DNA of 64,000 nucleotides from an uncultured bacterium (GCA_903831805.1 CAIKZD010000009.1:8786-72785), one strand, 5' to 3'; counted from the first letter of the stretch, positions 1-64,000 are shown. The notes: a model not told the origin generated them from the sequence alone. A program made the numbers and translations.

Positions 1-816
1 CTGAATGCTTCGTGCGCTTCCAGTGTCGGTGATGATTCAATCGGAGAGTGGGTCAAAAAAGAACTGGAAAAGAATCTGGTGGATGTGACTTTGCTGTCGA
101 TCGAGGAAGGTCGGAAAAGTGATTTTTCGGCCATCATAGTGGATGAGTCTTCCGCCGAGCGAGTTATTTTTACCAATAAGAATTCCAGCGGGAAATTGGA
201 GTTGGATAATTTGAAAACGGCGGACGCCGAGTGGTTTTTCATCAGTGATATCTATGGCAAATGGGAAGACCAGATGGAGGCTATATTTGAAGTGGCGCGG
301 GAGAAAAATGTGCGCGTGGCTTTCAACCCGCGCGAAGCCGGCATTCGAGAAGATGCGCCGGAAATCATTGAAGCTATTGGGCTTTGCGAGATTGTTTTTG
401 TGAACAAGGATGAAGCGATTGAAATTGTCACGAACATGGACAATGAGGCTAATCCGGAAAATGTGACCCAAGAAAAATTTCTCTTGGAAAAACTGAAAAG
501 CTTGGAGCCTAAGATTGTCGTCTTGACGGATGGCGTCCGCGGTGCCTGGGTCAGTGACGGGGAGCATATTTTCCATGCTGAAGCGCAAAAAGTGCCGGCG
601 GTCGATTCGACCGGGGCGGGCGACTCTTTCACCAGCGCTTTTTTGGCAGCCTACATCAAAGGACAGAGCCCGAGCGAATGTTTGCAATGGGGCATCGCCA
701 ACAGCGGCAGTGAAGTGCAAAAGTATGGTGCGATCGATGGACTGCTGAGTGAAAATGAAATGCAAGTGGCGGTTAAGGAAGTGGCGGTTAAGGAAGTGGA
801 GATAAATGAAGTTTAG
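1..816 (+). CDS. pfkB-family carbohydrate kinase (ribokinase-like), 5' partial
   Basis: Reading frame is open from the window edge into ORF 79..816. DSTGAGDSF ribokinase-type motif near the C-terminus. A 15-bp tandem duplication encodes VAVKE x2 at the 3' end. Confidence 0.7.
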   Translation: MNASCASSVGDDSIGEWVKKELEKNLVDVTLLSIEEGRKSDFSAIIVDESSAERVIFTNKNSSGKLELDNLKTADAEWFFISDIYGKWEDQMEAIFEVAREKNVRVAFNPREAGIREDAPEIIEAIGLCEIVFVNKDEAIEIVTNMDNEANPENVTQEKFLLEKLKSLEPKIVVLTDGVRGAWVSDGEHIFHAEAQKVPAVDSTGAGDSFTSAFLAAYIKGQSPSECLQWGIANSGSEVQKYGAIDGLLSENEMQVAVKEVAVKEVEINEV

Positions 817-839
817 TATATAGAATAAAAATATTTTTT

Positions 840-2930
840 ATGGATCTACAAAAACTTTTTAATCCGGCGTCGGTGGCGATTGTCGGGGCGTCGGAAGAAG
901 ATGGTAAGGTGGGCAACGCAATTGCCAAAAATTTGTTGCAACTAGGCTATGCCGGGGAAGTGTTTTTAGTCAATCCAAAACACAAAAAGATCTTCGGCCA
1001 AAAATGTTACGCTAGCCTTGCGGCCATTGAAAAAACGGTGGACCTGGCCATTTTGGCCATTCCGGCTAAATTTGTGAATGACGAAATTGCCAAAAATGCT
1101 GAGCGGATAAAAAATTATGTGGTCATTTCGGCCGGCTTTTCCGAAACGGACGCGGTGGGCAAGGAACGGGAAAAAGCATTGGCCGACCTGGCGAAAAATA
1201 ACCAGCTTAATATTTTAGGCCCAAATTGTTTGGGCTTTATCGTGCCAGCTTTGAAATTGAATGCTTCTTTTGCTGGCGGGCTACCCGAAGCCGGTAATGT
1301 TTCCTTTGTTTCGCAGTCCGGCGCGCTAGCCGTGGCACTGATGGACATCGCCGAAAAAGAAAAGATCGGATTTTCCAATATCATCTCAGTCGGGAACAAG
1401 ATGCAGCTGGATGAAGCGGAACTGCTGGAATATTTAGCGGAGGACGAAGAAACCAAAGTGATCGGGATGTATTTGGAGGGCATAAAAGACGGCCAAAAAT
1501 TCAAAGAAATTTCGCAAGCGGTTTCAGTGCGAAAACCGGTCATTATCTTGAAAGCCGGCAAAAGCGCTAAGACGCAAAAAGCCATCTCTTCCCACACGGG
1601 CGCTTTGGCAGGGGATGATGATGTCATTTCGGCCATCTTCCGAAAGAATGGCGTGATGCGGGCGCATGACTTGGAAGAATTTTTCAATCTGTTCGATTTG
1701 ATCAGAAACGCGGAGGCGCCCGAAGAAAAAGGCGTGGTCGTTATCACGAACGCCGGTGGCATTGGCGTGTTGACGGCGGACGCTTTCGCCGGGAAAAATA
1801 TCGAATTGGTCGATATGGCAGACGGCGTGAAAAAAGAACTGCGCCGCTTTTTGCCGGCTGAATCGTCCGTAGAAAATCCAATCGATCTGCTCGGGGACGC
1901 TCACGCCGATCGCTATAGCAAAACTTTAGAAGTTATGGCTAAGGTCAAAAATATCGGATCAATCATCTGTGTGCTGACGCCGCAAGACCAGACGCCGGTG
2001 GAAAAAATTGCCGAAGAAATTATCAAATTCAAAAAGAAAACGAAGAAAACCATTGTGACAGTCTTTTTGGGCGGATTGCGGGTGGACGCCGCGGTGGCGA
2101 AATTGAAAGCCAATGGTATTAGCAATTTCAGTTTTCCAGATCAAGCCGTGCAAGCGTTGGACGGATATTTTTCCTGGAATGAATTCAGGAAAAGAGGTGT
2201 TAAGGATCATACGCAAATTATTAATGTGAAGAGGCGGGGAAAAGTTGCGGCGCTGGTCGAAAAGACTGAACTAGAAGGACGAACCGCATTATATTTTTCC
2301 GAAAGTGCCAAAGTGATGGAAATGTACGGAGTGAAGACAGTTGATTATCGGGAAATTTTTCCAGCAGACAAGGCGAATAGCAAAAAGCGCGCCAAGTTTA
2401 ACCTGATGGGAATGAATTTTCCGGTGGTATTGAAAGTGGACAGTGACCAAGTGTTGCATAAAACGGATAAGCAAGGCTTGATTTTGGGGATCGAGAACGA
2501 AAAAGAATTGCAGCTGGCACTGGCCAGGATGAGTTTAAATTTCCCGAACGCACGGTTGGTCGTGCAACCGATGGCGGCGCGCGGGACTGAGTTGATCATT
2601 GGCGTGAAAAGAGATCCAAATTTCGGGCCGGTGGTGGTGTATGGTCTGGGCGGAATTTATACGGAAATCTTGCATCGCGTGGATTATCTGGTGCCGCCAC
2701 TTTCTATGTCCCAGATCGAAGATTCGCTGAAAAATGGCAAGTTGGGATTTTTGTTCGCCGGCGCGCGTGGCCAAAAAGCCTATGATCTGCCAGAATTGGC
2801 TCGCACGTTGCAAGGCATTATGCTGATGTCCCTAGAAATTCCGGAAATCCGCGAGTTTGATATAAACCCCTTGATTGTCTATAATAATGGAAAGCAGGCA
2901 GTGGCGGTGGATGTGAAGATCGTTATTTAA
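840..2930 (+). CDS. acetyl-CoA synthetase (ADP-forming), fused CoA-binding + ATP-grasp domains
   Basis: 696 aa. N-terminal CoA-binding domain (VAIVGASEEDGKVG, succinyl-CoA-synthetase-like) followed by an ATP-grasp region. Typical NDP-forming acyl-CoA synthetase architecture. Confidence 0.75.
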   Translation: MDLQKLFNPASVAIVGASEEDGKVGNAIAKNLLQLGYAGEVFLVNPKHKKIFGQKCYASLAAIEKTVDLAILAIPAKFVNDEIAKNAERIKNYVVISAGFSETDAVGKEREKALADLAKNNQLNILGPNCLGFIVPALKLNASFAGGLPEAGNVSFVSQSGALAVALMDIAEKEKIGFSNIISVGNKMQLDEAELLEYLAEDEETKVIGMYLEGIKDGQKFKEISQAVSVRKPVIILKAGKSAKTQKAISSHTGALAGDDDVISAIFRKNGVMRAHDLEEFFNLFDLIRNAEAPEEKGVVVITNAGGIGVLTADAFAGKNIELVDMADGVKKELRRFLPAESSVENPIDLLGDAHADRYSKTLEVMAKVKNIGSIICVLTPQDQTPVEKIAEEIIKFKKKTKKTIVTVFLGGLRVDAAVAKLKANGISNFSFPDQAVQALDGYFSWNEFRKRGVKDHTQIINVKRRGKVAALVEKTELEGRTALYFSESAKVMEMYGVKTVDYREIFPADKANSKKRAKFNLMGMNFPVVLKVDSDQVLHKTDKQGLILGIENEKELQLALARMSLNFPNARLVVQPMAARGTELIIGVKRDPNFGPVVVYGLGGIYTEILHRVDYLVPPLSMSQIEDSLKNGKLGFLFAGARGQKAYDLPELARTLQGIMLMSLEIPEIREFDINPLIVYNNGKQAVAVDVKIVI

Positions 2931-2952
2931 TTGTATTAACCTTTTAACAAAT

Positions 2953-3522
2953 ATGGAAGAAATTAAAAATGATAAGAAGAAAAAAGTCCTGCTCGTCGAT
3001 GATGATGCGACCATCAGAACCACTTATGCGGACATTTTCCGCTCAGAAGGTTTTGAAGTGGTGGAGGCGGGGGATGGGATGGAGGGATTGGATAAGGCTA
3101 TTGCGGAAATGCCCGATGTCATCTTTACAGGCATCATTATGCCCAAGATGGACGGCTTCGATTTGAAGGATGCACTGGCTAAAAATGTCGCTACGGTCAA
3201 CATTCCGGTTTTGATGTCATCGCATATGGGGCGGGAAGAGGATCGCCAAAAGGCCATGGCCATGGGCGTGAAAGATTTTTTTGTGGTCGGCATGATCACG
3301 CCGAGGCATGTGCTGGAAAAAGTTCGTGCCTTGTTCAGTTCCAAAAAATATCACTTAAAATTTGATGCGCTCGCCTTGGACGCGCCCAAGCTGGCTGCTG
3401 ATTTTCACTTAAATGAATTTCGGTGTGAAAAATGCAATGAGCTAAAAATAATGGTGGTGGAAATTATGGATGTGAATAAAGAAGAATTTAAGACGCAGTT
3501 TGTCTGTCCGGAGTGCAAATGA
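2953..3522 (+). CDS. response-regulator receiver domain protein with C-terminal CxxC...CxxC zinc ribbon
   Basis: KVLLVDDD...PDVIFTGIIMPKMDGFDL CheY-like receiver motifs. C-terminal CEKC...CPEC. Confidence 0.7.
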   Translation: MEEIKNDKKKKVLLVDDDATIRTTYADIFRSEGFEVVEAGDGMEGLDKAIAEMPDVIFTGIIMPKMDGFDLKDALAKNVATVNIPVLMSSHMGREEDRQKAMAMGVKDFFVVGMITPRHVLEKVRALFSSKKYHLKFDALALDAPKLAADFHLNEFRCEKCNELKIMVVEIMDVNKEEFKTQFVCPECK

Positions 3523-3559
3523 TCTTTGTGGGCGTAAGTCAAACAAAAAAAGAATTTCG

Positions 3560-3595
3560 CAGAGCAGGCGCGCGCCTGCTCTGGTAGTTTTATCT
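3560..3595 (+). terminator. rho-independent terminator (22-nt perfect palindrome agagcaggcgcgcgcctgctct, then T-rich)
   Basis: Perfect GC-rich palindrome at 3561-3582 followed by gtagttttatctt. Confidence 0.6.
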
Positions 3596-3602
3596 TGAAA
3601 AT

Positions 3603-5318
3603 ATGAATTGGAAAATCAAAACGGGGAATGGCCGCGTGAAAAATACTTTAGCGGAAAAATATCATCCGGTGGTGTTGCAACTTTTGGCCGATCGGGGTAT
3701 CAGCGAAGAAGAGGATATTGAAAAATATTTCGGTTTTGACTATGACGAATGTTTGGGAGACCCATTTTCGATATCCGGCATGGCAACGGCCGTGAGCCGG
3801 ATCGAAAAAGCACTGAAAGAGGGGGAGCAGGTGGCGATTTATGGAGATTATGATGCGGACGGCGTGACAGCCACGGCCGTTTTGAAAGAGACACTGACGG
3901 AAGTCGGATTTCCAGAGGTGTTGTGCTATTTTCCGGATCGTCAGACGGAAGGCTACGGCTTGAATGAAACTGCGTTGGAACAGTTGAAAAAACAAGGCGC
4001 CAAACTAATCATCACGGTGGATTGCGGGATAACCAATGTGGCGGAAGTGGAAAAAGCCAAAGCCTTAGGGCTGGAAATTATCATCACCGACCATCACCAT
4101 GCGCCGGCCAAACTGCCGGACGCCGTGGCCCTCATCAATCCGAACATTCCGGACAGCGGATTTGCTTTTAAAAATTTAGCTGGCGTGGGAGTGGCTTTCA
4201 AACTGGCCCAGGCCATCTATGAAAAATTAGCTCCGGAAAAAGTCGAGCAGCTCAAGTGGGCTTTGGACTTGGTGGCCATTGGCACCATTGCCGACTGCGT
4301 GCCACTTTTGGGCGAGAATCGAATCTTGGTGAAGTATGGGCTGATTGTCCTTTCGAAAACCCGCCGGGCGGGCCTCTTGGAAATGTTCCAGGTGGGACGC
4401 ATCGATATTTCAGAAAATAAGGTGCCTAATGCACATACGGTGGCTTTCCAGATCGCGCCACGAATCAATGCCGCCGGGCGCATCGACCATGCCAGTGCGT
4501 CATATAATGTTTTGGTCGGCAAAGATCCAGTGGAGGCGCGCATGCTGGCCTTGGAATTGGAAGACAAGAATCAAAAAAGGCAAAAAATCACCACAGAAAT
4601 TTTTCGCGAAGTGCAAATTCTGGCCAACAATTCTTTTAAGGATAGAAATTTTATTTTTGCTGAAAGTCCGCATTGGCCGATGGGCATTTTGGGGCTGGTG
4701 GCGGGAAAAATCACCGGAGAATTCGGCAAACCGTCTATGGTGTTGGCGCGCAAGCCCGGCATATTTTCCGGCTCGCTCCGCAGCGTGCCGGCCGTCAATC
4801 TGATGGAAATCATCACCCGCTGTTCCAGTCTGGTGGAAAGATTTGGGGGACATTCTCAAGCCGCCGGGGTGAGTGTTTTGCCTGAGAACTTGGAAAAATT
4901 TTGCGCTCAAATGACCGCGGAAGTGGACAAAGAACTCGCCGGCAAAGAAATTGTGGCGTCGCTGGAAATCGACTCTGAAATTTCAGCGGGCGATATCGGT
5001 TGGGAATTGGTGGACGCCCTGAAAAAGATGGAGCCGTTCGGGGAAGGCAATCGGCAGCCGGTTTTTTGCGCGAAAAATTTTGTGGTGGTGGATGTGAAAA
5101 TCGTGGGCAATGGACAAAAACATTTGAAACTGGCTTTGCGAGGGGAAGCTGGCAGCCCGAAGATTTTTGACGCCATTGGATTTTCCCTGGCGGAAAAATT
5201 TCCGGATCTTAAGAATGGTGATAAACTAGACATAGCTTTTAACTTGGAAGATGATGAATGGAACGGCAATCGAAAGATTCAGCTGAAGATAATCGATTTA
5301 AAGTTAGTGGCGGAGTAA
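3603..5318 (+). CDS. recJ: single-stranded-DNA-specific exonuclease RecJ
   Basis: 571 aa. DHH-family motifs (GDYDADGVTATAVL, ITDHHH) and DHHA1-like C-terminal domain. Confidence 0.85.
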   Translation: MNWKIKTGNGRVKNTLAEKYHPVVLQLLADRGISEEEDIEKYFGFDYDECLGDPFSISGMATAVSRIEKALKEGEQVAIYGDYDADGVTATAVLKETLTEVGFPEVLCYFPDRQTEGYGLNETALEQLKKQGAKLIITVDCGITNVAEVEKAKALGLEIIITDHHHAPAKLPDAVALINPNIPDSGFAFKNLAGVGVAFKLAQAIYEKLAPEKVEQLKWALDLVAIGTIADCVPLLGENRILVKYGLIVLSKTRRAGLLEMFQVGRIDISENKVPNAHTVAFQIAPRINAAGRIDHASASYNVLVGKDPVEARMLALELEDKNQKRQKITTEIFREVQILANNSFKDRNFIFAESPHWPMGILGLVAGKITGEFGKPSMVLARKPGIFSGSLRSVPAVNLMEIITRCSSLVERFGGHSQAAGVSVLPENLEKFCAQMTAEVDKELAGKEIVASLEIDSEISAGDIGWELVDALKKMEPFGEGNRQPVFCAKNFVVVDVKIVGNGQKHLKLALRGEAGSPKIFDAIGFSLAEKFPDLKNGDKLDIAFNLEDDEWNGNRKIQLKIIDLKLVAE

Positions 5319-5334
5319 TCAACAATCGTTTATA

Positions 5335-8067
5335 TTGCGCGATAAAATTATGGACAAAAAAGAATATTACTCCTTTTCCCTAGAAGACATCGTGGCTGAA
5401 TTCAAAACCTCTCAACTGAAAGGCTTATCTGGCAATGAGGCCGAAGGAAGACTGGCGGAATACGGCAAAAATCAAATCGATAAAAAACAAAACTGGCGCT
5501 GGCTCAAACTGTTCGGCGGTCAGTTCAATGACGCCTTAGTCTGGATCCTGCTGGTGGCCGCCGGGCTGGCTTTTATTTTTGCCGAATATCGGGATGTGAT
5601 CATTATTTTGATCATTGTTGGATTAAATTCCATTATTGGTTTTGTCCAGGAATTCAAAACGGAAAGAATTTTGGATAGTATAAAAAAACTGACCACTGAT
5701 CAAACGCAAGTTATTCGGGACGGCAAGAAGCAAGAGGTGGATGCCAAACTGATTGTGCCGGGCGATCTCATTTTTGTGGCAGAAGGCGACCGGGTACCAG
5801 CGGATGGCTACCTCGCGGAAAGCTATGACCTGAAAGTGAATAGCTTCATCTTCACCGGAGAATCGAAGCCGGCCAATCGATCGACGAAAGTTTTGACGGG
5901 TCGCAATATTCCACTGTCAGACATAGACAATATGCTTTTCATGGGAGAAACCGTCGCTCGGGGCGAAGGAAAATTCATCATCACCGGTACCGGGATTGAT
6001 ACGCAGCTGGGGCATATTGCTCATTTGACCGGCGAGCTGCAAGATTCTTTGACGCCGATGCAAAAGCAGATGCGTCAATTGGGCAAAGATGTCGCCGTCG
6101 TGGCCGTCATGATCGGAGTCGCCGTCATGATCGGCGGTCATTTTTTAGGCATGTCTTTGTATAGTAATTTTATCTTTGCTCTGGCTTTGGCGGTGTCCAT
6201 CGTGCCAGAAGGCTTGCCGGCGGCCATTTCCGTGGCCCTCACGCTGGGCATGAAGCGGCTCTTGAAGCACAATGTTCTGGCGAAAAAATTGAACGCGGTG
6301 GAAACTCTAGGTTCGGTTTCCATAATCTGCAGCGATAAGACCGGCACAATCACTAAGAATGAATTGACAGTTACAAAGCTGGTGATCAATAACCAGATTG
6401 TAGCGGTCAGTGGCGTCGGGTATGCGGCAGAAGGTCATTTTTTAATGGAGGACAGGGTAGTCAATCCGTTTGAGATAAAAAATTTGGAATTGCTTTTCCG
6501 GATTGGTACGCTCTGCAACGACGCCAGTATAATTTTGCGTGATTCCCGGCGGATGGTGGTGGGCGATCCCACGGAAGGGGCGATTATTGTGGTTGGCGAG
6601 AAATATAATCCTAAGGAAAATTATTATACCACCGGAGAAACGAAAATCACTGAGAATCCTTTTTCTTCCGAGCGGATGAGAATGAGTGTCGTTTATAAAA
6701 ATGCCGAAACACTGTCACTGGTCAAGGGTTCGCCGGATGTTATGATTGATTTATGCGACTCAATCAAGATGGATGGTGAAATTTTGCCTTTTACGGAAGA
6801 GGCCAGAGCTAAAACCAAACAGCTGTATAATACCATGTCAGCTGAGGCGCTACGCGTGCTGGCTTTTGCTTATCGCGATTTAGCGGGAGTACCAAGCGAG
6901 CAATATGCCGCGGAGGCAGAAAAAAATTTGACTTGGGTTGGGATGATGGCCATGATTGATCCGCCGCGGCCGGATGTGGAAGAGGCCATTGCGCAATGCA
7001 AGCAGTCCGGCATTAAGGTTGTGATGATTACGGGGGATTATGAAATAACGGCTGGGGCGATTGCCAAAAAAGTCAATTTGATCGGAGAGGCTGGGAGTTA
7101 TGAAATAATCAACGGGAAAAAACTGAATGATTTGAGCGATAAGGAGATTTATCAAAAAATCAGCAAAAAAGATATTGTTTTCGCGCGCATTGCGCCTGAG
7201 CAAAAACTGCGGATTGCGACTATCCTCAAAAAGAATGATCAAATCATTGCTATGACGGGCGACGGCGTCAATGATGCGCCAGCGTTGAAGCGCGCGGACG
7301 TGGGGGTGGCGATGGGCATAATCGGGACGGATGTTTCCAAGGAAACAGCCGATATTATTTTGCTGGATGATAATTTCGCTTCCATCGTCCGTGGCATTGC
7401 CGAAGGACGGACGATTTATAGTAATCTGAAAAAGTTTGTACATTATGTTTTTACGGCTAATGCCGGCGAGCTTTTGACGGTAATTTTCGGGGTCGTTCTG
7501 CAGATCCCCACCCCGATTATCGCGGTCCAGATCCTCGCCATTGATTTGGCCACGGACGTCTTGCCGTCTTTCTCTTTGAGTTTGGAGCCGGCGGAAAAAG
7601 GGGTGAATAAAAAAATCAAAAATTCCAGCGGCGGGATTATGAGTGGGAAAAAAATCTGGCGCATAATTTACCTGGGTTTGATCATGGCTGCCGGGGCGGT
7701 GGGCGCCTTCATCTGGTCCATGCTGCGCGGGGGGTGGCATTGGGGCGGCGCAGTTGACGAAAACAGCCTGCTCTATATCCGCTCGACCACTGCGACGTAC
7801 GCCGTTCTAGCTATGACCCAAATGGCCAATCTTCTGCAGTCGCGCAGCGAGAAATTCACGCCGTCCGAGCTGGGATTTTTCAAGAATAAATTTGCCATCG
7901 GCTCAATCATTGCTTCTTTTCTGATTTTACTTATATTGATGTACGCACCATTTTTTCAAAAATATTTGCGTTTTAGCCCGATCCGCTGGCAGGATTGGCT
8001 GATGGTCGGCGCCACTACTCTAGCTGTGTATGTTTTTGAAAGCGTGCGGAAAAAAAGATGGGCGTAA
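5335..8067 (+). CDS. P2-type cation-transporting ATPase (Ca2+-ATPase-like)
   Basis: 910 aa. ICSDKTGTIT phosphorylation site, MTGDGVNDAPAL hinge, PEGLP transmembrane motif. Confidence 0.85.
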   Translation: MRDKIMDKKEYYSFSLEDIVAEFKTSQLKGLSGNEAEGRLAEYGKNQIDKKQNWRWLKLFGGQFNDALVWILLVAAGLAFIFAEYRDVIIILIIVGLNSIIGFVQEFKTERILDSIKKLTTDQTQVIRDGKKQEVDAKLIVPGDLIFVAEGDRVPADGYLAESYDLKVNSFIFTGESKPANRSTKVLTGRNIPLSDIDNMLFMGETVARGEGKFIITGTGIDTQLGHIAHLTGELQDSLTPMQKQMRQLGKDVAVVAVMIGVAVMIGGHFLGMSLYSNFIFALALAVSIVPEGLPAAISVALTLGMKRLLKHNVLAKKLNAVETLGSVSIICSDKTGTITKNELTVTKLVINNQIVAVSGVGYAAEGHFLMEDRVVNPFEIKNLELLFRIGTLCNDASIILRDSRRMVVGDPTEGAIIVVGEKYNPKENYYTTGETKITENPFSSERMRMSVVYKNAETLSLVKGSPDVMIDLCDSIKMDGEILPFTEEARAKTKQLYNTMSAEALRVLAFAYRDLAGVPSEQYAAEAEKNLTWVGMMAMIDPPRPDVEEAIAQCKQSGIKVVMITGDYEITAGAIAKKVNLIGEAGSYEIINGKKLNDLSDKEIYQKISKKDIVFARIAPEQKLRIATILKKNDQIIAMTGDGVNDAPALKRADVGVAMGIIGTDVSKETADIILLDDNFASIVRGIAEGRTIYSNLKKFVHYVFTANAGELLTVIFGVVLQIPTPIIAVQILAIDLATDVLPSFSLSLEPAEKGVNKKIKNSSGGIMSGKKIWRIIYLGLIMAAGAVGAFIWSMLRGGWHWGGAVDENSLLYIRSTTATYAVLAMTQMANLLQSRSEKFTPSELGFFKNKFAIGSIIASFLILLILMYAPFFQKYLRFSPIRWQDWLMVGATTLAVYVFESVRKKRWA

Positions 8068-8116
8068 TTTTTTAGTTGTCCGATGGCGGGCGTTATGATA
8101 AAATTAGGTTACAATA

Positions 8117-8551
8117 ATGGAAAAGAATAAAATAAAAATATATACTGACGGCGGATCGCGGGGCAACCCAGGACCGGCCGGGATCGGGGTGTGGATTTCA
8201 ACACTCGACAAGAAATATGGCGAGTGTATCGGTGAAGCGACCAATAATGTAGCGGAATATGCCGCGCTGATTTTCGGTCTCAAAAAATTGAAACAACTTT
8301 TGGGTAAAAGTGAAACAAAAAAATACGAAATCGAATGTCTTTTGGACAGTGAGCTGGTGGTCAAGCAATTGAACCATGAATATCGGTTGAAAGAAGAATA
8401 TATCCAGCAGAATTTTATCGAGATTTGGAATTTGATGTTGGAATTTAAAAATGTCACCTTTAAACATATTCCGCGCGAGGAGAATAAAATCGCTGACGCG
8501 CTGGTGAATGAGGCGCTGGATGGCGAATGTAAACAAAGAAGCTTGTTATAA
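8117..8551 (+). CDS. rnhA: ribonuclease HI
   Basis: 144 aa. IYTDGGSRGNPGPAGIGV RNase H-fold N-terminus. Confidence 0.8.
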   Translation: MEKNKIKIYTDGGSRGNPGPAGIGVWISTLDKKYGECIGEATNNVAEYAALIFGLKKLKQLLGKSETKKYEIECLLDSELVVKQLNHEYRLKEEYIQQNFIEIWNLMLEFKNVTFKHIPREENKIADALVNEALDGECKQRSLL

Positions 8552-8562
8552 AATAAAAAATT

Positions 8563-9573
8563 ATGTTCAAACAGAAAAAAACGTACGTCATCCTGATTCT
8601 TCTCATAGCCCTTGTCGGGGGTGGTTATTATTTCAAGTCTAAAAAACCGGTAATTGTTTATACTGCGCAAAAAGTGGAGCAAGGAAATTTAGTGCGGACA
8701 GTGGCGGTGACGGGGGAAATCATTGCACCGGTGGAAGCGGACCTGTCTTTCAAATTGAGCGGCCAAGTTGAATCGCTGTTGGTGAATTTGGGCGATCGTG
8801 TCGAAGTGGGCCAAAAAATCGCGACGATTGATAAGGGGACACTGCTCGCGCAACTGGCGCAAGCGTTACAGGAAGTGAACGCGCAAAAACAGGCATTGGT
8901 CAATATGGAAAGGCGCGCTGATGTGTATAATCATTTTCAAAAAGAAGCGCAAATGGCGGAAATTGCCAAAGCCGAGGAGGCGGTCCGAGCTGTCCAAACT
9001 AACATTACTGAAACCACTTTGTATTCGCCCATTGCCGGCATGGTAATCAAGAAAAATGTGGAAGTGGGCGAGACGACCGTGGCCAACGCTGTGACATCCA
9101 ATACGGCAGTGGTGACCATTGCGTCGGATGGTGATTTGGAAACTGAGGTGAATGTGCCCGAATCGGATATCGTAAACGTAAAAATTGGTCAAAAGGCTAA
9201 AGTGTCGCTGGACGCGCTGTCGTCGGATGAAAAATTAGACGCGGCAGTTTTTGAAATCGAGCCGGCTTCCACGGTCATTCAGGATGTGGTGTATTATAAA
9301 GTGAAGCTTAAATTTGTGGCGCCGGATGCGCGCTTGAAAATCGGCATGAGCAGTAATGTGAACATTAATACGGCCGAGAAGGACGGCGTAGTGATGGTGC
9401 CGATGCGGGCGGTGAAGAATGAGAACGGCCAAGATTATGTGGAAATTCTCAATGCGGATGGCAAGACCACGAAAAGAGAAAATATTCAAACCGGGTTGAA
9501 AGGTGACGACGGCCTGATTGAAATAACTGCCGGCTTAAGCGGTGGCGAAAATGTGGTGGTCCTAGCGAGTTAA
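8563..9573 (+). CDS. HlyD/MacA-family periplasmic adaptor subunit
   Basis: N-terminal transmembrane helix, coiled-coil, beta-barrel region. Followed by MacB-type ATPase and permeases. Confidence 0.7.
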   Translation: MFKQKKTYVILILLIALVGGGYYFKSKKPVIVYTAQKVEQGNLVRTVAVTGEIIAPVEADLSFKLSGQVESLLVNLGDRVEVGQKIATIDKGTLLAQLAQALQEVNAQKQALVNMERRADVYNHFQKEAQMAEIAKAEEAVRAVQTNITETTLYSPIAGMVIKKNVEVGETTVANAVTSNTAVVTIASDGDLETEVNVPESDIVNVKIGQKAKVSLDALSSDEKLDAAVFEIEPASTVIQDVVYYKVKLKFVAPDARLKIGMSSNVNINTAEKDGVVMVPMRAVKNENGQDYVEILNADGKTTKRENIQTGLKGDDGLIEITAGLSGGENVVVLAS

Positions 9574-9574
9574 T

Positions 9575-9734
9575 CCTGTCATTCTGAGCGAAGCCTGTAC
9601 TCAGGCGTAGTCGAAGAATCTGCTTTGTATAACCAGTAGTTTTCCTATAAATCGTAAGTCTTGTGGTAACCACGGGCAGATCCTTCGACTGCGTTCGTCG
9701 CCTTGTCGGCGACTCACTCCGCTCAGGATGACAG
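9575..9734 (+). repeat. 160-bp hairpin/MITE-like repeat element, copy 1 (terminal inverted repeats CTGTCATYCTGAGCGRAG; inner inverted repeats AGTCGAAGAATCTGC/GCAGATCCTTCGACT)
   Basis: About 88% identical to 44199..44356. Starts 2 nt after the HlyD stop codon. Confidence 0.8.
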
Positions 9735-9778
9735 CTTTTACTATTTACTGAAGTAACTTTTTTAGCAGGTAAAAAACT

Positions 9779-10504
9779 ATGACGCCTCTTATCCAAGTGC
9801 AAAACATGAGCAAGACTTATGCCTCAGAGGGCGTGGAAACTAAAGCGCTATCCCGGGCTGATTTTCAAGTGGAAAAAGGGGAATTTCTGTCCATTATGGG
9901 GCCGAGTGGCAGTGGAAAATCAACCTTGATGCAAATCTTAGGTTTTTTGGATCATCCGACTGGCGGCCAATATCTATTTGAAGGACGCGATATCGCCGAT
10001 TTTTCGGCGGATGAGTTAGCGAGTACTCGCAACAAGAAAATCGGTTTTGTTTTTCAGTCGTTCAATCTGTTGCCGCGCACGAGTGTTTTTGAAAATGTGG
10101 AATTGCCGCTGCTCTATGATCAACAACCGGATGGCAAGAATTATGACAAAGTGATGGCCGCTCTCCGCTCGGTCGGCATGGAGCATCGGGAAAAATATCT
10201 TTCCAACCAGCTGTCCGGCGGCGAGAAACAGCGTGTGGCCATTGCGCGCGCCTTGGTCAATGATCCGGAACTGATTTTCGCCGATGAGCCGACGGGGAAT
10301 TTGGATTCGCACTCCGGTCTCACCGTGATGAAAATTTTGCAAGGCCTTAACAATTCCGGACACACCGTGATTTTGGTGACGCACGAAACTTACACGGCCG
10401 AACATGCCAAAAGAATAATTTATATCAAAGATGGACAAATTGTGGCGGATGACCCGGTCAAAAATCGTCGCATCGCGGAGGGCGAGACGGAACTGCTCAA
10501 ATAA
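9779..10504 (+). CDS. ABC transporter ATP-binding protein (MacB/LolD type)
   Basis: Walker [10 protein letters not shown], signature [15 protein letters not shown], Walker B. Confidence 0.85.
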
Positions 10505-10511
10505 TTTTCTT

Positions 10512-11759
10512 ATGCACATTCTTTCTCCTATAAAAATTTCCTACCGGTATCTGATGGCGGCCAAGTTCCGCTCTTTTTTAACGATTCTGGGGATCATTAT
10601 CGGAGTGGCGAGTGTCATAATCATTATGGCCATGGGACGTTCGGCGCAGGCGCTCATTTTGGATCAAGTGACGGGTATCGGGTCGAACCTACTAGGAGTT
10701 TTGCCAGGAGCTTCTGACGAAAAAAGTCCGCCACCGGCGGCGATGGGCATTGCCGTCACGACCTTGAAATACGGCGATCTGCAAGCGCTTAGGAATGGGC
10801 GCAATGTGCCGGAAGTGATTGATGCGGCCGGCTATGTCATTGGGACGGCTACCGCCGTCTATAACGGCACCAGCTTGAGCGCTTCTTTCGAAGGTACAAC
10901 GGCCAGCTATATTAATGTGGAAAATGCGGCGGTAGCCACGGGGCGTTTTTTCACTAAAGACGAAGAGATGGACATGTCGCGCGTGGCGGTGCTGGGGGAA
11001 AACGAAGCCAAGGATCTTTTTCTGGGAGCTTCGCCGCTTGGCAAAGTGATAAAGATAAAAGAAGAAAATTTCACGGTCATCGGCGTTCTGAAAAAAAGAG
11101 GTTCGAGTGGGTTTGGAGTGACCAGTCAGGATGATGCAATTTTTGTGCCACTTAGAACGGCCCAAAAAATTCTGCTTGGCATTGATCATCTGGGCTTTAT
11201 CCGTTTGAAAGTGAGCGATGCCAAATTTGTGCCGCAAGCCAAGGCGGAAGTGGCCACGACTCTGCGGGAACAACATCACATTACCGATCCGACCAATGAT
11301 GATTTTTCGGTGCGGGATATGGCTTCCGCCATCGAAATTATCACCCAAATCACCGACGTGCTCAGATATTTTCTCCTGGTGATCGGCGCGATTTCGCTTT
11401 TGGTCGGCGGCGTAGGGATTATGAATATTATGCTTTTGGCAGTCAGTCAACGGATTCGCGAAGTGGGGCTGCGGAAAGCGGTGGGAGCGCGGGACGCGGA
11501 TGTGCAAGTGCAATTTTTGATCGAGTCGGTTTTCATTTCCGGCCTCGGCGGCATCATTGGCATTCTGATTGGCATAGCCTTTTCCTTTTTAGTGGCGACG
11601 ATTATGCAGTATTTGCAATATACTTGGCCCTTCATCATTTCCTGGCAGTCTGTGGCGGCGGCCACGGCTGTGAGTGTGGGCATCGGCATTGTTTTTGGCA
11701 TTTATCCGGCTCGTAAGGCGGCCGAGATTTCTCCGATGGAAGCGCTGAGATACGAATAA
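10512..11759 (+). CDS. ABC transporter permease, MacB-like FtsX family
   Basis: N-terminal transmembrane helix, large periplasmic domain, C-terminal FtsX-like 3-helix transmembrane domain. Start moved to ATG 10512 (MHILSPIK) to avoid overlap with the ATPase. Confidence 0.75.
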   Translation: MHILSPIKISYRYLMAAKFRSFLTILGIIIGVASVIIIMAMGRSAQALILDQVTGIGSNLLGVLPGASDEKSPPPAAMGIAVTTLKYGDLQALRNGRNVPEVIDAAGYVIGTATAVYNGTSLSASFEGTTASYINVENAAVATGRFFTKDEEMDMSRVAVLGENEAKDLFLGASPLGKVIKIKEENFTVIGVLKKRGSSGFGVTSQDDAIFVPLRTAQKILLGIDHLGFIRLKVSDAKFVPQAKAEVATTLREQHHITDPTNDDFSVRDMASAIEIITQITDVLRYFLLVIGAISLLVGGVGIMNIMLLAVSQRIREVGLRKAVGARDADVQVQFLIESVFISGLGGIIGILIGIAFSFLVATIMQYLQYTWPFIISWQSVAAATAVSVGIGIVFGIYPARKAAEISPMEALRYE

Positions 11760-11763
11760 TTAT

Positions 11764-13014
11764 ATGACTTTTTTTGTTCCAATCAAACTGGCTTTTCGCA
11801 GCGTGCGTTCCAATATGGGTCGGACGATTTTGTCGCTCCTGGGGATTGTCATCGGGGTGGCGAGTGTCATTCTGGTTTTGTCTTTTGGCAGTGGCGTGAA
11901 ACAATTTTTAGTGGACCAAGTTTCTTCTTTCGGTTCGGATATAATTTCGGTGAAAATCAAAGTGCCAAAAGTGAGTAAGACTTCCACGCAGAACGCTAGT
12001 GGCATAATAGGCGGGACGCAAATCACCACCTTGAAATTGGCCGACGCAGAAAAAATTGCCAAGTTGCCCAATGTGGGGGCGTGGTATGCGTCGATTATGA
12101 GTCAGCAAGTAGTGAGTTATGCCAGCAAGAACAAACAGACACTTATCATGGGCGTGACTTCTGGGGTGACCGAAGCGGATCAGAAAACGGTCGTGGAAAC
12201 GGGGACGATGTTCAGTGATGATGATGACAAGAGTCTGCGCCAGGTGGCCGTTTTGGGGAGCGAAGTGAAGACGGATTTTTTTGGGGAGGCGGACGCCGTA
12301 GGCCAAGACATTAAGATCAAAGGGCAGAATTATCACGTGATCGGGGTTTTGAAAAAACGCGGGGCGACCGGGGTTTTCAATTTTGACAATACGATTTATG
12401 TGCCGCTAGAGACTACGCAAAAAAAATTAGCCGGCATTGATTATCTGGAATTTGCCATTTTCAAAATTCAGGATATGAAACAGCTGGACCTGACGATTTT
12501 GAATGCGACGGATGTGGTGCGCACCCAACATAAGATCACGGATCCGAATGATGATGATTTTTCTGTCAGTTCCATCGTGGAGGTGTTGAACATTTTAAAT
12601 AATGTTTTTTTCGCTATTAACATTTTGCTGTTGGCCTTGGTGTCAATCTCTCTGGTGGTCGGCGGTGTGGGAATCATGAATGTGATGTACGTGACCGTGA
12701 CCGAACGGACGTATGAGATTGGGCTCAAAAAATCAGTCGGAGCCCGGGATGGACAGATCCTGGCTCAGTTCCTCTTCGAAGCGGTTTTCATCACGCTCCT
12801 CGGCGGCCTCTTGGGATTTTTGCTCGGCTTTGGTATTTCCAAGTTCGGTGAAATTATCGCCGCCAATTTCGGCTATAGCTTGAGTTTTCCCGTCACCTGG
12901 TGGTCAGTGGCCATCGGCATCGGCTTCTCCGCCGGCACCGGCATCATCTTCGGCTATTTTCCGGCCAGGAAAGCTTCGCAACTAAGTCCGATGGAAGCCT
13001 TGCGGAAGGAATAG
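11764..13014 (+). CDS. ABC transporter permease, MacB-like FtsX family (second paralog)
   Basis: Same architecture as 10512..11759. Confidence 0.75.
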   Translation: MTFFVPIKLAFRSVRSNMGRTILSLLGIVIGVASVILVLSFGSGVKQFLVDQVSSFGSDIISVKIKVPKVSKTSTQNASGIIGGTQITTLKLADAEKIAKLPNVGAWYASIMSQQVVSYASKNKQTLIMGVTSGVTEADQKTVVETGTMFSDDDDKSLRQVAVLGSEVKTDFFGEADAVGQDIKIKGQNYHVIGVLKKRGATGVFNFDNTIYVPLETTQKKLAGIDYLEFAIFKIQDMKQLDLTILNATDVVRTQHKITDPNDDDFSVSSIVEVLNILNNVFFAINILLLALVSISLVVGGVGIMNVMYVTVTERTYEIGLKKSVGARDGQILAQFLFEAVFITLLGGLLGFLLGFGISKFGEIIAANFGYSLSFPVTWWSVAIGIGFSAGTGIIFGYFPARKASQLSPMEALRKE

Positions 13015-13068
13015 GTCCAATAGTATAAAAAAGTTATCCACAGGCAGACAATTTGTCAGAGTAGAATT

Positions 13069-15096
13069 ATGGTGGTAGAATATCATTATGATTATTTAAG
13101 CACAAAAAAAATGATACAAAAAACATTGCAAAAACTAGGTGCTGTTTTGAAAAAAGATGAACGGCTTTTGGCGGATGATGGTAAAATATTAAAAAACCAA
13201 GCTGTAGAATTAGTGAATAAGCTTGATGAGGGCTTAATTGATCTTTTAGCTAGCGACAAAGATCTTAAAAAAATATTTTTCAAGAAAATCGGCGAGATGA
13301 TGGTTTTTGACAAAGATTTGTTCATTGAATTTGTGAGCAATAAGGAATTTTTGCCGGATTCATATACGGCGTTCAAAAACAAAATCGGCTTTGAAATTGG
13401 TGGTCAATATTTGAAATCTCAAAAAGAGGTAGTTTTGGTGTGGCCGTATAAAGATTGCATCTTAGAAGGTGGTCAAACCAAAGAAGATGCCAAGCGCAAG
13501 GAAATTTTTTGGAATGAAACGCTGGCACCGGACGATGTCAATCGTTTGCTGGAGGCGAAAGTGCTCACGAATTGGAAAAGGTATGACAAAGACAATCTCA
13601 AAAACGGACATGTCGTCACGGAAATCAAAGACACCGACAATTTAATCATCAAAGGCAATAATCTTCTAGCGTTGCATTCACTCAAGAAACGTTTTGCCGG
13701 CAAAGTGAAACTGATTTACATTGATCCGCCCTACAACACCGGAAATGATAGCTTTGGCTATAATGATTCTTTCAATCATTCTACGTGGCTGACGTTTATG
13801 AAAAATCGGTTGGAAGTTGCGAGGGAGCTATTGTCAAATGATGGTAGTATATTTATTTCAATTAATCATTTAGAGCTGGGGTATCTGATGGTTTTGATGG
13901 ACGATATTTTTGGAATTGAAAATAAATTGCCAATAATAACATTGAAAGCTGGCACAACAGCAAGTTATAGGGCGATAAATGAGTGTCCTGTGAATGTCTC
14001 GGAGTATGTTTTATCGTATAGAAAATCTTCAAATTATGTTGCTAATAGAATTTATCGAGAAACTAAATATAGCGAAGATTATTCTTATTTTATAAAAAAT
14101 AAAAATGATAATTCCGAAAAATGGATTATCGAAAAAATTGACGATATTATTTATAAAAATAATAAGTGTGATAATTGGAAAGACTTTAAGGATAAATTTG
14201 GACCAACATGGAAAAATGACAGGCTTAAATTAAAAGAAAACTTTGCTTTAGAGAATTCTGATAAAGTAGTTAGTCTAAATACATTGCAAAAACCGTCGAA
14301 AGATGTGCAAATAATTATTGAGAAATCGAAAAACAATAGAAATAAAGTATTTTCTTATAAAAGAAGCGATAAGAATGATATCCATTGTTTTAATGGCAGA
14401 ACATTGGCTTTTTTATCATCTAAGTTTAAAAATATTAATGGAAAAAATGTTCTTGCGGAAATAGTAACAAATTTATGGGATGATATTTCTTTTCTTAGTC
14501 TTGGCTCAGAAGGTGGTGTTGATTTGATTAATGGTAAAAAGCCAGAAGCGTTGATTAAAAGAATTGTTGACATATCAACTTTAAAAAATGATGATATAGT
14601 ATTAGATTTTTTTGCTGGCGCAGGAACAACTGGCGCAGTGGCGCATAAAATGGGACGTAAATACATCCTGGTTGAGCAATTGGATTACATTCACGATCTT
14701 CCAGAATCTAGAATGAAAAAAGTCATCGAAGGCGAACAGGGTGGAATTTCCAAGGCAGTCAATTGGAAAGGTGGCGGGAGTTTTGTGTACACCGAGTTGA
14801 TGCCAGTCAATGAAAAGTTTGTGCGAGAAGTGGAAAATGTGAAAAACAAAAAAGAAGTTTCCGATCTTTGGAAAAGGATTGAGAGGAATGGATTTTTGAG
14901 TTATCGCGTGGACGAACAAAAATTCCACAAAAATGCCAAGGACTTTTCTGATTTGTCACTCGAAGAGCAAAAGAAATTCACTTTGGAATCACTGAACAAA
15001 AATATGCTGTACGTTCCGATTAATGAAATTGAGGACAGTAGTTATAAAGTTAGCAAAGATGATATTAAGTTGAATGAAGAGTTTTATGGGGAATAA
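13069..15096 (+). CDS. mod: Type III restriction-modification Mod subunit (N6-adenine DNA methyltransferase, beta class)
   Basis: IYIDPPYNTG (motif IV) precedes an AT-rich variable target-recognition region, then DFFAGAGTTG (motif I). Followed by Res helicase. Confidence 0.8.
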   Translation: MVVEYHYDYLSTKKMIQKTLQKLGAVLKKDERLLADDGKILKNQAVELVNKLDEGLIDLLASDKDLKKIFFKKIGEMMVFDKDLFIEFVSNKEFLPDSYTAFKNKIGFEIGGQYLKSQKEVVLVWPYKDCILEGGQTKEDAKRKEIFWNETLAPDDVNRLLEAKVLTNWKRYDKDNLKNGHVVTEIKDTDNLIIKGNNLLALHSLKKRFAGKVKLIYIDPPYNTGNDSFGYNDSFNHSTWLTFMKNRLEVARELLSNDGSIFISINHLELGYLMVLMDDIFGIENKLPIITLKAGTTASYRAINECPVNVSEYVLSYRKSSNYVANRIYRETKYSEDYSYFIKNKNDNSEKWIIEKIDDIIYKNNKCDNWKDFKDKFGPTWKNDRLKLKENFALENSDKVVSLNTLQKPSKDVQIIIEKSKNNRNKVFSYKRSDKNDIHCFNGRTLAFLSSKFKNINGKNVLAEIVTNLWDDISFLSLGSEGGVDLINGKKPEALIKRIVDISTLKNDDIVLDFFAGAGTTGAVAHKMGRKYILVEQLDYIHDLPESRMKKVIEGEQGGISKAVNWKGGGSFVYTELMPVNEKFVREVENVKNKKEVSDLWKRIERNGFLSYRVDEQKFHKNAKDFSDLSLEEQKKFTLESLNKNMLYVPINEIEDSSYKVSKDDIKLNEEFYGE

Positions 15097-15268
15097 AAAA
15101 ATTATAAATGTTTCCTCTGGAAATCAATCTGGCGGAGTTACGTCAGGAGAAATTAATAAGGAAACAAATATAAATCTTAATATTTGGAAAGAAAGATCAA
15201 AAGGTGGGTTTTTAGTTCTTGCTCTTGAGTTAATTATTTATATTATTAAAATTTATTTAAACAAATGA
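15074..15268 (+). CDS. small hypothetical protein (paralog of next ORF; shared N(V/I)xS(G/D)NQSGG(V/I)T(S/A)G motif)
   Basis: 64-aa ORF overlapping the mod 3' end. The real start may be the internal Met at 15086. Confidence 0.3.
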   Translation: MKSFMGNKKIINVSSGNQSGGVTSGEINKETNINLNIWKERSKGGFLVLALELIIYIIKIYLNK

Positions 15269-15615
15269 GTGAAGAAAAAATTTTTAATGTAACAAGCGAT
15301 AACCAAAGTGGTGGAATTACAGCAGGTATTGTAAATATTTTTCACAAATTGCGAATAGAGCTGACCGATGAAAATAAAAAACAATTAATAGAAAATTTAA
15401 ATGATAAGTCGGCTACTATTCATGTCTCATTGCAATCTGGAGGTGGAAGTGAAGTAGCTGGCCTGTCTCAGGAGATAATGAGTTTTCTGCTCGAGAGTGG
15501 ATATAAAAATATTTTAGGTGTACATACTATTATGGGATTTGCTCCATTTAAAGGTATGACTATAGAGAGAAAAACAGAGAGTGAGCTTGTTATTTTTATT
15601 GGCTCTTTAATTTAA
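15265..15615 (+). CDS. hypothetical protein
   Basis: 116-aa ORF. Its ATGA start overlaps the previous stop. AT-rich. Confidence 0.4.
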   Translation: MSEEKIFNVTSDNQSGGITAGIVNIFHKLRIELTDENKKQLIENLNDKSATIHVSLQSGGGSEVAGLSQEIMSFLLESGYKNILGVHTIMGFAPFKGMTIERKTESELVIFIGSLI

Positions 15616-15636
15616 AGAATAAAAGATTAAAAATAT

Positions 15637-16116
15637 ATGGCACAAAGATTTATTTATCCCAAAGAATTTATAAAAGACACTCTTATTGAAAAAATAGGTA
15701 AAATTATTCATGTTGATGCTTATCTATCTTTTTTATTAATATGTTCAGGAATTGAATTTTTAGGAAAGTGTATAGACTCAACTGAAAAATGGGAAGAGGG
15801 AAATAGCGGCGAACAATTTAAAACAGCAATTATAAAACTATTTCCAGATGGCTATCATAATTTAGTAAATGATTTATATAAAGACTTGCGATGTGGATTA
15901 GTTCACAGAATTATACCTGGATCAATATCATTAACTCAAAATGGAAATGATAATGATGGCGAAATACCATATAGATTGCATCCATACTTGAAAGATAATA
16001 AAAAAATTCTTGTTATCGAATATTTTTACTTTGATTTTGTGGAGGCTTGTAAAAAAGTTTTAGCTATGAATTTTAATGAAAATAAAATGACCAAGCCAAT
16101 GTTATCAGTTGGTTAA
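15637..16116 (+). CDS. hypothetical protein, possible HEPN-like (Rx4H: RCGLVHR)
   Basis: 159-aa ORF between mod and res. Confidence 0.4.
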   Translation: MAQRFIYPKEFIKDTLIEKIGKIIHVDAYLSFLLICSGIEFLGKCIDSTEKWEEGNSGEQFKTAIIKLFPDGYHNLVNDLYKDLRCGLVHRIIPGSISLTQNGNDNDGEIPYRLHPYLKDNKKILVIEYFYFDFVEACKKVLAMNFNENKMTKPMLSVG

Positions 16117-16121
16117 TATTT

Positions 16122-18788
16122 ATGCTTCACGAAGAATTTAACAGTACTAGGGATGTTGTTGAGAAGGACTATTTTGAGAAAAGAGTCCCTTCTTTTATCA
16201 TGGAAAATTTGACGGAACGGGCGGAGTTGCGTGAATATCAAAAAGAAGCCATTGGAAGATTTGCGTACTATCTCACAAAATATCCCAAAAAGAAAAAGCC
16301 GACGCATCTGCTTTTCAATATGGCCACTGGCTCCGGCAAAACTTTGATTATGGCGGCTGATATTTTGTATCTTTATGAAAAAGGCTATCGTAATTTCATT
16401 TTCTTCGTCAATAGTTCCAATATCATTGAAAAAACCAAAGAAAACTTTCTGAATCCATATTCCAATAAATATCTTTTTGCGAAAAATTTGAAATTCGGCG
16501 ACAAGGCTGTGAAGATCGCGCCGGTGGAAAATTTTGAAGCAGGGAATCTCGAAGATATAAACATTCTTTTTACCACGATTCAGGGATTGCATGTGCGACT
16601 CGGTAATCCCAAAGAAAATGCCATCACCTATGAAGATTTTGCGGAAAAGAAAATCGTGCTTTTGTCCGACGAGGCGCATCACATCAACACACTCACCAAA
16701 CTCAAAAAAAACGGACAGAAATCTCTGCTTGACGACGGAATTGGAAAGATCGAAGGTTTGAAAAAAGAAGAAGAAACGGAATTGCGTTCTTGGGAGGGAA
16801 CGGTGATGCGTATTTTGAATGCTAATAAGAATAATGTCTTGTTAGAATTTACTGCCACAATTGATTTGAAAAATCCGGGCATTGCCGAAAAATATGAGGA
16901 CAAGATAATTTTTGAATATAATTTGAAGCAATATCGCTTGGACGGATTTTCCAAAGAAATTGAAATTTTGGAAGCGGATCTATCTCGGATGAACCGCGCG
17001 CTGGTGGCGATCATTTTGTCACAGTATCGGATGAAGGTGGCGCAGAAACATAGAATTTTTTTGAAGCCCGTGGTGATGTTCAAGGCTAATCGCGTTAGTG
17101 TGCCCAAGAAAGCCAACGCAGAAGCGGTTGTCTCCAGTGAATTCAAAGAAGAATTCTTAGAGAAAGTGAAGAATTTGAAAGGCGACGACCTGAAACAATT
17201 GGGAAAGATTAAAAACGAAACTTTGCGGCGTGCTTTTGAGTTTTTCAAAGATAATGGAATCTCCTTGGGATCTTTAGCAAAAGAACTTCAAAATGATTTT
17301 ACAGAAGAAAAATGCATTTCCATTGATTCAAAAGATCAAAGCGAAAAAAATCAAATACTGGTTAATTCTTTGGAAGATCCTAGCAACGAAGTGCGCGCGG
17401 TTTTCGCGGTAGATGCTCTCAATGAAGGTTGGGATGTCTTAAATCTGTTTGATATCGTGCGGTTGTATAATTCAAGAGAACACAGACCCGGCAGTTATAC
17501 GATGGCGGAAGCGCAACTTATTGGCCGAGGCGCGCGATATTACCCATTTTCTATTAACGGGAATGGTGACAGATATTGCAGAAAATTTGATGAGGATGTG
17601 GAAAGCGAACTGCGCATTATTGAACAGCTCTATTATCACAGTGCTCAATATTCCGGTTATATTTCCGATATCACCAATGCTCTCATTCAAACAGGTATAA
17701 TGCCGGAGAAAAAAGTTGAGAGAGAAGTGAAAGTCAAAGACAGCTTCAAAAACACCGCCATGTGGAAAAATGGAATAATTTTTCTCAATGCACAAATTCC
17801 GGATGATCGTAGTGACGCAAAAAATTTGAAATCGGTAAATATCCCGCTCGAATACGAATATAATTTTGTAACAGGGCTTATCGAAGAACACGAAGTGCTT
17901 AGTGATAGACTGCAAATGAAAACGCAACCGGGGAATGTAGACATGAGAAAAATAAAACTCTTGAGTTTGAGTCGCAGTGTGGTTTGTGAAGCTATAAACC
18001 GTATTGATTTTTATAATTTCAAAAATATCAATCAATATTTTCCGCCGGCTGACTCAGCGGAGAAGTTTATTGATGAATATTTAAAGGATGTATCTGTGAA
18101 AGTTTCTGGTCCTAGAGATTTTCTAGATAATTTACAACAAGATGAAAAACTTGATATTGCGGTGAATGTTTTGGAACAAATATCTGTGAGCGCGCAAAAT
18201 ACAAAAAAGGAAAACATGGGATCTGTTGAATTTGGAGCGCACAAAATTTCAGATATTTTCAAAGACAAAATTTTGCAGATTGCCAGCGACAGCCCAAGAG
18301 CCAAGGAGATGGAGGAGATTGATTTGTCCGCGCGGAGCTGGTTCGCGCAAAATGAAATTTGGGGAACTGGAGAAGAAGAGTCTTTTTTGAAATTTTTTGA
18401 TGAGACAGCAGGAGACCTCAAGAAAAAATATGATCAAGTGGCGGTGATGCGAAATGAAAAACATTTCAAAATTTTCAACTTTGACGATGGCCAGCCATTT
18501 GAGCCGGACTTTGTTCTGCTTCTCAAGGAAAAGAAAACAAAAAAAGAATTACTCTGGCAAGTTTTCATTGAGCCAAAGGGCGATCAATTTTTGGATGAAG
18601 ATGGCGGATTTCAAAAAGGCAAGGAAGGCTGGAAAGAGAAATTTCTGTTGCAGATTGCCGATAAGTATAAATTGGATTTGGATAAATTCAAAATTGAAAA
18701 CAAAGATTTTAAATTGATTGGATTGCCTTTCTATAATGAAGGATTGAAAGAGAGATTCGAGGAAAGTTTTCATGAAATTGTTAAATAG
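16122..18788 (+). CDS. res: Type III restriction enzyme Res subunit (SF2 helicase-nuclease)
   Basis: 888 aa. Walker A ATGSGKT, DEAH box LLSDEAHH. Adjacent to Mod. Confidence 0.8.
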   Translation: MLHEEFNSTRDVVEKDYFEKRVPSFIMENLTERAELREYQKEAIGRFAYYLTKYPKKKKPTHLLFNMATGSGKTLIMAADILYLYEKGYRNFIFFVNSSNIIEKTKENFLNPYSNKYLFAKNLKFGDKAVKIAPVENFEAGNLEDINILFTTIQGLHVRLGNPKENAITYEDFAEKKIVLLSDEAHHINTLTKLKKNGQKSLLDDGIGKIEGLKKEEETELRSWEGTVMRILNANKNNVLLEFTATIDLKNPGIAEKYEDKIIFEYNLKQYRLDGFSKEIEILEADLSRMNRALVAIILSQYRMKVAQKHRIFLKPVVMFKANRVSVPKKANAEAVVSSEFKEEFLEKVKNLKGDDLKQLGKIKNETLRRAFEFFKDNGISLGSLAKELQNDFTEEKCISIDSKDQSEKNQILVNSLEDPSNEVRAVFAVDALNEGWDVLNLFDIVRLYNSREHRPGSYTMAEAQLIGRGARYYPFSINGNGDRYCRKFDEDVESELRIIEQLYYHSAQYSGYISDITNALIQTGIMPEKKVEREVKVKDSFKNTAMWKNGIIFLNAQIPDDRSDAKNLKSVNIPLEYEYNFVTGLIEEHEVLSDRLQMKTQPGNVDMRKIKLLSLSRSVVCEAINRIDFYNFKNINQYFPPADSAEKFIDEYLKDVSVKVSGPRDFLDNLQQDEKLDIAVNVLEQISVSAQNTKKENMGSVEFGAHKISDIFKDKILQIASDSPRAKEMEEIDLSARSWFAQNEIWGTGEEESFLKFFDETAGDLKKKYDQVAVMRNEKHFKIFNFDDGQPFEPDFVLLLKEKKTKKELLWQVFIEPKGDQFLDEDGGFQKGKEGWKEKFLLQIADKYKLDLDKFKIENKDFKLIGLPFYNEGLKERFEESFHEIVK

Positions 18789-18805
18789 TTTCAAAAATAA
18801 ATAAT

Positions 18806-18964
18806 ATGCCATTCGTAAAATTCCAACACAAAAGCCATGGCGTGATGACAACTACGCCGGAAAATTGGATTCAGTATGAACTTTTTGACGCGACGGATGA
18901 AAACGGCGATAGCATGCCGGTTTATAAGAGTGATTGCGAAAGTCCGAAATATATTGAGGAATAA
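18806..18964 (+). CDS. small acidic hypothetical protein (52 aa)
   Basis: ATG 18806 to TAA 18964, below the ORF-track length cutoff. Immediately followed by a 26-bp perfect palindrome. Confidence 0.25.
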   Translation: MPFVKFQHKSHGVMTTTPENWIQYELFDATDENGDSMPVYKSDCESPKYIEE

Positions 18965-18990
18965 TTTGCTACGTAGCATGCTACGTAGCA
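18965..18990. repeat. 26-bp perfect palindrome (TGCTACGTAGCA x2)
   Basis: ttgctacgtagcatgctacgtagcaa is self-complementary. Confidence 0.8.
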
Positions 18991-19039
18991 ATGTAAATGC
19001 ATCGGTTGATTTTTAACGTGTTTCTTGTTAAGCTGTTCT

Positions 19040-19170
19040 AACCAAACCAAGCAGAGACGAGAGACGTAAAGCACGGCCTTTCCGCTCGATCCAGAAACAT
19101 GACGTCCGGGAAGATAATATAGCCACCCGCGATCCAGTGCCTCTCTTGGTTTGGTTTTTATTTTTTTGAG
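19040..19170 (+). ncRNA. candidate structured RNA or MITE: 12-18-bp terminal stem (AACCAAACCAAG...CTTGGTTTGGTT) enclosing about 95 nt, followed by T-run
   Basis: Inverted repeat at 19040-19060 and 19136-19158, then ttttatttttttg. No convincing ORF. Confidence 0.25.
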
Positions 19171-19273
19171 CTGCACATTGACTTTTTATTGAAATACTAT
19201 ATAATAAAAGGCTTGGTTCATGTGAATTAAGTGGATAGTTCTTTCCCATAAATCTCAAAAAAAGGATATTGCA

Positions 19274-20623
19274 ATGACAAGAAAAGACGCTGCTGCTGCA
19301 AAATTGGATGCCAAGGCTTTTGTTTTGAGTGCTATTCACAGGCTTTCCAGAAATGGCAAACCGGAACATGGATTACGCCTTGATGACTCGGGCCTTTTGG
19401 GTGCTTTGCATCTCTATTATGAGTGTAAAAAACCCATGGAGCTGATTTGGAGTTTGGTGAAAGGCAGTGATGTATTGCTCCGATCGGTCAAAGGGGATTT
19501 CATCATATACGATCCTAGGCGCATCGCAGAATTTGACTGTGCGTTATGCTTGTGCGAAGCAAAAGTAAGCATGAACAAATCTCCGCTGGATATGACAATC
19601 GCGCTGGACGCGGCGAAAATGCTGAAAGCGGTTTTTGATTGGACAGAAGTCGCCCATCTCTACGCCGGAGAGGAAATTTTTTTCCGGCAGGTTAGGAAAA
19701 TTAAGGGGTCGTCTTCAAGGAAAGGCGTATCTATGACAAGAGGGGTGTTTAATAATGATGTTAAGTTCATAGTCCAATCTGGAGATAACGATACGTGCTT
19801 TGAGTATCTCATGTCTCTTCCTAAAAGTCCTAAGAGCGGGGGACGGAGTGCAGCTATTCTGAAAGCCGTCATGGAAGTGCTTGAAAAAAAGAATGTTGTC
19901 AATGTAAATTTCACTTTCGCTGATGACAAAATCCTACTTGCCGCGCAAGAAGCTTTGGCAGTCATCGTCCCAGTGAGTACCCAAAAAGAGGATGTGTTGC
20001 CAGCAGCAAAACCGGTGGATGAAGGCAGTGTTTCTGACGCACCAAAATTCTCAGATTATATTGAGCTGGGGGATACCGCTATTGGTATGATTCTTTTGGG
20101 ACTGCATAACCTGGAAGGTTTTGATCCAAATAAAGCAATCCCCAAAACTGTCTTTACCCGAGTTTTGCGAGAAGAACTGGTGATTGAAAGTCCATCCGCC
20201 CAACAACTGGCTGGCCTTGTGCAAAGATTAGCTAACAGCGCGCACAATATCATCGATTATGTGCACGGGTCTAGGACGCCAAATTCCAGCTATCTTTTGA
20301 CGGATAAGGCTAAGAAAATTTTAGCTGAACTCAATGGCGGCGATCAGAAAAAGTCAAAGACTGCTCCAGTAGAAGATTCTTCTAAAAAAGAACCTTCGCC
20401 TTTGACCACGGAAATAGTTATTTCCTCGGTTCTCACTGAATTTTTAGAAACAAAAAAAATTCTCGTAGGAACAGAGCAAGAAGAAGCGGCACTTCTTGAA
20501 GAAAAAGCCAGAATCGAAGTCGCTCTAAAAGAACTGGAAAGCAAAAAGCTTATCCTGCGAGGAAAGATCAATGCAATGAAAAACCTCCCAGAGATAGCAG
20601 AATTGAGGGCCTTATTGGGATAA
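19274..20623 (+). CDS. hypothetical protein with C-terminal coiled coil
   Basis: 449-aa ORF, no recognisable motif. Confidence 0.55.
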   Translation: MTRKDAAAAKLDAKAFVLSAIHRLSRNGKPEHGLRLDDSGLLGALHLYYECKKPMELIWSLVKGSDVLLRSVKGDFIIYDPRRIAEFDCALCLCEAKVSMNKSPLDMTIALDAAKMLKAVFDWTEVAHLYAGEEIFFRQVRKIKGSSSRKGVSMTRGVFNNDVKFIVQSGDNDTCFEYLMSLPKSPKSGGRSAAILKAVMEVLEKKNVVNVNFTFADDKILLAAQEALAVIVPVSTQKEDVLPAAKPVDEGSVSDAPKFSDYIELGDTAIGMILLGLHNLEGFDPNKAIPKTVFTRVLREELVIESPSAQQLAGLVQRLANSAHNIIDYVHGSRTPNSSYLLTDKAKKILAELNGGDQKKSKTAPVEDSSKKEPSPLTTEIVISSVLTEFLETKKILVGTEQEEAALLEEKARIEVALKELESKKLILRGKINAMKNLPEIAELRALLG

Positions 20624-20640
20624 GGTCGGAAGCAAGTCGG

Positions 20641-20680
20641 ACGACGGTTTCTCGAAAATTGAGAGACCGTCGTTTTAATT
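20641..20680 (+). terminator. rho-independent terminator
   Basis: acgacggtttctc/gagagaccgtcgt stem (13 bp, 1 mismatch) followed by a T-run. Confidence 0.7.
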
Positions 20681-20916
20681 TTATGGGAAACTATGTAATA
20701 ACGCTTAGATGAAATAACAAACGGACTTATTCACCACACTGTTTAGTATAGAGCCCCTTTTATTTGCTATTTCCCGCGGTTTTGGTATAGAATAATAAAC
20801 CTACGAATTGTAGGCCCAAGAACCTTAACAACGCATTTAATGTATTAAAATATAGAAGTGAAAAATAGGAATAGTGGAAGAAAAACTAAATTTCATGCTT
20901 ATTGGAGGAGGAAACT

Positions 20917-21300
20917 ATGACAACAATACCGGTAAATCGAGAAAATTGCAGAGTTGATGAATTTAAGGCAGTCGAGAACTTTCCATTTCTGGTAAAAATT
21001 AATAAATCATATCTGAATCTTTCTCCGGACATAAACCACTTGGTGAGAATATTAAAAATCGTCGCTTCTCAGGTTGTCTTATGCCCTGATAACGGCAACT
21101 TCCGTTGCGTAGCCATGCTCTCCACTGGTGGCGGTCAAGCGGGAATGTTTTTCCCCATGATTCTACCAGAGGTTGAAGCTCGTCATCAAAAAATGATTAC
21201 GGTCGGTACAATAGGTGACGTGCTGTCATCGGAAATGCTAGTATTCTGTAAGGAAACGCACGTTGTTTTTCGTGAATGCTGTCTTTTCCGCAAAGCCTAA
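20917..21300 (+). CDS. hypothetical Cys-containing protein
   Basis: ATG 20917 preceded by GGAGGAGG Shine-Dalgarno. The track ORF starts at the upstream TTG. Confidence 0.5.
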   Translation: MTTIPVNRENCRVDEFKAVENFPFLVKINKSYLNLSPDINHLVRILKIVASQVVLCPDNGNFRCVAMLSTGGGQAGMFFPMILPEVEARHQKMITVGTIGDVLSSEMLVFCKETHVVFRECCLFRKA

Positions 21301-21379
21301 ACAGACGAAGCAGGAAAAGCGATTGAGCTTTATTGGTCACGACCGATAGAGCTCTTTTTTATTTCCCCAATTTATATGC

Positions 21380-21408
21380 TTGACAAACTTTTCTTCCACT
21401 GCTATACT
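21380..21408 (+). promoter_or_regulatory. sigma70-type promoter TTGACA-17-TATACT
   Basis: Consensus -35 and near-consensus -10, about 40 nt upstream of the TrpR-like gene. Confidence 0.6.
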
Positions 21409-21447
21409 TTATCCAAGTAAAGTGATTTAGTGTAATAAAGTAAGAAT

Positions 21448-21768
21448 ATGGATATGCGGAAGAATCAAAAAACTGAAGATCTGATAGGAGCTTTTTTGGC
21501 GCTGGAGACGGCGCGGGAGGCGCGACTGTTTTTGCGGGACCTTTTGACGGAGAAGGAACTTTTGGAATTGGGCAATCGCTGGCAAGCAGTACGGATGCTT
21601 AGTGGCAAAATAGCGTACACGGAAATTATCGAAAAAACCGGACTGAGCTCGACCACCATAGCCAGAATTTCCAAATGGTTGCAAGGCGGCATGGGCGGCT
21701 ACCGTTTGATGCTTGAGAAGCTTTCTAATAATCATCACGCAACTCTTTCTCATCCCAGGAAGCGTTGA
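21448..21768 (+). CDS. TrpR-like / YerC-YecD family DNA-binding protein
   Basis: 106 aa. LALETAREARLFLRDLLTEKELLELGNRWQAV...STTIARISKWL. Confidence 0.65.
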   Translation: MDMRKNQKTEDLIGAFLALETAREARLFLRDLLTEKELLELGNRWQAVRMLSGKIAYTEIIEKTGLSSTTIARISKWLQGGMGGYRLMLEKLSNNHHATLSHPRKR

Positions 21769-21860
21769 ATTTTTGTGTAACACATTTTTTTTCAAACTCT
21801 TTCTCGGCTGAGGAAGAGTTTTTTTGTTCGGTTCATTAACAATCAAAAAAATGAGCGAGG

Positions 21861-23120
21861 ATGGTTATGAAAAAGCAAGAAATTAAGTTTAGCCAGGCAT
21901 TGCATCGGGACGGTACCGATGCGCCGGAACTAATCGGCGTAATTCTGCAAAACTATGAGACCAGGGCGGTGCTGTATGGCGCGTCCATGAGTCGCGAAAC
22001 ATTGGCAGAAACGCTGGCAAGCGGTTGGGTGGTGTTGTATAGCCAGAGCCGCAAATGTCGCTGGCTGAAAGGTGAGACTAGCGGGGATAGGTTGCGGGTC
22101 AGGAAAATTTTCTTGAATTGCAATAGCGACCAACTGCTCATCCAAGTCAGTCCGATGGGAAAAGGAGTGTGTCACGAGAAAGATGAAAAAGGCGTGGCCA
22201 AGCCAACCTGTTTTCATAAATTATTATGGGAAAGAGGAACAAATCAATCATCCAACCAGGAGAAGGCTATGAAAAACATGATATTAGGCATTCCATCAGG
22301 ATCATTATTGGAAGCAACTATCACTCTTTTAAGAACAATCGGGATTGAAGTGGTGGTCAACGGCCGCAATTTTATCTGCGAGGTGCGGGGGAGTGCGATG
22401 TTTTCCCAGGCGCTCATCATGCGACCCAATGATCTGCCTCAGGCGGTGAAAGCGGGCGTGGTGGACGTGGCCATCACCGGGCTGGATATGGTTTTCGAGG
22501 CGGGATTGGAAAATGAACTTTGCAAGATAGTGGAATTGCAATTTTCCAAAAAATCGCGGATGGCCGCACGAATAGTAGTATTTGGCAGAGAGGATGAGTC
22601 GGATGAAATTGTGGACGCTGAAGATGTTGTAGTTTGCGGTGAGTATATAATTCTCGCGAGGACCATGTTCAAAAAGGCTGGGATACAATTCTCCACCGGC
22701 TCGACAGAAATCAAAGTGGCCAACAAGGCATTTGGTTTTCGCTATGGGGTGGGGGTGGTTGAGAGCGGCCAAAGTCTCAAGGACAATGGGCTTAAGATCA
22801 TAAAAACTATCCTGACTTCTCCTGTGGTGCTCATCGCTCGGGAAGAGTCGCCAGAACTGCAAATTTTCGGGCAGATGCTCCATGGGGTGCTGGAAGGTGA
22901 GCGTTATCGACTGGTGAAATTCAATGCTAATTTTGACGATCAAGCCAGGCTACTGCAGATTTTGCCTGCTATGGAATCGCCCACTATCAGCCAGCTGGCT
23001 GACGGAGCAATGGCTTTCGAAACAGCCGTTTTAACGGGCGCGCTGGCGGACACGATAATCGCCATTGGGATGGCGGGCGGGCGAAAGATCCTGATCCAGG
23101 ATATACGCATCGCGATATAA
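21861..23120 (+). CDS. hisIG: fused phosphoribosyl-AMP cyclohydrolase (HisI) and ATP phosphoribosyltransferase, long form (HisG)
   Basis: N-terminus has HisI motifs (WLKGETSGD, NCNSDQLLIQV, CHEKD..KPTCFH). From MILGIPSGSLLE onward it is HisG-like, about 290 aa. One continuous ORF. Confidence 0.7.
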   Translation: MVMKKQEIKFSQALHRDGTDAPELIGVILQNYETRAVLYGASMSRETLAETLASGWVVLYSQSRKCRWLKGETSGDRLRVRKIFLNCNSDQLLIQVSPMGKGVCHEKDEKGVAKPTCFHKLLWERGTNQSSNQEKAMKNMILGIPSGSLLEATITLLRTIGIEVVVNGRNFICEVRGSAMFSQALIMRPNDLPQAVKAGVVDVAITGLDMVFEAGLENELCKIVELQFSKKSRMAARIVVFGREDESDEIVDAEDVVVCGEYIILARTMFKKAGIQFSTGSTEIKVANKAFGFRYGVGVVESGQSLKDNGLKIIKTILTSPVVLIAREESPELQIFGQMLHGVLEGERYRLVKFNANFDDQARLLQILPAMESPTISQLADGAMAFETAVLTGALADTIIAIGMAGGRKILIQDIRIAI

Positions 23121-23126
23121 AAAGAA

Positions 23127-23165
23127 GGGCGGAATGACAGTGTTCATTCCGCCCTGTTTTATTTT
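23127..23165 (+). terminator. rho-independent terminator
   Basis: gggcggaatga/tcattccgccc stem then tgttttattttt. Confidence 0.7.
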
Positions 23166-23244
23166 TATTACGCCCCAAATCTGAAATACCGCAATATTGC
23201 GGGGTTTTTTGGGATGTGGTAGATTTATGTAAAGTAATTAGCTT

Positions 23245-23628
23245 TTGCACAACACTATGGATAACGAACAGGACGAGAAAAATGTGATTTCTGAGGCGGA
23301 AATTGTGGCGGTGGAAAAACCGTCCGAACCGACGGTGGTCAAGCTGAGAAAAAGGCGCCATGACCTGTATATCGAGCTGGCTCTGTTTTTCATTTTGGGA
23401 ATTCTGATCGGCGTGGCGGTGAAAAATGAAGCAGTGAAAAAAGTGACGATGGGCTTTGATGACTATAAGATGAAAACGTTCGCGCAGGATTATGATCTGA
23501 ACGCGTTGCAAGTGAAAGTGCTGCAAGCCGCGAAAGATGCGGCGTCGGCGGCTGAGGCTGCTAAAAGCACCGATCAAACAGCGCCCAGCGCTCCGGATGG
23601 CAGTGTGGGTGCGCCAGCCGGAAATTAG
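23245..23628 (+). CDS. small membrane-anchored hypothetical protein
   Basis: One predicted transmembrane helix (LALFFILGILIGVAV). Ala/Ser-rich C-terminal tail. Confidence 0.45.
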   Translation: MHNTMDNEQDEKNVISEAEIVAVEKPSEPTVVKLRKRRHDLYIELALFFILGILIGVAVKNEAVKKVTMGFDDYKMKTFAQDYDLNALQVKVLQAAKDAASAAEAAKSTDQTAPSAPDGSVGAPAGN

Positions 23629-23671
23629 AATAAATTAAGCGTCTAAACAACTTTAAAATAATTAAAAAACT

Positions 23672-24793
23672 ATGGACGAACAAATGGATTTTGAAAAAAA
23701 GGGGGAGGAGCAGGTGACAAGCGTCTCGGAAGAATCGACGGAACAAGAAACAGCAATTGAGACGTGTGATGTGCAAGAGAAAGATCAGCAGGATAAAAAG
23801 ATGAAAAATTTGATCTCTGTGGTGATTTTGCTCAGCGGACTTTTTGTGGGCAGTCTTTTTGTGGATGTTAGTCAGTTGGTGCGCGGGAGCGGCTATTCGC
23901 AAAAGAATTTGAATAAATCTGATATTTTTTCAGCCAATGGAAAAACATGGGTGGCTTATGACGCCCCAGCTGTGCCGGTCCGCGTTTTGAACGACGACAC
24001 TTGCGATAAATGTGATCCGAGCGAAGTTTTGGTGTGGCTGCGCCGCGTGATGCCGACCATCAGCGTGGAGAAAGTCAACCTTAATTCGGCGGCTGGCAAA
24101 GAATTGATCGCCCAGTTTGATATCAAGACTTTACCGGCTTTTGTGTTTGATCCAAACGTGGAAAAGACGGAACTTTTTGCGCAGGCGAAAGATTTATTCG
24201 CCGCCAAAAATGGTCAGGATGTTTTGAATGGCCAGCTTCTTGGCATTCCAGTGGGCAAATATATCACTCTGCCGGAGATCAGCGCGGATGATGCCATTGT
24301 GGGCGCGCAAGATGCTAAAGTGAAAGTGGTGCTCTTTTCCGATTTCCAATGTCCTTATTGCAAAACTTTCTACCCAGCTTTCCGCGCTGTTATGAACAAA
24401 TATCAAGACAAAGTGGAATTTGCCTTCAAAGAATTGCCCTTGGACAGTCATCCGCAAGCGATGGATGCGGCTTTGGCGGCGACTTGCGCCCAGGACCAAG
24501 GGAAATTTTGGGAATATTCCGATAAGCTTTATGCCGCGCAGGCCGAATGGAGCAATGCTAAGGACATGACCTATTTCAAGAATTATGCGGCACTGCTCAA
24601 ATTGAACACGGCTGATTTCAATAAGTGTTTGGACGGCAAGGTGCATCAAGATAAGATTGATGCTTCCAAGAAAGAAGCGGCCAATTTTGCGATTTCCGGT
24701 ACGCCGACCGTCTTCGTGAATGACCAATTTGAAGCGGGTGCCATCACCCCTGATCAATTGAGCAAAGATATCGAGGCGCAATTGGCGAAATAA
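23672..24793 (+). CDS. DsbA/BdbD-like thiol:disulfide oxidoreductase, membrane-anchored
   Basis: N-terminal transmembrane helix. DFQCPYCKTF CxxC thioredoxin-fold active site. Confidence 0.75.
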   Translation: MDEQMDFEKKGEEQVTSVSEESTEQETAIETCDVQEKDQQDKKMKNLISVVILLSGLFVGSLFVDVSQLVRGSGYSQKNLNKSDIFSANGKTWVAYDAPAVPVRVLNDDTCDKCDPSEVLVWLRRVMPTISVEKVNLNSAAGKELIAQFDIKTLPAFVFDPNVEKTELFAQAKDLFAAKNGQDVLNGQLLGIPVGKYITLPEISADDAIVGAQDAKVKVVLFSDFQCPYCKTFYPAFRAVMNKYQDKVEFAFKELPLDSHPQAMDAALAATCAQDQGKFWEYSDKLYAAQAEWSNAKDMTYFKNYAALLKLNTADFNKCLDGKVHQDKIDASKKEAANFAISGTPTVFVNDQFEAGAITPDQLSKDIEAQLAK

Positions 24794-24869
24794 CGAAAAA
24801 AGCTACATCAAGAAGGGGGAGTTCATGGATTTGGACTCCTTTTTTCTTTGTGGTATAATATCTTTACTA

Positions 24870-24945
24870 ATTACTAATCAAGTACGAATATACTAATAAA
24901 TAATTCGTACATTCGTATATTAGTGAATAAATTAGTAATTCGTAA
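24870..24945. promoter_or_regulatory. candidate operator: four TTCGTA/TACGAA half-sites in inverted arrangement upstream of por operon
   Basis: gtacgaata...attcgtacattcgtata...aattcgta. Confidence 0.3.
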
Positions 24946-24954
24946 AGAAACATC

Positions 24955-25539
24955 ATGAAGTATCATAAAGATATTTTTGAAATAATTTTTTTCGCGCGTG
25001 GCGGGCAAGGCGCCAAAGCGGCGGCGGAAATTTTGGCGCAGGCTGCCACTCATGAAGGGAAATTTGTGCAAGCTTTTCCCAGTTTCGGCCCGGAGCGGAG
25101 CGGCGCCCCGACTAAGACCTATTTGCGTCTGAGCGACAATGAGATCCGCACTCACGAACCGATCGTCGATCCGGACGTAGTAGTAGTCTTGGATGACACC
25201 CTGCTCAGTTCGCAAGATGTCTCCAATAATCTAGATAAGAGAGAGTCTTTAATTATCAACACGCAGATGGCGGAACATGCCGTGCGCAGTCAAATTGCTG
25301 AACTAGGCAAGAAGTTTGAAGGCAAAATTTACCCTATCGATGCCAGCGGCATTTCGCTCAGCATTGTCGGTCAACCACGACCCAATACTGTTATTTTGGG
25401 CAAGTTCGTGCAAGTGACAGAAGCGGTCAAACTGGAAAGTGTTATCGAAGAATTTCGACATATCTTTGAAGATAAAGTTGGCAAGGAAATCACTGACAAA
25501 AATGTGGCGGCGATTGAAAAGGCGTACGACACAATATAA
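24955..25539 (+). CDS. porG: pyruvate:ferredoxin (2-oxoacid) oxidoreductase gamma subunit
   Basis: GGQGAKAAAEILAQAA motif. Gene order gamma-delta-alpha-beta. Confidence 0.8.
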   Translation: MKYHKDIFEIIFFARGGQGAKAAAEILAQAATHEGKFVQAFPSFGPERSGAPTKTYLRLSDNEIRTHEPIVDPDVVVVLDDTLLSSQDVSNNLDKRESLIINTQMAEHAVRSQIAELGKKFEGKIYPIDASGISLSIVGQPRPNTVILGKFVQVTEAVKLESVIEEFRHIFEDKVGKEITDKNVAAIEKAYDTI

Positions 25540-25563
25540 ATTATAAATTTAAGATTAATTTTT

Positions 25564-25809
25564 ATGGAACACGGAGCTGTGATAAAACATGATGAGACTA
25601 AGGGACCCAAGACTGGAGCCTGGCGGTATATGCATCCGGAAGTGGACAAAGAAAAGTGCATTGGCTGCGCGACGTGTGTGCCTTTTTGTCCGGAAGCTTC
25701 AATCGAGATGAAAGAAAACAAAGCGGACATCGACTACGACTATTGCAAAGGTTGCGGCGTGTGCGCGGAAGTCTGCCCGGTGAAAGCCATTATGATGAAG
25801 AAGAAATAG
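25564..25809 (+). CDS. porD: POR delta subunit (2x[4Fe-4S] ferredoxin)
   Basis: CIGCATCVPFCP and CKGCGVCAEVCP. Confidence 0.8.
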   Translation: MEHGAVIKHDETKGPKTGAWRYMHPEVDKEKCIGCATCVPFCPEASIEMKENKADIDYDYCKGCGVCAEVCPVKAIMMKKK

Positions 25810-25878
25810 GTCAGAACCACTAATTCTCACTGATTTGCACATGATTACACGTGAAGGATAAAAACAAATTTAATTTTT

Positions 25879-27027
25879 ATGAATAAAAACAATTCTACAA
25901 AAAAACTAGCGCTCACCGGTGGAGCGGCGGCGGCGGAAGCTTTGAAACAAATTGAACCGGAGGTGATGCCGATTTATCCAATTACGCCGCAAACACCCAT
26001 CATTGAAACGTACGCCAAATTTCAGGCGGACGGTGAAGTGGATACGGAAATGATCAAGGTGGAATCGGAGCACAGTGCCATGAGTGCGGCCATCGGGGCC
26101 AGTTCGGCCGGGGCGCGTGTGGTGACCGCCACTAGTTCACAAGGTTTAGCTCTTATGCATGAGGTGCTGTATATCGCCAGCGGTACGCGCCTGCCAATTC
26201 TAATGATTATTTCCGCCCGTGCGCTTGGCGCGCCCATCAACATCCACGGTGATCACTCCGATGTCATGGGTTGTCGCGATTCCGGCTGGCTGCAAATTTT
26301 TTGTGAAAACGCCCAGGAAGTTTATGACAAAACTATCATCGGTATGAAGTTGGCGGAAAAAGTGAATCTACCGGTCATGGTCATTATGGATGGCTTCAAC
26401 ACTTCACACTCAGTAGAGAATTTGGAAGTTTTAGAAACAGCCATGGTCAAAGATTTCGTGGGTGAGCGCACGGCCATTACGCCGCTTTTGGACACAAAAA
26501 ATCCGGTCAGTTATGGTCCGGTGGCATTGCAGAATTCCTATTTTGAATTCAAAATTGACCAAGAGCAGGCGACGAATGACGCGGCCGCGGAATATCAAAA
26601 AATTGCTCAGGCTTATCAAGAAATTTCCGGCCGACGCTATGGTTTTTTCGAAACCTATCACACCAAAGACGCTGAGCGCATCATGGTTTTGACCGGATCG
26701 GCCACGGGCACGGCCAAGGTGGTGGTGGATAAGTTACGCGCGAAAGGTGAGAAGGTCGGTTTGGTCAAGATTGAACTTTTCCGACCGTTTTTGCATCAAG
26801 AATTATCCGCTATTTTGAAAAACGCGCAAGAAATAATCGTTCTGGATCGGGCGCAATCCATTGGCACGACCCCGCCATTCTACACGGAAATTGTAAATAG
26901 CTTGTATCAAATTGGGGAAATAAAAAAGATCAAATCTTTCGTGTATGGTCTGGGTGGCCGGGATATTTTTCAGGCGCAGATTGAAGATGTGTTTATGGGG
27001 AAATTTAAAGATAAATATATCAAATAA
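25879..27027 (+). CDS. porA: POR alpha subunit
   Basis: 382 aa. Pyruvate flavodoxin/ferredoxin oxidoreductase N-terminal domain-like. Confidence 0.8.
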   Translation: MNKNNSTKKLALTGGAAAAEALKQIEPEVMPIYPITPQTPIIETYAKFQADGEVDTEMIKVESEHSAMSAAIGASSAGARVVTATSSQGLALMHEVLYIASGTRLPILMIISARALGAPINIHGDHSDVMGCRDSGWLQIFCENAQEVYDKTIIGMKLAEKVNLPVMVIMDGFNTSHSVENLEVLETAMVKDFVGERTAITPLLDTKNPVSYGPVALQNSYFEFKIDQEQATNDAAAEYQKIAQAYQEISGRRYGFFETYHTKDAERIMVLTGSATGTAKVVVDKLRAKGEKVGLVKIELFRPFLHQELSAILKNAQEIIVLDRAQSIGTTPPFYTEIVNSLYQIGEIKKIKSFVYGLGGRDIFQAQIEDVFMGKFKDKYIK

Positions 27028-27039
27028 AAAACATTATTT

Positions 27040-27954
27040 ATGAATAAAGAACTGGCAAAACATTTTTTTTCAGGACACAGTGCTTGCGCCGGGTGTGCTT
27101 TTCCGGCTATCGTGCGGGCGGTGCTGGGCGAAGCGTCATGTGAGGTGGTGGTGGCCAATGCGACCGGCTGCTTGGAAGTGACTTCTTCGCTCTATCCTTA
27201 CACCGCTTGGAAAACACCCTGGATCCATAATGCTTTTGAAAATGCGGCGGCGACTATTTCCGGGGTGGAAAGAGCTTATGAAATCATGAAACGTAAAAAG
27301 AGACTGCCGGGTGGCGACAAAAAAATCAAATTCGTCGCTTTTGGCGGTGACGGCGGCACGTATGACATTGGCTTGCAATCATTGTCCGGCGCGCTGGAAC
27401 GCGGGCATAATTTTTTGTATGTTTTGTATGACAATGAAGGTTATATGAACACCGGCAACCAACGATCGTCCGCTACGCCCTATGGCGCCGCCACCGAAAC
27501 GACTCCTTCCGGTCGAGCGTCGTTTGGCAAAACGGAATTGCGCAAGAATTTGATGGACATTGTGGCAGCGCATCACATTCCATATTTGGCCCAAGCCAAT
27601 GTGGCCTATTTGGCCGATCTCAAAAAGAAAGCGCAGAAAGCCTTGGCGGTGGAAGGGCCATCGTTTCTGACGGTTTTTTCGCCGTGCACCAATAATTGGA
27701 AATTTCCCACTTCACAATATGTGGCCATTGCCAAATTGGCGACGGAAACCAATTTTTGGCCACTGTATGAAATTGAAAATGGAAAATATAAAATCACGTC
27801 CGAGCCGAAGAATGTGAAACCACTCACGGATTTTTTGAAAACCCAAGGGAGATTCAAACATCTTTTTAGCGAAAAAAACAAACCGGTTTTGGAGCGGATG
27901 CAACAAATTACCAATGAAGAATTTGCGCGGCTGGTCAGTTTGACGGAAAAATGA
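27040..27954 (+). CDS. porB: POR beta subunit (TPP-binding)
   Basis: GDGG..YDIG TPP-binding motif, Cys cluster ligands. Confidence 0.8.
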   Translation: MNKELAKHFFSGHSACAGCAFPAIVRAVLGEASCEVVVANATGCLEVTSSLYPYTAWKTPWIHNAFENAAATISGVERAYEIMKRKKRLPGGDKKIKFVAFGGDGGTYDIGLQSLSGALERGHNFLYVLYDNEGYMNTGNQRSSATPYGAATETTPSGRASFGKTELRKNLMDIVAAHHIPYLAQANVAYLADLKKKAQKALAVEGPSFLTVFSPCTNNWKFPTSQYVAIAKLATETNFWPLYEIENGKYKITSEPKNVKPLTDFLKTQGRFKHLFSEKNKPVLERMQQITNEEFARLVSLTEK

Positions 27955-28055
27955 ATTTGAGCTAGTATCGCCTCATCGGCGATCGAGGTCGTTTAAGCGG
28001 CAATTAGCGTATAAAATGGCCGAAGAGGCAATGAATTCGCCGAAGAGGCGAAAGC

Positions 28056-28128
28056 GCCACCTTAGCTCAGTTGGCAGAGCGACGCACTCGTAACGCGTAG
28101 GTCGTCGGTTCGATTCCGACAGGTGGCT
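28056..28128 (+). tRNA. tRNA-Thr (anticodon CGT)
   Basis: Cloverleaf by eye: acceptor gccacct/aggtggc, D arm gctc-agttggc-gagc, anticodon loop cuCGUaa, T arm gtcgg-ttcgatt-ccgac. CCA not encoded. Confidence 0.7.
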
Positions 28129-28161
28129 CATTTTTAAAAAATAAAAATTAACTTAAGCTCT

Positions 28162-28374
28162 ATGAAAACGATTGTTTTGCATGATTGTCACATTAACTTC
28201 GAAGACGACGTAAAAGACGTCGAGACATATCTCGGGAATCATTTGAACCTGAATGAATTCCAGACGATTTTCAACTACGCACATCTGCACCAGCAAGCCT
28301 ATTTTCAAGATAGGAATGGTCACCACTATCTCGCGGACTACAAAAACGGGGAATATTTTATCGAAAAAATTTAA
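28162..28374 (+). CDS. small hypothetical protein
   Basis: 70-aa ORF directly downstream of the tRNA. Confidence 0.4.
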   Translation: MKTIVLHDCHINFEDDVKDVETYLGNHLNLNEFQTIFNYAHLHQQAYFQDRNGHHYLADYKNGEYFIEKI

Positions 28375-28385
28375 AAAACAAAAAT

Positions 28386-28820
28386 ATGCACTACGTTACC
28401 ACTTTTAAAATTTTCAAGCATAATTTCTGGACCAATGAATGGTCGCGGTTTCTGTATGAAGGAAAATATTATCGCTTCATGGCCAGGGATATTTCAGCGG
28501 TTGAGATTTTGCCAGCTAAATACCAGCGAGTTATTTTTACGATTCCAAGAGTTTGGCTTAAGGAATATGAGAAAGGTGTGTTTATGGCTTGGAAGGAATT
28601 TCCCAAAGCCCTGCAAGCTAAGATGGAAAAATATAATTTAGTGGTGGATGATAAAGAAAAAAAGAAAATATTTACTGCGTTGCAGAAAGAACTCAAAGCC
28701 TATTTTGTGAAAAAAATCACCATTACCAATCGTCAGGCCAAGGTTTTATTGAATCTGCAAACGATGGATATCTCAGCTAGGGAAGCGCATAAAATCCATA
28801 AGAAAATCGGTCTGGAATAA
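28386..28820 (+). CDS. hypothetical protein (paralog A of 31607..32041)
   Basis: About 85% amino-acid identity to the second copy. Confidence 0.6.
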   Translation: MHYVTTFKIFKHNFWTNEWSRFLYEGKYYRFMARDISAVEILPAKYQRVIFTIPRVWLKEYEKGVFMAWKEFPKALQAKMEKYNLVVDDKEKKKIFTALQKELKAYFVKKITITNRQAKVLLNLQTMDISAREAHKIHKKIGLE

Positions 28821-28846
28821 ACTAATTCGTTAAACACACAATCATT

Positions 28847-29014
28847 ATGAAAACATACATCTGTGAAATATGCGGAGATGTGGGAATGGAATTTTTTATA
28901 TCATTTTGTTGTAGTATATTTAGTGGCGCAGTGCTTGACGGATTTTACGAATGTGCTACAATAAATTCAGCTAAAACCACCCGTCCTGACCCGCAAGGGC
29001 ACGGCGGTTTTTAG
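28847..29014 (+). CDS. small ORF (55 aa) starting MKTYICEICGD like rubrerythrin, ending TTRPDPQGHGGF
   Basis: First 38 nt are near-identical to the rubrerythrin start. 3' half overlaps the conserved promoter-terminator tail. Confidence 0.3.
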   Translation: MKTYICEICGDVGMEFFISFCCSIFSGAVLDGFYECATINSAKTTRPDPQGHGGF

Positions 29015-29023
29015 ATTTTTAGT

Positions 29024-29068
29024 ATGGAAAAATTCGATAAAGAACAAAATGTGGCTTTTAAAAAATAA
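29024..29068 (+). pseudogene. remnant of NYN-gene 5' end (MEKFDKEQNVAFKK)
   Basis: Matches the start of the 29270 gene (MEKIEKKQKRVAIY). Part of a tandemly duplicated unit of about 240 bp. Confidence 0.5.
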
Positions 29069-29087
29069 TTAATCAATAACAATCATT

Positions 29088-29252
29088 ATGAAAACATACA
29101 TCTGTGAAATTTGCGGGGATGCGGAAGTGAAATTTTTTATATCATTTCGTGGTAGTATGTTCAGTAGCGCAATTGACGAATTTTCTAGATGTGCTACAAT
29201 AAATTCAGCTAAAACCACCCGTCCTGACCCGCAAGGGCACGGCGGGTTTTAG
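29088..29252 (+). CDS. small ORF (54 aa), second copy of MKTYICEICGD...TTRPDPQGHGGF
   Basis: Frame is kept despite a 3-nt indel relative to copy 1. The last 52 nt are identical to copy 1. Confidence 0.3.
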   Translation: MKTYICEICGDAEVKFFISFRGSMFSSAIDEFSRCATINSAKTTRPDPQGHGGF

Positions 29253-29269
29253 ATTTCAAGTGTTTGAAT

Positions 29270-29845
29270 ATGGAAAAAATCGAGAAAAAACAAAAAAGAG
29301 TCGCGATATATATTGATGGAAGCAATTTTTACTATAAATTGAGGGACTTGGAAGTCCCAAATACAACCTATTTCAATTACGGCGGACTTTCAGAATGGTT
29401 GGCAAGGGATCGTGTTATTATATCGAAGAGATACTATATAGGAGTTGTAAGGGCAAAGGAAAACGATGAAAAAGGACAGATGTTAAGAAAAAATCAACAA
29501 CGGTTGTTTAATCATCTCGGTTCGTCTGTACAGGGATTTATTGTGAAACAAGGATATCTTATGAAAAATGATGGCGTGTATCACGAAAAGGGTGTGGACG
29601 TTAAAATAGCAGTTGATTTATTGGTTGGTGCTTATGAAAATATGTATGATACTGCGATTCTTATTTCTTCTGATACTGACTTGATTCCGGCTATTCAAAA
29701 AATTAAACATTTGGGCAAGGGGGTTGAGTATATAGGTTTTTCACATAAGCCAAGTTTGGCATTGCAAAAGTACGCTTCACTGACTAGGTTGATGATGAAA
29801 GAAGAGTTGGAAGATTTTGTTTCAAAAACGATTTATAAAAAGTAG
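29270..29845 (+). CDS. NYN-domain (LabA-like, PIN-like) predicted ribonuclease
   Basis: AIYIDGSNFYY...KGVDVKIAVDLL...ILISSDTDLIPAIQ. Confidence 0.7.
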   Translation: MEKIEKKQKRVAIYIDGSNFYYKLRDLEVPNTTYFNYGGLSEWLARDRVIISKRYYIGVVRAKENDEKGQMLRKNQQRLFNHLGSSVQGFIVKQGYLMKNDGVYHEKGVDVKIAVDLLVGAYENMYDTAILISSDTDLIPAIQKIKHLGKGVEYIGFSHKPSLALQKYASLTRLMMKEELEDFVSKTIYKK

Positions 29846-29865
29846 CAGTATTATTTATTAGCATT

Positions 29866-30009
29866 ATGGACAAATACCAATCCGCTTGGGAAAAATTTCA
29901 GAAAAAAATGGAAGTTTTGCGTAAAAAGCAGAAAGAAATTTTGGCGCGGATTTTTAATAAACTGGATGAGCAGAAACTCGAAGCTATCCGTAAAAAATTG
30001 CAAAAATAG
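29866..30009 (+). CDS. small coiled-coil ORF (47 aa)
   Basis: ATG 29866 to TAG 30009. The stop abuts the ATG of the next gene (possible translational coupling). Below the track cutoff. Confidence 0.3.
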   Translation: MDKYQSAWEKFQKKMEVLRKKQKEILARIFNKLDEQKLEAIRKKLQK

Positions 30010-31587
30010 ATGAGCAAAGAACAGATACAAAGTAAAAGTGAATCAGCCGTAGAGAAAATAGGGACAAAAATTTCCCCGGAAAAAACTGATGCAGAAAAAG
30101 CAGCAGAAATGAAGGTCGAGTCTGAAAAAGAAGTGGCTGGTTTTGAAAGTATAGAAAAAACTGAAATGGCGCGGGCTGAACAGCTTGTAGCTGGAGATGA
30201 ATCGCATAGTATGCATATTGATGCTAATGATATAGCGGAAATGGAGGAATCTAATCAAGAGGTGGAAGCGGCACAGGTAGAATTGGCGAATGAAATTGGC
30301 AGTAATGAAATTAGCGATGATCAAAAGGAAAAATTCGGCAACTTCATTAAGGATAAAAAAGAGTTTTATAGGGAAAATAATATGGATGTATTGAAAGAAG
30401 CGAAATATGGCAGGGATGGTGCATTAAAGGATGCAGAGTATAATAAAAAACATTTTGAGGAATATACTATAAAAGTGGAGGAGCTTAGATCGGAAATAGA
30501 ACATAAAAAATCGAGCATCATAACTAGAGTATTGGAGTTTAGGAAAATAAAAGAGCTTGAAAAAAAACTTGGTGCCCAAAAAGAACTTCAAGGAACTTAT
30601 GAAAGATGGACAGCTCAGAAAAAAGAACTGGCAGACGCTTATGACTATCTGATAGCAGAAGAAACAAAACTTTCAGCTATAATGGAGGAGGCTCACAAGG
30701 AAAATGCTGAGTGGGATGAAAATAAGAGGCTGGAGTTTATTAAAGAAGAAGACAGGAGAGATGTTTCCAAATTAGCAAAAGAACACGGAGTGTTTTTTGT
30801 CCATAATATTGTCGTGGCTGATTGGAAGCCAAGGGTCAATAATAGGGCTATTGACACAAAAAGCCTAAATTTCAACGATCAACTAGATATTATTAGGGGC
30901 TTAGATCCTACGCTTGCAGTATCTACCTTGTCACCTGATTCAAAGAATAAAACTTTCGGCAGGGCCTCTCGGGGTATATTATTTTCAGGTGGACGGATTA
31001 TTGGCGGGGATGAGAGTGATGCTGGCACCGTGGCCAATGGATTAAAAGATAGGAATATAGCGGAGCATCATAAATCAACTGAGGCAATCAGCGAGGCCAT
31101 TGAGCGTCCATCAAAAGGAAAAAAAGACAGCGAGTCTTACAACGAATTGGTTATGGAGAATCCTGAAATCGCGGGCGTATATTTCAAATGGAATGACAAC
31201 TATCCATCATTAAAGGATGGAGAGGACACATTTTTACGTAATAATGAGGTTGCTGGCTATGGAGAATGGGATGGGTGGTGGAAAGATACCGAAGAAATGA
31301 TGCAGTCTGGAGCTCCTGTTTTTGTGGTTGAAAGTGATAATAATATTCGTTTGGTGTACGATATAAATTTAAAAGAAAGGTCTTTTAAAGTAACACCGCA
31401 ATACAAGCCGGAAACCATGACGGATATGCCGGGAATATATCAACAGCACTTAGGCAAGGAGGAAAAAAGAAAGGCTGCGATGAGAGTTTTTGATAAAGCC
31501 ATAGGACTAATTCCCGAAGATGAGCAAAATAAATATATGCCAGACGGAACAGAGAAGGATGCGCAAAATTTACATAATATACATTAG
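30010..31587 (+). CDS. large acidic hypothetical protein with N-terminal coiled coil
   Basis: 525-aa ORF, no recognisable motif. Confidence 0.55.
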   Translation: MSKEQIQSKSESAVEKIGTKISPEKTDAEKAAEMKVESEKEVAGFESIEKTEMARAEQLVAGDESHSMHIDANDIAEMEESNQEVEAAQVELANEIGSNEISDDQKEKFGNFIKDKKEFYRENNMDVLKEAKYGRDGALKDAEYNKKHFEEYTIKVEELRSEIEHKKSSIITRVLEFRKIKELEKKLGAQKELQGTYERWTAQKKELADAYDYLIAEETKLSAIMEEAHKENAEWDENKRLEFIKEEDRRDVSKLAKEHGVFFVHNIVVADWKPRVNNRAIDTKSLNFNDQLDIIRGLDPTLAVSTLSPDSKNKTFGRASRGILFSGGRIIGGDESDAGTVANGLKDRNIAEHHKSTEAISEAIERPSKGKKDSESYNELVMENPEIAGVYFKWNDNYPSLKDGEDTFLRNNEVAGYGEWDGWWKDTEEMMQSGAPVFVVESDNNIRLVYDINLKERSFKVTPQYKPETMTDMPGIYQQHLGKEEKRKAAMRVFDKAIGLIPEDEQNKYMPDGTEKDAQNLHNIH

Positions 31588-31606
31588 TAATCAAAAAAAC
31601 AAAAGC

Positions 31607-32041
31607 ATGCACTACATTACCACTTTCAAAATTTTCAAGCATAATTTCTGGACCAATGAATGGTCAAGATTTCTTTATGAAGGAAAATACTATCGCTTCA
31701 CGGTCAAGGATATTTCAGCGGTTGAGATTTCGCCAGCTAAATATAAACGAGTTATTTTCACGATCCCAAGAGTTTGGCTCAAGGAATATGAAAAAGGTGT
31801 TTTTCTGGCGTGGAAAGAATTTCCCAAGACTCTTCAAGTCAAGATGAAAAAATATGATCTGGTGGTGGATGATAAAGAAAAAAAGAAAATGTTTTCCATC
31901 CTGCAAAAAGAACTTAAAGCCTATTTTGTTAAAAAAAACACCATCACCAACAGCCAAGCTAGGGCTTTATTGAAACTGCAGACGATGGATATCTCAGCTA
32001 AAGAAGCGCATAAAATCCATAAGAAAATCGGTCTGGAATAA
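31607..32041 (+). CDS. hypothetical protein (paralog B of 28386..28820)
   Basis: Start at MHYITTFK (the track ORF starts upstream). Confidence 0.6.
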   Translation: MHYITTFKIFKHNFWTNEWSRFLYEGKYYRFTVKDISAVEISPAKYKRVIFTIPRVWLKEYEKGVFLAWKEFPKTLQVKMKKYDLVVDDKEKKKMFSILQKELKAYFVKKNTITNSQARALLKLQTMDISAKEAHKIHKKIGLE

Positions 32042-32067
32042 ACTAATTTGTTAAACATATAACCATT

Positions 32068-32586
32068 ATGAAAACATATATCTGTGAAATTTGTGGGGAT
32101 GCCTATTTGGGCGAAGAGCGGCCGAGCGAGTGTCCGTTTTGCGGGTCGAGGCAGGCTTTTATCAAAGACGGTAAGGTCGCTAGTCCGATCACGCTTGCGC
32201 CGGAAGAATTGTCGGAAATTTCCAAGAAAAATTTGGAAAAAACTTTGGAACTGGAAATCCACGCCAACGCGGTCTATTTGTGCATGGCGGAAAAAACTAA
32301 GACGTATGAAATCAAAGCGATGTATAAGCGCTTGGCCAAGGTGGAATTGGAACACGCTAATATCGCGTGCAAATTGATGCAGAGTTATTTGCCGCAAGTG
32401 GGTGAAGGCTTTTGCGCTGAGGAAGATGCGTCCAATTTTGCTGAAACTATCAAACTGGAGGAGAATGCCACGGCTCTATATGTCCAATTTGCCAGAGAAG
32501 CGACAGAAAAGAACGTGAAAATTTTCTTCACCGCGCTTTCGCAAGTGGAAGCGGATCATATTAAGTTGATTAAGAATTATTTATAA
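32068..32586 (+). CDS. rubrerythrin-family protein with N-terminal rubredoxin-like CxxC...CxxC
   Basis: CEICGD...CPFCGS followed by a ferritin-like E...ExxH diiron domain. Confidence 0.75.
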   Translation: MKTYICEICGDAYLGEERPSECPFCGSRQAFIKDGKVASPITLAPEELSEISKKNLEKTLELEIHANAVYLCMAEKTKTYEIKAMYKRLAKVELEHANIACKLMQSYLPQVGEGFCAEEDASNFAETIKLEENATALYVQFAREATEKNVKIFFTALSQVEADHIKLIKNYL

Positions 32587-32596
32587 ATAATTTCAT

Positions 32597-32631
32597 GGGA
32601 GTTCGACTCCCATTAGGGGAGTCGAACTCCC
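32597..32631 (+). terminator. 15-bp perfect-stem hairpin gggagttcgactccc-attag-gggagtcgaactccc
   Basis: Perfect inverted repeat directly after the rubrerythrin stop. Weak T-tract. Confidence 0.55.
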
Positions 32632-32659
32632 TTCTGTTGGGCGGGAATTACAAAAAAAC

Positions 32660-33764
32660 ATGATCAAAGAATTCAAACTCGAAATTGAAAAACTGAAAGC
32701 TAAACTCGCTCTTTTGAGCGACTATCTTTGACTTGCCGAAAAAGAAAATCAGGATTGAAGAATTGGAAAAAGAATCGGCCGAGCCGGATTTTTGGAATGA
32801 CAATCAAGCCGCGGCCATCTTGATGCAGGAGTTGGAGGGTTTGCGCAGTGAGCTCTCGTTGCTCAGTAATTTGGAAACAGAGATTGATGAAATCGCTGAT
32901 TTTTTAGAAGTTTTTTCCGAGACGGAAAGTTCCAGTGAAGCGGAAGGAAAAGAAATTGAAAGCCGGATTGGCGAGATTGCAGAAAAATTAGACGCTTTGG
33001 AATTCAAGACGCTTTTTGCCGGTGAATATGACAACAGTAGCGCTATCCTTACCATCATGAGCGGGGCGGGCGGAGTGGATGCGCAGGATTGGAGTGAAAT
33101 GCTTCTCCGAATGTATTTACGCTTCGCGGAAAAAAATGGTTTTCGGGCCAGTTTGATTGATGAGGCGCGCGGAGCGGAAGCCGGGATAAAATCCGCTACG
33201 TTGGAAATTTCCGGCGCTTATGCGTATGGAAATTTGAAAAGCGAAGCGGGTGTGCATCGCTTGGTGCGTTTGTCGCCTTTCAATTCCGATAACCTGCGCC
33301 AAACTTCCTTTGCCTCAGTGGAAGTCTTGCCGGTCATTGCGGAAATCGCCGAGGTGCAGATTGATCCGAGCGATTTGCGCGTGGATGTCTATCGCTCGAG
33401 CGGCGCCGGTGGGCAAAGCGTCAACACGACGGATAGCGCGGTGCGCCTGACGCACTTGCCCACCGGTATCGTAGTCACTTGCCAAAACGAAAGATCGCAA
33501 TTACAAAACAAAGAGCAAGCTATGAAAATTTTGAAAGCCAAATTGCATAAACTGTATTTGGAAAAACAGGAAGCGGAAAAAAGAAAGTTGCGCGGCGTGA
33601 CCAAGGCGGCGGAATGGGGCAGCCAGATCCGTTCCTATGTCTTGCATCCGTATAAGATGGTCAAAGATCATCGCACCAAACATGAAACGGCGCAGGCAGA
33701 AGAAGTTTTGGCGGGGGACTTAACCGGTTTCATGGAAAGCTACTTGAAGCATATTCAAAAGTAA
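32660..33764 (+). CDS. prfB: peptide chain release factor 2, programmed +1 frameshift (join 32660..32728, 32730..33764)
   Basis: Frame-0 ORF MIKEFKLEIEKLKAKLALLSDYL ends at in-frame TGA within the canonical CTT TGA C site (32726-32732). The +1 frame continues DLPKKKIRIEEL... with SPF and GGQ motifs. Confidence 0.85.
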
Positions 33765-33803
33765 GTTATAATATAAGAAGAAATTATTACGGTAAAAAAT
33801 AAA

Positions 33804-34562
33804 ATGAAAAAAGTTGAAGAAATAGAAAATGAAAACGAAGTTGTGGAAGAGGCGGCGGGCGAGGAAGAAAAATTTCCGATGTTTAAATTTGATCATGTGA
33901 CCAAGGCCTTTAAGGGTGATGCGGCTGCGCTTTCGGATATCGATTTTGAAATCCAAGAAGGAGAATTTGTCACTTTGATCGGGCACAGCGGTGCCGGGAA
34001 ATCTACGCTGCTAAAACTTATCTATGCCGAAGAAACAGCCACCGAAGGTGAGGTCTATTTCAATGGGGCACCGCTCAGTAAAATTAAAAAAAGAAAATTG
34101 CCGTTCCATCGTCGCAAGATTGGGATGGTTTTCCAGGATTTCAAGCTGCTGCCGAAAAAGACTGCCTATGAGAATGTGGCTTATGCTCTGGAAGCTTGCG
34201 GCGCGCGCGCGGATGAGATCAGGGAAGACGTGCCGCAAATTTTGGATATTGTCGGGCTAGGGGATAAGATGGGAAAGTTTCCGCATCAGTTGTCCGGTGG
34301 TGAACAGCAAAAGGTGGTGTTGGCGCGCGCGCTTATCCACAAACCCCAAGTGATTGTAGCGGATGAGCCGACCGGCAATTTGGATCCGGGCAATTCGGCG
34401 GAAATAATCGATCTGCTTTTAAAGATAAACAAGTTGGGCACCACGGTGATTCTAGCCAGTCATGACCGAGACATTGTGGATCGCGCTTCCAAACGCGTAA
34501 TCGTTTTGGAAAAAGGAAAAATAATTTGCGATGATGCTAAAAGTAAATATCGAGTATGTTAA
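33804..34562 (+). CDS. ftsE: cell division ATP-binding protein FtsE
   Basis: GHSGAGKSTLLKLI, LSGGEQQKVVLARAL. Followed by FtsX. Confidence 0.8.
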   Translation: MKKVEEIENENEVVEEAAGEEEKFPMFKFDHVTKAFKGDAAALSDIDFEIQEGEFVTLIGHSGAGKSTLLKLIYAEETATEGEVYFNGAPLSKIKKRKLPFHRRKIGMVFQDFKLLPKKTAYENVAYALEACGARADEIREDVPQILDIVGLGDKMGKFPHQLSGGEQQKVVLARALIHKPQVIVADEPTGNLDPGNSAEIIDLLLKINKLGTTVILASHDRDIVDRASKRVIVLEKGKIICDDAKSKYRVC

Positions 34563-35476
34563 AAAATATGTTTTTGGTCATTGGTCGGACAATGAAAGAA
34601 AGTTTTATCAATTTTTGGCGGAACGGCTGGTTGTCGATCGCTTCGGTCAGCGTGCTCACCTTGGCGCTCTATGTCGCCGGCGCGCTCATGGTCCTCATGA
34701 TGGTTTCCGGGACGGTGCTGGCGAATGTGGAAAACCGCATCAATGTCAGTGTCTATTTCAAGCCGGACGTCAGTGAGGAACAAATCATAAAAATCAAGTC
34801 CGATTTGGAAAGTTATGGCGAAGTTAAATCGACGCAGTACATCTCCAAAGAACAGGCCTTGGCTGATTTCAAGAAGAACAACGCCAATGAGCCGGTCATT
34901 TTGCAATCCTTGGATGAAATCGGAGGCAATCCGCTTTTGGCCTCGCTCGTGGTGCGGGCCAATGACCCCAATCAATATCAAAACATCACCGAATATATCG
35001 CCAACGCTTCTTTCAAGGATGATGTTAGTCGGGTGAATTATGTCAAAAATAAGGAAATCATCGATCGCTTGAACAGTATCATTGGCCAAGCTCGCAAAGT
35101 CGGTCTGGCTTTAGCACTCATCTCAGCGGCCGTGGCGGTGCTCATCATTTTCAACACTATTAGAATCACAATCTACATTCACAAACCGGAAATCGAAGTG
35201 ATGCGCTTGGTGGGGGCTTCCAATATGTTCATCCGCTTGCCTTTCCTTTTTGAGGGGATAATCTATGGTGTGCTGTCTTCTCTTTTTGCCACCATTCTTC
35301 TCCTTATCACCATGAAATTCATCAATCCTTACATTTCCAACACCGTCCTTTCGCGCAGCCTGATGGCGTTCTATTTCAGTCAGATGTTTTTCATCTTGGG
35401 CATCCAATTGCTCGTCGGCATCTTCCTCGGCATCTTCAGCAGCTGGATCGCCATGCGGAAATATCTAAAGATTTGA
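34556..35476 (+). CDS. ftsX: cell division permease FtsX
   Basis: 306 aa. N-terminal transmembrane helix, periplasmic domain, C-terminal FtsX 3-transmembrane domain. 7-nt overlap with ftsE. Confidence 0.8.
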   Translation: MLKNMFLVIGRTMKESFINFWRNGWLSIASVSVLTLALYVAGALMVLMMVSGTVLANVENRINVSVYFKPDVSEEQIIKIKSDLESYGEVKSTQYISKEQALADFKKNNANEPVILQSLDEIGGNPLLASLVVRANDPNQYQNITEYIANASFKDDVSRVNYVKNKEIIDRLNSIIGQARKVGLALALISAAVAVLIIFNTIRITIYIHKPEIEVMRLVGASNMFIRLPFLFEGIIYGVLSSLFATILLLITMKFINPYISNTVLSRSLMAFYFSQMFFILGIQLLVGIFLGIFSSWIAMRKYLKI

Positions 35477-35553
35477 TTTTTTGACAAAGTTGCTATATAT
35501 TGAAACAAGACTGAAAAGTCTTGTTTTGTTGCCTCATCGGCAACTAAAGACGG

Positions 35554-35625
35554 TGGAGCGTAGCCAAGTGGTAAGGCAACGGGTTCTGATCCCGTCATGC
35601 GTAGGTCCGAATCCTACCGCTCCAA
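35554..35625 (+). tRNA. tRNA-Gln (anticodon CTG)
   Basis: U1:A72 acceptor (tggagcg/cgctcca), D arm gcc-aagtggtaa-ggc, anticodon stem acggg/cccgt with loop uuCUGau, T arm gtagg-tccgaat-cctac. Confidence 0.7.
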
Positions 35626-35633
35626 CAACGACC

Positions 35634-35662
35634 AAAAACAGCTCAAATGAGCTGTTTTTTTG
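35634..35662 (+). terminator. rho-independent terminator after tRNA-Gln
   Basis: aaaacagctc/gagctgtttt stem plus T7. Confidence 0.7.
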
Positions 35663-35670
35663 TTTCGCAG

Positions 35671-35699
35671 TTGACAAGAATGGTTTTTAGGTGTATAAT
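35671..35699 (+). promoter_or_regulatory. sigma70-type promoter TTGACA-17-TATAAT
   Basis: Consensus hexamers upstream of 35779. Confidence 0.6.
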
Positions 35700-35778
35700 C
35701 TACAGTTACGATTGGATAGAGCGGGTTTTCACAAAAAACCTAAAAACTGATAAGAATGTTGTTTAAAAGGAGAATGCC

Positions 35779-36441
35779 ATGAAATATACTTTCAAAGATT
35801 ACCGTAATGCAGGAATGGTTTTGTTTTGTTTAATTCTGCTCGCTTTTGTGGCTGGCGAAATAGACAAGTCTTATCAGAATGTTTTTGGAAGAGAAAAGGT
35901 AAGCGGATTAATCCAAGACGTAAAGAGGTTCCGCAATGTGCCTGGTTACGACCCAATCACTCTTGATTACATTGTCAATAAACTTGAAGGCGCAGTCAAT
36001 TCCAGGGTGATTACCTGGAAAAGATTGGGCACAGACCATGCCGAACTCAAAAGCTTGGCAAGGCAAAACAGAGTGAAAGATCTTAAAGTAACCCTGCAGA
36101 GGTTCCGAAGTATACCAGGCTACGGCCAAAGCACTAGTAACTACATCATTGATGGATTTGAAAATGCAGTCAAGTCTGATGTGACCACCTGGAAAGAATT
36201 GGAGACAAGTCAGGCTGAGCTCGAAAAATTAGCAAGACAAAATAGAGTGAAGGATCTCAAAATAACCCTAGGGATGTTCCGCAGCATACCCGGTTACGAC
36301 TCAGAGAGTATTCGTTTCGTCATCAATGAACTTAGAGATGCGGTCGACTCCAATGTGACCACCTGGGAAGAATTAGGAACTGACCAAGCTGAGCTCGAGA
36401 GCCTGGCAAAACAAAATAAAGCGAAAGAAGGAGAAATGTAA
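35779..36441 (+). CDS. secreted or membrane-anchored protein with three tandem ~48-aa repeats
   Basis: N-terminal hydrophobic helix. Repeats of FRSIPGY..x..TW(K/E)EL(G/E)T(D/S)QAELExLA(R/K)QN(R/K)VKDLK. Confidence 0.6.
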   Translation: MKYTFKDYRNAGMVLFCLILLAFVAGEIDKSYQNVFGREKVSGLIQDVKRFRNVPGYDPITLDYIVNKLEGAVNSRVITWKRLGTDHAELKSLARQNRVKDLKVTLQRFRSIPGYGQSTSNYIIDGFENAVKSDVTTWKELETSQAELEKLARQNRVKDLKITLGMFRSIPGYDSESIRFVINELRDAVDSNVTTWEELGTDQAELESLAKQNKAKEGEM

Positions 36442-36637
36442 TTTACATTCTCTATTAGAATGCTATCGAGCAATCTCGCTCACCCGCCCCGATCAATTAA
36501 CTTTGGTTGGGGTGTGTTTTTTTATACAAAAATTTTACAAATATTTGAGCTATTGACAAAAGTCATTCGCTACGATAAATTTCTAGCAGTACCTAACCCC
36601 ATAATGCTGTTAACCTTATCACAGGAGGAACTATCTA

Positions 36638-36934
36638 ATGAGTGAGTCTGAAAAGTTTTACCCAGAGTTTTTAGATGTTGGTTCGAAAGGCCCCGCAGTT
36701 GCCCATCTGCAATCAGCTCTGTTGCAGGCAGGATATAATCCCGCTATTGAAGTGGATGGCGATTATGGAGGGCAAACGACGTTAGGCGTGCGTGAATTGC
36801 AGGAAGAGTTGGGTGTTGAAGTTGATGGACACTTCGGTCCGGCCACGAGAGATGCTTGGACTAAGGCTGGCGGACCGGACGTGAACGCTATACCCAAGAG
36901 TGCATTCACATGTGCAGAGGCTTATATCGGATAA
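36638..36934 (+). CDS. peptidoglycan-binding (PG_binding_1-like) domain protein
   Basis: LQSALLQAGYNPAIEVDGDYGGQTTLGVRELQEELGVEVDGHFGPATRDAW. GGAGG Shine-Dalgarno. Confidence 0.65.
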   Translation: MSESEKFYPEFLDVGSKGPAVAHLQSALLQAGYNPAIEVDGDYGGQTTLGVRELQEELGVEVDGHFGPATRDAWTKAGGPDVNAIPKSAFTCAEAYIG

Positions 36935-37276
36935 CTCCGAACAGCAAAAAGCATTGATCTCCTCAGCCGTTTTATTATTAGGCTGGGGAGGTTTTTTATA
37001 TAAAAAAACGATTGAAATCATTGCGATGCCACTCGCGGGAGTAAATTTAGAGTATTATTTTTTAAAGTGGCTTAGTATAGCCATTTTTTGTTTGCGCGGT
37101 TGACAGAAGCGCGATTGTATGCTAAGATTGTTAATCAGGGTTAGAACCTTAAAAATTCAGCGAAAACTCCATCATCCTGTTTTTATCCTTAGTTAGTCAT
37201 CTAATTTGGGATAAAAATAGGGTGTTGGAGAGGATGATATTGCTATTGAAATACTTAAACGAAAAAGGAGAGGGTC

Positions 37277-37888
37277 ATGAAAAAAATCACAATCAAGAAG
37301 GGTGGATTTGTTTGTAGGGTGGCTTATGGAAATGAATCATCGCCACCTGTAAATACGAATCTTTGCAAGATTTTCTGGCGTTTTCTGTTTATGTTTTTCA
37401 TCTACTGGCCCTATAACGGCCTGAAAAAAATCGCCCAGTTTTTGTTAGTATTGTGTGGAACTATAATCGCCTGTGTCGTGATAGCTATTCTTTTTATCTT
37501 TTCTTTTTTGTTTGCCAAGAGACCTACTTGTCTTAAGAAAGATGAAACTGGAAATAAGGGAGCATTTATAGCTTATGAGCATTGGCCAAGGATTAGAGGC
37601 AGAAGAGTTTATCCTATATGGATTGTAACCGGTATTCTTATAGTGGTGTATCATAAATGGATCATTTTTTTTGCCGCCGCATTGCCTAGCGCTCTCTGGT
37701 CCGCTGATCCAATGTATTCAAAGGAGCTTTGGATTGTGCTTGCGATTTCCGTATCGGCTTTGGCTGTGCTGATTGGCATTTACCATGCACTAAAGAAGAT
37801 AAAGAATTCGGAAGTCTGGATGCTTCTCAAAGAGAGTATCAAGGCCAAAAAACAAGGGCTATGTCTACCTGTCGAAATCGTTGAATAA
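37277..37888 (+). CDS. hypothetical multi-pass membrane protein
   Basis: Several hydrophobic segments. GGAGAGGG Shine-Dalgarno. Confidence 0.5.
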   Translation: MKKITIKKGGFVCRVAYGNESSPPVNTNLCKIFWRFLFMFFIYWPYNGLKKIAQFLLVLCGTIIACVVIAILFIFSFLFAKRPTCLKKDETGNKGAFIAYEHWPRIRGRRVYPIWIVTGILIVVYHKWIIFFAAALPSALWSADPMYSKELWIVLAISVSALAVLIGIYHALKKIKNSEVWMLLKESIKAKKQGLCLPVEIVE

Positions 37889-37972
37889 CGATGAGGGGGG
37901 ATGTATAATTATCCAAAGAGCCAATCGCGGGAATAATCGTGATTGGCTCTTTTTTATTCCCTCAAAAAACTA

Positions 37973-38032
37973 TTGACAACTTTTTTAAATTGGTTAAAAT
38001 ATGAATTAGCACTCACACTTGACGAGTGCCAG
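37973..38032 (+). promoter_or_regulatory. promoter (TTGACA-16-TAAAAT) followed by CIRCE-like operator TTAGCACTC-N9-GAGTGCCAG
   Basis: CIRCE consensus is TTAGCACTC-N9-GAGTGCTAA. Sits directly upstream of hrcA. Confidence 0.65.
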
Positions 38033-38053
38033 CGGAGGATATATAATGGTTTT

Positions 38054-38791
38054 ATGAATGAGAGACATAAAAAAATATTAGCGGCCATTATTGAAGAATA
38101 TACCACTTCGGCTGTTCCGGTCGGCTCAAAAATCTTGTCGGACAAATATGATTTCAAAGTCAGTCCGGCCACTATTCGCAGCGACATGGCGGAATTGGAA
38201 GAGGGCGGTTTTCTCTATCAGACCCACATCAGTTCCGGCCGGATTCCGACAGACAAAGGTTATCGGCTGTTTGTGGAGGAAATCATGGGGGACAAAAAAT
38301 TGAGCCTGACTGAACAACGGAAGTTGCAATCGGAAATGTTGAAACTGAAAGCTCAGAACAAGCAGTTGTCGCGCGTGACCGCCAAGCTCTTGTCGTCGCT
38401 CAGTGGCAACTTGGTGATTAGCGGCCTGGAGAATGAATCGTATGATTTCGGGATGCGGGAACTTTTGGCCAAGCCGGAATTCCAGCATGTGGACGAATTT
38501 TGTCGTATTGCGGAAGCGCTGGACTATATCGATGAGAACGTGGAAGCCATTTTGGCCAAAGTGAAAGATGGGGAAACGAAAATTTTCATCGGCAGCGAAA
38601 ATCCGATCAAGGGGATTGATAATTGTTCCATGGTGGTGACGCCGTACACCACCAAGACCGGCGAAAAGGGTGTGCTGGCGATTGTGGGACCCAAAAGGAT
38701 GAAATATGCCAAGAATAAGTCACTGTTGGATTATGTGAAGAAAATGATCGGAGGAGTGGTAGTGATTGTTTTATTTATAAATATTATTTAG
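38054..38791 (+). CDS. hrcA: heat-inducible transcription repressor HrcA
   Basis: N-terminal winged helix ILAAIIEEYTTSAVPVGSKILSDKY...SPATIRSDMAELEEGGFL. Start at the internal ATG downstream of CIRCE. Confidence 0.75.
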   Translation: MNERHKKILAAIIEEYTTSAVPVGSKILSDKYDFKVSPATIRSDMAELEEGGFLYQTHISSGRIPTDKGYRLFVEEIMGDKKLSLTEQRKLQSEMLKLKAQNKQLSRVTAKLLSSLSGNLVISGLENESYDFGMRELLAKPEFQHVDEFCRIAEALDYIDENVEAILAKVKDGETKIFIGSENPIKGIDNCSMVVTPYTTKTGEKGVLAIVGPKRMKYAKNKSLLDYVKKMIGGVVVIVLFINII

Positions 38792-38842
38792 TTTTTTGAG
38801 AATGACAAATATAAAAAAATTTAAGCAGCTTAAAAAAAGCGT

Positions 38843-39727
38843 ATGGAGAATAAAAAAAATGAAGTTCAGCCCAAGTCGCGGGTGATGACGTTGACGATTA
38901 AGGCGGTGGTCTTGAACAGGGCCAATGAGGTGCTGGTTCTGCGGCGTTCGCAGGCTAATAAATATGGCATCGGGAAATATGATCTGCCGGGTGGGCATAT
39001 CGAAGAGAATGAGGGCTTACGCAGTTCTATCCTGCGGGAAATCAAAGAAGAAACCGGATTGGATGCGACCATGGGAGAAATCATTGATGTGGTGGAATTT
39101 CCGGAAGACTCTGCGCAGTTCAAGGAAGAAAAAAGAGGGCTGCGGTGTATCTGCTACGTCGATTCTGACGAGGTGGAACTGAGTCCGGAACATGATGAAT
39201 TCAAATGGGTACCTTTGGACATGGCGGCTGATATGTTCTCCGCAGAGGATGGTTTTGAGAAAGAAAAAAGAGAAACGGTTTTGAAAGCGCAAAAATATCT
39301 GGAGATGCAAGAAGCGACTGACAGATGGAAACGGGCGGCAGCGGACTTTGAAAATTATAAAAAAAGGCAACTGGAAGAACGGAAAGACATGATTGCGTTT
39401 TCTAATCTGAATTTGATGGCCGAAATCATCCCTGTCTTGGACAATTTCCACGCTTCGACGGATCACATCCCAAAAGAGCAAAAAGAAAATGCCTGGGTCA
39501 TCGGTATTATGCATATCCAGTCACAACTGGAAAAGGTGCTGGAAGATAATGGAGTGACGGAAATCAAAGTGGCGGTAGGAGAGGATTTTAACCCGGAAAT
39601 TATGGAAGCGCTGGGCAACGGAGGCGAGGAAAAAGGCGAATGTAAAAATATTGTCAGTAAGATTGTGCAGAAAGGATATAAAATGGGTGGCAGGATTGTG
39701 AGGGCGGCGAGAGTGATTGTGGAATAG
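38843..39727 (+). CDS. grpE: Nudix hydrolase domain fused to nucleotide-exchange factor GrpE
   Basis: Perfect Nudix box GGHIEENEGLRSSILREIKEETGL at the N-terminus. C-terminal half is GrpE-like (DFENYKKRQLEERKD..., GYKMGGRIVRAARVIV). Located between hrcA and dnaK. Confidence 0.7.
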   Translation: MENKKNEVQPKSRVMTLTIKAVVLNRANEVLVLRRSQANKYGIGKYDLPGGHIEENEGLRSSILREIKEETGLDATMGEIIDVVEFPEDSAQFKEEKRGLRCICYVDSDEVELSPEHDEFKWVPLDMAADMFSAEDGFEKEKRETVLKAQKYLEMQEATDRWKRAAADFENYKKRQLEERKDMIAFSNLNLMAEIIPVLDNFHASTDHIPKEQKENAWVIGIMHIQSQLEKVLEDNGVTEIKVAVGEDFNPEIMEALGNGGEEKGECKNIVSKIVQKGYKMGGRIVRAARVIVE

Positions 39728-39807
39728 AGATAATTCGTAGTAATAAAAATAATTTAATAAGACTATCAGACATTAAGAATTTAATGGAGGATGGTTAATA
39801 AAAAAGT

Positions 39808-41733
39808 ATGGCAAAAATATTAGGTATCGATTTGGGAACAACTAACTCAGCCATGGCTGTGGTGGAAGGCGGCAGTCCGACTATTTTGGAAAATAAGGAA
39901 GGAGTGCGCACGACGCCTTCGATTGTAGCGATTTCAAAATCCGGCGAACGTTTGGTGGGGCTTTTGGCCAAGCGCCAAGCGGTCACCAATCCGAGTAACA
40001 CTTTGTATTCCATTAAGCGTTTGATCGGCCGCGCGTTTTCGGACGAAGAAGTGCAGCGCGATATGAAACTGATGCCGTATAAGATCGAGCAAGCTGGCGG
40101 CAGTGTGAAGATCAAGATGGGGGATAAGGATTATACTCCGCAAGAAATTTCGGCCATGATTTTGGGCAAGCTCAAGGCGGACGCGGAAGAGAAATTGGGT
40201 GAAAAAATCACTGAAGCGGTCATCACCGTGCCGGCCTATTTTGATGATGCACAAAGAAAAGCCACTAAGGAAGCGGGCGAAATTGCGGGCCTCAATGTGC
40301 GCCGCATCATCAATGAACCGACCGCGGCGGCCTTGGCTTATGGTTTCAATAAGAAAAAAGACGAAAAAATTGCGGTCTACGACTTGGGCGGCGGTACTTT
40401 CGACATTTCCATTTTGGAAGTGGGCGACGACACCGTGGAAGTGAAATCGACCAACGGCGACACGCATTTGGGCGGCGACGATTTTGATCAAGTCATCATC
40501 AGTTGGATAATTTCAGAATTCAAAAAACAAGAAGGCATCGATTTGGGCAATGATCCATTGGCTCTGCAACGCATCAAAGAAGCGGCGGAGAAAGGCAAGA
40601 TTGAACTGTCGACGGCCGCCGAAACGGAAATCAATCAGCCGTTCATCACAACTGATGCTAATGGTCCGAAACACTTGGTGATGAAAATGACGCGCGCCAA
40701 ATTGGAAGAATTGGTGGGGGAACTGGTTGCGAAAACTTTGGAGCCGACCAAGAAAGCTTTGGCGGATGCAAAATTGTCCGTAACTGATATCAACGAAGTG
40801 GTGATGGTGGGCGGTATGACCCGCATGCCACTGGTCGTGAAAACGGTGGAAGAATTCTTCGGCAAGAAAGTTAACCTGACGGTGAACCCGGATGAAGTGG
40901 TGGCGCTCGGGGCGGCAATTCAAGGGGGCGTGCTACAAGGTGATGTGAAAGATGTTTTGCTGCTTGATGTTACTCCACTGACACTCGGCATTGAAACGAT
41001 GGGCGGCGTGCGCACTCCGCTCATTGAAAGGAATACGACCGTTCCAACTTCCAAATCGCAAGTCTTTTCCACGGCGGCCGACAATCAGCCTTCGGTGGAG
41101 ATTCATGTTTTGCAAGGCGAGCGCGAAATGGCGGCGGATAACAAAACTTTAGGCCGCTTTATCCTGGACGGCATCCCGCCATCTCCGCGCGGCATTCCGC
41201 AAGTGGAAGTCAGTTTTGACATTGACGCGAACGGTATTCTTAGTGTGAAGGCCAAAGACAAAGCTACGAACAAAGAACAATCCATCCGTATTGAAGCTTC
41301 CAGTGGACTGTCTAAAGAAGAAGTGGAAAAAATGAAAAAAGATGCGGAAGTGCACGCTGAAGAAGATAAGAAGAAAAAAGAAAAAGTGGAAATAAAAAAT
41401 ATGGCGGACACTTTGGTGTTCACCACCGAAAAAGCCTTGCGTGACGCGGGAGACAAAATCACCGCTGAAGAAAAGAAACCAGTGGAAGAAGCGATTGAGA
41501 ACTTGAAGAAAGTTAAGGAGGGCGAGGACGCGGAAGCTACTAAGAAAGCTACCGAAGAACTTTCCCTGGCGGCGCAAAAGATCGGGGAGAAATTATATAA
41601 AGCGGCAACTGATGCACAAGCGGCACAAACTCCGCCGACCGGCGACCCCGCCTCCGCTGAAGCTACGGCAGGCGAAGCAAAAACTGAACCGGAAGTGAAG
41701 GACGCAGAGACGAAAGAGGGAGAGGCGAAATAA
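39808..41733 (+). CDS. dnaK: molecular chaperone DnaK (Hsp70)
   Basis: [18 protein letters not shown], 641 aa. Confidence 0.95.
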
Positions 41734-41740
41734 AAAAAGC

Positions 41741-42510
41741 AAAAAATAGAGCGGACTAGCGGACTGTTCGTCGTAACCGACGGACCGTTCGCTTGGCTTA
41801 TCGTAACCGCGAACGGTCCGCTTATCGGAGTACCTCAAGCGAACAGTCCGCGGAAGTTAGTGAATATGAGTGTTGCAAAATATAAAATAAAAGATTCTTA
41901 TCCAGGTATGGTTTGCCATGTTTATAATAGGGGAGTGAATAAGGAAAAAATATTTAGAGATGAAAATGATTATGTTTTTTATTTGAAAAAAGTCAGGGAA
42001 TATAAGGAAAAATATGAGATAGATGTAATTTGCTATAGCTTTTTGGATAATCATTACCATTACATCCTAGAACAACTAGGAGAGGAGCCAATAACAAATT
42101 TTATGCGCTCGGTTCATACGAGCTATGGACAATATTTCAATAAAAAATATAATAGAGTAGGTCCGCTTTTTCAAGGGAGATTCAAACAGGCAGTACTGAA
42201 TGACAATAATTTTATTTATCTATCCGCTTATGTGAACGCCAATGCTCAAATTCATGGAATTATTGATAAGGCTGAAGAGCATAGGTGGTGCAGTTACCCT
42301 GATTATCTGGGATTGAGAAATGGGACCTTGTGCAATAAAGCAAGAATACTAGATCAGTTTAAGGATATATTGGAGTATAGAGGATTTGTTGAAGAAAATG
42401 TGAAGGAGTTTAAAATTAAAAAAGAAGCAGATAAATTCATACTAGAGGATTGAGTGAATATAACTTAGCGAACGGTCCGCTGATTACAGCGAACAGTCCG
42501 CTAAATTTAG
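41741..42510 (+). mobile_element. IS200/REPtron-like unit: HUH Y1 transposase flanked by inverted REP-like palindrome clusters (GCGAACNGTCCGC / GCGGACNGTTCGC)
   Basis: Left cluster 41746-41853 (4 units, nested inverted) and right cluster 42465-42504 (2 units) in opposite orientation. About 770 bp. Confidence 0.65.
41866..42453 (+). CDS. tnpA: IS200/IS605-family TnpA / REP-associated tyrosine transposase (RAYT)-like
   Basis: HUH motif DNHYHYIL, about 195 aa, flanked by REP-like palindromes. Confidence 0.7.
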   Translation: MSVAKYKIKDSYPGMVCHVYNRGVNKEKIFRDENDYVFYLKKVREYKEKYEIDVICYSFLDNHYHYILEQLGEEPITNFMRSVHTSYGQYFNKKYNRVGPLFQGRFKQAVLNDNNFIYLSAYVNANAQIHGIIDKAEEHRWCSYPDYLGLRNGTLCNKARILDQFKDILEYRGFVEENVKEFKIKKEADKFILED

Positions 42511-42520
42511 TAGAACAATT

Positions 42521-43648
42521 ATGGCGGAAAATTATTACGATTTATTAGGCGTTTCAAAAGGCGCGTCGGACGATGAGATTAAGAAAGCATATCGCCGAGC
42601 GGCGCATCAGCATCATCCGGACAAATCCGGTGGAGATGAGGCCAAGTTCAAAAAAATCAACGAAGCTTATCAAGTTTTGTCTGACAAATCGAAACGCGCG
42701 CAATATGACCAATTCGGGCAAACCTTTAACGGCGGGCAGGGTAGTTTTGGCGGTGGCTCAACCGGCGGTCAAGGCTTTGGCGGATTCGATTTTTCCGGTT
42801 TTGATTTCGGTCAAGCCGGTGGGAGTGGCAATTTTGACGGGGTGGATTTTGAAGATATTTTTTCCAATATTTTTGGCGGCGGCGGAGGCGGAAGTTCACG
42901 CACACGCGGACGTCAATCAGGTCGCGGCCAAGACATTCAAGTGGACATCGAAATCACTTTTGCCGAAATGGTGAATGGCGCACGGAAAAAAGTGCGGCTG
43001 TATAAAAACGCCAAGTGTGATCATTGCCAAGGCAGTGGCGGCGAACCGGGATCGAGCATTAAGACTTGTCCAACCTGTAAAGGCTCAGGCCAAGTGCATA
43101 AAATTACCCGAAGTTTTCTGGGCTCTTTTTCGCAAGTGAGCGTTTGTCCGGAATGCGAAGGGCAGGGCCAGATGTATGAAAAAAAATGCTCAGTCTGCCG
43201 TGGCGATGGGCGAGTGAAGAAAGAAGAAGAGATTGAAATCAATGTGCCCGCCGGCATAGAAAGTGGCCAGACGATTTCGCTCCGTGGGGCAGGCGAAGCG
43301 GGGAAGAATGGTGCGGCTGCCGGGGACTTGTATATTCTTGTGCGAGTGGCCACACATCGCAAGTTTACACGCAGTGGTCTGGATATTCTGAGCCAAGAAG
43401 AAATCAGTTTTTCCATGGCGGCGCTCGGTGGCGAGATTGGGATTGAAACTATTGAAGGTAATTTGATCTTGAAAATTCCGACTGGCACACAATCGGGTGA
43501 AACGTTCCGGATTAAGAACCAGGGCGTGCCGGATCTGCACGGTCGCGGTCGCGGACATCATTTGGTGAAAATTGTGGTGCGGATTCCGAAGCACATCAGT
43601 CGCGAACAAAAAAGGCTGATTGATGAACTCAAAAATTTGGGGGAATAA
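42521..43648 (+). CDS. dnaJ: molecular chaperone DnaJ
   Basis: J domain YYDLLGV...HPD. Gly-rich linker. Four CxxCxGxG repeats. Confidence 0.9.
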   Translation: MAENYYDLLGVSKGASDDEIKKAYRRAAHQHHPDKSGGDEAKFKKINEAYQVLSDKSKRAQYDQFGQTFNGGQGSFGGGSTGGQGFGGFDFSGFDFGQAGGSGNFDGVDFEDIFSNIFGGGGGGSSRTRGRQSGRGQDIQVDIEITFAEMVNGARKKVRLYKNAKCDHCQGSGGEPGSSIKTCPTCKGSGQVHKITRSFLGSFSQVSVCPECEGQGQMYEKKCSVCRGDGRVKKEEEIEINVPAGIESGQTISLRGAGEAGKNGAAAGDLYILVRVATHRKFTRSGLDILSQEEISFSMAALGGEIGIETIEGNLILKIPTGTQSGETFRIKNQGVPDLHGRGRGHHLVKIVVRIPKHISREQKRLIDELKNLGE

Positions 43649-43696
43649 TTTTTGGGAAAGTTGTGGTATAATATAAAAACAAAATAAAAAAAAATT

Positions 43697-44197
43697 ATGA
43701 ATCTGAATTCTATTCTTGCTCAATTAGGAATCTCAGCCAGCATGACCCAAGATGTTACGTTACTCTTGGCGCTTCTTCTGGTCAGTTTCATCTTCGGAAT
43801 GTTTGTCGGCCGCACTAGGCTCATTACGGTGGTGATCAACACTTATGTGGCGTTTGCCATTCTGGCCGTCATTCCCAAGACTTATCTGACGGATTATAAT
43901 ACGGCGCTTCTGACTTTCTTCGCTCTCTTGGTAGTGCTGACTATTTTTGGCAAAAAGATTTTTGAAATTTCCATTTCCGGCTCCGGCCCGGACTTTCTCT
44001 GGCGGGTGTTCGGGGTGAGTTTTTTGGAAGTGCTTTTGCTGGTCAGTATCGCCATCTCTCTGATGCCCAAAAAAGTCGCCTTGGTCTATGTCTCCAAAAC
44101 GGCTTATGACTATCTGGCCGCACCCAACTTCCAACTGTTGTGGATGGTTTTGCCGCTCATCGGTGTGCTGCTTATCCATAAGAAGCTGAACCGTTAG
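43697..44197 (+). CDS. hypothetical membrane protein
   Basis: 166 aa, 4-5 hydrophobic helices. Confidence 0.5.
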   Translation: MNLNSILAQLGISASMTQDVTLLLALLLVSFIFGMFVGRTRLITVVINTYVAFAILAVIPKTYLTDYNTALLTFFALLVVLTIFGKKIFEISISGSGPDFLWRVFGVSFLEVLLLVSIAISLMPKKVALVYVSKTAYDYLAAPNFQLLWMVLPLIGVLLIHKKLNR

Positions 44198-44198
44198 T

Positions 44199-44356
44199 TG
44201 TCATTCTGAGCGAAGCCTGTACTCGGGCGCAGTCGAAGAATCTGCTTTGTGTAACCACACTAGTTTTCCTATAAATCACAAGACTTGAGGTAATCACGGG
44301 TAGATCCTTCGACTGCGTTCCTCCGCTAGCGCGTCGTCACTCCGCTCAGGATGACA
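44199..44356 (+). repeat. 160-bp hairpin/MITE-like repeat element, copy 2
   Basis: About 88% identical to 9575..9734. Starts 2 nt after the upstream stop codon. Confidence 0.8.
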
Positions 44357-44367
44357 ATATCCTTGTA

Positions 44368-44395
44368 TTGACTAAAATTGCGAGAGTGATATAAT
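44368..44395 (+). promoter_or_regulatory. sigma70-type promoter TTGACT-16-TATAAT driving tRNA genes
   Basis: Near-consensus hexamers 28 nt upstream of the tRNA-like fragment. Confidence 0.6.
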
Positions 44396-44423
44396 GGCAA
44401 AGTTGTTCCATTCATTTAAATAT

Positions 44424-44473
44424 GCGCCTATAGCTCAGTTGGTAGATCCGCCAGCTGGCGGACTTATAGGCGG
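44424..44473 (+). pseudogene. 50-nt tRNA-Lys-derived pseudo-tRNA or mini-tRNA-like element
   Basis: First 24 nt identical to tRNA-Lys (acceptor + D arm). Then a ccgcc-agct-ggcgg hairpin. The 3' end tataggcg pairs with the 5' cgcctata. No anticodon or T arm. Confidence 0.5.
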
Positions 44474-44506
44474 GGATATCATATTTAAGAAATAAAAATT
44501 TACAAT

Positions 44507-44579
44507 GCGCCTATAGCTCAGTTGGTAGAGCAGTTGCCTTTTAAGCAAACGGTCCCTGGTTCGAGTCCAGGTGGGCGCA
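44507..44579 (+). tRNA. tRNA-Lys (anticodon TTT)
   Basis: Cloverleaf: acceptor gcgccta/tgggcgc, D arm gctc-agttggta-gagc, anticodon loop cuUUUaa, T arm cctgg-ttcgagt-ccagg. Confidence 0.75.
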
Positions 44580-44663
44580 CAAATAAAATTTTGAATTTTT
44601 AAAACAGTCTGGAGGCTGTTTTTTGTTTCAATTTGGCTTTTGTTTTACAATCAATTTAACTAG

Positions 44664-44770
44664 CTTCCGCGGACTGTTCGCTTGAGGTACTCCGACAAGT
44701 GGACCGTTCGCGTTTACTTAAAGCTAAGCGAACGGTCCGTCGATTACGACGAACAGTCCGCTCTATTTTT
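44664..44770 (-). repeat. REP/BIME-like palindrome cluster, inverted copy of 41741-41860 (about 90% identity as reverse complement)
   Basis: Reverse complement of cluster 1 aligns along about 115 bp, including linker sequences. Confidence 0.75.
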
Positions 44771-44860
44771 TTAAAAAGTCAACCAATTTGGCTTTTATTT
44801 CTGGTATGGTATAATTAGACGGTGGAAGAAGCATATAATAAAAATGAAAAATTTAAGCAG

Positions 44861-45934
44861 ATGAAGAGTATTAAAGCTGTAGTAGGAATAATTTTTTTGA
44901 CGTTAATCCTTTCGGGCTGTGCTGTGGCGCCGCCAAAAAGTGCCACCGGGCCGGTGACCTTCACTTTTTCGCAAAGTCTATGGAAATCGCTGGATGGCGG
45001 GGGAACGTGGAAAGTGCAGAATAAAGGCGAAGGCAAGGCCAATACGACCGGGGTGGCAGTCTTGAATATGACGGTCAATCCATACGATGGCAACAATGCC
45101 TATTTCGGACTGAAAAGCGGCGGCATTATGGAAACAGTGAATGGCGGTGAGACTTGGAAATTCATGAGCAATTTCATCTCGGAAAAGGTGTATGGCTTGG
45201 CACTTGATCCGACGACTGGCAAAACTCTTTATGCCAGCGCGGTTTGGCAAGGCACCGGGAAAATTTTCAAAACAGATGATGACGGAACCACTTGGAAGGA
45301 AATCTATACCAGTCCGGCCGGTGGGCCATTGGTTATTTCGCTCATGATTAGCCAAAAAAATCCTAATGTGATTTATGCTACCACCAGCGACAACGCCGTG
45401 ATTAAAAGTGTGGATGCCGGGGCCAGCTGGAGAAGCATCTATACAGCGAGCGCGCCCATCTTGAAAATCGCTGAAGATGCGAGCAATGGAAATGTGCTGT
45501 ATGCTATCACCAACACCGGTTTGCTTTTCCGCAGCCAGGATGGCGGAGAGAAATTCGAAGATATCACGGCCAATGTGGGCAAGGCGACCAAAAATTATGG
45601 CGGCAGCGGTGGGGCGGTGTTGGAAGCGGATCCGAGTGTGGCTGGGCGCGTCTATTTGGCCGGCACTTCCGGATTGGTAGTGAGCGATGACACGGGAGAC
45701 AACTGGCGCGCTATTTCTACCCTGAACAATCCGCAAACTTTTCCGATCAAAGCCTTGGCCATCAATCCGAAGAATCCCAGAGAAATCATTTGTGGCGCGG
45801 TGCAAGCCACATATAAGTCAGTCGATGGTGGAGAGAATTGGATCACGGCTCAATTTGACAACAAAATGGCCATTCGGACACTAAAATACAATCCGTCCAA
45901 TCCAAGCGAAATTTATGTAGGATTTACTAATTAA
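44861..45934 (+). CDS. BNR/Asp-box repeat beta-propeller lipoprotein (Ycf48/sialidase-like fold)
   Basis: Lipobox LILSGC. Seven or more S/T-x-D-G-G-x-T/S-W repeats. Preceded by an extended -10 TGGTATAAT. Start could alternatively be the upstream GTG at 44822. Confidence 0.65.
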   Translation: MKSIKAVVGIIFLTLILSGCAVAPPKSATGPVTFTFSQSLWKSLDGGGTWKVQNKGEGKANTTGVAVLNMTVNPYDGNNAYFGLKSGGIMETVNGGETWKFMSNFISEKVYGLALDPTTGKTLYASAVWQGTGKIFKTDDDGTTWKEIYTSPAGGPLVISLMISQKNPNVIYATTSDNAVIKSVDAGASWRSIYTASAPILKIAEDASNGNVLYAITNTGLLFRSQDGGEKFEDITANVGKATKNYGGSGGAVLEADPSVAGRVYLAGTSGLVVSDDTGDNWRAISTLNNPQTFPIKALAINPKNPREIICGAVQATYKSVDGGENWITAQFDNKMAIRTLKYNPSNPSEIYVGFTN

Positions 45935-45945
45935 CATTCAAATAT

Positions 45946-46503
45946 ATGATTGACGAAATAATCACAAAGAGTGAGCCTCAGTTCGAGAAAGCGATGGAAT
46001 TCATGAAAGAAGAGTTGGGAAAATTGCGCACTGGGCGGGCCTCAGTCTCGTTGGTGGAAAATTTACAAGTGGACTATTACGGCGCGAAGTCAGTGTTGAA
46101 ACAAATGGCCAGTATTACCATACCGGAAGCGCGCACCATCGCCATCACGCCGTGGGACCGCGACAGCTTGGTGAATATTGAAAAAGCTATTCGGGATTCG
46201 CAACTCAATCTCAATCCGGTCAATGACGGACAACTTATCCGCATCAACATCCCGGCTTTAAACGAAGAACGACGCAAAGAATTGGTAAAAGTCTTAAATC
46301 AAAACACGGAGAGCGCGCGTATCGCCGTGCGTAAAATCCGCGAGAGTCTTTGGGAAGAAATCCAAGAAGCGGAAAAAGCCGGAAAAATTTCCGAAGATGA
46401 CAAATTTTCCGGTAAAGAAAAATTGCAAAAAGTGGTGGATAAATATAACCAAAGGATAGAAGAGATTCGTGAGAAAAAAGAAACGGAGATAATGACAGTG
46501 TAA
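45946..46503 (+). CDS. frr: ribosome recycling factor
   Basis: 185 aa, RRF family. Confidence 0.85.
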   Translation: MIDEIITKSEPQFEKAMEFMKEELGKLRTGRASVSLVENLQVDYYGAKSVLKQMASITIPEARTIAITPWDRDSLVNIEKAIRDSQLNLNPVNDGQLIRINIPALNEERRKELVKVLNQNTESARIAVRKIRESLWEEIQEAEKAGKISEDDKFSGKEKLQKVVDKYNQRIEEIREKKETEIMTV

Positions 46504-46521
46504 TAAAAAATTTACAAAACT

Positions 46522-47721
46522 ATGTTTGCAGTTATAATCTTCATCATCATCCTGGGCGTGCTTATCTTTGTCCATGAGTTGGGCCATTTTGTGACGGCGC
46601 GCAGAAACGGCATCCGGGCCAGTGAATTCGGTTTCGGTTTTCCGCCGCGTATTGTCGGTTTTCAATCGTTGAATAAGGCAGGTCAAAAAAGGAAATGGCG
46701 CATCGTCTGGGGCACCCAAGATGGCGATGATGAAAATGAGAAAAAAGATTTGGCTGAGGCGCACGAAAAGAATTTGGCGGGTGGCACGATCTATTCTTTG
46801 AATTGGATTCCGCTCGGCGGATTTGTGAAGATCAAAGGCGAAGACGGCGGCAATGCCGGAGATCGAGACAGTTTTGCTTCTAAGTCTGGCTGGGTCAGGA
46901 CAAAAGTTTTGGCAGCCGGCGTGGCGATGAATTTTGTTTTGGCCTGGTTTTTGCTGTCTCTGGTTTTTATGATTGGTGCGCCGCAAGCCGTTGACTCGAG
47001 TGTACCGGGGCAGAGTAATCAAAACTTGAAAATTCAAATTGCCGATGTGGTTCCCGGCGCGCCAGCCGAAAAAGCTGGAATCAAGATTGGGGATCAGATT
47101 CTCGGGTTTAAGGTTGGCGCCGGCGAAAACACCAAACCGCAAGATGTGAAAGGCGTACAGGATTTTGTGAATGCGCATAAAGGAGAAAATGTCGCTTTTT
47201 CAATCAAGCGGGGAGACCAACTGCTTAATTTGAATGTAGTTCCGCGCGTGGACGCGCCCAAAGATCAAGGCGCTTTAGGGGTCAGCCTCGCAGAAACGGT
47301 CATCGTGCGCTATTCTTGGTACCAAGCTATTTGGGAAGGGGCCAAAACTACCCTGAACCTGATTGAAATGATTTTCTTGGCGCTACTGGGAATTTTGCAT
47401 AGTCTCTTTATGGGCAAAGGCGCCGGGGCGGATGTGAGCGGCCCGATCGGCATCGCAGTCATCACTAAAGAAGTGGCCGGTCTTGGGTTGGTCTATGTCC
47501 TGCAATTTGCGGCGCTCCTCAGCGTGAACCTTGGTATTATTAATATCCTGCCGATTCCGGCCCTCGACGGCGGCCGCATTCTGTTCATTTTGATCGAAAA
47601 AATCAAAGGTTCGCCGGTCAGCGCCAAAGTGGAACAAACGTTCCATTCTATCGGTTTCATCCTGCTCATTGGACTTCTGGTTTTGGTAACCTTTCGGGAT
47701 GTGTTACATTATGTGAAATAG
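46522..47721 (+). CDS. rseP: RIP zinc metalloprotease RseP (site-2 protease)
   Basis: HELGHF, PDZ domain (IADVVPGAPAEKAGIKIGDQIL), C-terminal LDGG motif. Confidence 0.8.
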   Translation: MFAVIIFIIILGVLIFVHELGHFVTARRNGIRASEFGFGFPPRIVGFQSLNKAGQKRKWRIVWGTQDGDDENEKKDLAEAHEKNLAGGTIYSLNWIPLGGFVKIKGEDGGNAGDRDSFASKSGWVRTKVLAAGVAMNFVLAWFLLSLVFMIGAPQAVDSSVPGQSNQNLKIQIADVVPGAPAEKAGIKIGDQILGFKVGAGENTKPQDVKGVQDFVNAHKGENVAFSIKRGDQLLNLNVVPRVDAPKDQGALGVSLAETVIVRYSWYQAIWEGAKTTLNLIEMIFLALLGILHSLFMGKGAGADVSGPIGIAVITKEVAGLGLVYVLQFAALLSVNLGIINILPIPALDGGRILFILIEKIKGSPVSAKVEQTFHSIGFILLIGLLVLVTFRDVLHYVK

Positions 47722-47927
47722 AAAAATTTTGCCAATTAAAAAAGGACTTAATGTGTTGCGCGTTAAGCCCTTATTTTCTGAAAATAAACACTTTCGTTCG
47801 ACTTTGACAGCGAGCCGGTTTTCCTGTAAACTTACAAAGATAAAATAAACATACAGCACTTAATTGGAAACAAAAATATTCTTGCCAAGAAGAGGTGGTT
47901 TTTTGTTTCTGAAATATTTGAAAATAA

Positions 47928-49010
47928 ATGGGGAGAATTAAAAAAAATCTGCAAGATTGGCTGGGGAAATTTTTTGGCAGCTTTTCCAATGACATCGGGA
48001 TAGATCTCGGCACGGCCAATACTTTGGTTTATGTGAAGGGGCAAGGCATTGTCATCAACGAGCCGTCAGTGGTGGCGGTGAACAATAAGACCGGACAAGT
48101 GTTGGCCATTGGACGCGAAGCCAAGCGCATGGTGGGCAAAACCCCGGGGCACATTGTGGCGACGCGACCATTAGTGGACGGCGTAGTGAGTGATTTTGAA
48201 ATTACGGAAAAGATGCTCAAATATTTCATCGACAAGGTGAACACCGGCAAATTCGGATTTCTTTCGCGGCCACGCGTGGTCATTGGGATTCCGTCGGACG
48301 TGACGGAAGTGGAAAAGCGCGCAGTGATTGACGCGACAATGAGTGCCGGCGCGCGCGAAGCCTATCTCATCGATGAGCCGATGGCTGCGGCTATCGGGGC
48401 GCGCTTGCCCGTGCAAGACGCGGCGGGGAATATGATTGTGGACATCGGCGGTGGGACGACGGACATTGCGGTCATCTCCTTGGGTGGTATTGTGGTATCA
48501 CGGAACTTGCGCATCGCCGGAGACGAAATGAATGAGGACATCACGCGCTATTGTCGCGATGAGTTTAATTTGCTAGTCGGTGAAAAAACAGCCGAAGACG
48601 TGAAAATTGCTATCGGGAGCGCTTGCCCGCAGGAAAAGAAAATGCAGCTGACCGTGCGCGGCCGCGACTTGGTAACGGGGTTGCCGAAAGAAGTAGTGAT
48701 TACCGGCGATCAAGCCAGAGAAGCGCTGTCGCGCTCGATCCGCATCATCATCAATAATATTAAAACGGCGGTGGAAGAAACGCCGCCGGAACTTTTGAGT
48801 GATATTATGCAACGCGGCATCATCTTGGCCGGCGGCGGCAGTCTTATCCGCGGCCTGGACCGCTTGGTGGCCGATCAGACTGAAATGCCGGTGCGCATGA
48901 TGGAAGATCCACTGACAGCCGTGGTACGCGGCACCGGCATCGTACTGGAAGACATCGAAACTCTGCGAGAAGTGCTGATTGAAAGTCAAAATGAAAGATC
49001 ACTGAGGTAA
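47928..49010 (+). CDS. mreB: rod shape-determining protein MreB
   Basis: IGIDLGTANTLVYV actin-fold motifs. Confidence 0.9.
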   Translation: MGRIKKNLQDWLGKFFGSFSNDIGIDLGTANTLVYVKGQGIVINEPSVVAVNNKTGQVLAIGREAKRMVGKTPGHIVATRPLVDGVVSDFEITEKMLKYFIDKVNTGKFGFLSRPRVVIGIPSDVTEVEKRAVIDATMSAGAREAYLIDEPMAAAIGARLPVQDAAGNMIVDIGGGTTDIAVISLGGIVVSRNLRIAGDEMNEDITRYCRDEFNLLVGEKTAEDVKIAIGSACPQEKKMQLTVRGRDLVTGLPKEVVITGDQAREALSRSIRIIINNIKTAVEETPPELLSDIMQRGIILAGGGSLIRGLDRLVADQTEMPVRMMEDPLTAVVRGTGIVLEDIETLREVLIESQNERSLR

Positions 49011-49033
49011 TAATCTTAACACATTAACCTCCT

Positions 49034-49846
49034 GTGCCACACAAATTTTTTTCTCCCAACTTCATAAAATTATTAGCGGCGCTGGTTGTTTGCTTGGCGC
49101 TGGTTTTTTTGAATCCCCGAGGATTTTTTGAACCGGTTCGCGGAATTCTATTAGGCGCGGCAAGCCCTTTCCAAAAAACTTTCTATTTTGTCAGTGAGCG
49201 GACAGGTAACATTTTTTCGCTGCTTTTTTCCATCTCCAATTTGAAAGAAGAAAATGAAAGACTGATCCAAGAAAATGGCAGCCTTTCTTCGCAGTTGGCG
49301 GAATTGAGTAGCGAGAAAAAAGAAAACGAAGATTTAAGAAAGCAACTGCAACTGCTGCCACAAAAAAATTTCCAGTTGGAAGCGGCCACAGTCATCGCGG
49401 AAGACGCACGCGGGATGGGCAGTTGGATCATGATTGACAAGGGACACGCCAGCGGGGTGGAAGTCAATATGCCAGTCATCGTGTATGATGGCATCCTGGT
49501 GGGTCGGATAAGTGAGGTCTACGCCAACAGTGCCAAGATTACGCTGCTCACCGATTCTTCCAGTTCGATCAATGTCACTGATCTGGCCACCGGTGCCAAA
49601 GGCATTTTGATAGGGGAATATAGTTTGGGCATCACGCTGGACATGGTGGAGCAAACGGAAGTTTTGAATGAAGGCGATGATATTGTCACTTCCGGTCTGG
49701 GCGGCACTACCCCGAAAGGCTTTTTGATCGGAAAAGTGGCGCAAGTCAAAAGCAGTTCGGACAAACTTTTTCAACAAGCCTCGGTTATCCCGAAAGTGAA
49801 ATATGTCGACCTAAACACAGTCTTTGTGGTAAAAGGATCTTTATAG
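49034..49846 (+). CDS. mreC: rod shape-determining protein MreC
   Basis: N-terminal transmembrane helix, coiled coil, beta domain. Position in the mreBCD cluster. Confidence 0.7.
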   Translation: MPHKFFSPNFIKLLAALVVCLALVFLNPRGFFEPVRGILLGAASPFQKTFYFVSERTGNIFSLLFSISNLKEENERLIQENGSLSSQLAELSSEKKENEDLRKQLQLLPQKNFQLEAATVIAEDARGMGSWIMIDKGHASGVEVNMPVIVYDGILVGRISEVYANSAKITLLTDSSSSINVTDLATGAKGILIGEYSLGITLDMVEQTEVLNEGDDIVTSGLGGTTPKGFLIGKVAQVKSSSDKLFQQASVIPKVKYVDLNTVFVVKGSL

Positions 49847-49853
49847 TCACAAT

Positions 49854-50375
49854 ATGTATCAAAAAATCCTAACTTTTGGGCTTATCTATCTTGCGGCGGT
49901 GGCGTCCGAATCGCTTTTCCCGGCGTTATTTTTCGGCCACGTGGCACCGGACATGGTGCTTATCCTGGTGATCATTTGGTCAAGCCGGAAAAGTTTTGAA
50001 AGTTTTTGGCTGTGGGCGATTGGTGCCGGACTCATTTTGGACGCCGTAACACTTGAGCGAATCGGGATTAGCGCCATCTCGTTCTTGCTTATTTCTTTCG
50101 CGATTAATTTTTTGTCTAAACGTTTTTTTATCGGTCAACGGAGCCGAGCTTTTTTCTGGGTAGCGATGTTGGTCGCGGGAGGCACTATGCTTAATTATCT
50201 GCTCGGGATCGGCCTCAGCGCCGCAGTCGGCAATTTGACCTTGCGAGCTTTCGATGCCAGGATATTGATTTTTAAAATCATAAATAATTTGTTGGTTTTG
50301 GCCGTCATATATTGGCCAGTGGTTTCTTCTCGCCAAATTTTCCCGGCGCTCGAGCCTCGCTTAGTTGCCAGATAA
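49854..50375 (+). CDS. mreD: rod shape-determining protein MreD
   Basis: 173-aa polytopic membrane protein after mreC. Confidence 0.6.
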   Translation: MYQKILTFGLIYLAAVASESLFPALFFGHVAPDMVLILVIIWSSRKSFESFWLWAIGAGLILDAVTLERIGISAISFLLISFAINFLSKRFFIGQRSRAFFWVAMLVAGGTMLNYLLGIGLSAAVGNLTLRAFDARILIFKIINNLLVLAVIYWPVVSSRQIFPALEPRLVAR

Positions 50376-50386
50376 TTTCAAATATT

Positions 50387-52270
50387 ATGTTACAAAAATT
50401 TTTCAATAAAAAAAGAATAGCGGCCGGCGGGGAGATAGAGGATTCCATCATGACCATCACGCAAAAAGAAGAAGCCACTATTGAGGTGCCCTTCGAGAGG
50501 AAATCGCTCACTTTTTTTTGGTATTTTATCGTCATCGCTATTAGTAGTTTGTTCGCCCGCGTTTTTTATCTCGACTTTTTCCAAGGAGACTATTATACTA
50601 GGATATCTAAGGGCAATAGTACTCGTTCGATTATGATAAGCTCTCCGCGGGGCAATGTGCTGGACCGTTATGGCAAAATCCTCGCGCGCAATATTCCCAG
50701 TATCGATGCGATCGTGGTGCCGGCCGATCTGCCTCCCGACGCGGAAGCGCGGCGTCAGATGGCGGATGCGTTGGCTGATATTCTCGGAATGAATTCCGGC
50801 AACGTGGAAATCATGCTGGCCAGCCAGGATTTGAAATCCTTGAACCCGGTGCTTTTGAAAGAAAACATTTCCCAGGATCAGGCCTTGATCATTGCGGAAA
50901 AAAGGAATGACTTTTCCGGCGTGCAATTGGAAAAAACCGCTATTCGGCAATATGAGAACGGAGAAATTTTTTCGCCGGTTATCGGTTATGACGGCAAGAT
51001 TACGCAGAGTGAAATGAATGCCAACCCGGGTTATCTGATGACGGACTATATCGGAAAAGCGGGACTGGAAAAAAGTTATGAAAAAAAATTGCAGGGGACA
51101 GCTGGTGCGACGCAGGTGGAAGTGGATTCGATGGGTCATGCCAAGCGAATTGTGGGCGTGATTGATCCGGTGCCCGGATCGGATCTGATCCTAAACATTG
51201 ATTCTGATTTGCAAAAGGAAATTTATGACAGCTTGAAAGAGACTCTGGACAAGACTGGTACGACAACAGCGGCGGCCGTCGCGATTGATCCGCGTAATGG
51301 CGGCGTCCTGGCCTTGGTCAGCATCCCCAGCTATGACAATAATCTATTTGCGAAAGGCATCAGTAACGATGAATTTCAAAATATCATTAAGGACACGGAT
51401 TTGCCACTGCTCAACCGTGCCATTGCCGGAGAATATCCGCCCGGGTCGACGATTAAGCCGGCCATGGCGGCGGCGGCTCTTTCGGAAGGCACCATTACGC
51501 CTTCTACTATAATTTCCGGCCTCGGAGGCGCGTTGCACGTGGGGGCGTGGAGTTTTGGTGACTGGAGAGCGCACGATCCCTCGGACGTCAAACTGGCCAT
51601 CGCTCAAAGCAATGACATTTTTTTCTATACCATCGGTGGCGGTTATGGGAACATTGAAGGCTTGGGCATGTCGCGCATGAAAAAATATTATAACTTATTC
51701 GGAATGGGCAGTCCTACAGGCATTGATTTGCCAGGCGAAGTGTCCGGCTTCATTCCGGACGAACAGTGGAAGAAAAGCAAAATCGGGGAACAATGGTACA
51801 TCGGAGACAGTTATCACTCCGCTATCGGTCAAGGCTTTGTCACGGTCACGCCGATTCAACTGGCCGACTATATCGCGACTTTTGCCAATGGCGGCACGCT
51901 GTATTCTCCGCGCTTGGTCAATCGGATAAAAAAGAACGATGGTCAAGAAGAAATGGTAGCGCCACAGGTAGTCCGGTCCAATTTTATCGCGCCGTCGGTG
52001 ATGCAGACCGTGCGCGAAGGGATGCGGATGACGGTCACGGGCGGGACCGCTCAAGTCCTAAAAACTTTGTCGGTGCCGGCGGCCGGCAAAACCGGCACGG
52101 CGCAGTTCGGGACGGAAGGCAAGACCCATTCCTGGTTCGCGGCTTTCGCGCCTTATGACAATCCGACCATTGCCATTGTGGTTTTGGTGCCGGGGGGCGG
52201 CGAAGGGAATTCCGCGGCTCTGCCGGTAGCACAAAAAGCTTTGGAAGCCTATTTTTCTGAAAAAAAATGA
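50387..52270 (+). CDS. mrdA: penicillin-binding protein 2 (transpeptidase)
   Basis: PBP dimerisation domain plus transpeptidase motifs STIK, SND-like, KTGT. Start at ATG 50387 after the mreD stop. Confidence 0.8.
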   Translation: MLQKFFNKKRIAAGGEIEDSIMTITQKEEATIEVPFERKSLTFFWYFIVIAISSLFARVFYLDFFQGDYYTRISKGNSTRSIMISSPRGNVLDRYGKILARNIPSIDAIVVPADLPPDAEARRQMADALADILGMNSGNVEIMLASQDLKSLNPVLLKENISQDQALIIAEKRNDFSGVQLEKTAIRQYENGEIFSPVIGYDGKITQSEMNANPGYLMTDYIGKAGLEKSYEKKLQGTAGATQVEVDSMGHAKRIVGVIDPVPGSDLILNIDSDLQKEIYDSLKETLDKTGTTTAAAVAIDPRNGGVLALVSIPSYDNNLFAKGISNDEFQNIIKDTDLPLLNRAIAGEYPPGSTIKPAMAAAALSEGTITPSTIISGLGGALHVGAWSFGDWRAHDPSDVKLAIAQSNDIFFYTIGGGYGNIEGLGMSRMKKYYNLFGMGSPTGIDLPGEVSGFIPDEQWKKSKIGEQWYIGDSYHSAIGQGFVTVTPIQLADYIATFANGGTLYSPRLVNRIKKNDGQEEMVAPQVVRSNFIAPSVMQTVREGMRMTVTGGTAQVLKTLSVPAAGKTGTAQFGTEGKTHSWFAAFAPYDNPTIAIVVLVPGGGEGNSAALPVAQKALEAYFSEKK

Positions 52271-52274
52271 ACGG

Positions 52275-52302
52275 TTGACAAGAAAAATATTTCTGCTACA
52301 AT
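52275..52302 (+). promoter_or_regulatory. sigma70-type promoter TTGACA-16-TACAAT
   Basis: Upstream of greA. Confidence 0.55.
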
Positions 52303-52346
52303 TTGCCTTAATGTTTTGTAACTAGTTTTATTCTAAAATAAAAGTC

Positions 52347-52802
52347 ATGGGAAAATTCATCACGGAAGAAGGTTTGAAAAAAATTCAAGACGAACTGACT
52401 AATCGAAAAGTGGCGGTGCGTCAGGCGATTGCGGCGGCCATCAAAGAAGCCAAAGAACAAGGCGATTTGAGCGAGAACGCCGAATACTCGGAAGCTAAAA
52501 GACAGCAAGCTGAAAATGAAGCGCGCGTGGCTGAGTTGGAATTTATGTTGAAAGAATCGACCGTCGTTAAATATGACAAAAATTCCGGCACCGTTCAGAT
52601 GGGTTCGCGGGTCAAAGTGAAATTTAATGGGGACGAAATGGAGTTCCAGCTCGTCGGTTCCAATGAAGCTGATCCGGCCTCGATGAAAATTTCCAATGAA
52701 TCTCCGATGGGCAAAGCTTTCATGCAGCACGCAAAAGGTGACAAGGTGGAAGTGAACACGCCAGGCGGAATCATGAAATATGAAATTTTGGATATAAAAT
52801 AA
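52347..52802 (+). CDS. greA: transcription elongation factor GreA
   Basis: 151 aa. N-terminal coiled coil plus C-terminal FKBP-like domain. Confidence 0.85.
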   Translation: MGKFITEEGLKKIQDELTNRKVAVRQAIAAAIKEAKEQGDLSENAEYSEAKRQQAENEARVAELEFMLKESTVVKYDKNSGTVQMGSRVKVKFNGDEMEFQLVGSNEADPASMKISNESPMGKAFMQHAKGDKVEVNTPGGIMKYEILDIK

Positions 52803-52820
52803 TTTATAGTTGTTGGGTGA

Positions 52821-52853
52821 AAAGAGAAAATTTATAATTTTCTCTTTTTGATT
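52821..52853 (+). terminator. rho-independent terminator
   Basis: aaagagaaaat/attttctcttt 11-bp stem plus T-run. Confidence 0.65.
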
Positions 52854-52876
52854 TTATTTTTCTAAGGAGAGATGAG

Positions 52877-53092
52877 ATGTTAGTGATGGGCGCAACTAAA
52901 TATGAAGAAGGTTTGGTGGTTTTTGCCGGGCATGTTATTTACAGAAACCCACAAACGGGATTATGGGAGGATATTCCTTTGGCGAAAGCGAAGGAAAAAA
53001 AGTTAATTAATGAAGGTCAAACTAGCTTTTCCGGTGGCTTGGCTACAGTCAAGGATATCGTTGCTTACCTAAGGGGTCAGGACGAGAGATAG
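52877..53092 (+). CDS. small hypothetical protein
   Basis: 71 aa, AAGGAGAG Shine-Dalgarno. Confidence 0.45.
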   Translation: MLVMGATKYEEGLVVFAGHVIYRNPQTGLWEDIPLAKAKEKKLINEGQTSFSGGLATVKDIVAYLRGQDER

Positions 53093-53101
53093 GTCGATGT
53101 T

Positions 53102-53147
53102 ACAAGGAGTGTGTTCGCCGCGACGAATACCTCCTTGTTTTTTTATG
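53102..53147 (+). terminator. rho-independent terminator
   Basis: acaaggag/ctccttgt 8-bp stem, inner ttcg/cgaa, then T7. Confidence 0.65.
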
Positions 53148-53221
53148 GGTAAAATTGCCAAATTTGGTTAAATAAGCTAGTATTGAAGCATAATTACCGG
53201 TAAAAATAAAAGATTAATTTT

Positions 53222-54721
53222 ATGCGCGAAGATATCTTAGAAACTAAATTGGATAAATTGGAAAAAATTCGTTCGGGTGGAATGGAGGCTTATCCGGAAA
53301 AATGCGAACGGACACTGAATAATGCTGAGGCGTTGGAAAAATTTGATGAATTGAGTGCGAGCGAGCAGGAAATATATCTCGTCGGGCGGGTGAAATCCAA
53401 TCGGCCGATGGGCAATGCCTGTTTCACGCACATTGAAGATGGTTTTGGCAAAATGCAATTGTTTTTGAGCAAGCAAAATGTGGGGGACGAAAAATATAAA
53501 CTGTTTGTGAAAAATGTGGAGAACGGTGATTTCATCCAGGCCAAAGGCAAATTGTTTTTGACTAAACAAGATGAAAAATCTTTGCAAGTGTCTGAGTGGA
53601 AAATGCTCAGCAAAAATATCCGACCAATCCCGACGGAATACTATGGCTTGAAAGACGAAGAGGCCTTGCTACGTAAGCGCTATTTGGATCTGATGATGAA
53701 CCCGGACACGCGCGAACTGTTCGTCAAAAAAAACATCTATTGGCAGACGGTGCGGAACTTTTTGACCACTGCCGGCTTTCTGGAAGTGCAATGTCCGGTG
53801 CTGGAGCACAGCACGGGTGGCGCGGACGCTGAACCGTTTGTGACGCACTACAATGCCCTAGACCAAGACTTCTATCTGCGAATCTCCTTAGAGCTACCCC
53901 TGAAAAGGCTCTTGGTAGGGGGCCTGGAGAAGGTTTTTGAGATTGGTCGAGTTTTCCGCAATGAAGGCATGGACCGCGACCATTTGCAAGAATTTGATCA
54001 CATGGAGTTCTATGCGGCCTATTGGGATTTTGCGCGCGGCGTGGAGTTTATTGAAAAAATGTACCGCGAAATTGTTTTGAAAGTCACGGGCGGATACAAA
54101 CATAAATTTGAAGATAATGAAATTGATTGGGAAAAACCTTTTGCCGTGGTGGATTATTTTACTGAGTTCAAAAAGGAAACCGGTATCAATCTGAGTAATG
54201 AAGTGACAATCGATGAGCTAAAGAAAAAAGCAGATGAGTTGAAAATAAAATATGAACCGGGTTATGGCCTGGGCCGCATGATTGACACGCTCTACAAAAA
54301 AACCGTGCGCCAAAGATTGATCCAGCCGTGTTTTCTGGTGGGACATCCATTGGCCGTTTCGCCTTTGGCCAAAATTGATCCGACTGATCCGAAAAAAGTG
54401 TTGCGTGTGCAAGTGGTGGCCGGACGAGGAGAGCTGTGCAATGCTTTTTCTGAACTGAACGACCCAATCGACCAGAAAAACAGATTTTTGGAACAGGCGG
54501 CCGCGCGCGAAGGTGGCGACAAGGAAGCTCAAATGATGGACGAAGATTTCGTAGAAGCCTTGGAATATGGCATGCCGCCGGCTTTCGGCTTCGGTTTCTC
54601 CGAAAGATTTTTCGCGTTTATCATGAACAAATCTATTCGCGAAACTGTTATATTTCCATCTGTCAGAACTATGACTAAATCCATGGAAGGAAGGGCTAAT
54701 ATAGTTATTGATAAAAAATAA
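53222..54721 (+). CDS. lysS: lysine--tRNA ligase (class II)
   Basis: 499 aa. Class II motifs, anticodon-binding OB fold at the N-terminus. Confidence 0.9.
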   Translation: MREDILETKLDKLEKIRSGGMEAYPEKCERTLNNAEALEKFDELSASEQEIYLVGRVKSNRPMGNACFTHIEDGFGKMQLFLSKQNVGDEKYKLFVKNVENGDFIQAKGKLFLTKQDEKSLQVSEWKMLSKNIRPIPTEYYGLKDEEALLRKRYLDLMMNPDTRELFVKKNIYWQTVRNFLTTAGFLEVQCPVLEHSTGGADAEPFVTHYNALDQDFYLRISLELPLKRLLVGGLEKVFEIGRVFRNEGMDRDHLQEFDHMEFYAAYWDFARGVEFIEKMYREIVLKVTGGYKHKFEDNEIDWEKPFAVVDYFTEFKKETGINLSNEVTIDELKKKADELKIKYEPGYGLGRMIDTLYKKTVRQRLIQPCFLVGHPLAVSPLAKIDPTDPKKVLRVQVVAGRGELCNAFSELNDPIDQKNRFLEQAAAREGGDKEAQMMDEDFVEALEYGMPPAFGFGFSERFFAFIMNKSIRETVIFPSVRTMTKSMEGRANIVIDKK

Positions 54722-54723
54722 TT

Positions 54724-55311
54724 ATGGAAAACTTAGGCATTACAAAGCAACAGGCGGATGATCTTCTTGAGAAACACATCACTGATCCGGTGACGAGGTT
54801 GCATATGATTGAATCAGGGGCAATTATGCGAGCGCTGGCCAAAAGATTTGGCGAAGATGAAGAGCGGTGGGGTATCATTGGACTGCTGCATGACATCGAT
54901 TGGGAGTTGACGAAAGAAAACTCTGGAGAACATTGCATAATGGCGGAAGGAATTTTACGCGAAGCAGGCGCGACGGATTTTCTCATTGAAACCATTCAAT
55001 CACACGGTTATGGTATGGAACTCATTCCAGTTCTTAAGGATAAAGAACGTTCCGGCAGATTGCAACACAGCTTAGTGGCAGCCGAAACTTTGACTGGGCT
55101 CATCATTGCCACAGCTCTCATGCAACCGGACAAGAAACTGGCGAGCGTGAAGCTGTCTTCGCTCAAGAAAAAATTCAAGAATAAGGGTTTCGCCGCGCGG
55201 TGTAATCGAGAATTAATTTTAGAGTGTGAAAAGGCTGGTGTGCCGCTGGACGAATTTTTGGAGTTGGGGCTTGGGGCGTTGCAGGGGATAAGTGATAAGT
55301 TGGGCTTATGA
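54724..55311 (+). CDS. HD/HDIG-domain phosphohydrolase
   Basis: GLLHDIDW HD motif. Confidence 0.65.
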   Translation: MENLGITKQQADDLLEKHITDPVTRLHMIESGAIMRALAKRFGEDEERWGIIGLLHDIDWELTKENSGEHCIMAEGILREAGATDFLIETIQSHGYGMELIPVLKDKERSGRLQHSLVAAETLTGLIIATALMQPDKKLASVKLSSLKKKFKNKGFAARCNRELILECEKAGVPLDEFLELGLGALQGISDKLGL

Positions 55312-55703
55312 AAAAAGTGATGACATTCGGTACATTTGATATTTTCCATCCGGGGCATGCGAGCTATTTGGCACAGGCGAAAAAACTGGGAGAATGTCTG
55401 ATTGTGGTAGTGGCGCGGGATGAAAACGTGGCAAGATACAAGAAACAAGATACAAGAAACAAAGAAAAGGCAAGATTGAGAGTTGTAACATCTAGCGGTT
55501 TAGCGGACTCCGTGGTGCTGGGCAGTTTGCGAAATCAATATGCCGTGATTGAAAAATTCAGACCGGATGTGATTGCACTGGGGTATGATCAAAAAGTGGA
55601 TATGCGCGAACTGAAAAGCAAATTGCAAGAATTCAGTTTGGAAACTAAAATTGTCAGATTGAAAGCGTATAAGCCGGAAGTTTATAAATCGTCAAAATTA
55701 TAA
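55308..55703 (+). CDS. cytidylyltransferase-like nucleotidyltransferase
   Basis: FGTFDIFHPGH (H/TxGH) motif. Contains a 14-bp tandem direct repeat at about 55431-55458. Confidence 0.6.
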   Translation: MKKVMTFGTFDIFHPGHASYLAQAKKLGECLIVVVARDENVARYKKQDTRNKEKARLRVVTSSGLADSVVLGSLRNQYAVIEKFRPDVIALGYDQKVDMRELKSKLQEFSLETKIVRLKAYKPEVYKSSKL

Positions 55704-56245
55704 TGATTGAATCAAAAGAATTAAAAAGATATCTGGACTTCGCCTACGAGGCTTATCAGGAGAATAATATCAGTGAGCCTGATCAGACCTATCGACAAGA
55801 CGGCAAAGTGCCATACATCATGCATCCCATTTGGTGTGCGTCGATGCTGATCGCTGACACGCAAATCCCTTGGAAAGAAAGAGCGTTGGGATTCAAGGCT
55901 TTGATTTTACATGATGTTTTGGAAGACACCGCTTTGGAATTACCGGATTGGGTAGAATCTGAAGTCAAAGAGGTTGTCAAAGAGCTGACCATGGGAAGTT
56001 TTAAGGAGGCGATGGAAAAATATAATGGTAAATCGCCCTTCATAAAGCTGCTTCTGCTGTGTGATAAATTATCCAGCATGTATGAAGATCATGTTGGTGT
56101 ATATAATAATGCTGCCATGAAATGGTCCAAGCGGAAAATCTGGAAAAAATTAACGATAAAAGGCATAGCAGAAGTCGAGGAAGCGTATGGCAATATCAGG
56201 ATTGTTCAAATAGGCAAGGCTATAGTCGAGAATACTGATTGGTAG
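55703..56245 (+). CDS. HD-domain hydrolase (RelA/SpoT-type HD-like, HDVLEDT)
   Basis: MHPIWCASML...ILHDVLEDT. Confidence 0.55.
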   Translation: MIESKELKRYLDFAYEAYQENNISEPDQTYRQDGKVPYIMHPIWCASMLIADTQIPWKERALGFKALILHDVLEDTALELPDWVESEVKEVVKELTMGSFKEAMEKYNGKSPFIKLLLLCDKLSSMYEDHVGVYNNAAMKWSKRKIWKKLTIKGIAEVEEAYGNIRIVQIGKAIVENTDW

Positions 56246-56356
56246 AATGGAGCGCGGACTGTCCGCTTTGGAGAGTGGGATTAAAATAACTTATGTATGA
56301 AAAAAATAAACTGCAAAGCTGAATTTAAGAATAATATAATAAAGTAATCAAATTAT

Positions 56357-56962
56357 ATGCCAGTACTCATTAATTTCAAAATCTGTGACAATGCCAAGGA
56401 ATGCAATGGCGTGGCGGTTTGTCCGACGGGGGCTTTGACGTGGGATCAAAAGAAGAAACGTATTAAGGTTGATAATGAGAAGTGCATCAGCTGTGGGCTG
56501 TGCGAAAAGTCTTGCATGGTGGAAGCGATTTTTGTAGCCAAAGATGAGAAAGAATATAAGAAAATCGAAAAAGAAATCAAGTCAGATAGACGGAAGGTAA
56601 CCGATTTGTTCGTGGACAGATATGGCGCGCAACCGGTCGGCTTGGCTTTTTTAATTACAGAAGAAAAGTTTGAGCTGGAAGTTTTGGGTTCGGATAAACT
56701 AGTGGCAGTGGAAATGTTCGAAGACGATTCGATCATGTGTCTTTTGAAATCGATTCCTGTAAAAGAATTGCTGAAAGATTATTCGGTCAAATATCGCAAA
56801 ATGGAAACGGACAAAAAATTGGCCAAGAAATTTGGCATCAAAAAATTTCCGACCTTGGCGTTTTTCCAAAAAGGTAAAATGATTGGCAAGGTGGAAGGAT
56901 ATTATGATAAGAAGAAAAAGGAGGAGTTAGTGAAAAAGATAAAAGCTATTATTAAAAAATAA
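56357..56962 (+). CDS. 4Fe-4S ferredoxin domain fused to thioredoxin-like fold domain
   Basis: N-terminal CxxC-rich ferredoxin motifs (CPTGAL, CISCGLCEKSC). C-terminal ...KKFGIKKFPTLAFFQKGK thioredoxin-fold-like, without CxxC. Confidence 0.5.
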   Translation: MPVLINFKICDNAKECNGVAVCPTGALTWDQKKKRIKVDNEKCISCGLCEKSCMVEAIFVAKDEKEYKKIEKEIKSDRRKVTDLFVDRYGAQPVGLAFLITEEKFELEVLGSDKLVAVEMFEDDSIMCLLKSIPVKELLKDYSVKYRKMETDKKLAKKFGIKKFPTLAFFQKGKMIGKVEGYYDKKKKEELVKKIKAIIKK

Positions 56963-56967
56963 TCCTT

Positions 56968-57336
56968 ATGGGTATTAAAGTGGAATTCAATCCGGATCTG
57001 GCGCTGAGGAATATTGCGGAGCATAAGGCTGGCCGAAGGAAAATAGAGGAATGCGTGCCAGGGGAATTGGAGGCAGGGAAAGTGTATGAATTTTTGAAAA
57101 GTGGGCAGAGGCTCTACTATTTGAGTGACAGCGAGTTTTGGGGCAATGGGCAGATTCCATTGTGTGAGACCGGTGGCGATGAAAAATTGTCGCGGCCATT
57201 GGCCAGCATCAAGATTTTGGAAGCGACGCATTTTTTGGAGGGCGGCGAAGTCTGGACGCGGGGGAAATATGAAGTCATTGAAGTTTTTGATGTGAGTGAT
57301 GAGAAAATTCATTTTGAGGCGTGCAAGAGGATATAA
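56968..57336 (+). CDS. hypothetical protein
   Basis: 122-aa ORF. Confidence 0.45.
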   Translation: MGIKVEFNPDLALRNIAEHKAGRRKIEECVPGELEAGKVYEFLKSGQRLYYLSDSEFWGNGQIPLCETGGDEKLSRPLASIKILEATHFLEGGEVWTRGKYEVIEVFDVSDEKIHFEACKRI

Positions 57337-57348
57337 TAGAAAAATATT

Positions 57349-58011
57349 GTGAACAAAAAAGAAATTATTGCGAAAATTGAGAAGGAAGCGAAGAAATTTT
57401 TTGAGGGAGCGAGTGGGTGTCATGACTGGACACATGTGGAACGGGTGAAAAATTTGGCCATACATATTGGCAAAAAAGAAAAAGCCGACCTTTTTGTTTT
57501 GGAAGCGGCGGCCTTGCTTCATGATATTGGGAGAAAGGAAGAAATGAAATGTGAAGGAAAATTTTGCCACGCGGAAAAAGGCGCGGAAATGGCCAAAAAT
57601 ATTTTAGAAAAATATAAAATAGAGAAAAAACAGGTTGAAAATATCATCCATTGCATTGAAGTCCATCGTTGGAGAAAAAATAAAAAACCAGAAACGCTTG
57701 AGGCAAGAATAATTTTTGACGCCGACAAACTGGATTCGATTGGAGCGATTGGGATTGCGCGAGATTTTCTTTTTGCGGGACATTCCGGGTCGAATTGTTT
57801 GTACACCGGCAATGAGAAAAAGCTTGCTAAAGAAGAGAAAAATTATTCTTATGGAAAAGAGGATAGTGCGCTCTTGGAATATGAAATAAAATTGAAATAT
57901 ATTTATAAAAAAATTATGACTAAAAGTGGGAAAGAAGTTGCTAGGGAACGACAAAAATACATGGATGAATTTTTTAAACGTTTTGAAAAAGAAATTAAGG
58001 GTGTGATGTGA
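57349..58011 (+). CDS. HD-domain phosphohydrolase
   Basis: HDWTHVERV...LLHDIGR...HCIEVHR. Confidence 0.65.
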   Translation: MNKKEIIAKIEKEAKKFFEGASGCHDWTHVERVKNLAIHIGKKEKADLFVLEAAALLHDIGRKEEMKCEGKFCHAEKGAEMAKNILEKYKIEKKQVENIIHCIEVHRWRKNKKPETLEARIIFDADKLDSIGAIGIARDFLFAGHSGSNCLYTGNEKKLAKEEKNYSYGKEDSALLEYEIKLKYIYKKIMTKSGKEVARERQKYMDEFFKRFEKEIKGVM

Positions 58012-58111
58012 GGTTGACTTTTAGGCATAAAAAGGCTATAAGGAAGGCAGTGTTTTTGAGGTGAGTGGAGGATTGTTGTTTTAAAATTTCATAAAAACCA
58101 AGAGGTGGATT

Positions 58112-58804
58112 ATGACTGAAAGTGCAAGAGTTATTAAAATTACGCCGAAAGCATATGCATTGATTAAATTTATCCAGTTGATGGAGGACGAAATACTTTC
58201 CTCTGAGGCGATGATTGATGTGGTCAATCGCGATCTTGCCGAGAAAAATATATCCGCCAATAATATTCAAGAGATGTTACGGAGGATAATGCCTATCAGT
58301 CATCAGACTGAACTATCCAGTCTAAATCCGGGCGAAGACTCTTTTGAGGGATTGAATCTCACGCGTATAGCGATGGATCTTTCCAATGAACTCACTGAAT
58401 ATATCAAACGAAACTATTTCGGTGATTCATATTCCCAGATAGTTGCATCCTTGAATAAAGGAGATATGGCAACTCAACGGAAACTCGAAAAACTATTGGA
58501 GGCGGTCGCGCAACTCATGGATTGCGGACATTCTTTTGAAGATATTACAATATTTTTCATTCCGGCAAACATAACTTCGGAGCAAGGAGTGCGACAGTCC
58601 TTATGTGAGGGTTGGCATGACTTCATCGAAAATATTTTTGCCGGGACGTTGCAATATGAAACTTTGCTGGATGATCGTTTCCGACAAGGGGAAAACCCCA
58701 ACGATCTTCTCGAAGACCCTAAAATCGTGATGATGGGCGGAGCAGAAGTGCGATTAAATGGGATATTGGCACACACGCAGGGACTCAGGTCTTTTCCGAG
58801 ATGA
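58112..58804 (+). CDS. hypothetical protein
   Basis: 230-aa ORF. Confidence 0.5.
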   Translation: MTESARVIKITPKAYALIKFIQLMEDEILSSEAMIDVVNRDLAEKNISANNIQEMLRRIMPISHQTELSSLNPGEDSFEGLNLTRIAMDLSNELTEYIKRNYFGDSYSQIVASLNKGDMATQRKLEKLLEAVAQLMDCGHSFEDITIFFIPANITSEQGVRQSLCEGWHDFIENIFAGTLQYETLLDDRFRQGENPNDLLEDPKIVMMGGAEVRLNGILAHTQGLRSFPR

Positions 58805-58821
58805 ATGACGATTTCGTCCTT

Positions 58822-58870
58822 AGGCTGGCTCCGGGAGATTCTCCTTGAGCCGGCCTCTTTTTTTATTTTT
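58822..58870 (+). terminator. rho-independent terminator (long imperfect stem plus T-run)
   Basis: aggctggctccgggag...ctccttgagccggcct followed by ctttttttattttt. Confidence 0.65.
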
Positions 58871-58916
58871 CCCCTTATGTTATAGTAAAAATAGTAAAAA
58901 ATGAACATTTTGTATT

Positions 58917-60242
58917 ATGCTAGACATCAAATTTATCCGTGAGAACGCGGAGGAAGTTAAAAAAGCGATTAAGAATAAAAATATTGAGTTGGATCTTTCC
59001 GCGCTTTTGGCCATGGACGAAAAAAGAGTGGCGGCTTTGCAAGAGATTGAAAAATTAAAGGCAGAAAAAAATATCCTGAATGATAAAATAAAATCAGCTA
59101 AAGACGATGCTGAGAGGAAGGCACTTATCGCGCAGGGTACGGCCGTGAAAGAAAAACTGGCCAAAGTCGAGCCGGAATATGAGACGATTAAAAAACAATT
59201 TGATGAGCTGATGGTTTTGGTGCCGACTATTCCGTCGAGTGACACGCCGATTGGGAAAGATGACAGCGGCAACGTGGAAGTCTATCAAAAAGGTGACATT
59301 TCAAAATTTGCTTTCACGCCCAAGACGCATATCGAGCTGGCGGAAGCTTTGGACATCATTGATTTTGAAAAAGGTTCCAAAGTCTCGGGCTATCGCGGCT
59401 ATTATTTGAAAAATGAAGGGACGCTACTCGTCATGGCGCTCATGATGTATGCGCTCAACAAAATGGTGGAAAAAGGTTACGCGCCGATCATTCCGCCGAC
59501 GCTCATCAAGGGTTTTGCTTTGTTCGGCAGTGGCTATTTCAAAGGCACGGATTATGACAGTGCCTCGGATAACATCTATCAAATCGCCACGCGCGACAAA
59601 GAAATGGACGGCGCGGATTCGAAAGAGAAGAAATTCTTGGTGGGTACGGCTGAACCGTCGCTCTTGGCGTATTTTTCCGATGAGGTTTTGGATGAAGCCA
59701 AATTGCCGATGAAAGTTTGCGGATTTTCGCCGTGCTACCGCTCTGAGATTGGCGATTATGGTAAAGATAATAAAGGGCTCTACCGTGTGCATGAATTTTT
59801 CAAAGTGGAGCAAGTAGTAGTGTCCAAAGCGAATATTGAAGAGGCCACGGCTTTGCAGGAAGAGATGGTGGGCATTTCTGAAGAGATGCACCGGGAGTTG
59901 GGCTTGCCCTATCGTAAATTGCAAATTTGTACCGGCGATATGTCGGCTGGTAAGTTCCGTGCCTTCGATCTGGAAGCCTGGATGCCCGGCCTCAACCGTT
60001 GGGGCGAAACCGGCAGTGCTTCGAACTTTTTGGATTGGCAGGCGCGACGGCTGAACGTGAAATATAAAACGGCAGAAGGCGACAAGAAATTTGCCTATCT
60101 TTTGAACAACACTGCCTTGCCGTCTGTGCGGCCGCTCATTGCGATTTTGGAAAACTTTCAGCAAGAAGATGGCTCGATTGTCATTCCAGAAGTGCTCAGG
60201 AAATGGATGCCGGGCGGGATGGAAATAATTGAGAAGAAATAA
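58917..60242 (+). CDS. serS: serine--tRNA ligase
   Basis: 441 aa. N-terminal coiled-coil arm, class II core. Confidence 0.9.
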   Translation: MLDIKFIRENAEEVKKAIKNKNIELDLSALLAMDEKRVAALQEIEKLKAEKNILNDKIKSAKDDAERKALIAQGTAVKEKLAKVEPEYETIKKQFDELMVLVPTIPSSDTPIGKDDSGNVEVYQKGDISKFAFTPKTHIELAEALDIIDFEKGSKVSGYRGYYLKNEGTLLVMALMMYALNKMVEKGYAPIIPPTLIKGFALFGSGYFKGTDYDSASDNIYQIATRDKEMDGADSKEKKFLVGTAEPSLLAYFSDEVLDEAKLPMKVCGFSPCYRSEIGDYGKDNKGLYRVHEFFKVEQVVVSKANIEEATALQEEMVGISEEMHRELGLPYRKLQICTGDMSAGKFRAFDLEAWMPGLNRWGETGSASNFLDWQARRLNVKYKTAEGDKKFAYLLNNTALPSVRPLIAILENFQQEDGSIVIPEVLRKWMPGGMEIIEKK

Positions 60243-60261
60243 TTTTTAATAAAAAAACGAA

Positions 60262-60882
60262 ATGAATAAACTCAAAATCGTTGCGTTGGCGGCGGGCGTT
60301 CTGATGCTCGCAGGCTGTGGGAATAAGGTCGCGCAAAATGTGACCGAACAAAATACTGTGGACAATGTGAGTGCGCCTAAAGTGGAAGAAAAAAGTCCAG
60401 TGAGTGACGTGATCAATTCCATGAAAGATGCCATGCTGGCGGGGAAAACCATGAAATGTGATTACACGATCAAGGGCGCGGACGGAAAAGAACTGACCAC
60501 GAGCTCGTACGTGAACGGCAAAAAATATATGACCAGTATGGCAGTGGCGGGCAACATCCAGCACATGATTTTTGATGAAACAGCGATGTATTCTTGGACT
60601 GAAGGTCAGAAACAGGGTACAAAAATGACTATGGCTTGTACGCAAGAGTTGGCCAAAAATCTGCCACCCAAAGCTGACGCTGCTGTACCAGCCCCTGACC
60701 CGACTGGCGAAAAAACTTTTGCTAGCGCGACTAATGTCAGCTGCACGCCGGCCAACAACGTGGATTTCTCCATTCCGACCGAGGTGACTTTTTCTGATCA
60801 GTGCGAAATGATGAAAAATCTGACCAAAAATATCCCCAAGGGCATGCCGGCCAATCTGCCGACTAGCGCCCCGCAACTTTAA
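60262..60882 (+). CDS. hypothetical lipoprotein
   Basis: Lipobox LMLAGCGN. Confidence 0.5.
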   Translation: MNKLKIVALAAGVLMLAGCGNKVAQNVTEQNTVDNVSAPKVEEKSPVSDVINSMKDAMLAGKTMKCDYTIKGADGKELTTSSYVNGKKYMTSMAVAGNIQHMIFDETAMYSWTEGQKQGTKMTMACTQELAKNLPPKADAAVPAPDPTGEKTFASATNVSCTPANNVDFSIPTEVTFSDQCEMMKNLTKNIPKGMPANLPTSAPQL

Positions 60883-60929
60883 GGATCTTAACCCCTCCCT
60901 GACCCTCCCCTGATTACAGAGGAGGAGAA

Positions 60930-61448
60930 TTGAAAACTATGCAATGGATTGCGATCAGTGGAAGTTGGAGAAAATTTGACGCGCAAGTGGAGAAAGACGT
61001 GCGAGAGGTTGCGCGTGAGATTATTTCGCGCGGGAATGGAATCGTGTCCGGCGGCGCCCTGGGCGTGGACTATTTCGCGACAGACGAAGCGATGAAACTC
61101 AATCCGGCGGCGAATCAGATCAAGATTTTTTTGCCCGGGACACTGGAACTTTATGCGGCACATTGTGATGAGCGGATCGAGCGTGGCGATTTTACGCGCG
61201 AACAAATTGATGAGCTTATCGGCCAGTTGATAAAATTGAAAGAAGCAAATCCAAATGCGCTGATTGAAGACCGCGAGTCCTCAACTATTGATGGTGCGGC
61301 TTATGAAAAAAGAAGAGCAGCTATCATTGTGGCAGCGGACGCCGTGGAGGCTTTTCAAGTGAATGGGAGCGTTGGCACGCAAGATACGATCGATAAAGCA
61401 TTGGCGCGGGGGCTTGAGGTGAATAAGAGGGAATATACTATAGAGTAA
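60930..61448 (+). CDS. SLOG/DprA-like Rossmann-fold protein
   Basis: GIVSGGALGVDYFA glycine-rich motif. GAGGAGG Shine-Dalgarno. Confidence 0.45.
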   Translation: MKTMQWIAISGSWRKFDAQVEKDVREVAREIISRGNGIVSGGALGVDYFATDEAMKLNPAANQIKIFLPGTLELYAAHCDERIERGDFTREQIDELIGQLIKLKEANPNALIEDRESSTIDGAAYEKRRAAIIVAADAVEAFQVNGSVGTQDTIDKALARGLEVNKREYTIE

Positions 61449-61500
61449 ATATGGCATTTGCATCGTTAAGCTTTTACACTAGATTCCTGCCTACGCAGGA

Positions 61501-62757
61501 ATGACACATTCTATGCCAAAACAAAAACTAAAATTTCCGGACGGTTTTTTGTGGGGGGCGGCGACTTCGTCTTATCAGATTGAAGGCGATAATGTTAATT
61601 CGGATTGGTGGGAGTGGGAGCAGGCGGGGAAAACCAAAGATATTTCGGGCGAGGCGTGTGATTATTGGCACCGCTACGCAAGTGATCATGATTTACTTGA
61701 AGAGTTGGGCGTGGGACTTTTCCGCTGTTCCATCGAGTGGTCCAGAGTTGAACCAAGAGACGGTGAATTTTCGGATGAGGCTATCGGACATTATCGCCAA
61801 ATTTTTCAGGATTTGAAAAGAAGAAATATTAAAACCCAAGTGACGTTGTGGTGGTGGACCAGCCCGATTTGGTTCCAGAAAAAATATGGCTGGCACAATA
61901 AAAAATCTCCTGAAATTTTTGCGCGTTATGCTGAAAAAATGACCCAAGAGTTGGGCGATCTTATCGACATCTTCACCACATTCAACGAGCCGATGGTGCC
62001 GCTCGGACAAGGCTTTTTGGGCGGCATCTATCCACCCGGTTTCAAAAATCCGTACAAGTTCTGGCGGGCGGTAAACAATGTGGTGGCGGCTCATCGCGAA
62101 GCCTATAAGATTATCCATAAGATTAAGCCTGGCGCACCAGTCGGCATCACCTATCTTTACAATTGGTACGAATCGGAAGGGTTTGGTTTGTTATTAAATA
62201 CTATCAATCGCCTAGCGCAGTGGTACCGGATAGATTTTTTAGGTAATAAGATAAAAGGCTTTCAGGATTATGCCGGCGTGAATTATTACCGTTTGGGGAA
62301 AATAAAATTTAGTTGGAATAATTTTAAACTGGATTCTGCCAATCAAACCTATTTCGGTTTTACGATTGAAGAGGATAGGGATAATGTGATGAAATGGATC
62401 TCTTATCCAGAAGGGCTGTATAAAGTTTTAAAACAAGCCAGCGCCAAATTTCAAGTTCCGATATATATCACAGAAAACGGCGGACCGACCAGGAGCGGTT
62501 TGGAAGATAATGATCGAATAGAATATATCCGGCAACACTTAAGCTTTGTGCATCAAGCGATTTCAGAGGGAGTTCCGGTGCGCGGCTATAATTTCTGGTC
62601 GCTCATGGATAACTTGGAATGGCTATATGGCTACGAGCCGAAATTTGGCCTCATCGAAATGGACTACGAAACCCTGGAGCGCCATCCCAGGAAGAGTTTC
62701 TATGAATACGCTAAAATTTGCCAGAATAATGCAGTGGAAATTGATGTTAAAAACTAA
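61501..62757 (+). CDS. GH1-family beta-glucosidase
   Basis: FPDGFLWGAATSSYQIEG N-terminal signature, NEP acid/base, ITENG nucleophile. Confidence 0.85.
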   Translation: MTHSMPKQKLKFPDGFLWGAATSSYQIEGDNVNSDWWEWEQAGKTKDISGEACDYWHRYASDHDLLEELGVGLFRCSIEWSRVEPRDGEFSDEAIGHYRQIFQDLKRRNIKTQVTLWWWTSPIWFQKKYGWHNKKSPEIFARYAEKMTQELGDLIDIFTTFNEPMVPLGQGFLGGIYPPGFKNPYKFWRAVNNVVAAHREAYKIIHKIKPGAPVGITYLYNWYESEGFGLLLNTINRLAQWYRIDFLGNKIKGFQDYAGVNYYRLGKIKFSWNNFKLDSANQTYFGFTIEEDRDNVMKWISYPEGLYKVLKQASAKFQVPIYITENGGPTRSGLEDNDRIEYIRQHLSFVHQAISEGVPVRGYNFWSLMDNLEWLYGYEPKFGLIEMDYETLERHPRKSFYEYAKICQNNAVEIDVKN

Positions 62758-62794
62758 GATTTGACTCGATACTTGCAGATGATATAATGGATTT

Positions 62795-62980
62795 ATGAGA
62801 ATCACTAAATGCGATATTTGCAAAAAAACTTTGGTCAGAAATGGGGATGAAACCATTGTTTCGGTCGGAGTGTTTTTTAAGAGCTTTGATATTTGCCGCG
62901 ATTGTGCTGAGCCCGTACTAAAATTCCTTAAGAGCAAGAAATTGATTGAAGAAAATAAAAAACGAAAAAGCGCTAAATAA
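62795..62980 (+). CDS. small zinc-ribbon protein
   Basis: CDICKK...CRDC. Confidence 0.4.
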   Translation: MRITKCDICKKTLVRNGDETIVSVGVFFKSFDICRDCAEPVLKFLKSKKLIEENKKRKSAK

Positions 62981-63042
62981 TCACGAAAAACGCCTGATTA
63001 AGCTGGAAAAAATGTCCTTGGCAAGGGCCTGAAATTAAGCCC

Positions 63043-63070
63043 TTGACAACATTTTGTAGTTTGCTACAAT
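63043..63070 (+). promoter_or_regulatory. rRNA operon promoter TTGACA-16-TACAAT
   Basis: About 390 nt upstream of the 16S 5' end. Leader contains stems including a UUCG tetraloop hairpin. Confidence 0.55.
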
Positions 63071-63456
63071 GGGACATACGAGTTACATTTAATCTTTAAT
63101 TCCAAAAAAGGCAATTAAATAAACTCTCGAAAATCTTTTAAAACACTGAATGAAACAAAGATACATCTTTGTGTGTAATTAGTATTGCGCGCGAAGATGT
63201 GTTTTTTTGCTTGCCCCGTGCGAGTTTACGGGGTTCGTTCAAAGAGTATAAAAAGCAAGACCTTTAACAATTGCATAGTTTCTCTAAATCTCCACCTTTT
63301 GATTTAGAGAGACGAAATAATCACAATTTTTTGCGATTAGTCCTCGTCTGGTCTCGCTTCGGCGAGATTGGACAAACAAATAGAGTCTATTTCAAAATTA
63401 AGAAAATTTATTTTCTTTTCAACTAATATTTGGTGGAGTTAAATCCACTGAATCAT

Positions 63457-64000
<544 letters not shown>

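Follow-up and report, generated by a model that had tools for sequence, protein, structure and literature searches.

A single-copy gene for a Y1 HUH transposase, tnpA, separates dnaK from dnaJ in the 64-kb stretch of uncultured bacterial DNA analyzed here (the window). The locus is probably of the TIRtron/REPtron type, that is, a vertically inherited class 2 Y1 HUH gene with cognate inverted palindromes, whose enzyme would act on the hairpins and copy or move gene-less modules. Judged by its sequence motifs, the closer label would be TIRYT/TIRtron (PMC3733652), subclass 2.1, in a form without the C-terminal HTH domain of that subclass. In the 73 kb covered it does not look like a classical high-copy REP/BIME system: the hairpins have no GTAG foot, the protein falls below the NCBIfam cut-off for RAYTs and only one solo unit was found outside the locus. 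In the strict sense, the description of the palindromes as REP/BIME-like in an earlier note on this DNA does not hold.

Palindromic hairpins around tnpA

The tnpA gene (41866..42453, plus strand, 195 aa) is part of an hrcA-grpE-dnaK-dnaJ region. Its upstream neighbor dnaK (39808..41733, plus strand) was taken from the ORF list, with the identical gene of L043 labelled HSP70 by Pfam, and its downstream neighbor dnaJ (42521..43648, plus strand) has the Pfam domains DnaJ, DnaJ_C and DnaJ_CXXCXGXG. At this locus a 13-nt unit, GCGRACNGTYCGC, occurs ten times (starts at 41759, 41780, 41809, 41839, 42468, 42489, 44669, 44699, 44728 and 44749) in three clusters, 41759-41851, 42468-42501 and 44669-44761, just where the earlier note had placed them. 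Allowing up to two mismatches, GCGAACNGTCCGC gave 22 strand-matches against 3.95 expected, a number that none of 100 shuffles equalled.

Every single unit is a near-palindrome with the conserved core GGAC-N-GTCC, and the ten units pair into five two-unit imperfect hairpins, where none is expected by chance. In the lineage of the window, doubling of the units thus yields hairpins of 34-43 nt with a central mismatch: type A with an 8-nt loop (41759-41792 on the minus strand, 42468-42501 and 44728-44761 on the plus strand) and type B with a 17-nt loop (41809-41851, plus; 44669-44711, minus). The hairpins are significantly stable (z = -4 to -9), and folding showed that the central mismatch makes them strand-asymmetric. 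Reading of the window sequence revealed no GT[AG]G foot, neither GTAG nor GTGG, at any of them; the bases next to the foot are TA/GA (5') and T[TA][AG]G (3').

The left repeat module (41741..41865) starts 8 nt past the dnaK stop and consists of an A-rich outer end, the upstream hairpin A, hairpin B and a GGAAG ribosome-binding site 9 nt ahead of the tnpA ATG. Folded as single-stranded DNA, the module forms a single long composite hairpin (-33.1 kcal/mol, z = -7.0). The downstream hairpin A begins 14 nt past the tnpA stop codon, ends 19 nt ahead of the dnaJ start and contains one central mismatch, with a folding energy of -13.5 kcal/mol on the minus and -10.9 kcal/mol on the plus strand. Hairpin B has the same polarity as this downstream copy, while the upstream hairpin A is inverted relative to it (37 nt, 86 % complementary). 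Inverted copies of the palindromic repeat thus lie within 15-70 nt of the gene on both sides, and the pair A(-)/A(+) corresponds to the inverted flanks of canonical RAYT/REPtron loci (subclasses 2.2, 2.4, 2.5, 2.7 and 2.8).

This layout, which had been proposed from the window, recurs in every related lineage with this palindrome in its flanks, six in all. In L049, L051, L187, L054, L181 and L058 the gene lies between inverted hairpins or units that contain the GGAC-N-GTCC core, and only the flanks of L056, a seventh and more distant homologue, differ. Outer stem positions vary compensatorily among the lineages (GCG...CGC to CTA...TAG), and the flanking hairpins of L049, L051 and L187 are exclusively inverted.

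The TnpA protein and its inheritance

TnpA is a class 2 Y1 HUH protein of the RAYT/TIRYT-like kind. It scored 32.5 bits against the Pfam model Y1_Tnp (PF01797; cut-off 23), with H63-Y-H65 as HUH motif and Y122, within YVNAN, as the predicted catalytic tyrosine. Among 26 homologues H63, H65 and N126 are invariant and Y122 is conserved in at least 90 %; in a six-sequence alignment including two plasmid TIRYT-like proteins all four residues are invariant. The best NCBIfam model was REP_Tyr_transpos (NF047646), with an equivalog score of 35 bits against a cut-off of 80, and no IS200 model was listed. A profile of the 26 homologues matched TnpAREP of Escherichia coli (4er8) with E = 0.003 and TnpA of ISDra2 with E = 0.6. 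The AlphaFold model (AF2; pLDDT 90.5) likewise had 4er8 as its top Foldseek match (E = 2e-6, TMt 0.69, rmsd 3.1 over 150 columns), ranked ahead of IS608, ISDra2 and IS200, with a probability of 1.00 for each of 4er8, 2a6m, 2xqc and 2f4f. By profile and predicted fold, the nearest solved structure is thus that of TnpAREP rather than of IS200/IS608, in agreement with the earlier view that the protein is an HUH/Y1 enzyme closer to RAYT than to IS200 TnpA.

The protein carries the motifs NHYH, LFQGRFK and WCSY (S143 conserved), which match the set given for subclass 2.1, namely NH[YF]H, FQ (or W[EQ]) and, within the proximal tail, a Ser that is conserved ('SS'; PMC6006769, Table 1); the assignment to this subclass is based on motif comparison and on the best annotated homologue. 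In the tyrosine motif, YVNANA, the Asn of the class 2 pattern Y---NP is kept and the Pro is replaced by Ala, which is clearly not the Y---Q pattern, and distant members of the homologue set carry YIHLNP, YIHQNP or YILNNP. A Pfam search of the protein gave no match to a distal C-terminal HTH-like domain (Bac_DnaA_C, HTH_23 or HTH_28), and the model ends in one long helix (residues 168-194).

Databases hold 662 homologues of tnpA, the named ones mostly from Patescibacteria and some labelled RayT by JGI, and class 2 TnpAY1 proteins have been reported in about 25 % of species (PMC6006769). The suggestion that such a locus would be notable in a genome of the candidate phyla radiation (CPR), to which this bacterium belongs, is accordingly not supported, even though our literature search found no paper describing a RAYT/REPtron-type locus in CPR.

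In L049, L051 and L187, too, an orthologue lies between dnaK and dnaJ; the identities of 71-75 % are similar to those of DnaJ (64-70 %) and RRF (71 %). The dN of tnpA (0.10-0.19) tracks that of dnaJ, and with a dN/dS of about 0.1 or less the gene is under purifying selection. Because of the syntenic orthologues, the flanking hairpins of the same family and the dN values that follow dnaJ, tnpA looks like a long-resident, vertically inherited gene and not like a fresh insertion; the module has been in the hrcA-grpE-dnaK-dnaJ region since before the four lineages diverged. The earlier view of tnpA as an unusual insertion between dnaK and dnaJ is accordingly not supported. The GC content of tnpA is 0.32 compared to 0.50 in the neighboring genes, but as the same offset is found in every lineage, this is a property of the gene and not a sign of recent transfer. 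Outside the heat-shock region, homologues are located at recJ or mgsA by a glycosyltransferase cluster and in a sigma-70/defence-gene region. Distant homologues also turned up in plasmids (18 records) and in a phage (one record), the best plasmid hit being that of Sporomusa pSPTER (E = 2e-18; Y1_Tnp plus Bac_DnaA_C). This homologue is a canonical TIRYT, and the inverted repeats of 34 nt at its flanks include GGGGTCAG, which is the TIRYT motif GGGGWSAS.

Gene and repeat are both rare. There is one tnpA copy in the window, the identical protein occurs on 14 contigs (the longest of 294 kb) at the same single locus each time, and the homologues P0013 and P0006 have one context each. Few copies and low identity between copies characterize class 2, and tnpA conforms to this. 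In the 73 kb covered by the palindrome count (the window plus 9.2 kb upstream), the only copy outside the 3-kb locus is the solo palindromic unit GCGGACTGTCCGC at 56254..56266, an exact match (0.00 expected from 100 shuffles) in the intergenic region 9 nt past the stop of the ORF 55703-56245. The palindrome thus does occur beyond the element, but in these 73 kb as a low-copy family and not as a REP population; with one copy outside the locus, its mobilization must be rare, if it happens at all. A scan of a genome collection returned chance matches only, and among the matches listed from a metagenome scan plant repeats dominate. The CPR-like contig L089 has a related solo hairpin with a T-run behind it.

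The third module and alternative explanations

The third repeat module (44646..44783) contains no gene. It is located 2.2 kb downstream, between the terminator of a tRNA-Lys gene (44601-44622) and a promoter-like site (44788-44815) of a BNR-repeat gene, both detected by scanning. It carries hairpin B on the minus (44669-44711) and hairpin A on the plus strand (44728-44761), folds with -32.9 kcal/mol (z = -7.5) and confirms the proposed inverted relation to the left cluster, as the two are inverted copies of about 125-133 nt with roughly 89 % identity. The homology falls into arms of 116 nt (41758-41873/44647-44762; 89 % complementary, longest perfect stretch ~33 nt) and a perfect 17-nt outer piece (41741-41757/44755-44771); in the left arm, a tandem duplication of 8 nt, AGCGGACT, offsets the two pieces. 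Beyond hairpin B, another 22 nt are homologous (17 of 22 identical). They belong to the 5' UTR and the start of the tnpA coding sequence, so that the module also holds a relic of this region. Direct repeats of 17 nt surround it: CAATTTGGCTTTTGTTT (44629..44645, plus strand) abuts its inner end and CAATTTGGCTTTTATTT (44784..44800, plus strand) holds the -35 box TTGGCT of the downstream promoter-like site, with a 13-nt core that is exact at 44629 and 44784. The bracket formed by the two modules encloses one intact tRNA-Lys gene (44507-44580); the second of the tRNA-Lys genes noted earlier is a 25-nt 5' fragment.

By analogy to E. coli TnpAREP and IS608 TnpA, TnpA may bind the A and B hairpins when the DNA is single-stranded, cleave beside them, with Y122 forming a 5'-phosphotyrosine link and H63/H65 holding a metal, and rejoin the strands. 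Such an activity could copy or move gene-less hairpin modules while the gene itself would no longer be moved; the third module would then have arisen as a copy of the left end without the gene, and the solo unit at 56254 as a copy of its own. The 22 nt carried over from the tnpA 5' region and the 17-nt direct repeats count against this origin, because neither is expected from a precise cut at the hairpin foot, and Y1 transposition of the IS200/IS605 type makes no target duplication (PMC6006769).

These two features, together with the inverted orientation of the copy at a distance of just 2.8 kb from its source, would fit an origin by template switching during replication or by a segmental inverted duplication, with the hairpins as stimulus and not through the Y1 enzyme. 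In that case the bracket would have no function. L051, which alone among the relatives shares the downstream gene order, also lacks the third module. Nevertheless, we consider this origin less likely, as L054 and L058 have each independently gained one more copy of their repeat without the gene (at +1.36 kb and +5 kb, respectively), a recurrence that is easier explained by an activity linked to the locus, and the outer ends of the third and the left module coincide. That the inverted modules act as a recombination switch for the 2.9-kb segment with tnpA, dnaJ, a membrane gene and tRNA-Lys, as the earlier note had considered, is very improbable. The arms are inverted repeats with 89 % identity and a longest perfect stretch of ~33 nt, but six contigs from separate assemblies were 100 % identical and collinear across the region, with no inversion isoform among them; an inversion would set dnaJ and the tRNA against an otherwise uniform gene orientation, and the window ORF list and Pfam revealed no recombinase gene near the locus. 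Also improbable is a reading in which the Y1 gene is incidental and the palindromes chiefly serve the heat-shock operon as signals at the RNA or transcription level (a terminator, an attenuator or a stabilizer of the mRNA between dnaK and dnaJ) or as operators of a dimeric regulator. The tight fit of the hairpins between the dnaK stop and the dnaJ start, the palindromic nature of every unit, the position of the solo unit behind a stop codon and the hairpin with T-run in L089 speak for such signals. However, the palindromes accompany the Y1 gene into the recJ/mgsA and sigma-70/defence contexts, the operon has its own separate operator, CIRCE, at 38006-38032, none of the hairpins in the window has a T-tract behind it, a terminator scan there gave one weak minus-strand site only, and an Rfam search of the palindromes matched no family. 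REPs are known to have transcription and RNA side effects of this kind, and the signal reading is compatible with the TIRtron/REPtron reading.

Similarly doubtful is the reading as a common IS200-like insertion sequence of ~0.7 kb that is still autonomous and landed by chance between dnaK and dnaJ. The unit has the size of IS200 and, like IS200/IS605 elements (IS200, IS608, ISDra2; subclass 1.1), combines a gene of the HUH/Y1 fold with subterminal hairpins in which a mismatch gives strand asymmetry. Hairpin B at 41809-41851 and the downstream hairpin A share the plus strand, which is the IS200/IS605 geometry, and the low GC content of tnpA and the various contexts of its homologues, plasmids and a phage among them, would suit a mobile element. 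Yet this same-strand pair exists in the window alone, by way of the extra hairpin B, whereas the conserved arrangement is inverted and not that of LE/RE hairpins on one strand. IS200 elements are multi-copy and near-identical, in contrast to the single-copy, syntenic tnpA, which diverges in step with dnaJ under purifying selection and shows an equal GC offset in all lineages. Its motifs are NHYH and YVNAN (Y...N) instead of DH[VI]H and Y[IV]ENQ (Y...Q), and its 195 aa include a C-terminal tail instead of a core of ~150 aa only. Furthermore, tnpB is absent from the window ORF list and from the contigs with the identical protein, and the nearest solved structure is TnpAREP.

Relation to known Y1 systems

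The TIRYT/TIRtron group (Di Nocera et al., 2013, PMC3733652) equals TnpAY1 subclass 2.1 (Quentin et al., 2018, PMC6006769) and Group 1 RAYT (Bertels et al., 2017, PMC5581495). The locus shares with it the class 2 protein with NH[YF]H, FQ and conserved-Ser motifs, flanking inverted repeats that are not GTAG REPs and the low copy number of gene and repeats; some TIR families also form dimers or clusters. The repeat motif GCGGACAG comes close to GGGGWSAS, with a fit at 7 of 8 positions, and the canonical GGGGTCAG is present in the repeats of the Sporomusa homologue. Unlike TIRYTs, TnpA is shorter (195 aa compared to a median of 238), has no distal DnaA_C/HTH-like domain and carries Y..NA where TIRYTs have Y..NP; its repeats consist of self-palindromic units that form hairpins by doubling, the host belongs to the Patescibacteria and the gene is anchored in a heat-shock operon. 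For Group 1 RAYTs, higher horizontal transfer has been thought possible (Bertels et al., PMC5581495), whereas inheritance looks vertical here.

Compared to RAYT/REPtron systems of the E. coli type (subclasses 2.2, 2.4 and 2.5), the differences lie in the absence of a 5' GT[AG]G tetranucleotide from the foot of the hairpins, the NCBIfam equivalog score below the cut-off and the lack of the dispersed high-copy population of REP, BIME or REPIN in the 73 kb covered. The similarities include the nearest solved structure by profile and fold, a single-copy gene with inverted imperfect hairpin flanks and a housekeeping-like vertical inheritance. As in a REPIN, two inverted hairpins are joined into a composite.

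Palindromic hairpins around a Y1 transposase gene

Scanning the window with the 13-nt near-palindromic unit GCGAACNGTCCGC (GGAC-N-GTCC core), we obtained 22 strand-matches with up to two mismatches versus 3.95 expected, a number that was reached in 0 of 100 shuffles. After double-counted palindromic matches and weak matches had been dropped, 10 units remained in three clusters (41759-41851, 42468-42501 and 44669-44761), confirming that the palindromic repeats described in the earlier note are real and located where it had placed them. The two-unit pattern occurs exactly five times (0 expected by chance): hairpin A, with an 8-nt loop, at 41759-41792 (minus strand), 42468-42501 (plus) and 44728-44761 (plus), and hairpin B, with a 17-nt loop, at 41809-41851 (plus) and 44669-44711 (minus). 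In single-stranded form, hairpin A has folding energies of -13.5 and -10.9 kcal/mol for its two strands and contains a single central mismatch, and the four-unit modules reach about -33 kcal/mol (z = -7). Imperfect, strand-asymmetric hairpins are typical substrates of Y1 enzymes. No Rfam family matched the hairpins.

The third cluster proved to be an inverted copy of the left cluster, as had been noticed before, with arms of 116 nt (41758-41873 and 44647-44762) that are 89 % complementary and share a longest perfect stretch of about 33 nt. An outer piece of 17 nt (41741-41757 and 44755-44771) matches perfectly; a tandem duplication of 8 nt within the left arm (AGCGGACT) shifts it relative to these arms. 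At the inner side, the two copies remain homologous for another 22 nt after hairpin B (17/22 identical), reaching the ribosome-binding site and the first codons of tnpA.

The tnpA gene (41866-42453, 195 aa) begins at the ATG at 41866, because the N-terminus MSVAKYKIK aligns with the homologues; the database gene call of the protein (P0001) begins at M16, and neither the 195-aa nor the 197-aa form had an exact match in protein look-ups. TnpA scored 32.5 bits with Pfam Y1_Tnp (cut-off 23), and the sole NCBIfam model listed was REP_Tyr_transpos with 35 bits, which is below its equivalog cut-off of 80. Among 26 homologues, H63 and H65 of the HUH motif and N126 are invariant and Y122 (SAYVNAN) is nearly so. 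A PDB search with the single sequence found nothing and a profile was required: built from this homologue set, it retrieved the E. coli REP-associated transposase 4er8 with E = 0.003 over the HUH-to-Tyr region, whereas ISDra2 TnpA, aligned on the HUH strand only, reached E = 0.6. The AlphaFold model (pLDDT 90.5) had 4er8 as its first Foldseek match (E = 2e-6, TMt 0.69, rmsd 3.1, 150 columns), ahead of the IS608, ISDra2 and IS200 transposases. Profile and predicted fold thus point to an HUH/Y1 enzyme that is nearer to RAYTs than to IS200 TnpA and a distant relative of the E. coli type, in line with the RAYT-like character first ascribed to it.

Conservation of the gene and its palindromes

We read the flanks of seven related genes, six of which are bracketed by palindromic units with the GGAC-N-GTCC core, about 5-70 nt from the start and stop codons. 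The gene of the Moraniibacteriota MAG L049 (71 % identity to the window TnpA) carries GCGGACAGTCCGC-7-GCGGACTGTCCGC upstream and the inverse downstream; in the dnaK...dnaJ interval of L051 (73 %) we found GCGGACTGTCCGC-5-GCGGACCGTTCGC, again with the inverse downstream, and the same interval of L187 (75 %) shows the repeat design of L051 and L049. In other contexts, L054 and L181 (both 68 %) have GGCGGACNGTCCGCC units and L058 (40 %) has one CTAGGACCGTCCTAG on each side. The seventh gene, in L056 (52 %), has different flanks with GC-rich direct repeats. Where the stem changes from GCG...CGC to CTA...TAG, both sides change in a compensatory manner. The palindromes also accompany the gene outside heat-shock regions and hence are not signals of the dnaK operon.

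CIRCE was likewise rejected as the identity of the palindrome, the operon's CIRCE operator being a separate site at 38006-38032. This CIRCE-like HrcA operator (TTAGCACTC-N9-GAGTGCCAG, 2 mismatches) is located where the hrcA region begins. L051 has a second CIRCE-like site at about 2104-2135 (TTAGCACTC-N9-GAGATTGCTAA) between the tnpA hairpin and dnaJ; the window, unlike L051, has none at this place, so dnaJ regulation may differ between lineages. In L054, the upstream two-unit repeat is copied 1.36 kb downstream (7812-7865 and 9945-9998; 54 nt, 93 % identical, direct), and the copies bracket the tnpA homologue, a 153-aa ORF and a methyltransferase. L058 contains a 266-nt direct repeat (94 % identical; 9675-9940 and 14790-15055, 5.1 kb apart), and its downstream palindrome is also duplicated 5.1 kb away (10634-10661 and 15715-15742). 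Because both are duplicated, the flanks of a Fic gene match those of the tnpA homologue on its upstream and downstream sides; a methylase S subunit, a cII-like gene, an M78 peptidase and HigB lie in the 5 kb between the duplicates.

The identical protein P0001 is present on 14 contigs of several assemblies, and all seven places shown are between dnaK and dnaJ; at the six places for which there is DNA, the sequence agrees with the window at 100 % identity and in collinear order. Orthologues with 71-75 % identity occupy the hrcA-grpE-dnaK ... tnpA ... dnaJ interval of L049, L051 and L187, which additionally carries 1-6 kb of differing accessory genes and is, in these relatives, a variable islet beside a fixed Y1 gene. 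The TnpA identity of 71-73 % compares with 64-70 % for DnaJ, 71 % for RRF and 74 % for HrcA in the same genome pairs. The dN of tnpA (0.10-0.19) tracks that of dnaJ (0.16-0.26), the closest genome pair is the same for both genes, and dN/dS is about 0.1 or less, with dS saturated. We rejected the low GC content of tnpA (0.32 versus 0.50) as a mark of recent transfer, since the same offset from the neighbouring genes recurs in every lineage. P0013 and P0010, which belong to a second orthologous group, are each limited to one context. Housekeeping-like behaviour has been described for RAYTs (Bertels et al., 2017, PMC5581495), and tnpA behaves in this way and not like an insertion sequence. With syntenic orthologues in three relatives and a dN that tracks dnaJ, the initial reading of an unusual insertion between dnaK and dnaJ is not supported.

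The interval stretches in question are 5230-9600 in L049, 5377-11290 in L187 and 222-1392 in L051. They encode unknown ORFs (221 and 428 aa), a GDSL lipase, NUDIX, Cu-oxidase_4, a saccharopine dehydrogenase, an acetyltransferase and a 23S_rRNA_IVP-like protein.

TnpAY1 proteins have been divided into 12 subclasses (Quentin et al., 2018, PMC6006769), and in the same work subclass 2.1 is taken to correspond both to the Group 1 RAYTs of Bertels and to the TIRYTs that Di Nocera et al. (2013) described. On their two sides, TIRYTs have terminal inverted repeats, many with GGGGWSAS, in place of GTAG REPs (PMC3733652). The TnpA motifs NHYH, LFQGRFK ('FQ') and Y...N and the conserved Ser in WCSY fit the second motif line of subclass 2.1, whereas TnpA is shorter, has no distal HTH domain and reads Y..NA instead of Y..NP; NP is kept in more distant members of the homologue set. 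We checked the link on the best annotated homologue, a 295-aa 'transposase' of the Sporomusa termitida plasmid pSPTER (E = 2e-18, 32.5 % identity across 80 % of the TnpA query). It combines Y1_Tnp with a Bac_DnaA_C HTH domain, is flanked by 34-nt inverted repeats starting TTTGGGGTCAGGCC and is thus a textbook TIRYT. The window unit GCGGACAGTCC agrees with GGGGTCAGGCC at 8/11 positions and with GGGGWSAS at 7/8; in contrast to canonical REPs, the window hairpins are devoid of the defining GT[AG]G foot. Based on the motifs, the locus is best filed as a putative TIRtron/REPtron-type module of a CPR-specific, HTH-less class 2 TnpAY1 branch, nearest to subclass 2.1/TIRYT/Group 1 RAYT. The databases hold hundreds of TnpA homologues, some already labelled RayT, and our literature search found no paper mentioning RAYTs together with Patescibacteria.

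Gene-less copies and the inverted bracket

The third module (44646-44783) lies between the tRNA-Lys terminator (44601-44622) and a promoter-like site of the BNR-repeat gene (44788-44815). It reproduces the left end of the tnpA locus, with the A-run at the outer edge, the two hairpins A and B, and 22 nt from the leader and start of tnpA. A direct repeat of 17 nt, CAATTTGGCTTTT(G/A)TTT, borders the module on both sides (at 44629 and 44784), and its second copy contains the -35 box. The module is absent from L051 despite the same downstream gene order and is therefore a recent, lineage-specific addition; as an empty-site reference L051 was rejected, the region downstream of its tRNA-Lys being not alignable. 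Just beside the left module, the sequence at 41728-41745 (AATAAAAAAAGCAAAA) is similar to the direct repeat at 44784-44800 (AATAAAAGCCAAATTG) when the latter is reverse-complemented; this similarity could reflect a preferred A-rich target or a low-complexity coincidence.

The third module may be a gene-less copy made by the Y1 enzyme: in L054 and in L058, the respective repeat is independently present once more, 1.4 and 5 kb downstream, but neither the flanking direct repeat nor the extra 22 nt is expected of Y1 chemistry. The latter two features would suit a hairpin-stimulated template switch or an inverted segmental duplication, an origin that we consider rather unlikely. As to mobility of the gene itself, geometry alone permits IS200-like excision of 41809-42501, with hairpin B and the downstream hairpin A both on the plus strand in this genome, but the population and comparative data speak against it. 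The proposal that the 2.9-kb bracket could permit inversion is not supported: no inversion isoform was present among the six contigs with DNA. An apparent variant junction in the metagenome contig L046 was an assembly chimera and not a structural variant, with a topoisomerase (topA)-like peptide (nt 1-78) joined to the dnaK 3' region via a short shared word.

Beyond the 3-kb locus, a single exact unit, GCGGACTGTCCGC, occurs in the window at 56254-56266 (0.00 exact matches expected by chance); it is intergenic and lies 9 nt past a stop codon. A one-mismatch match at 53712 inside a tRNA-synthetase gene is probably due to chance, and the 9.2 kb upstream of the window contain no unit. Scanning a genome collection with the two-unit pattern yielded 42 loci, all of them chance matches, mostly from high-GC taxa (Streptomyces and others) and none from a CPR genome. 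In metagenomes, a generalised two-unit pattern mainly detected tandem GCGGACNGTCCGC arrays from grass-associated samples (plant DNA), and a TnpA homologue was encoded in 0/80 loci among the matches listed. The only CPR-like contigs among the matches listed (L066, L074 and L089) have solo hairpins with no Y1 gene nearby, and their host genome is unassignable. The arrays (L060-L139; GCGGACNGTCCGC-N9-GCGGACNGTCCGC, period about 96 nt), abundant in contigs resembling grass-associated metagenomes, are almost certainly a plant genomic repeat and dominate any search with this motif.

In the window and the 9.2 kb upstream of it, the palindrome is thus found beyond the ends of the element as one solo unit; about one copy per 70 kb speaks against a REP/BIME population. 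This density fits the regime of TIR families and Group 1 RAYTs, whose repeats are reported to be 'moderately abundant or absent' (PMC3733652, PMC5581495). With this density and without the GT[AG]G foot, the label 'REP/BIME-like' is not supported in the strict sense; the earlier note was right in its observation and in part of its interpretation.

Possible mechanism and neighbouring elements

The supported core consists of a conserved Y1 active site and fold and of strand-asymmetric hairpins found together with the gene and varying along with it, as well as single copy, synteny, purifying selection and one or two gene-less copies. By analogy with E. coli TnpAREP and the TnpA of IS608 and ISDra2, the enzyme would bind the hairpins on exposed single strands, such as those at the replication fork, cleave beside them via Y122 with a metal held by H63/H65, and then rejoin the DNA. 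Hairpin modules might occasionally be copied in this way, while the tnpA gene stays in place.

A joint reading, which we put forward as speculative and improbable as a whole, combines a repeat family at birth with a fixed, selected hrcA-grpE-dnaK-dnaJ module at an accessory-gene hotspot. A CPR-specific HTH-less TIRYT branch would have turned a GGGGWSAS-type repeat into a self-palindromic GGAC-N-GTCC hairpin, and gene-less REPIN-like copies (the third module and unit 56254) would be just starting to be shed. The module would be fixed and selected in Moraniibacteriota-like genomes, where accessory genes pile up (4-6 kb in L049 and L187), and the repeats of relatives would bracket such genes (a methyltransferase in L054; toxin-antitoxin, Fic and methylase genes in L058).

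RAYTs and TIRYTs serve as the model case of transposase domestication in bacteria, although what they do in the cell and how REP families arose are unsettled. The locus is of modest interest here, chiefly as a minimal comparative case of TIRYT repeats becoming REP-like hairpins: in a very small CPR genome, the gene, the hairpins cognate to it and no more than one or two gene-less copies can be surveyed together, four syntenic lineages allow the co-evolution of gene and hairpin to be tracked, and the sequence links the TIRYT motif GGGGWSAS to a REP-like palindrome. For annotation, tnpA is no recent IS insertion breaking the dnaK-dnaJ operon, and the inverted bracket is without sign of a switch function.

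Inside the bracket are tnpA, dnaJ, a 166-aa membrane ORF without a Pfam match, the 157-nt hairpin element and a single intact tRNA-Lys(UUU) gene (44507-44580). Of the tRNA-Lys genes initially counted, the second is a 5' fragment only, an exact 25-nt copy of the tRNA 5' end at 44422-44446, 83 nt upstream of the intact gene and followed by hairpin-forming sequence. L051 has the same arrangement at about 4141-4200 ('gcgcctatagc' and hairpins upstream of tRNA-Lys); it is thus conserved, and random duplication is therefore unlikely. The 157-nt MITE-like element, previously described as a 160-bp hairpin element, occurs twice in the same orientation (9577-9733 and 44199-44356) with terminal inverted repeats TGTCATYCTGAGCG...CGCTCAGGATGACA, the copies being about 90 % identical in an alignment judged by eye. 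In its behaviour it comes closer to a dispersed repeat family than the GCGAAC units, and a similar element is found in L051 at 3368-3547 (TGTCATTCCCGCGAAGG...GGATGACA).
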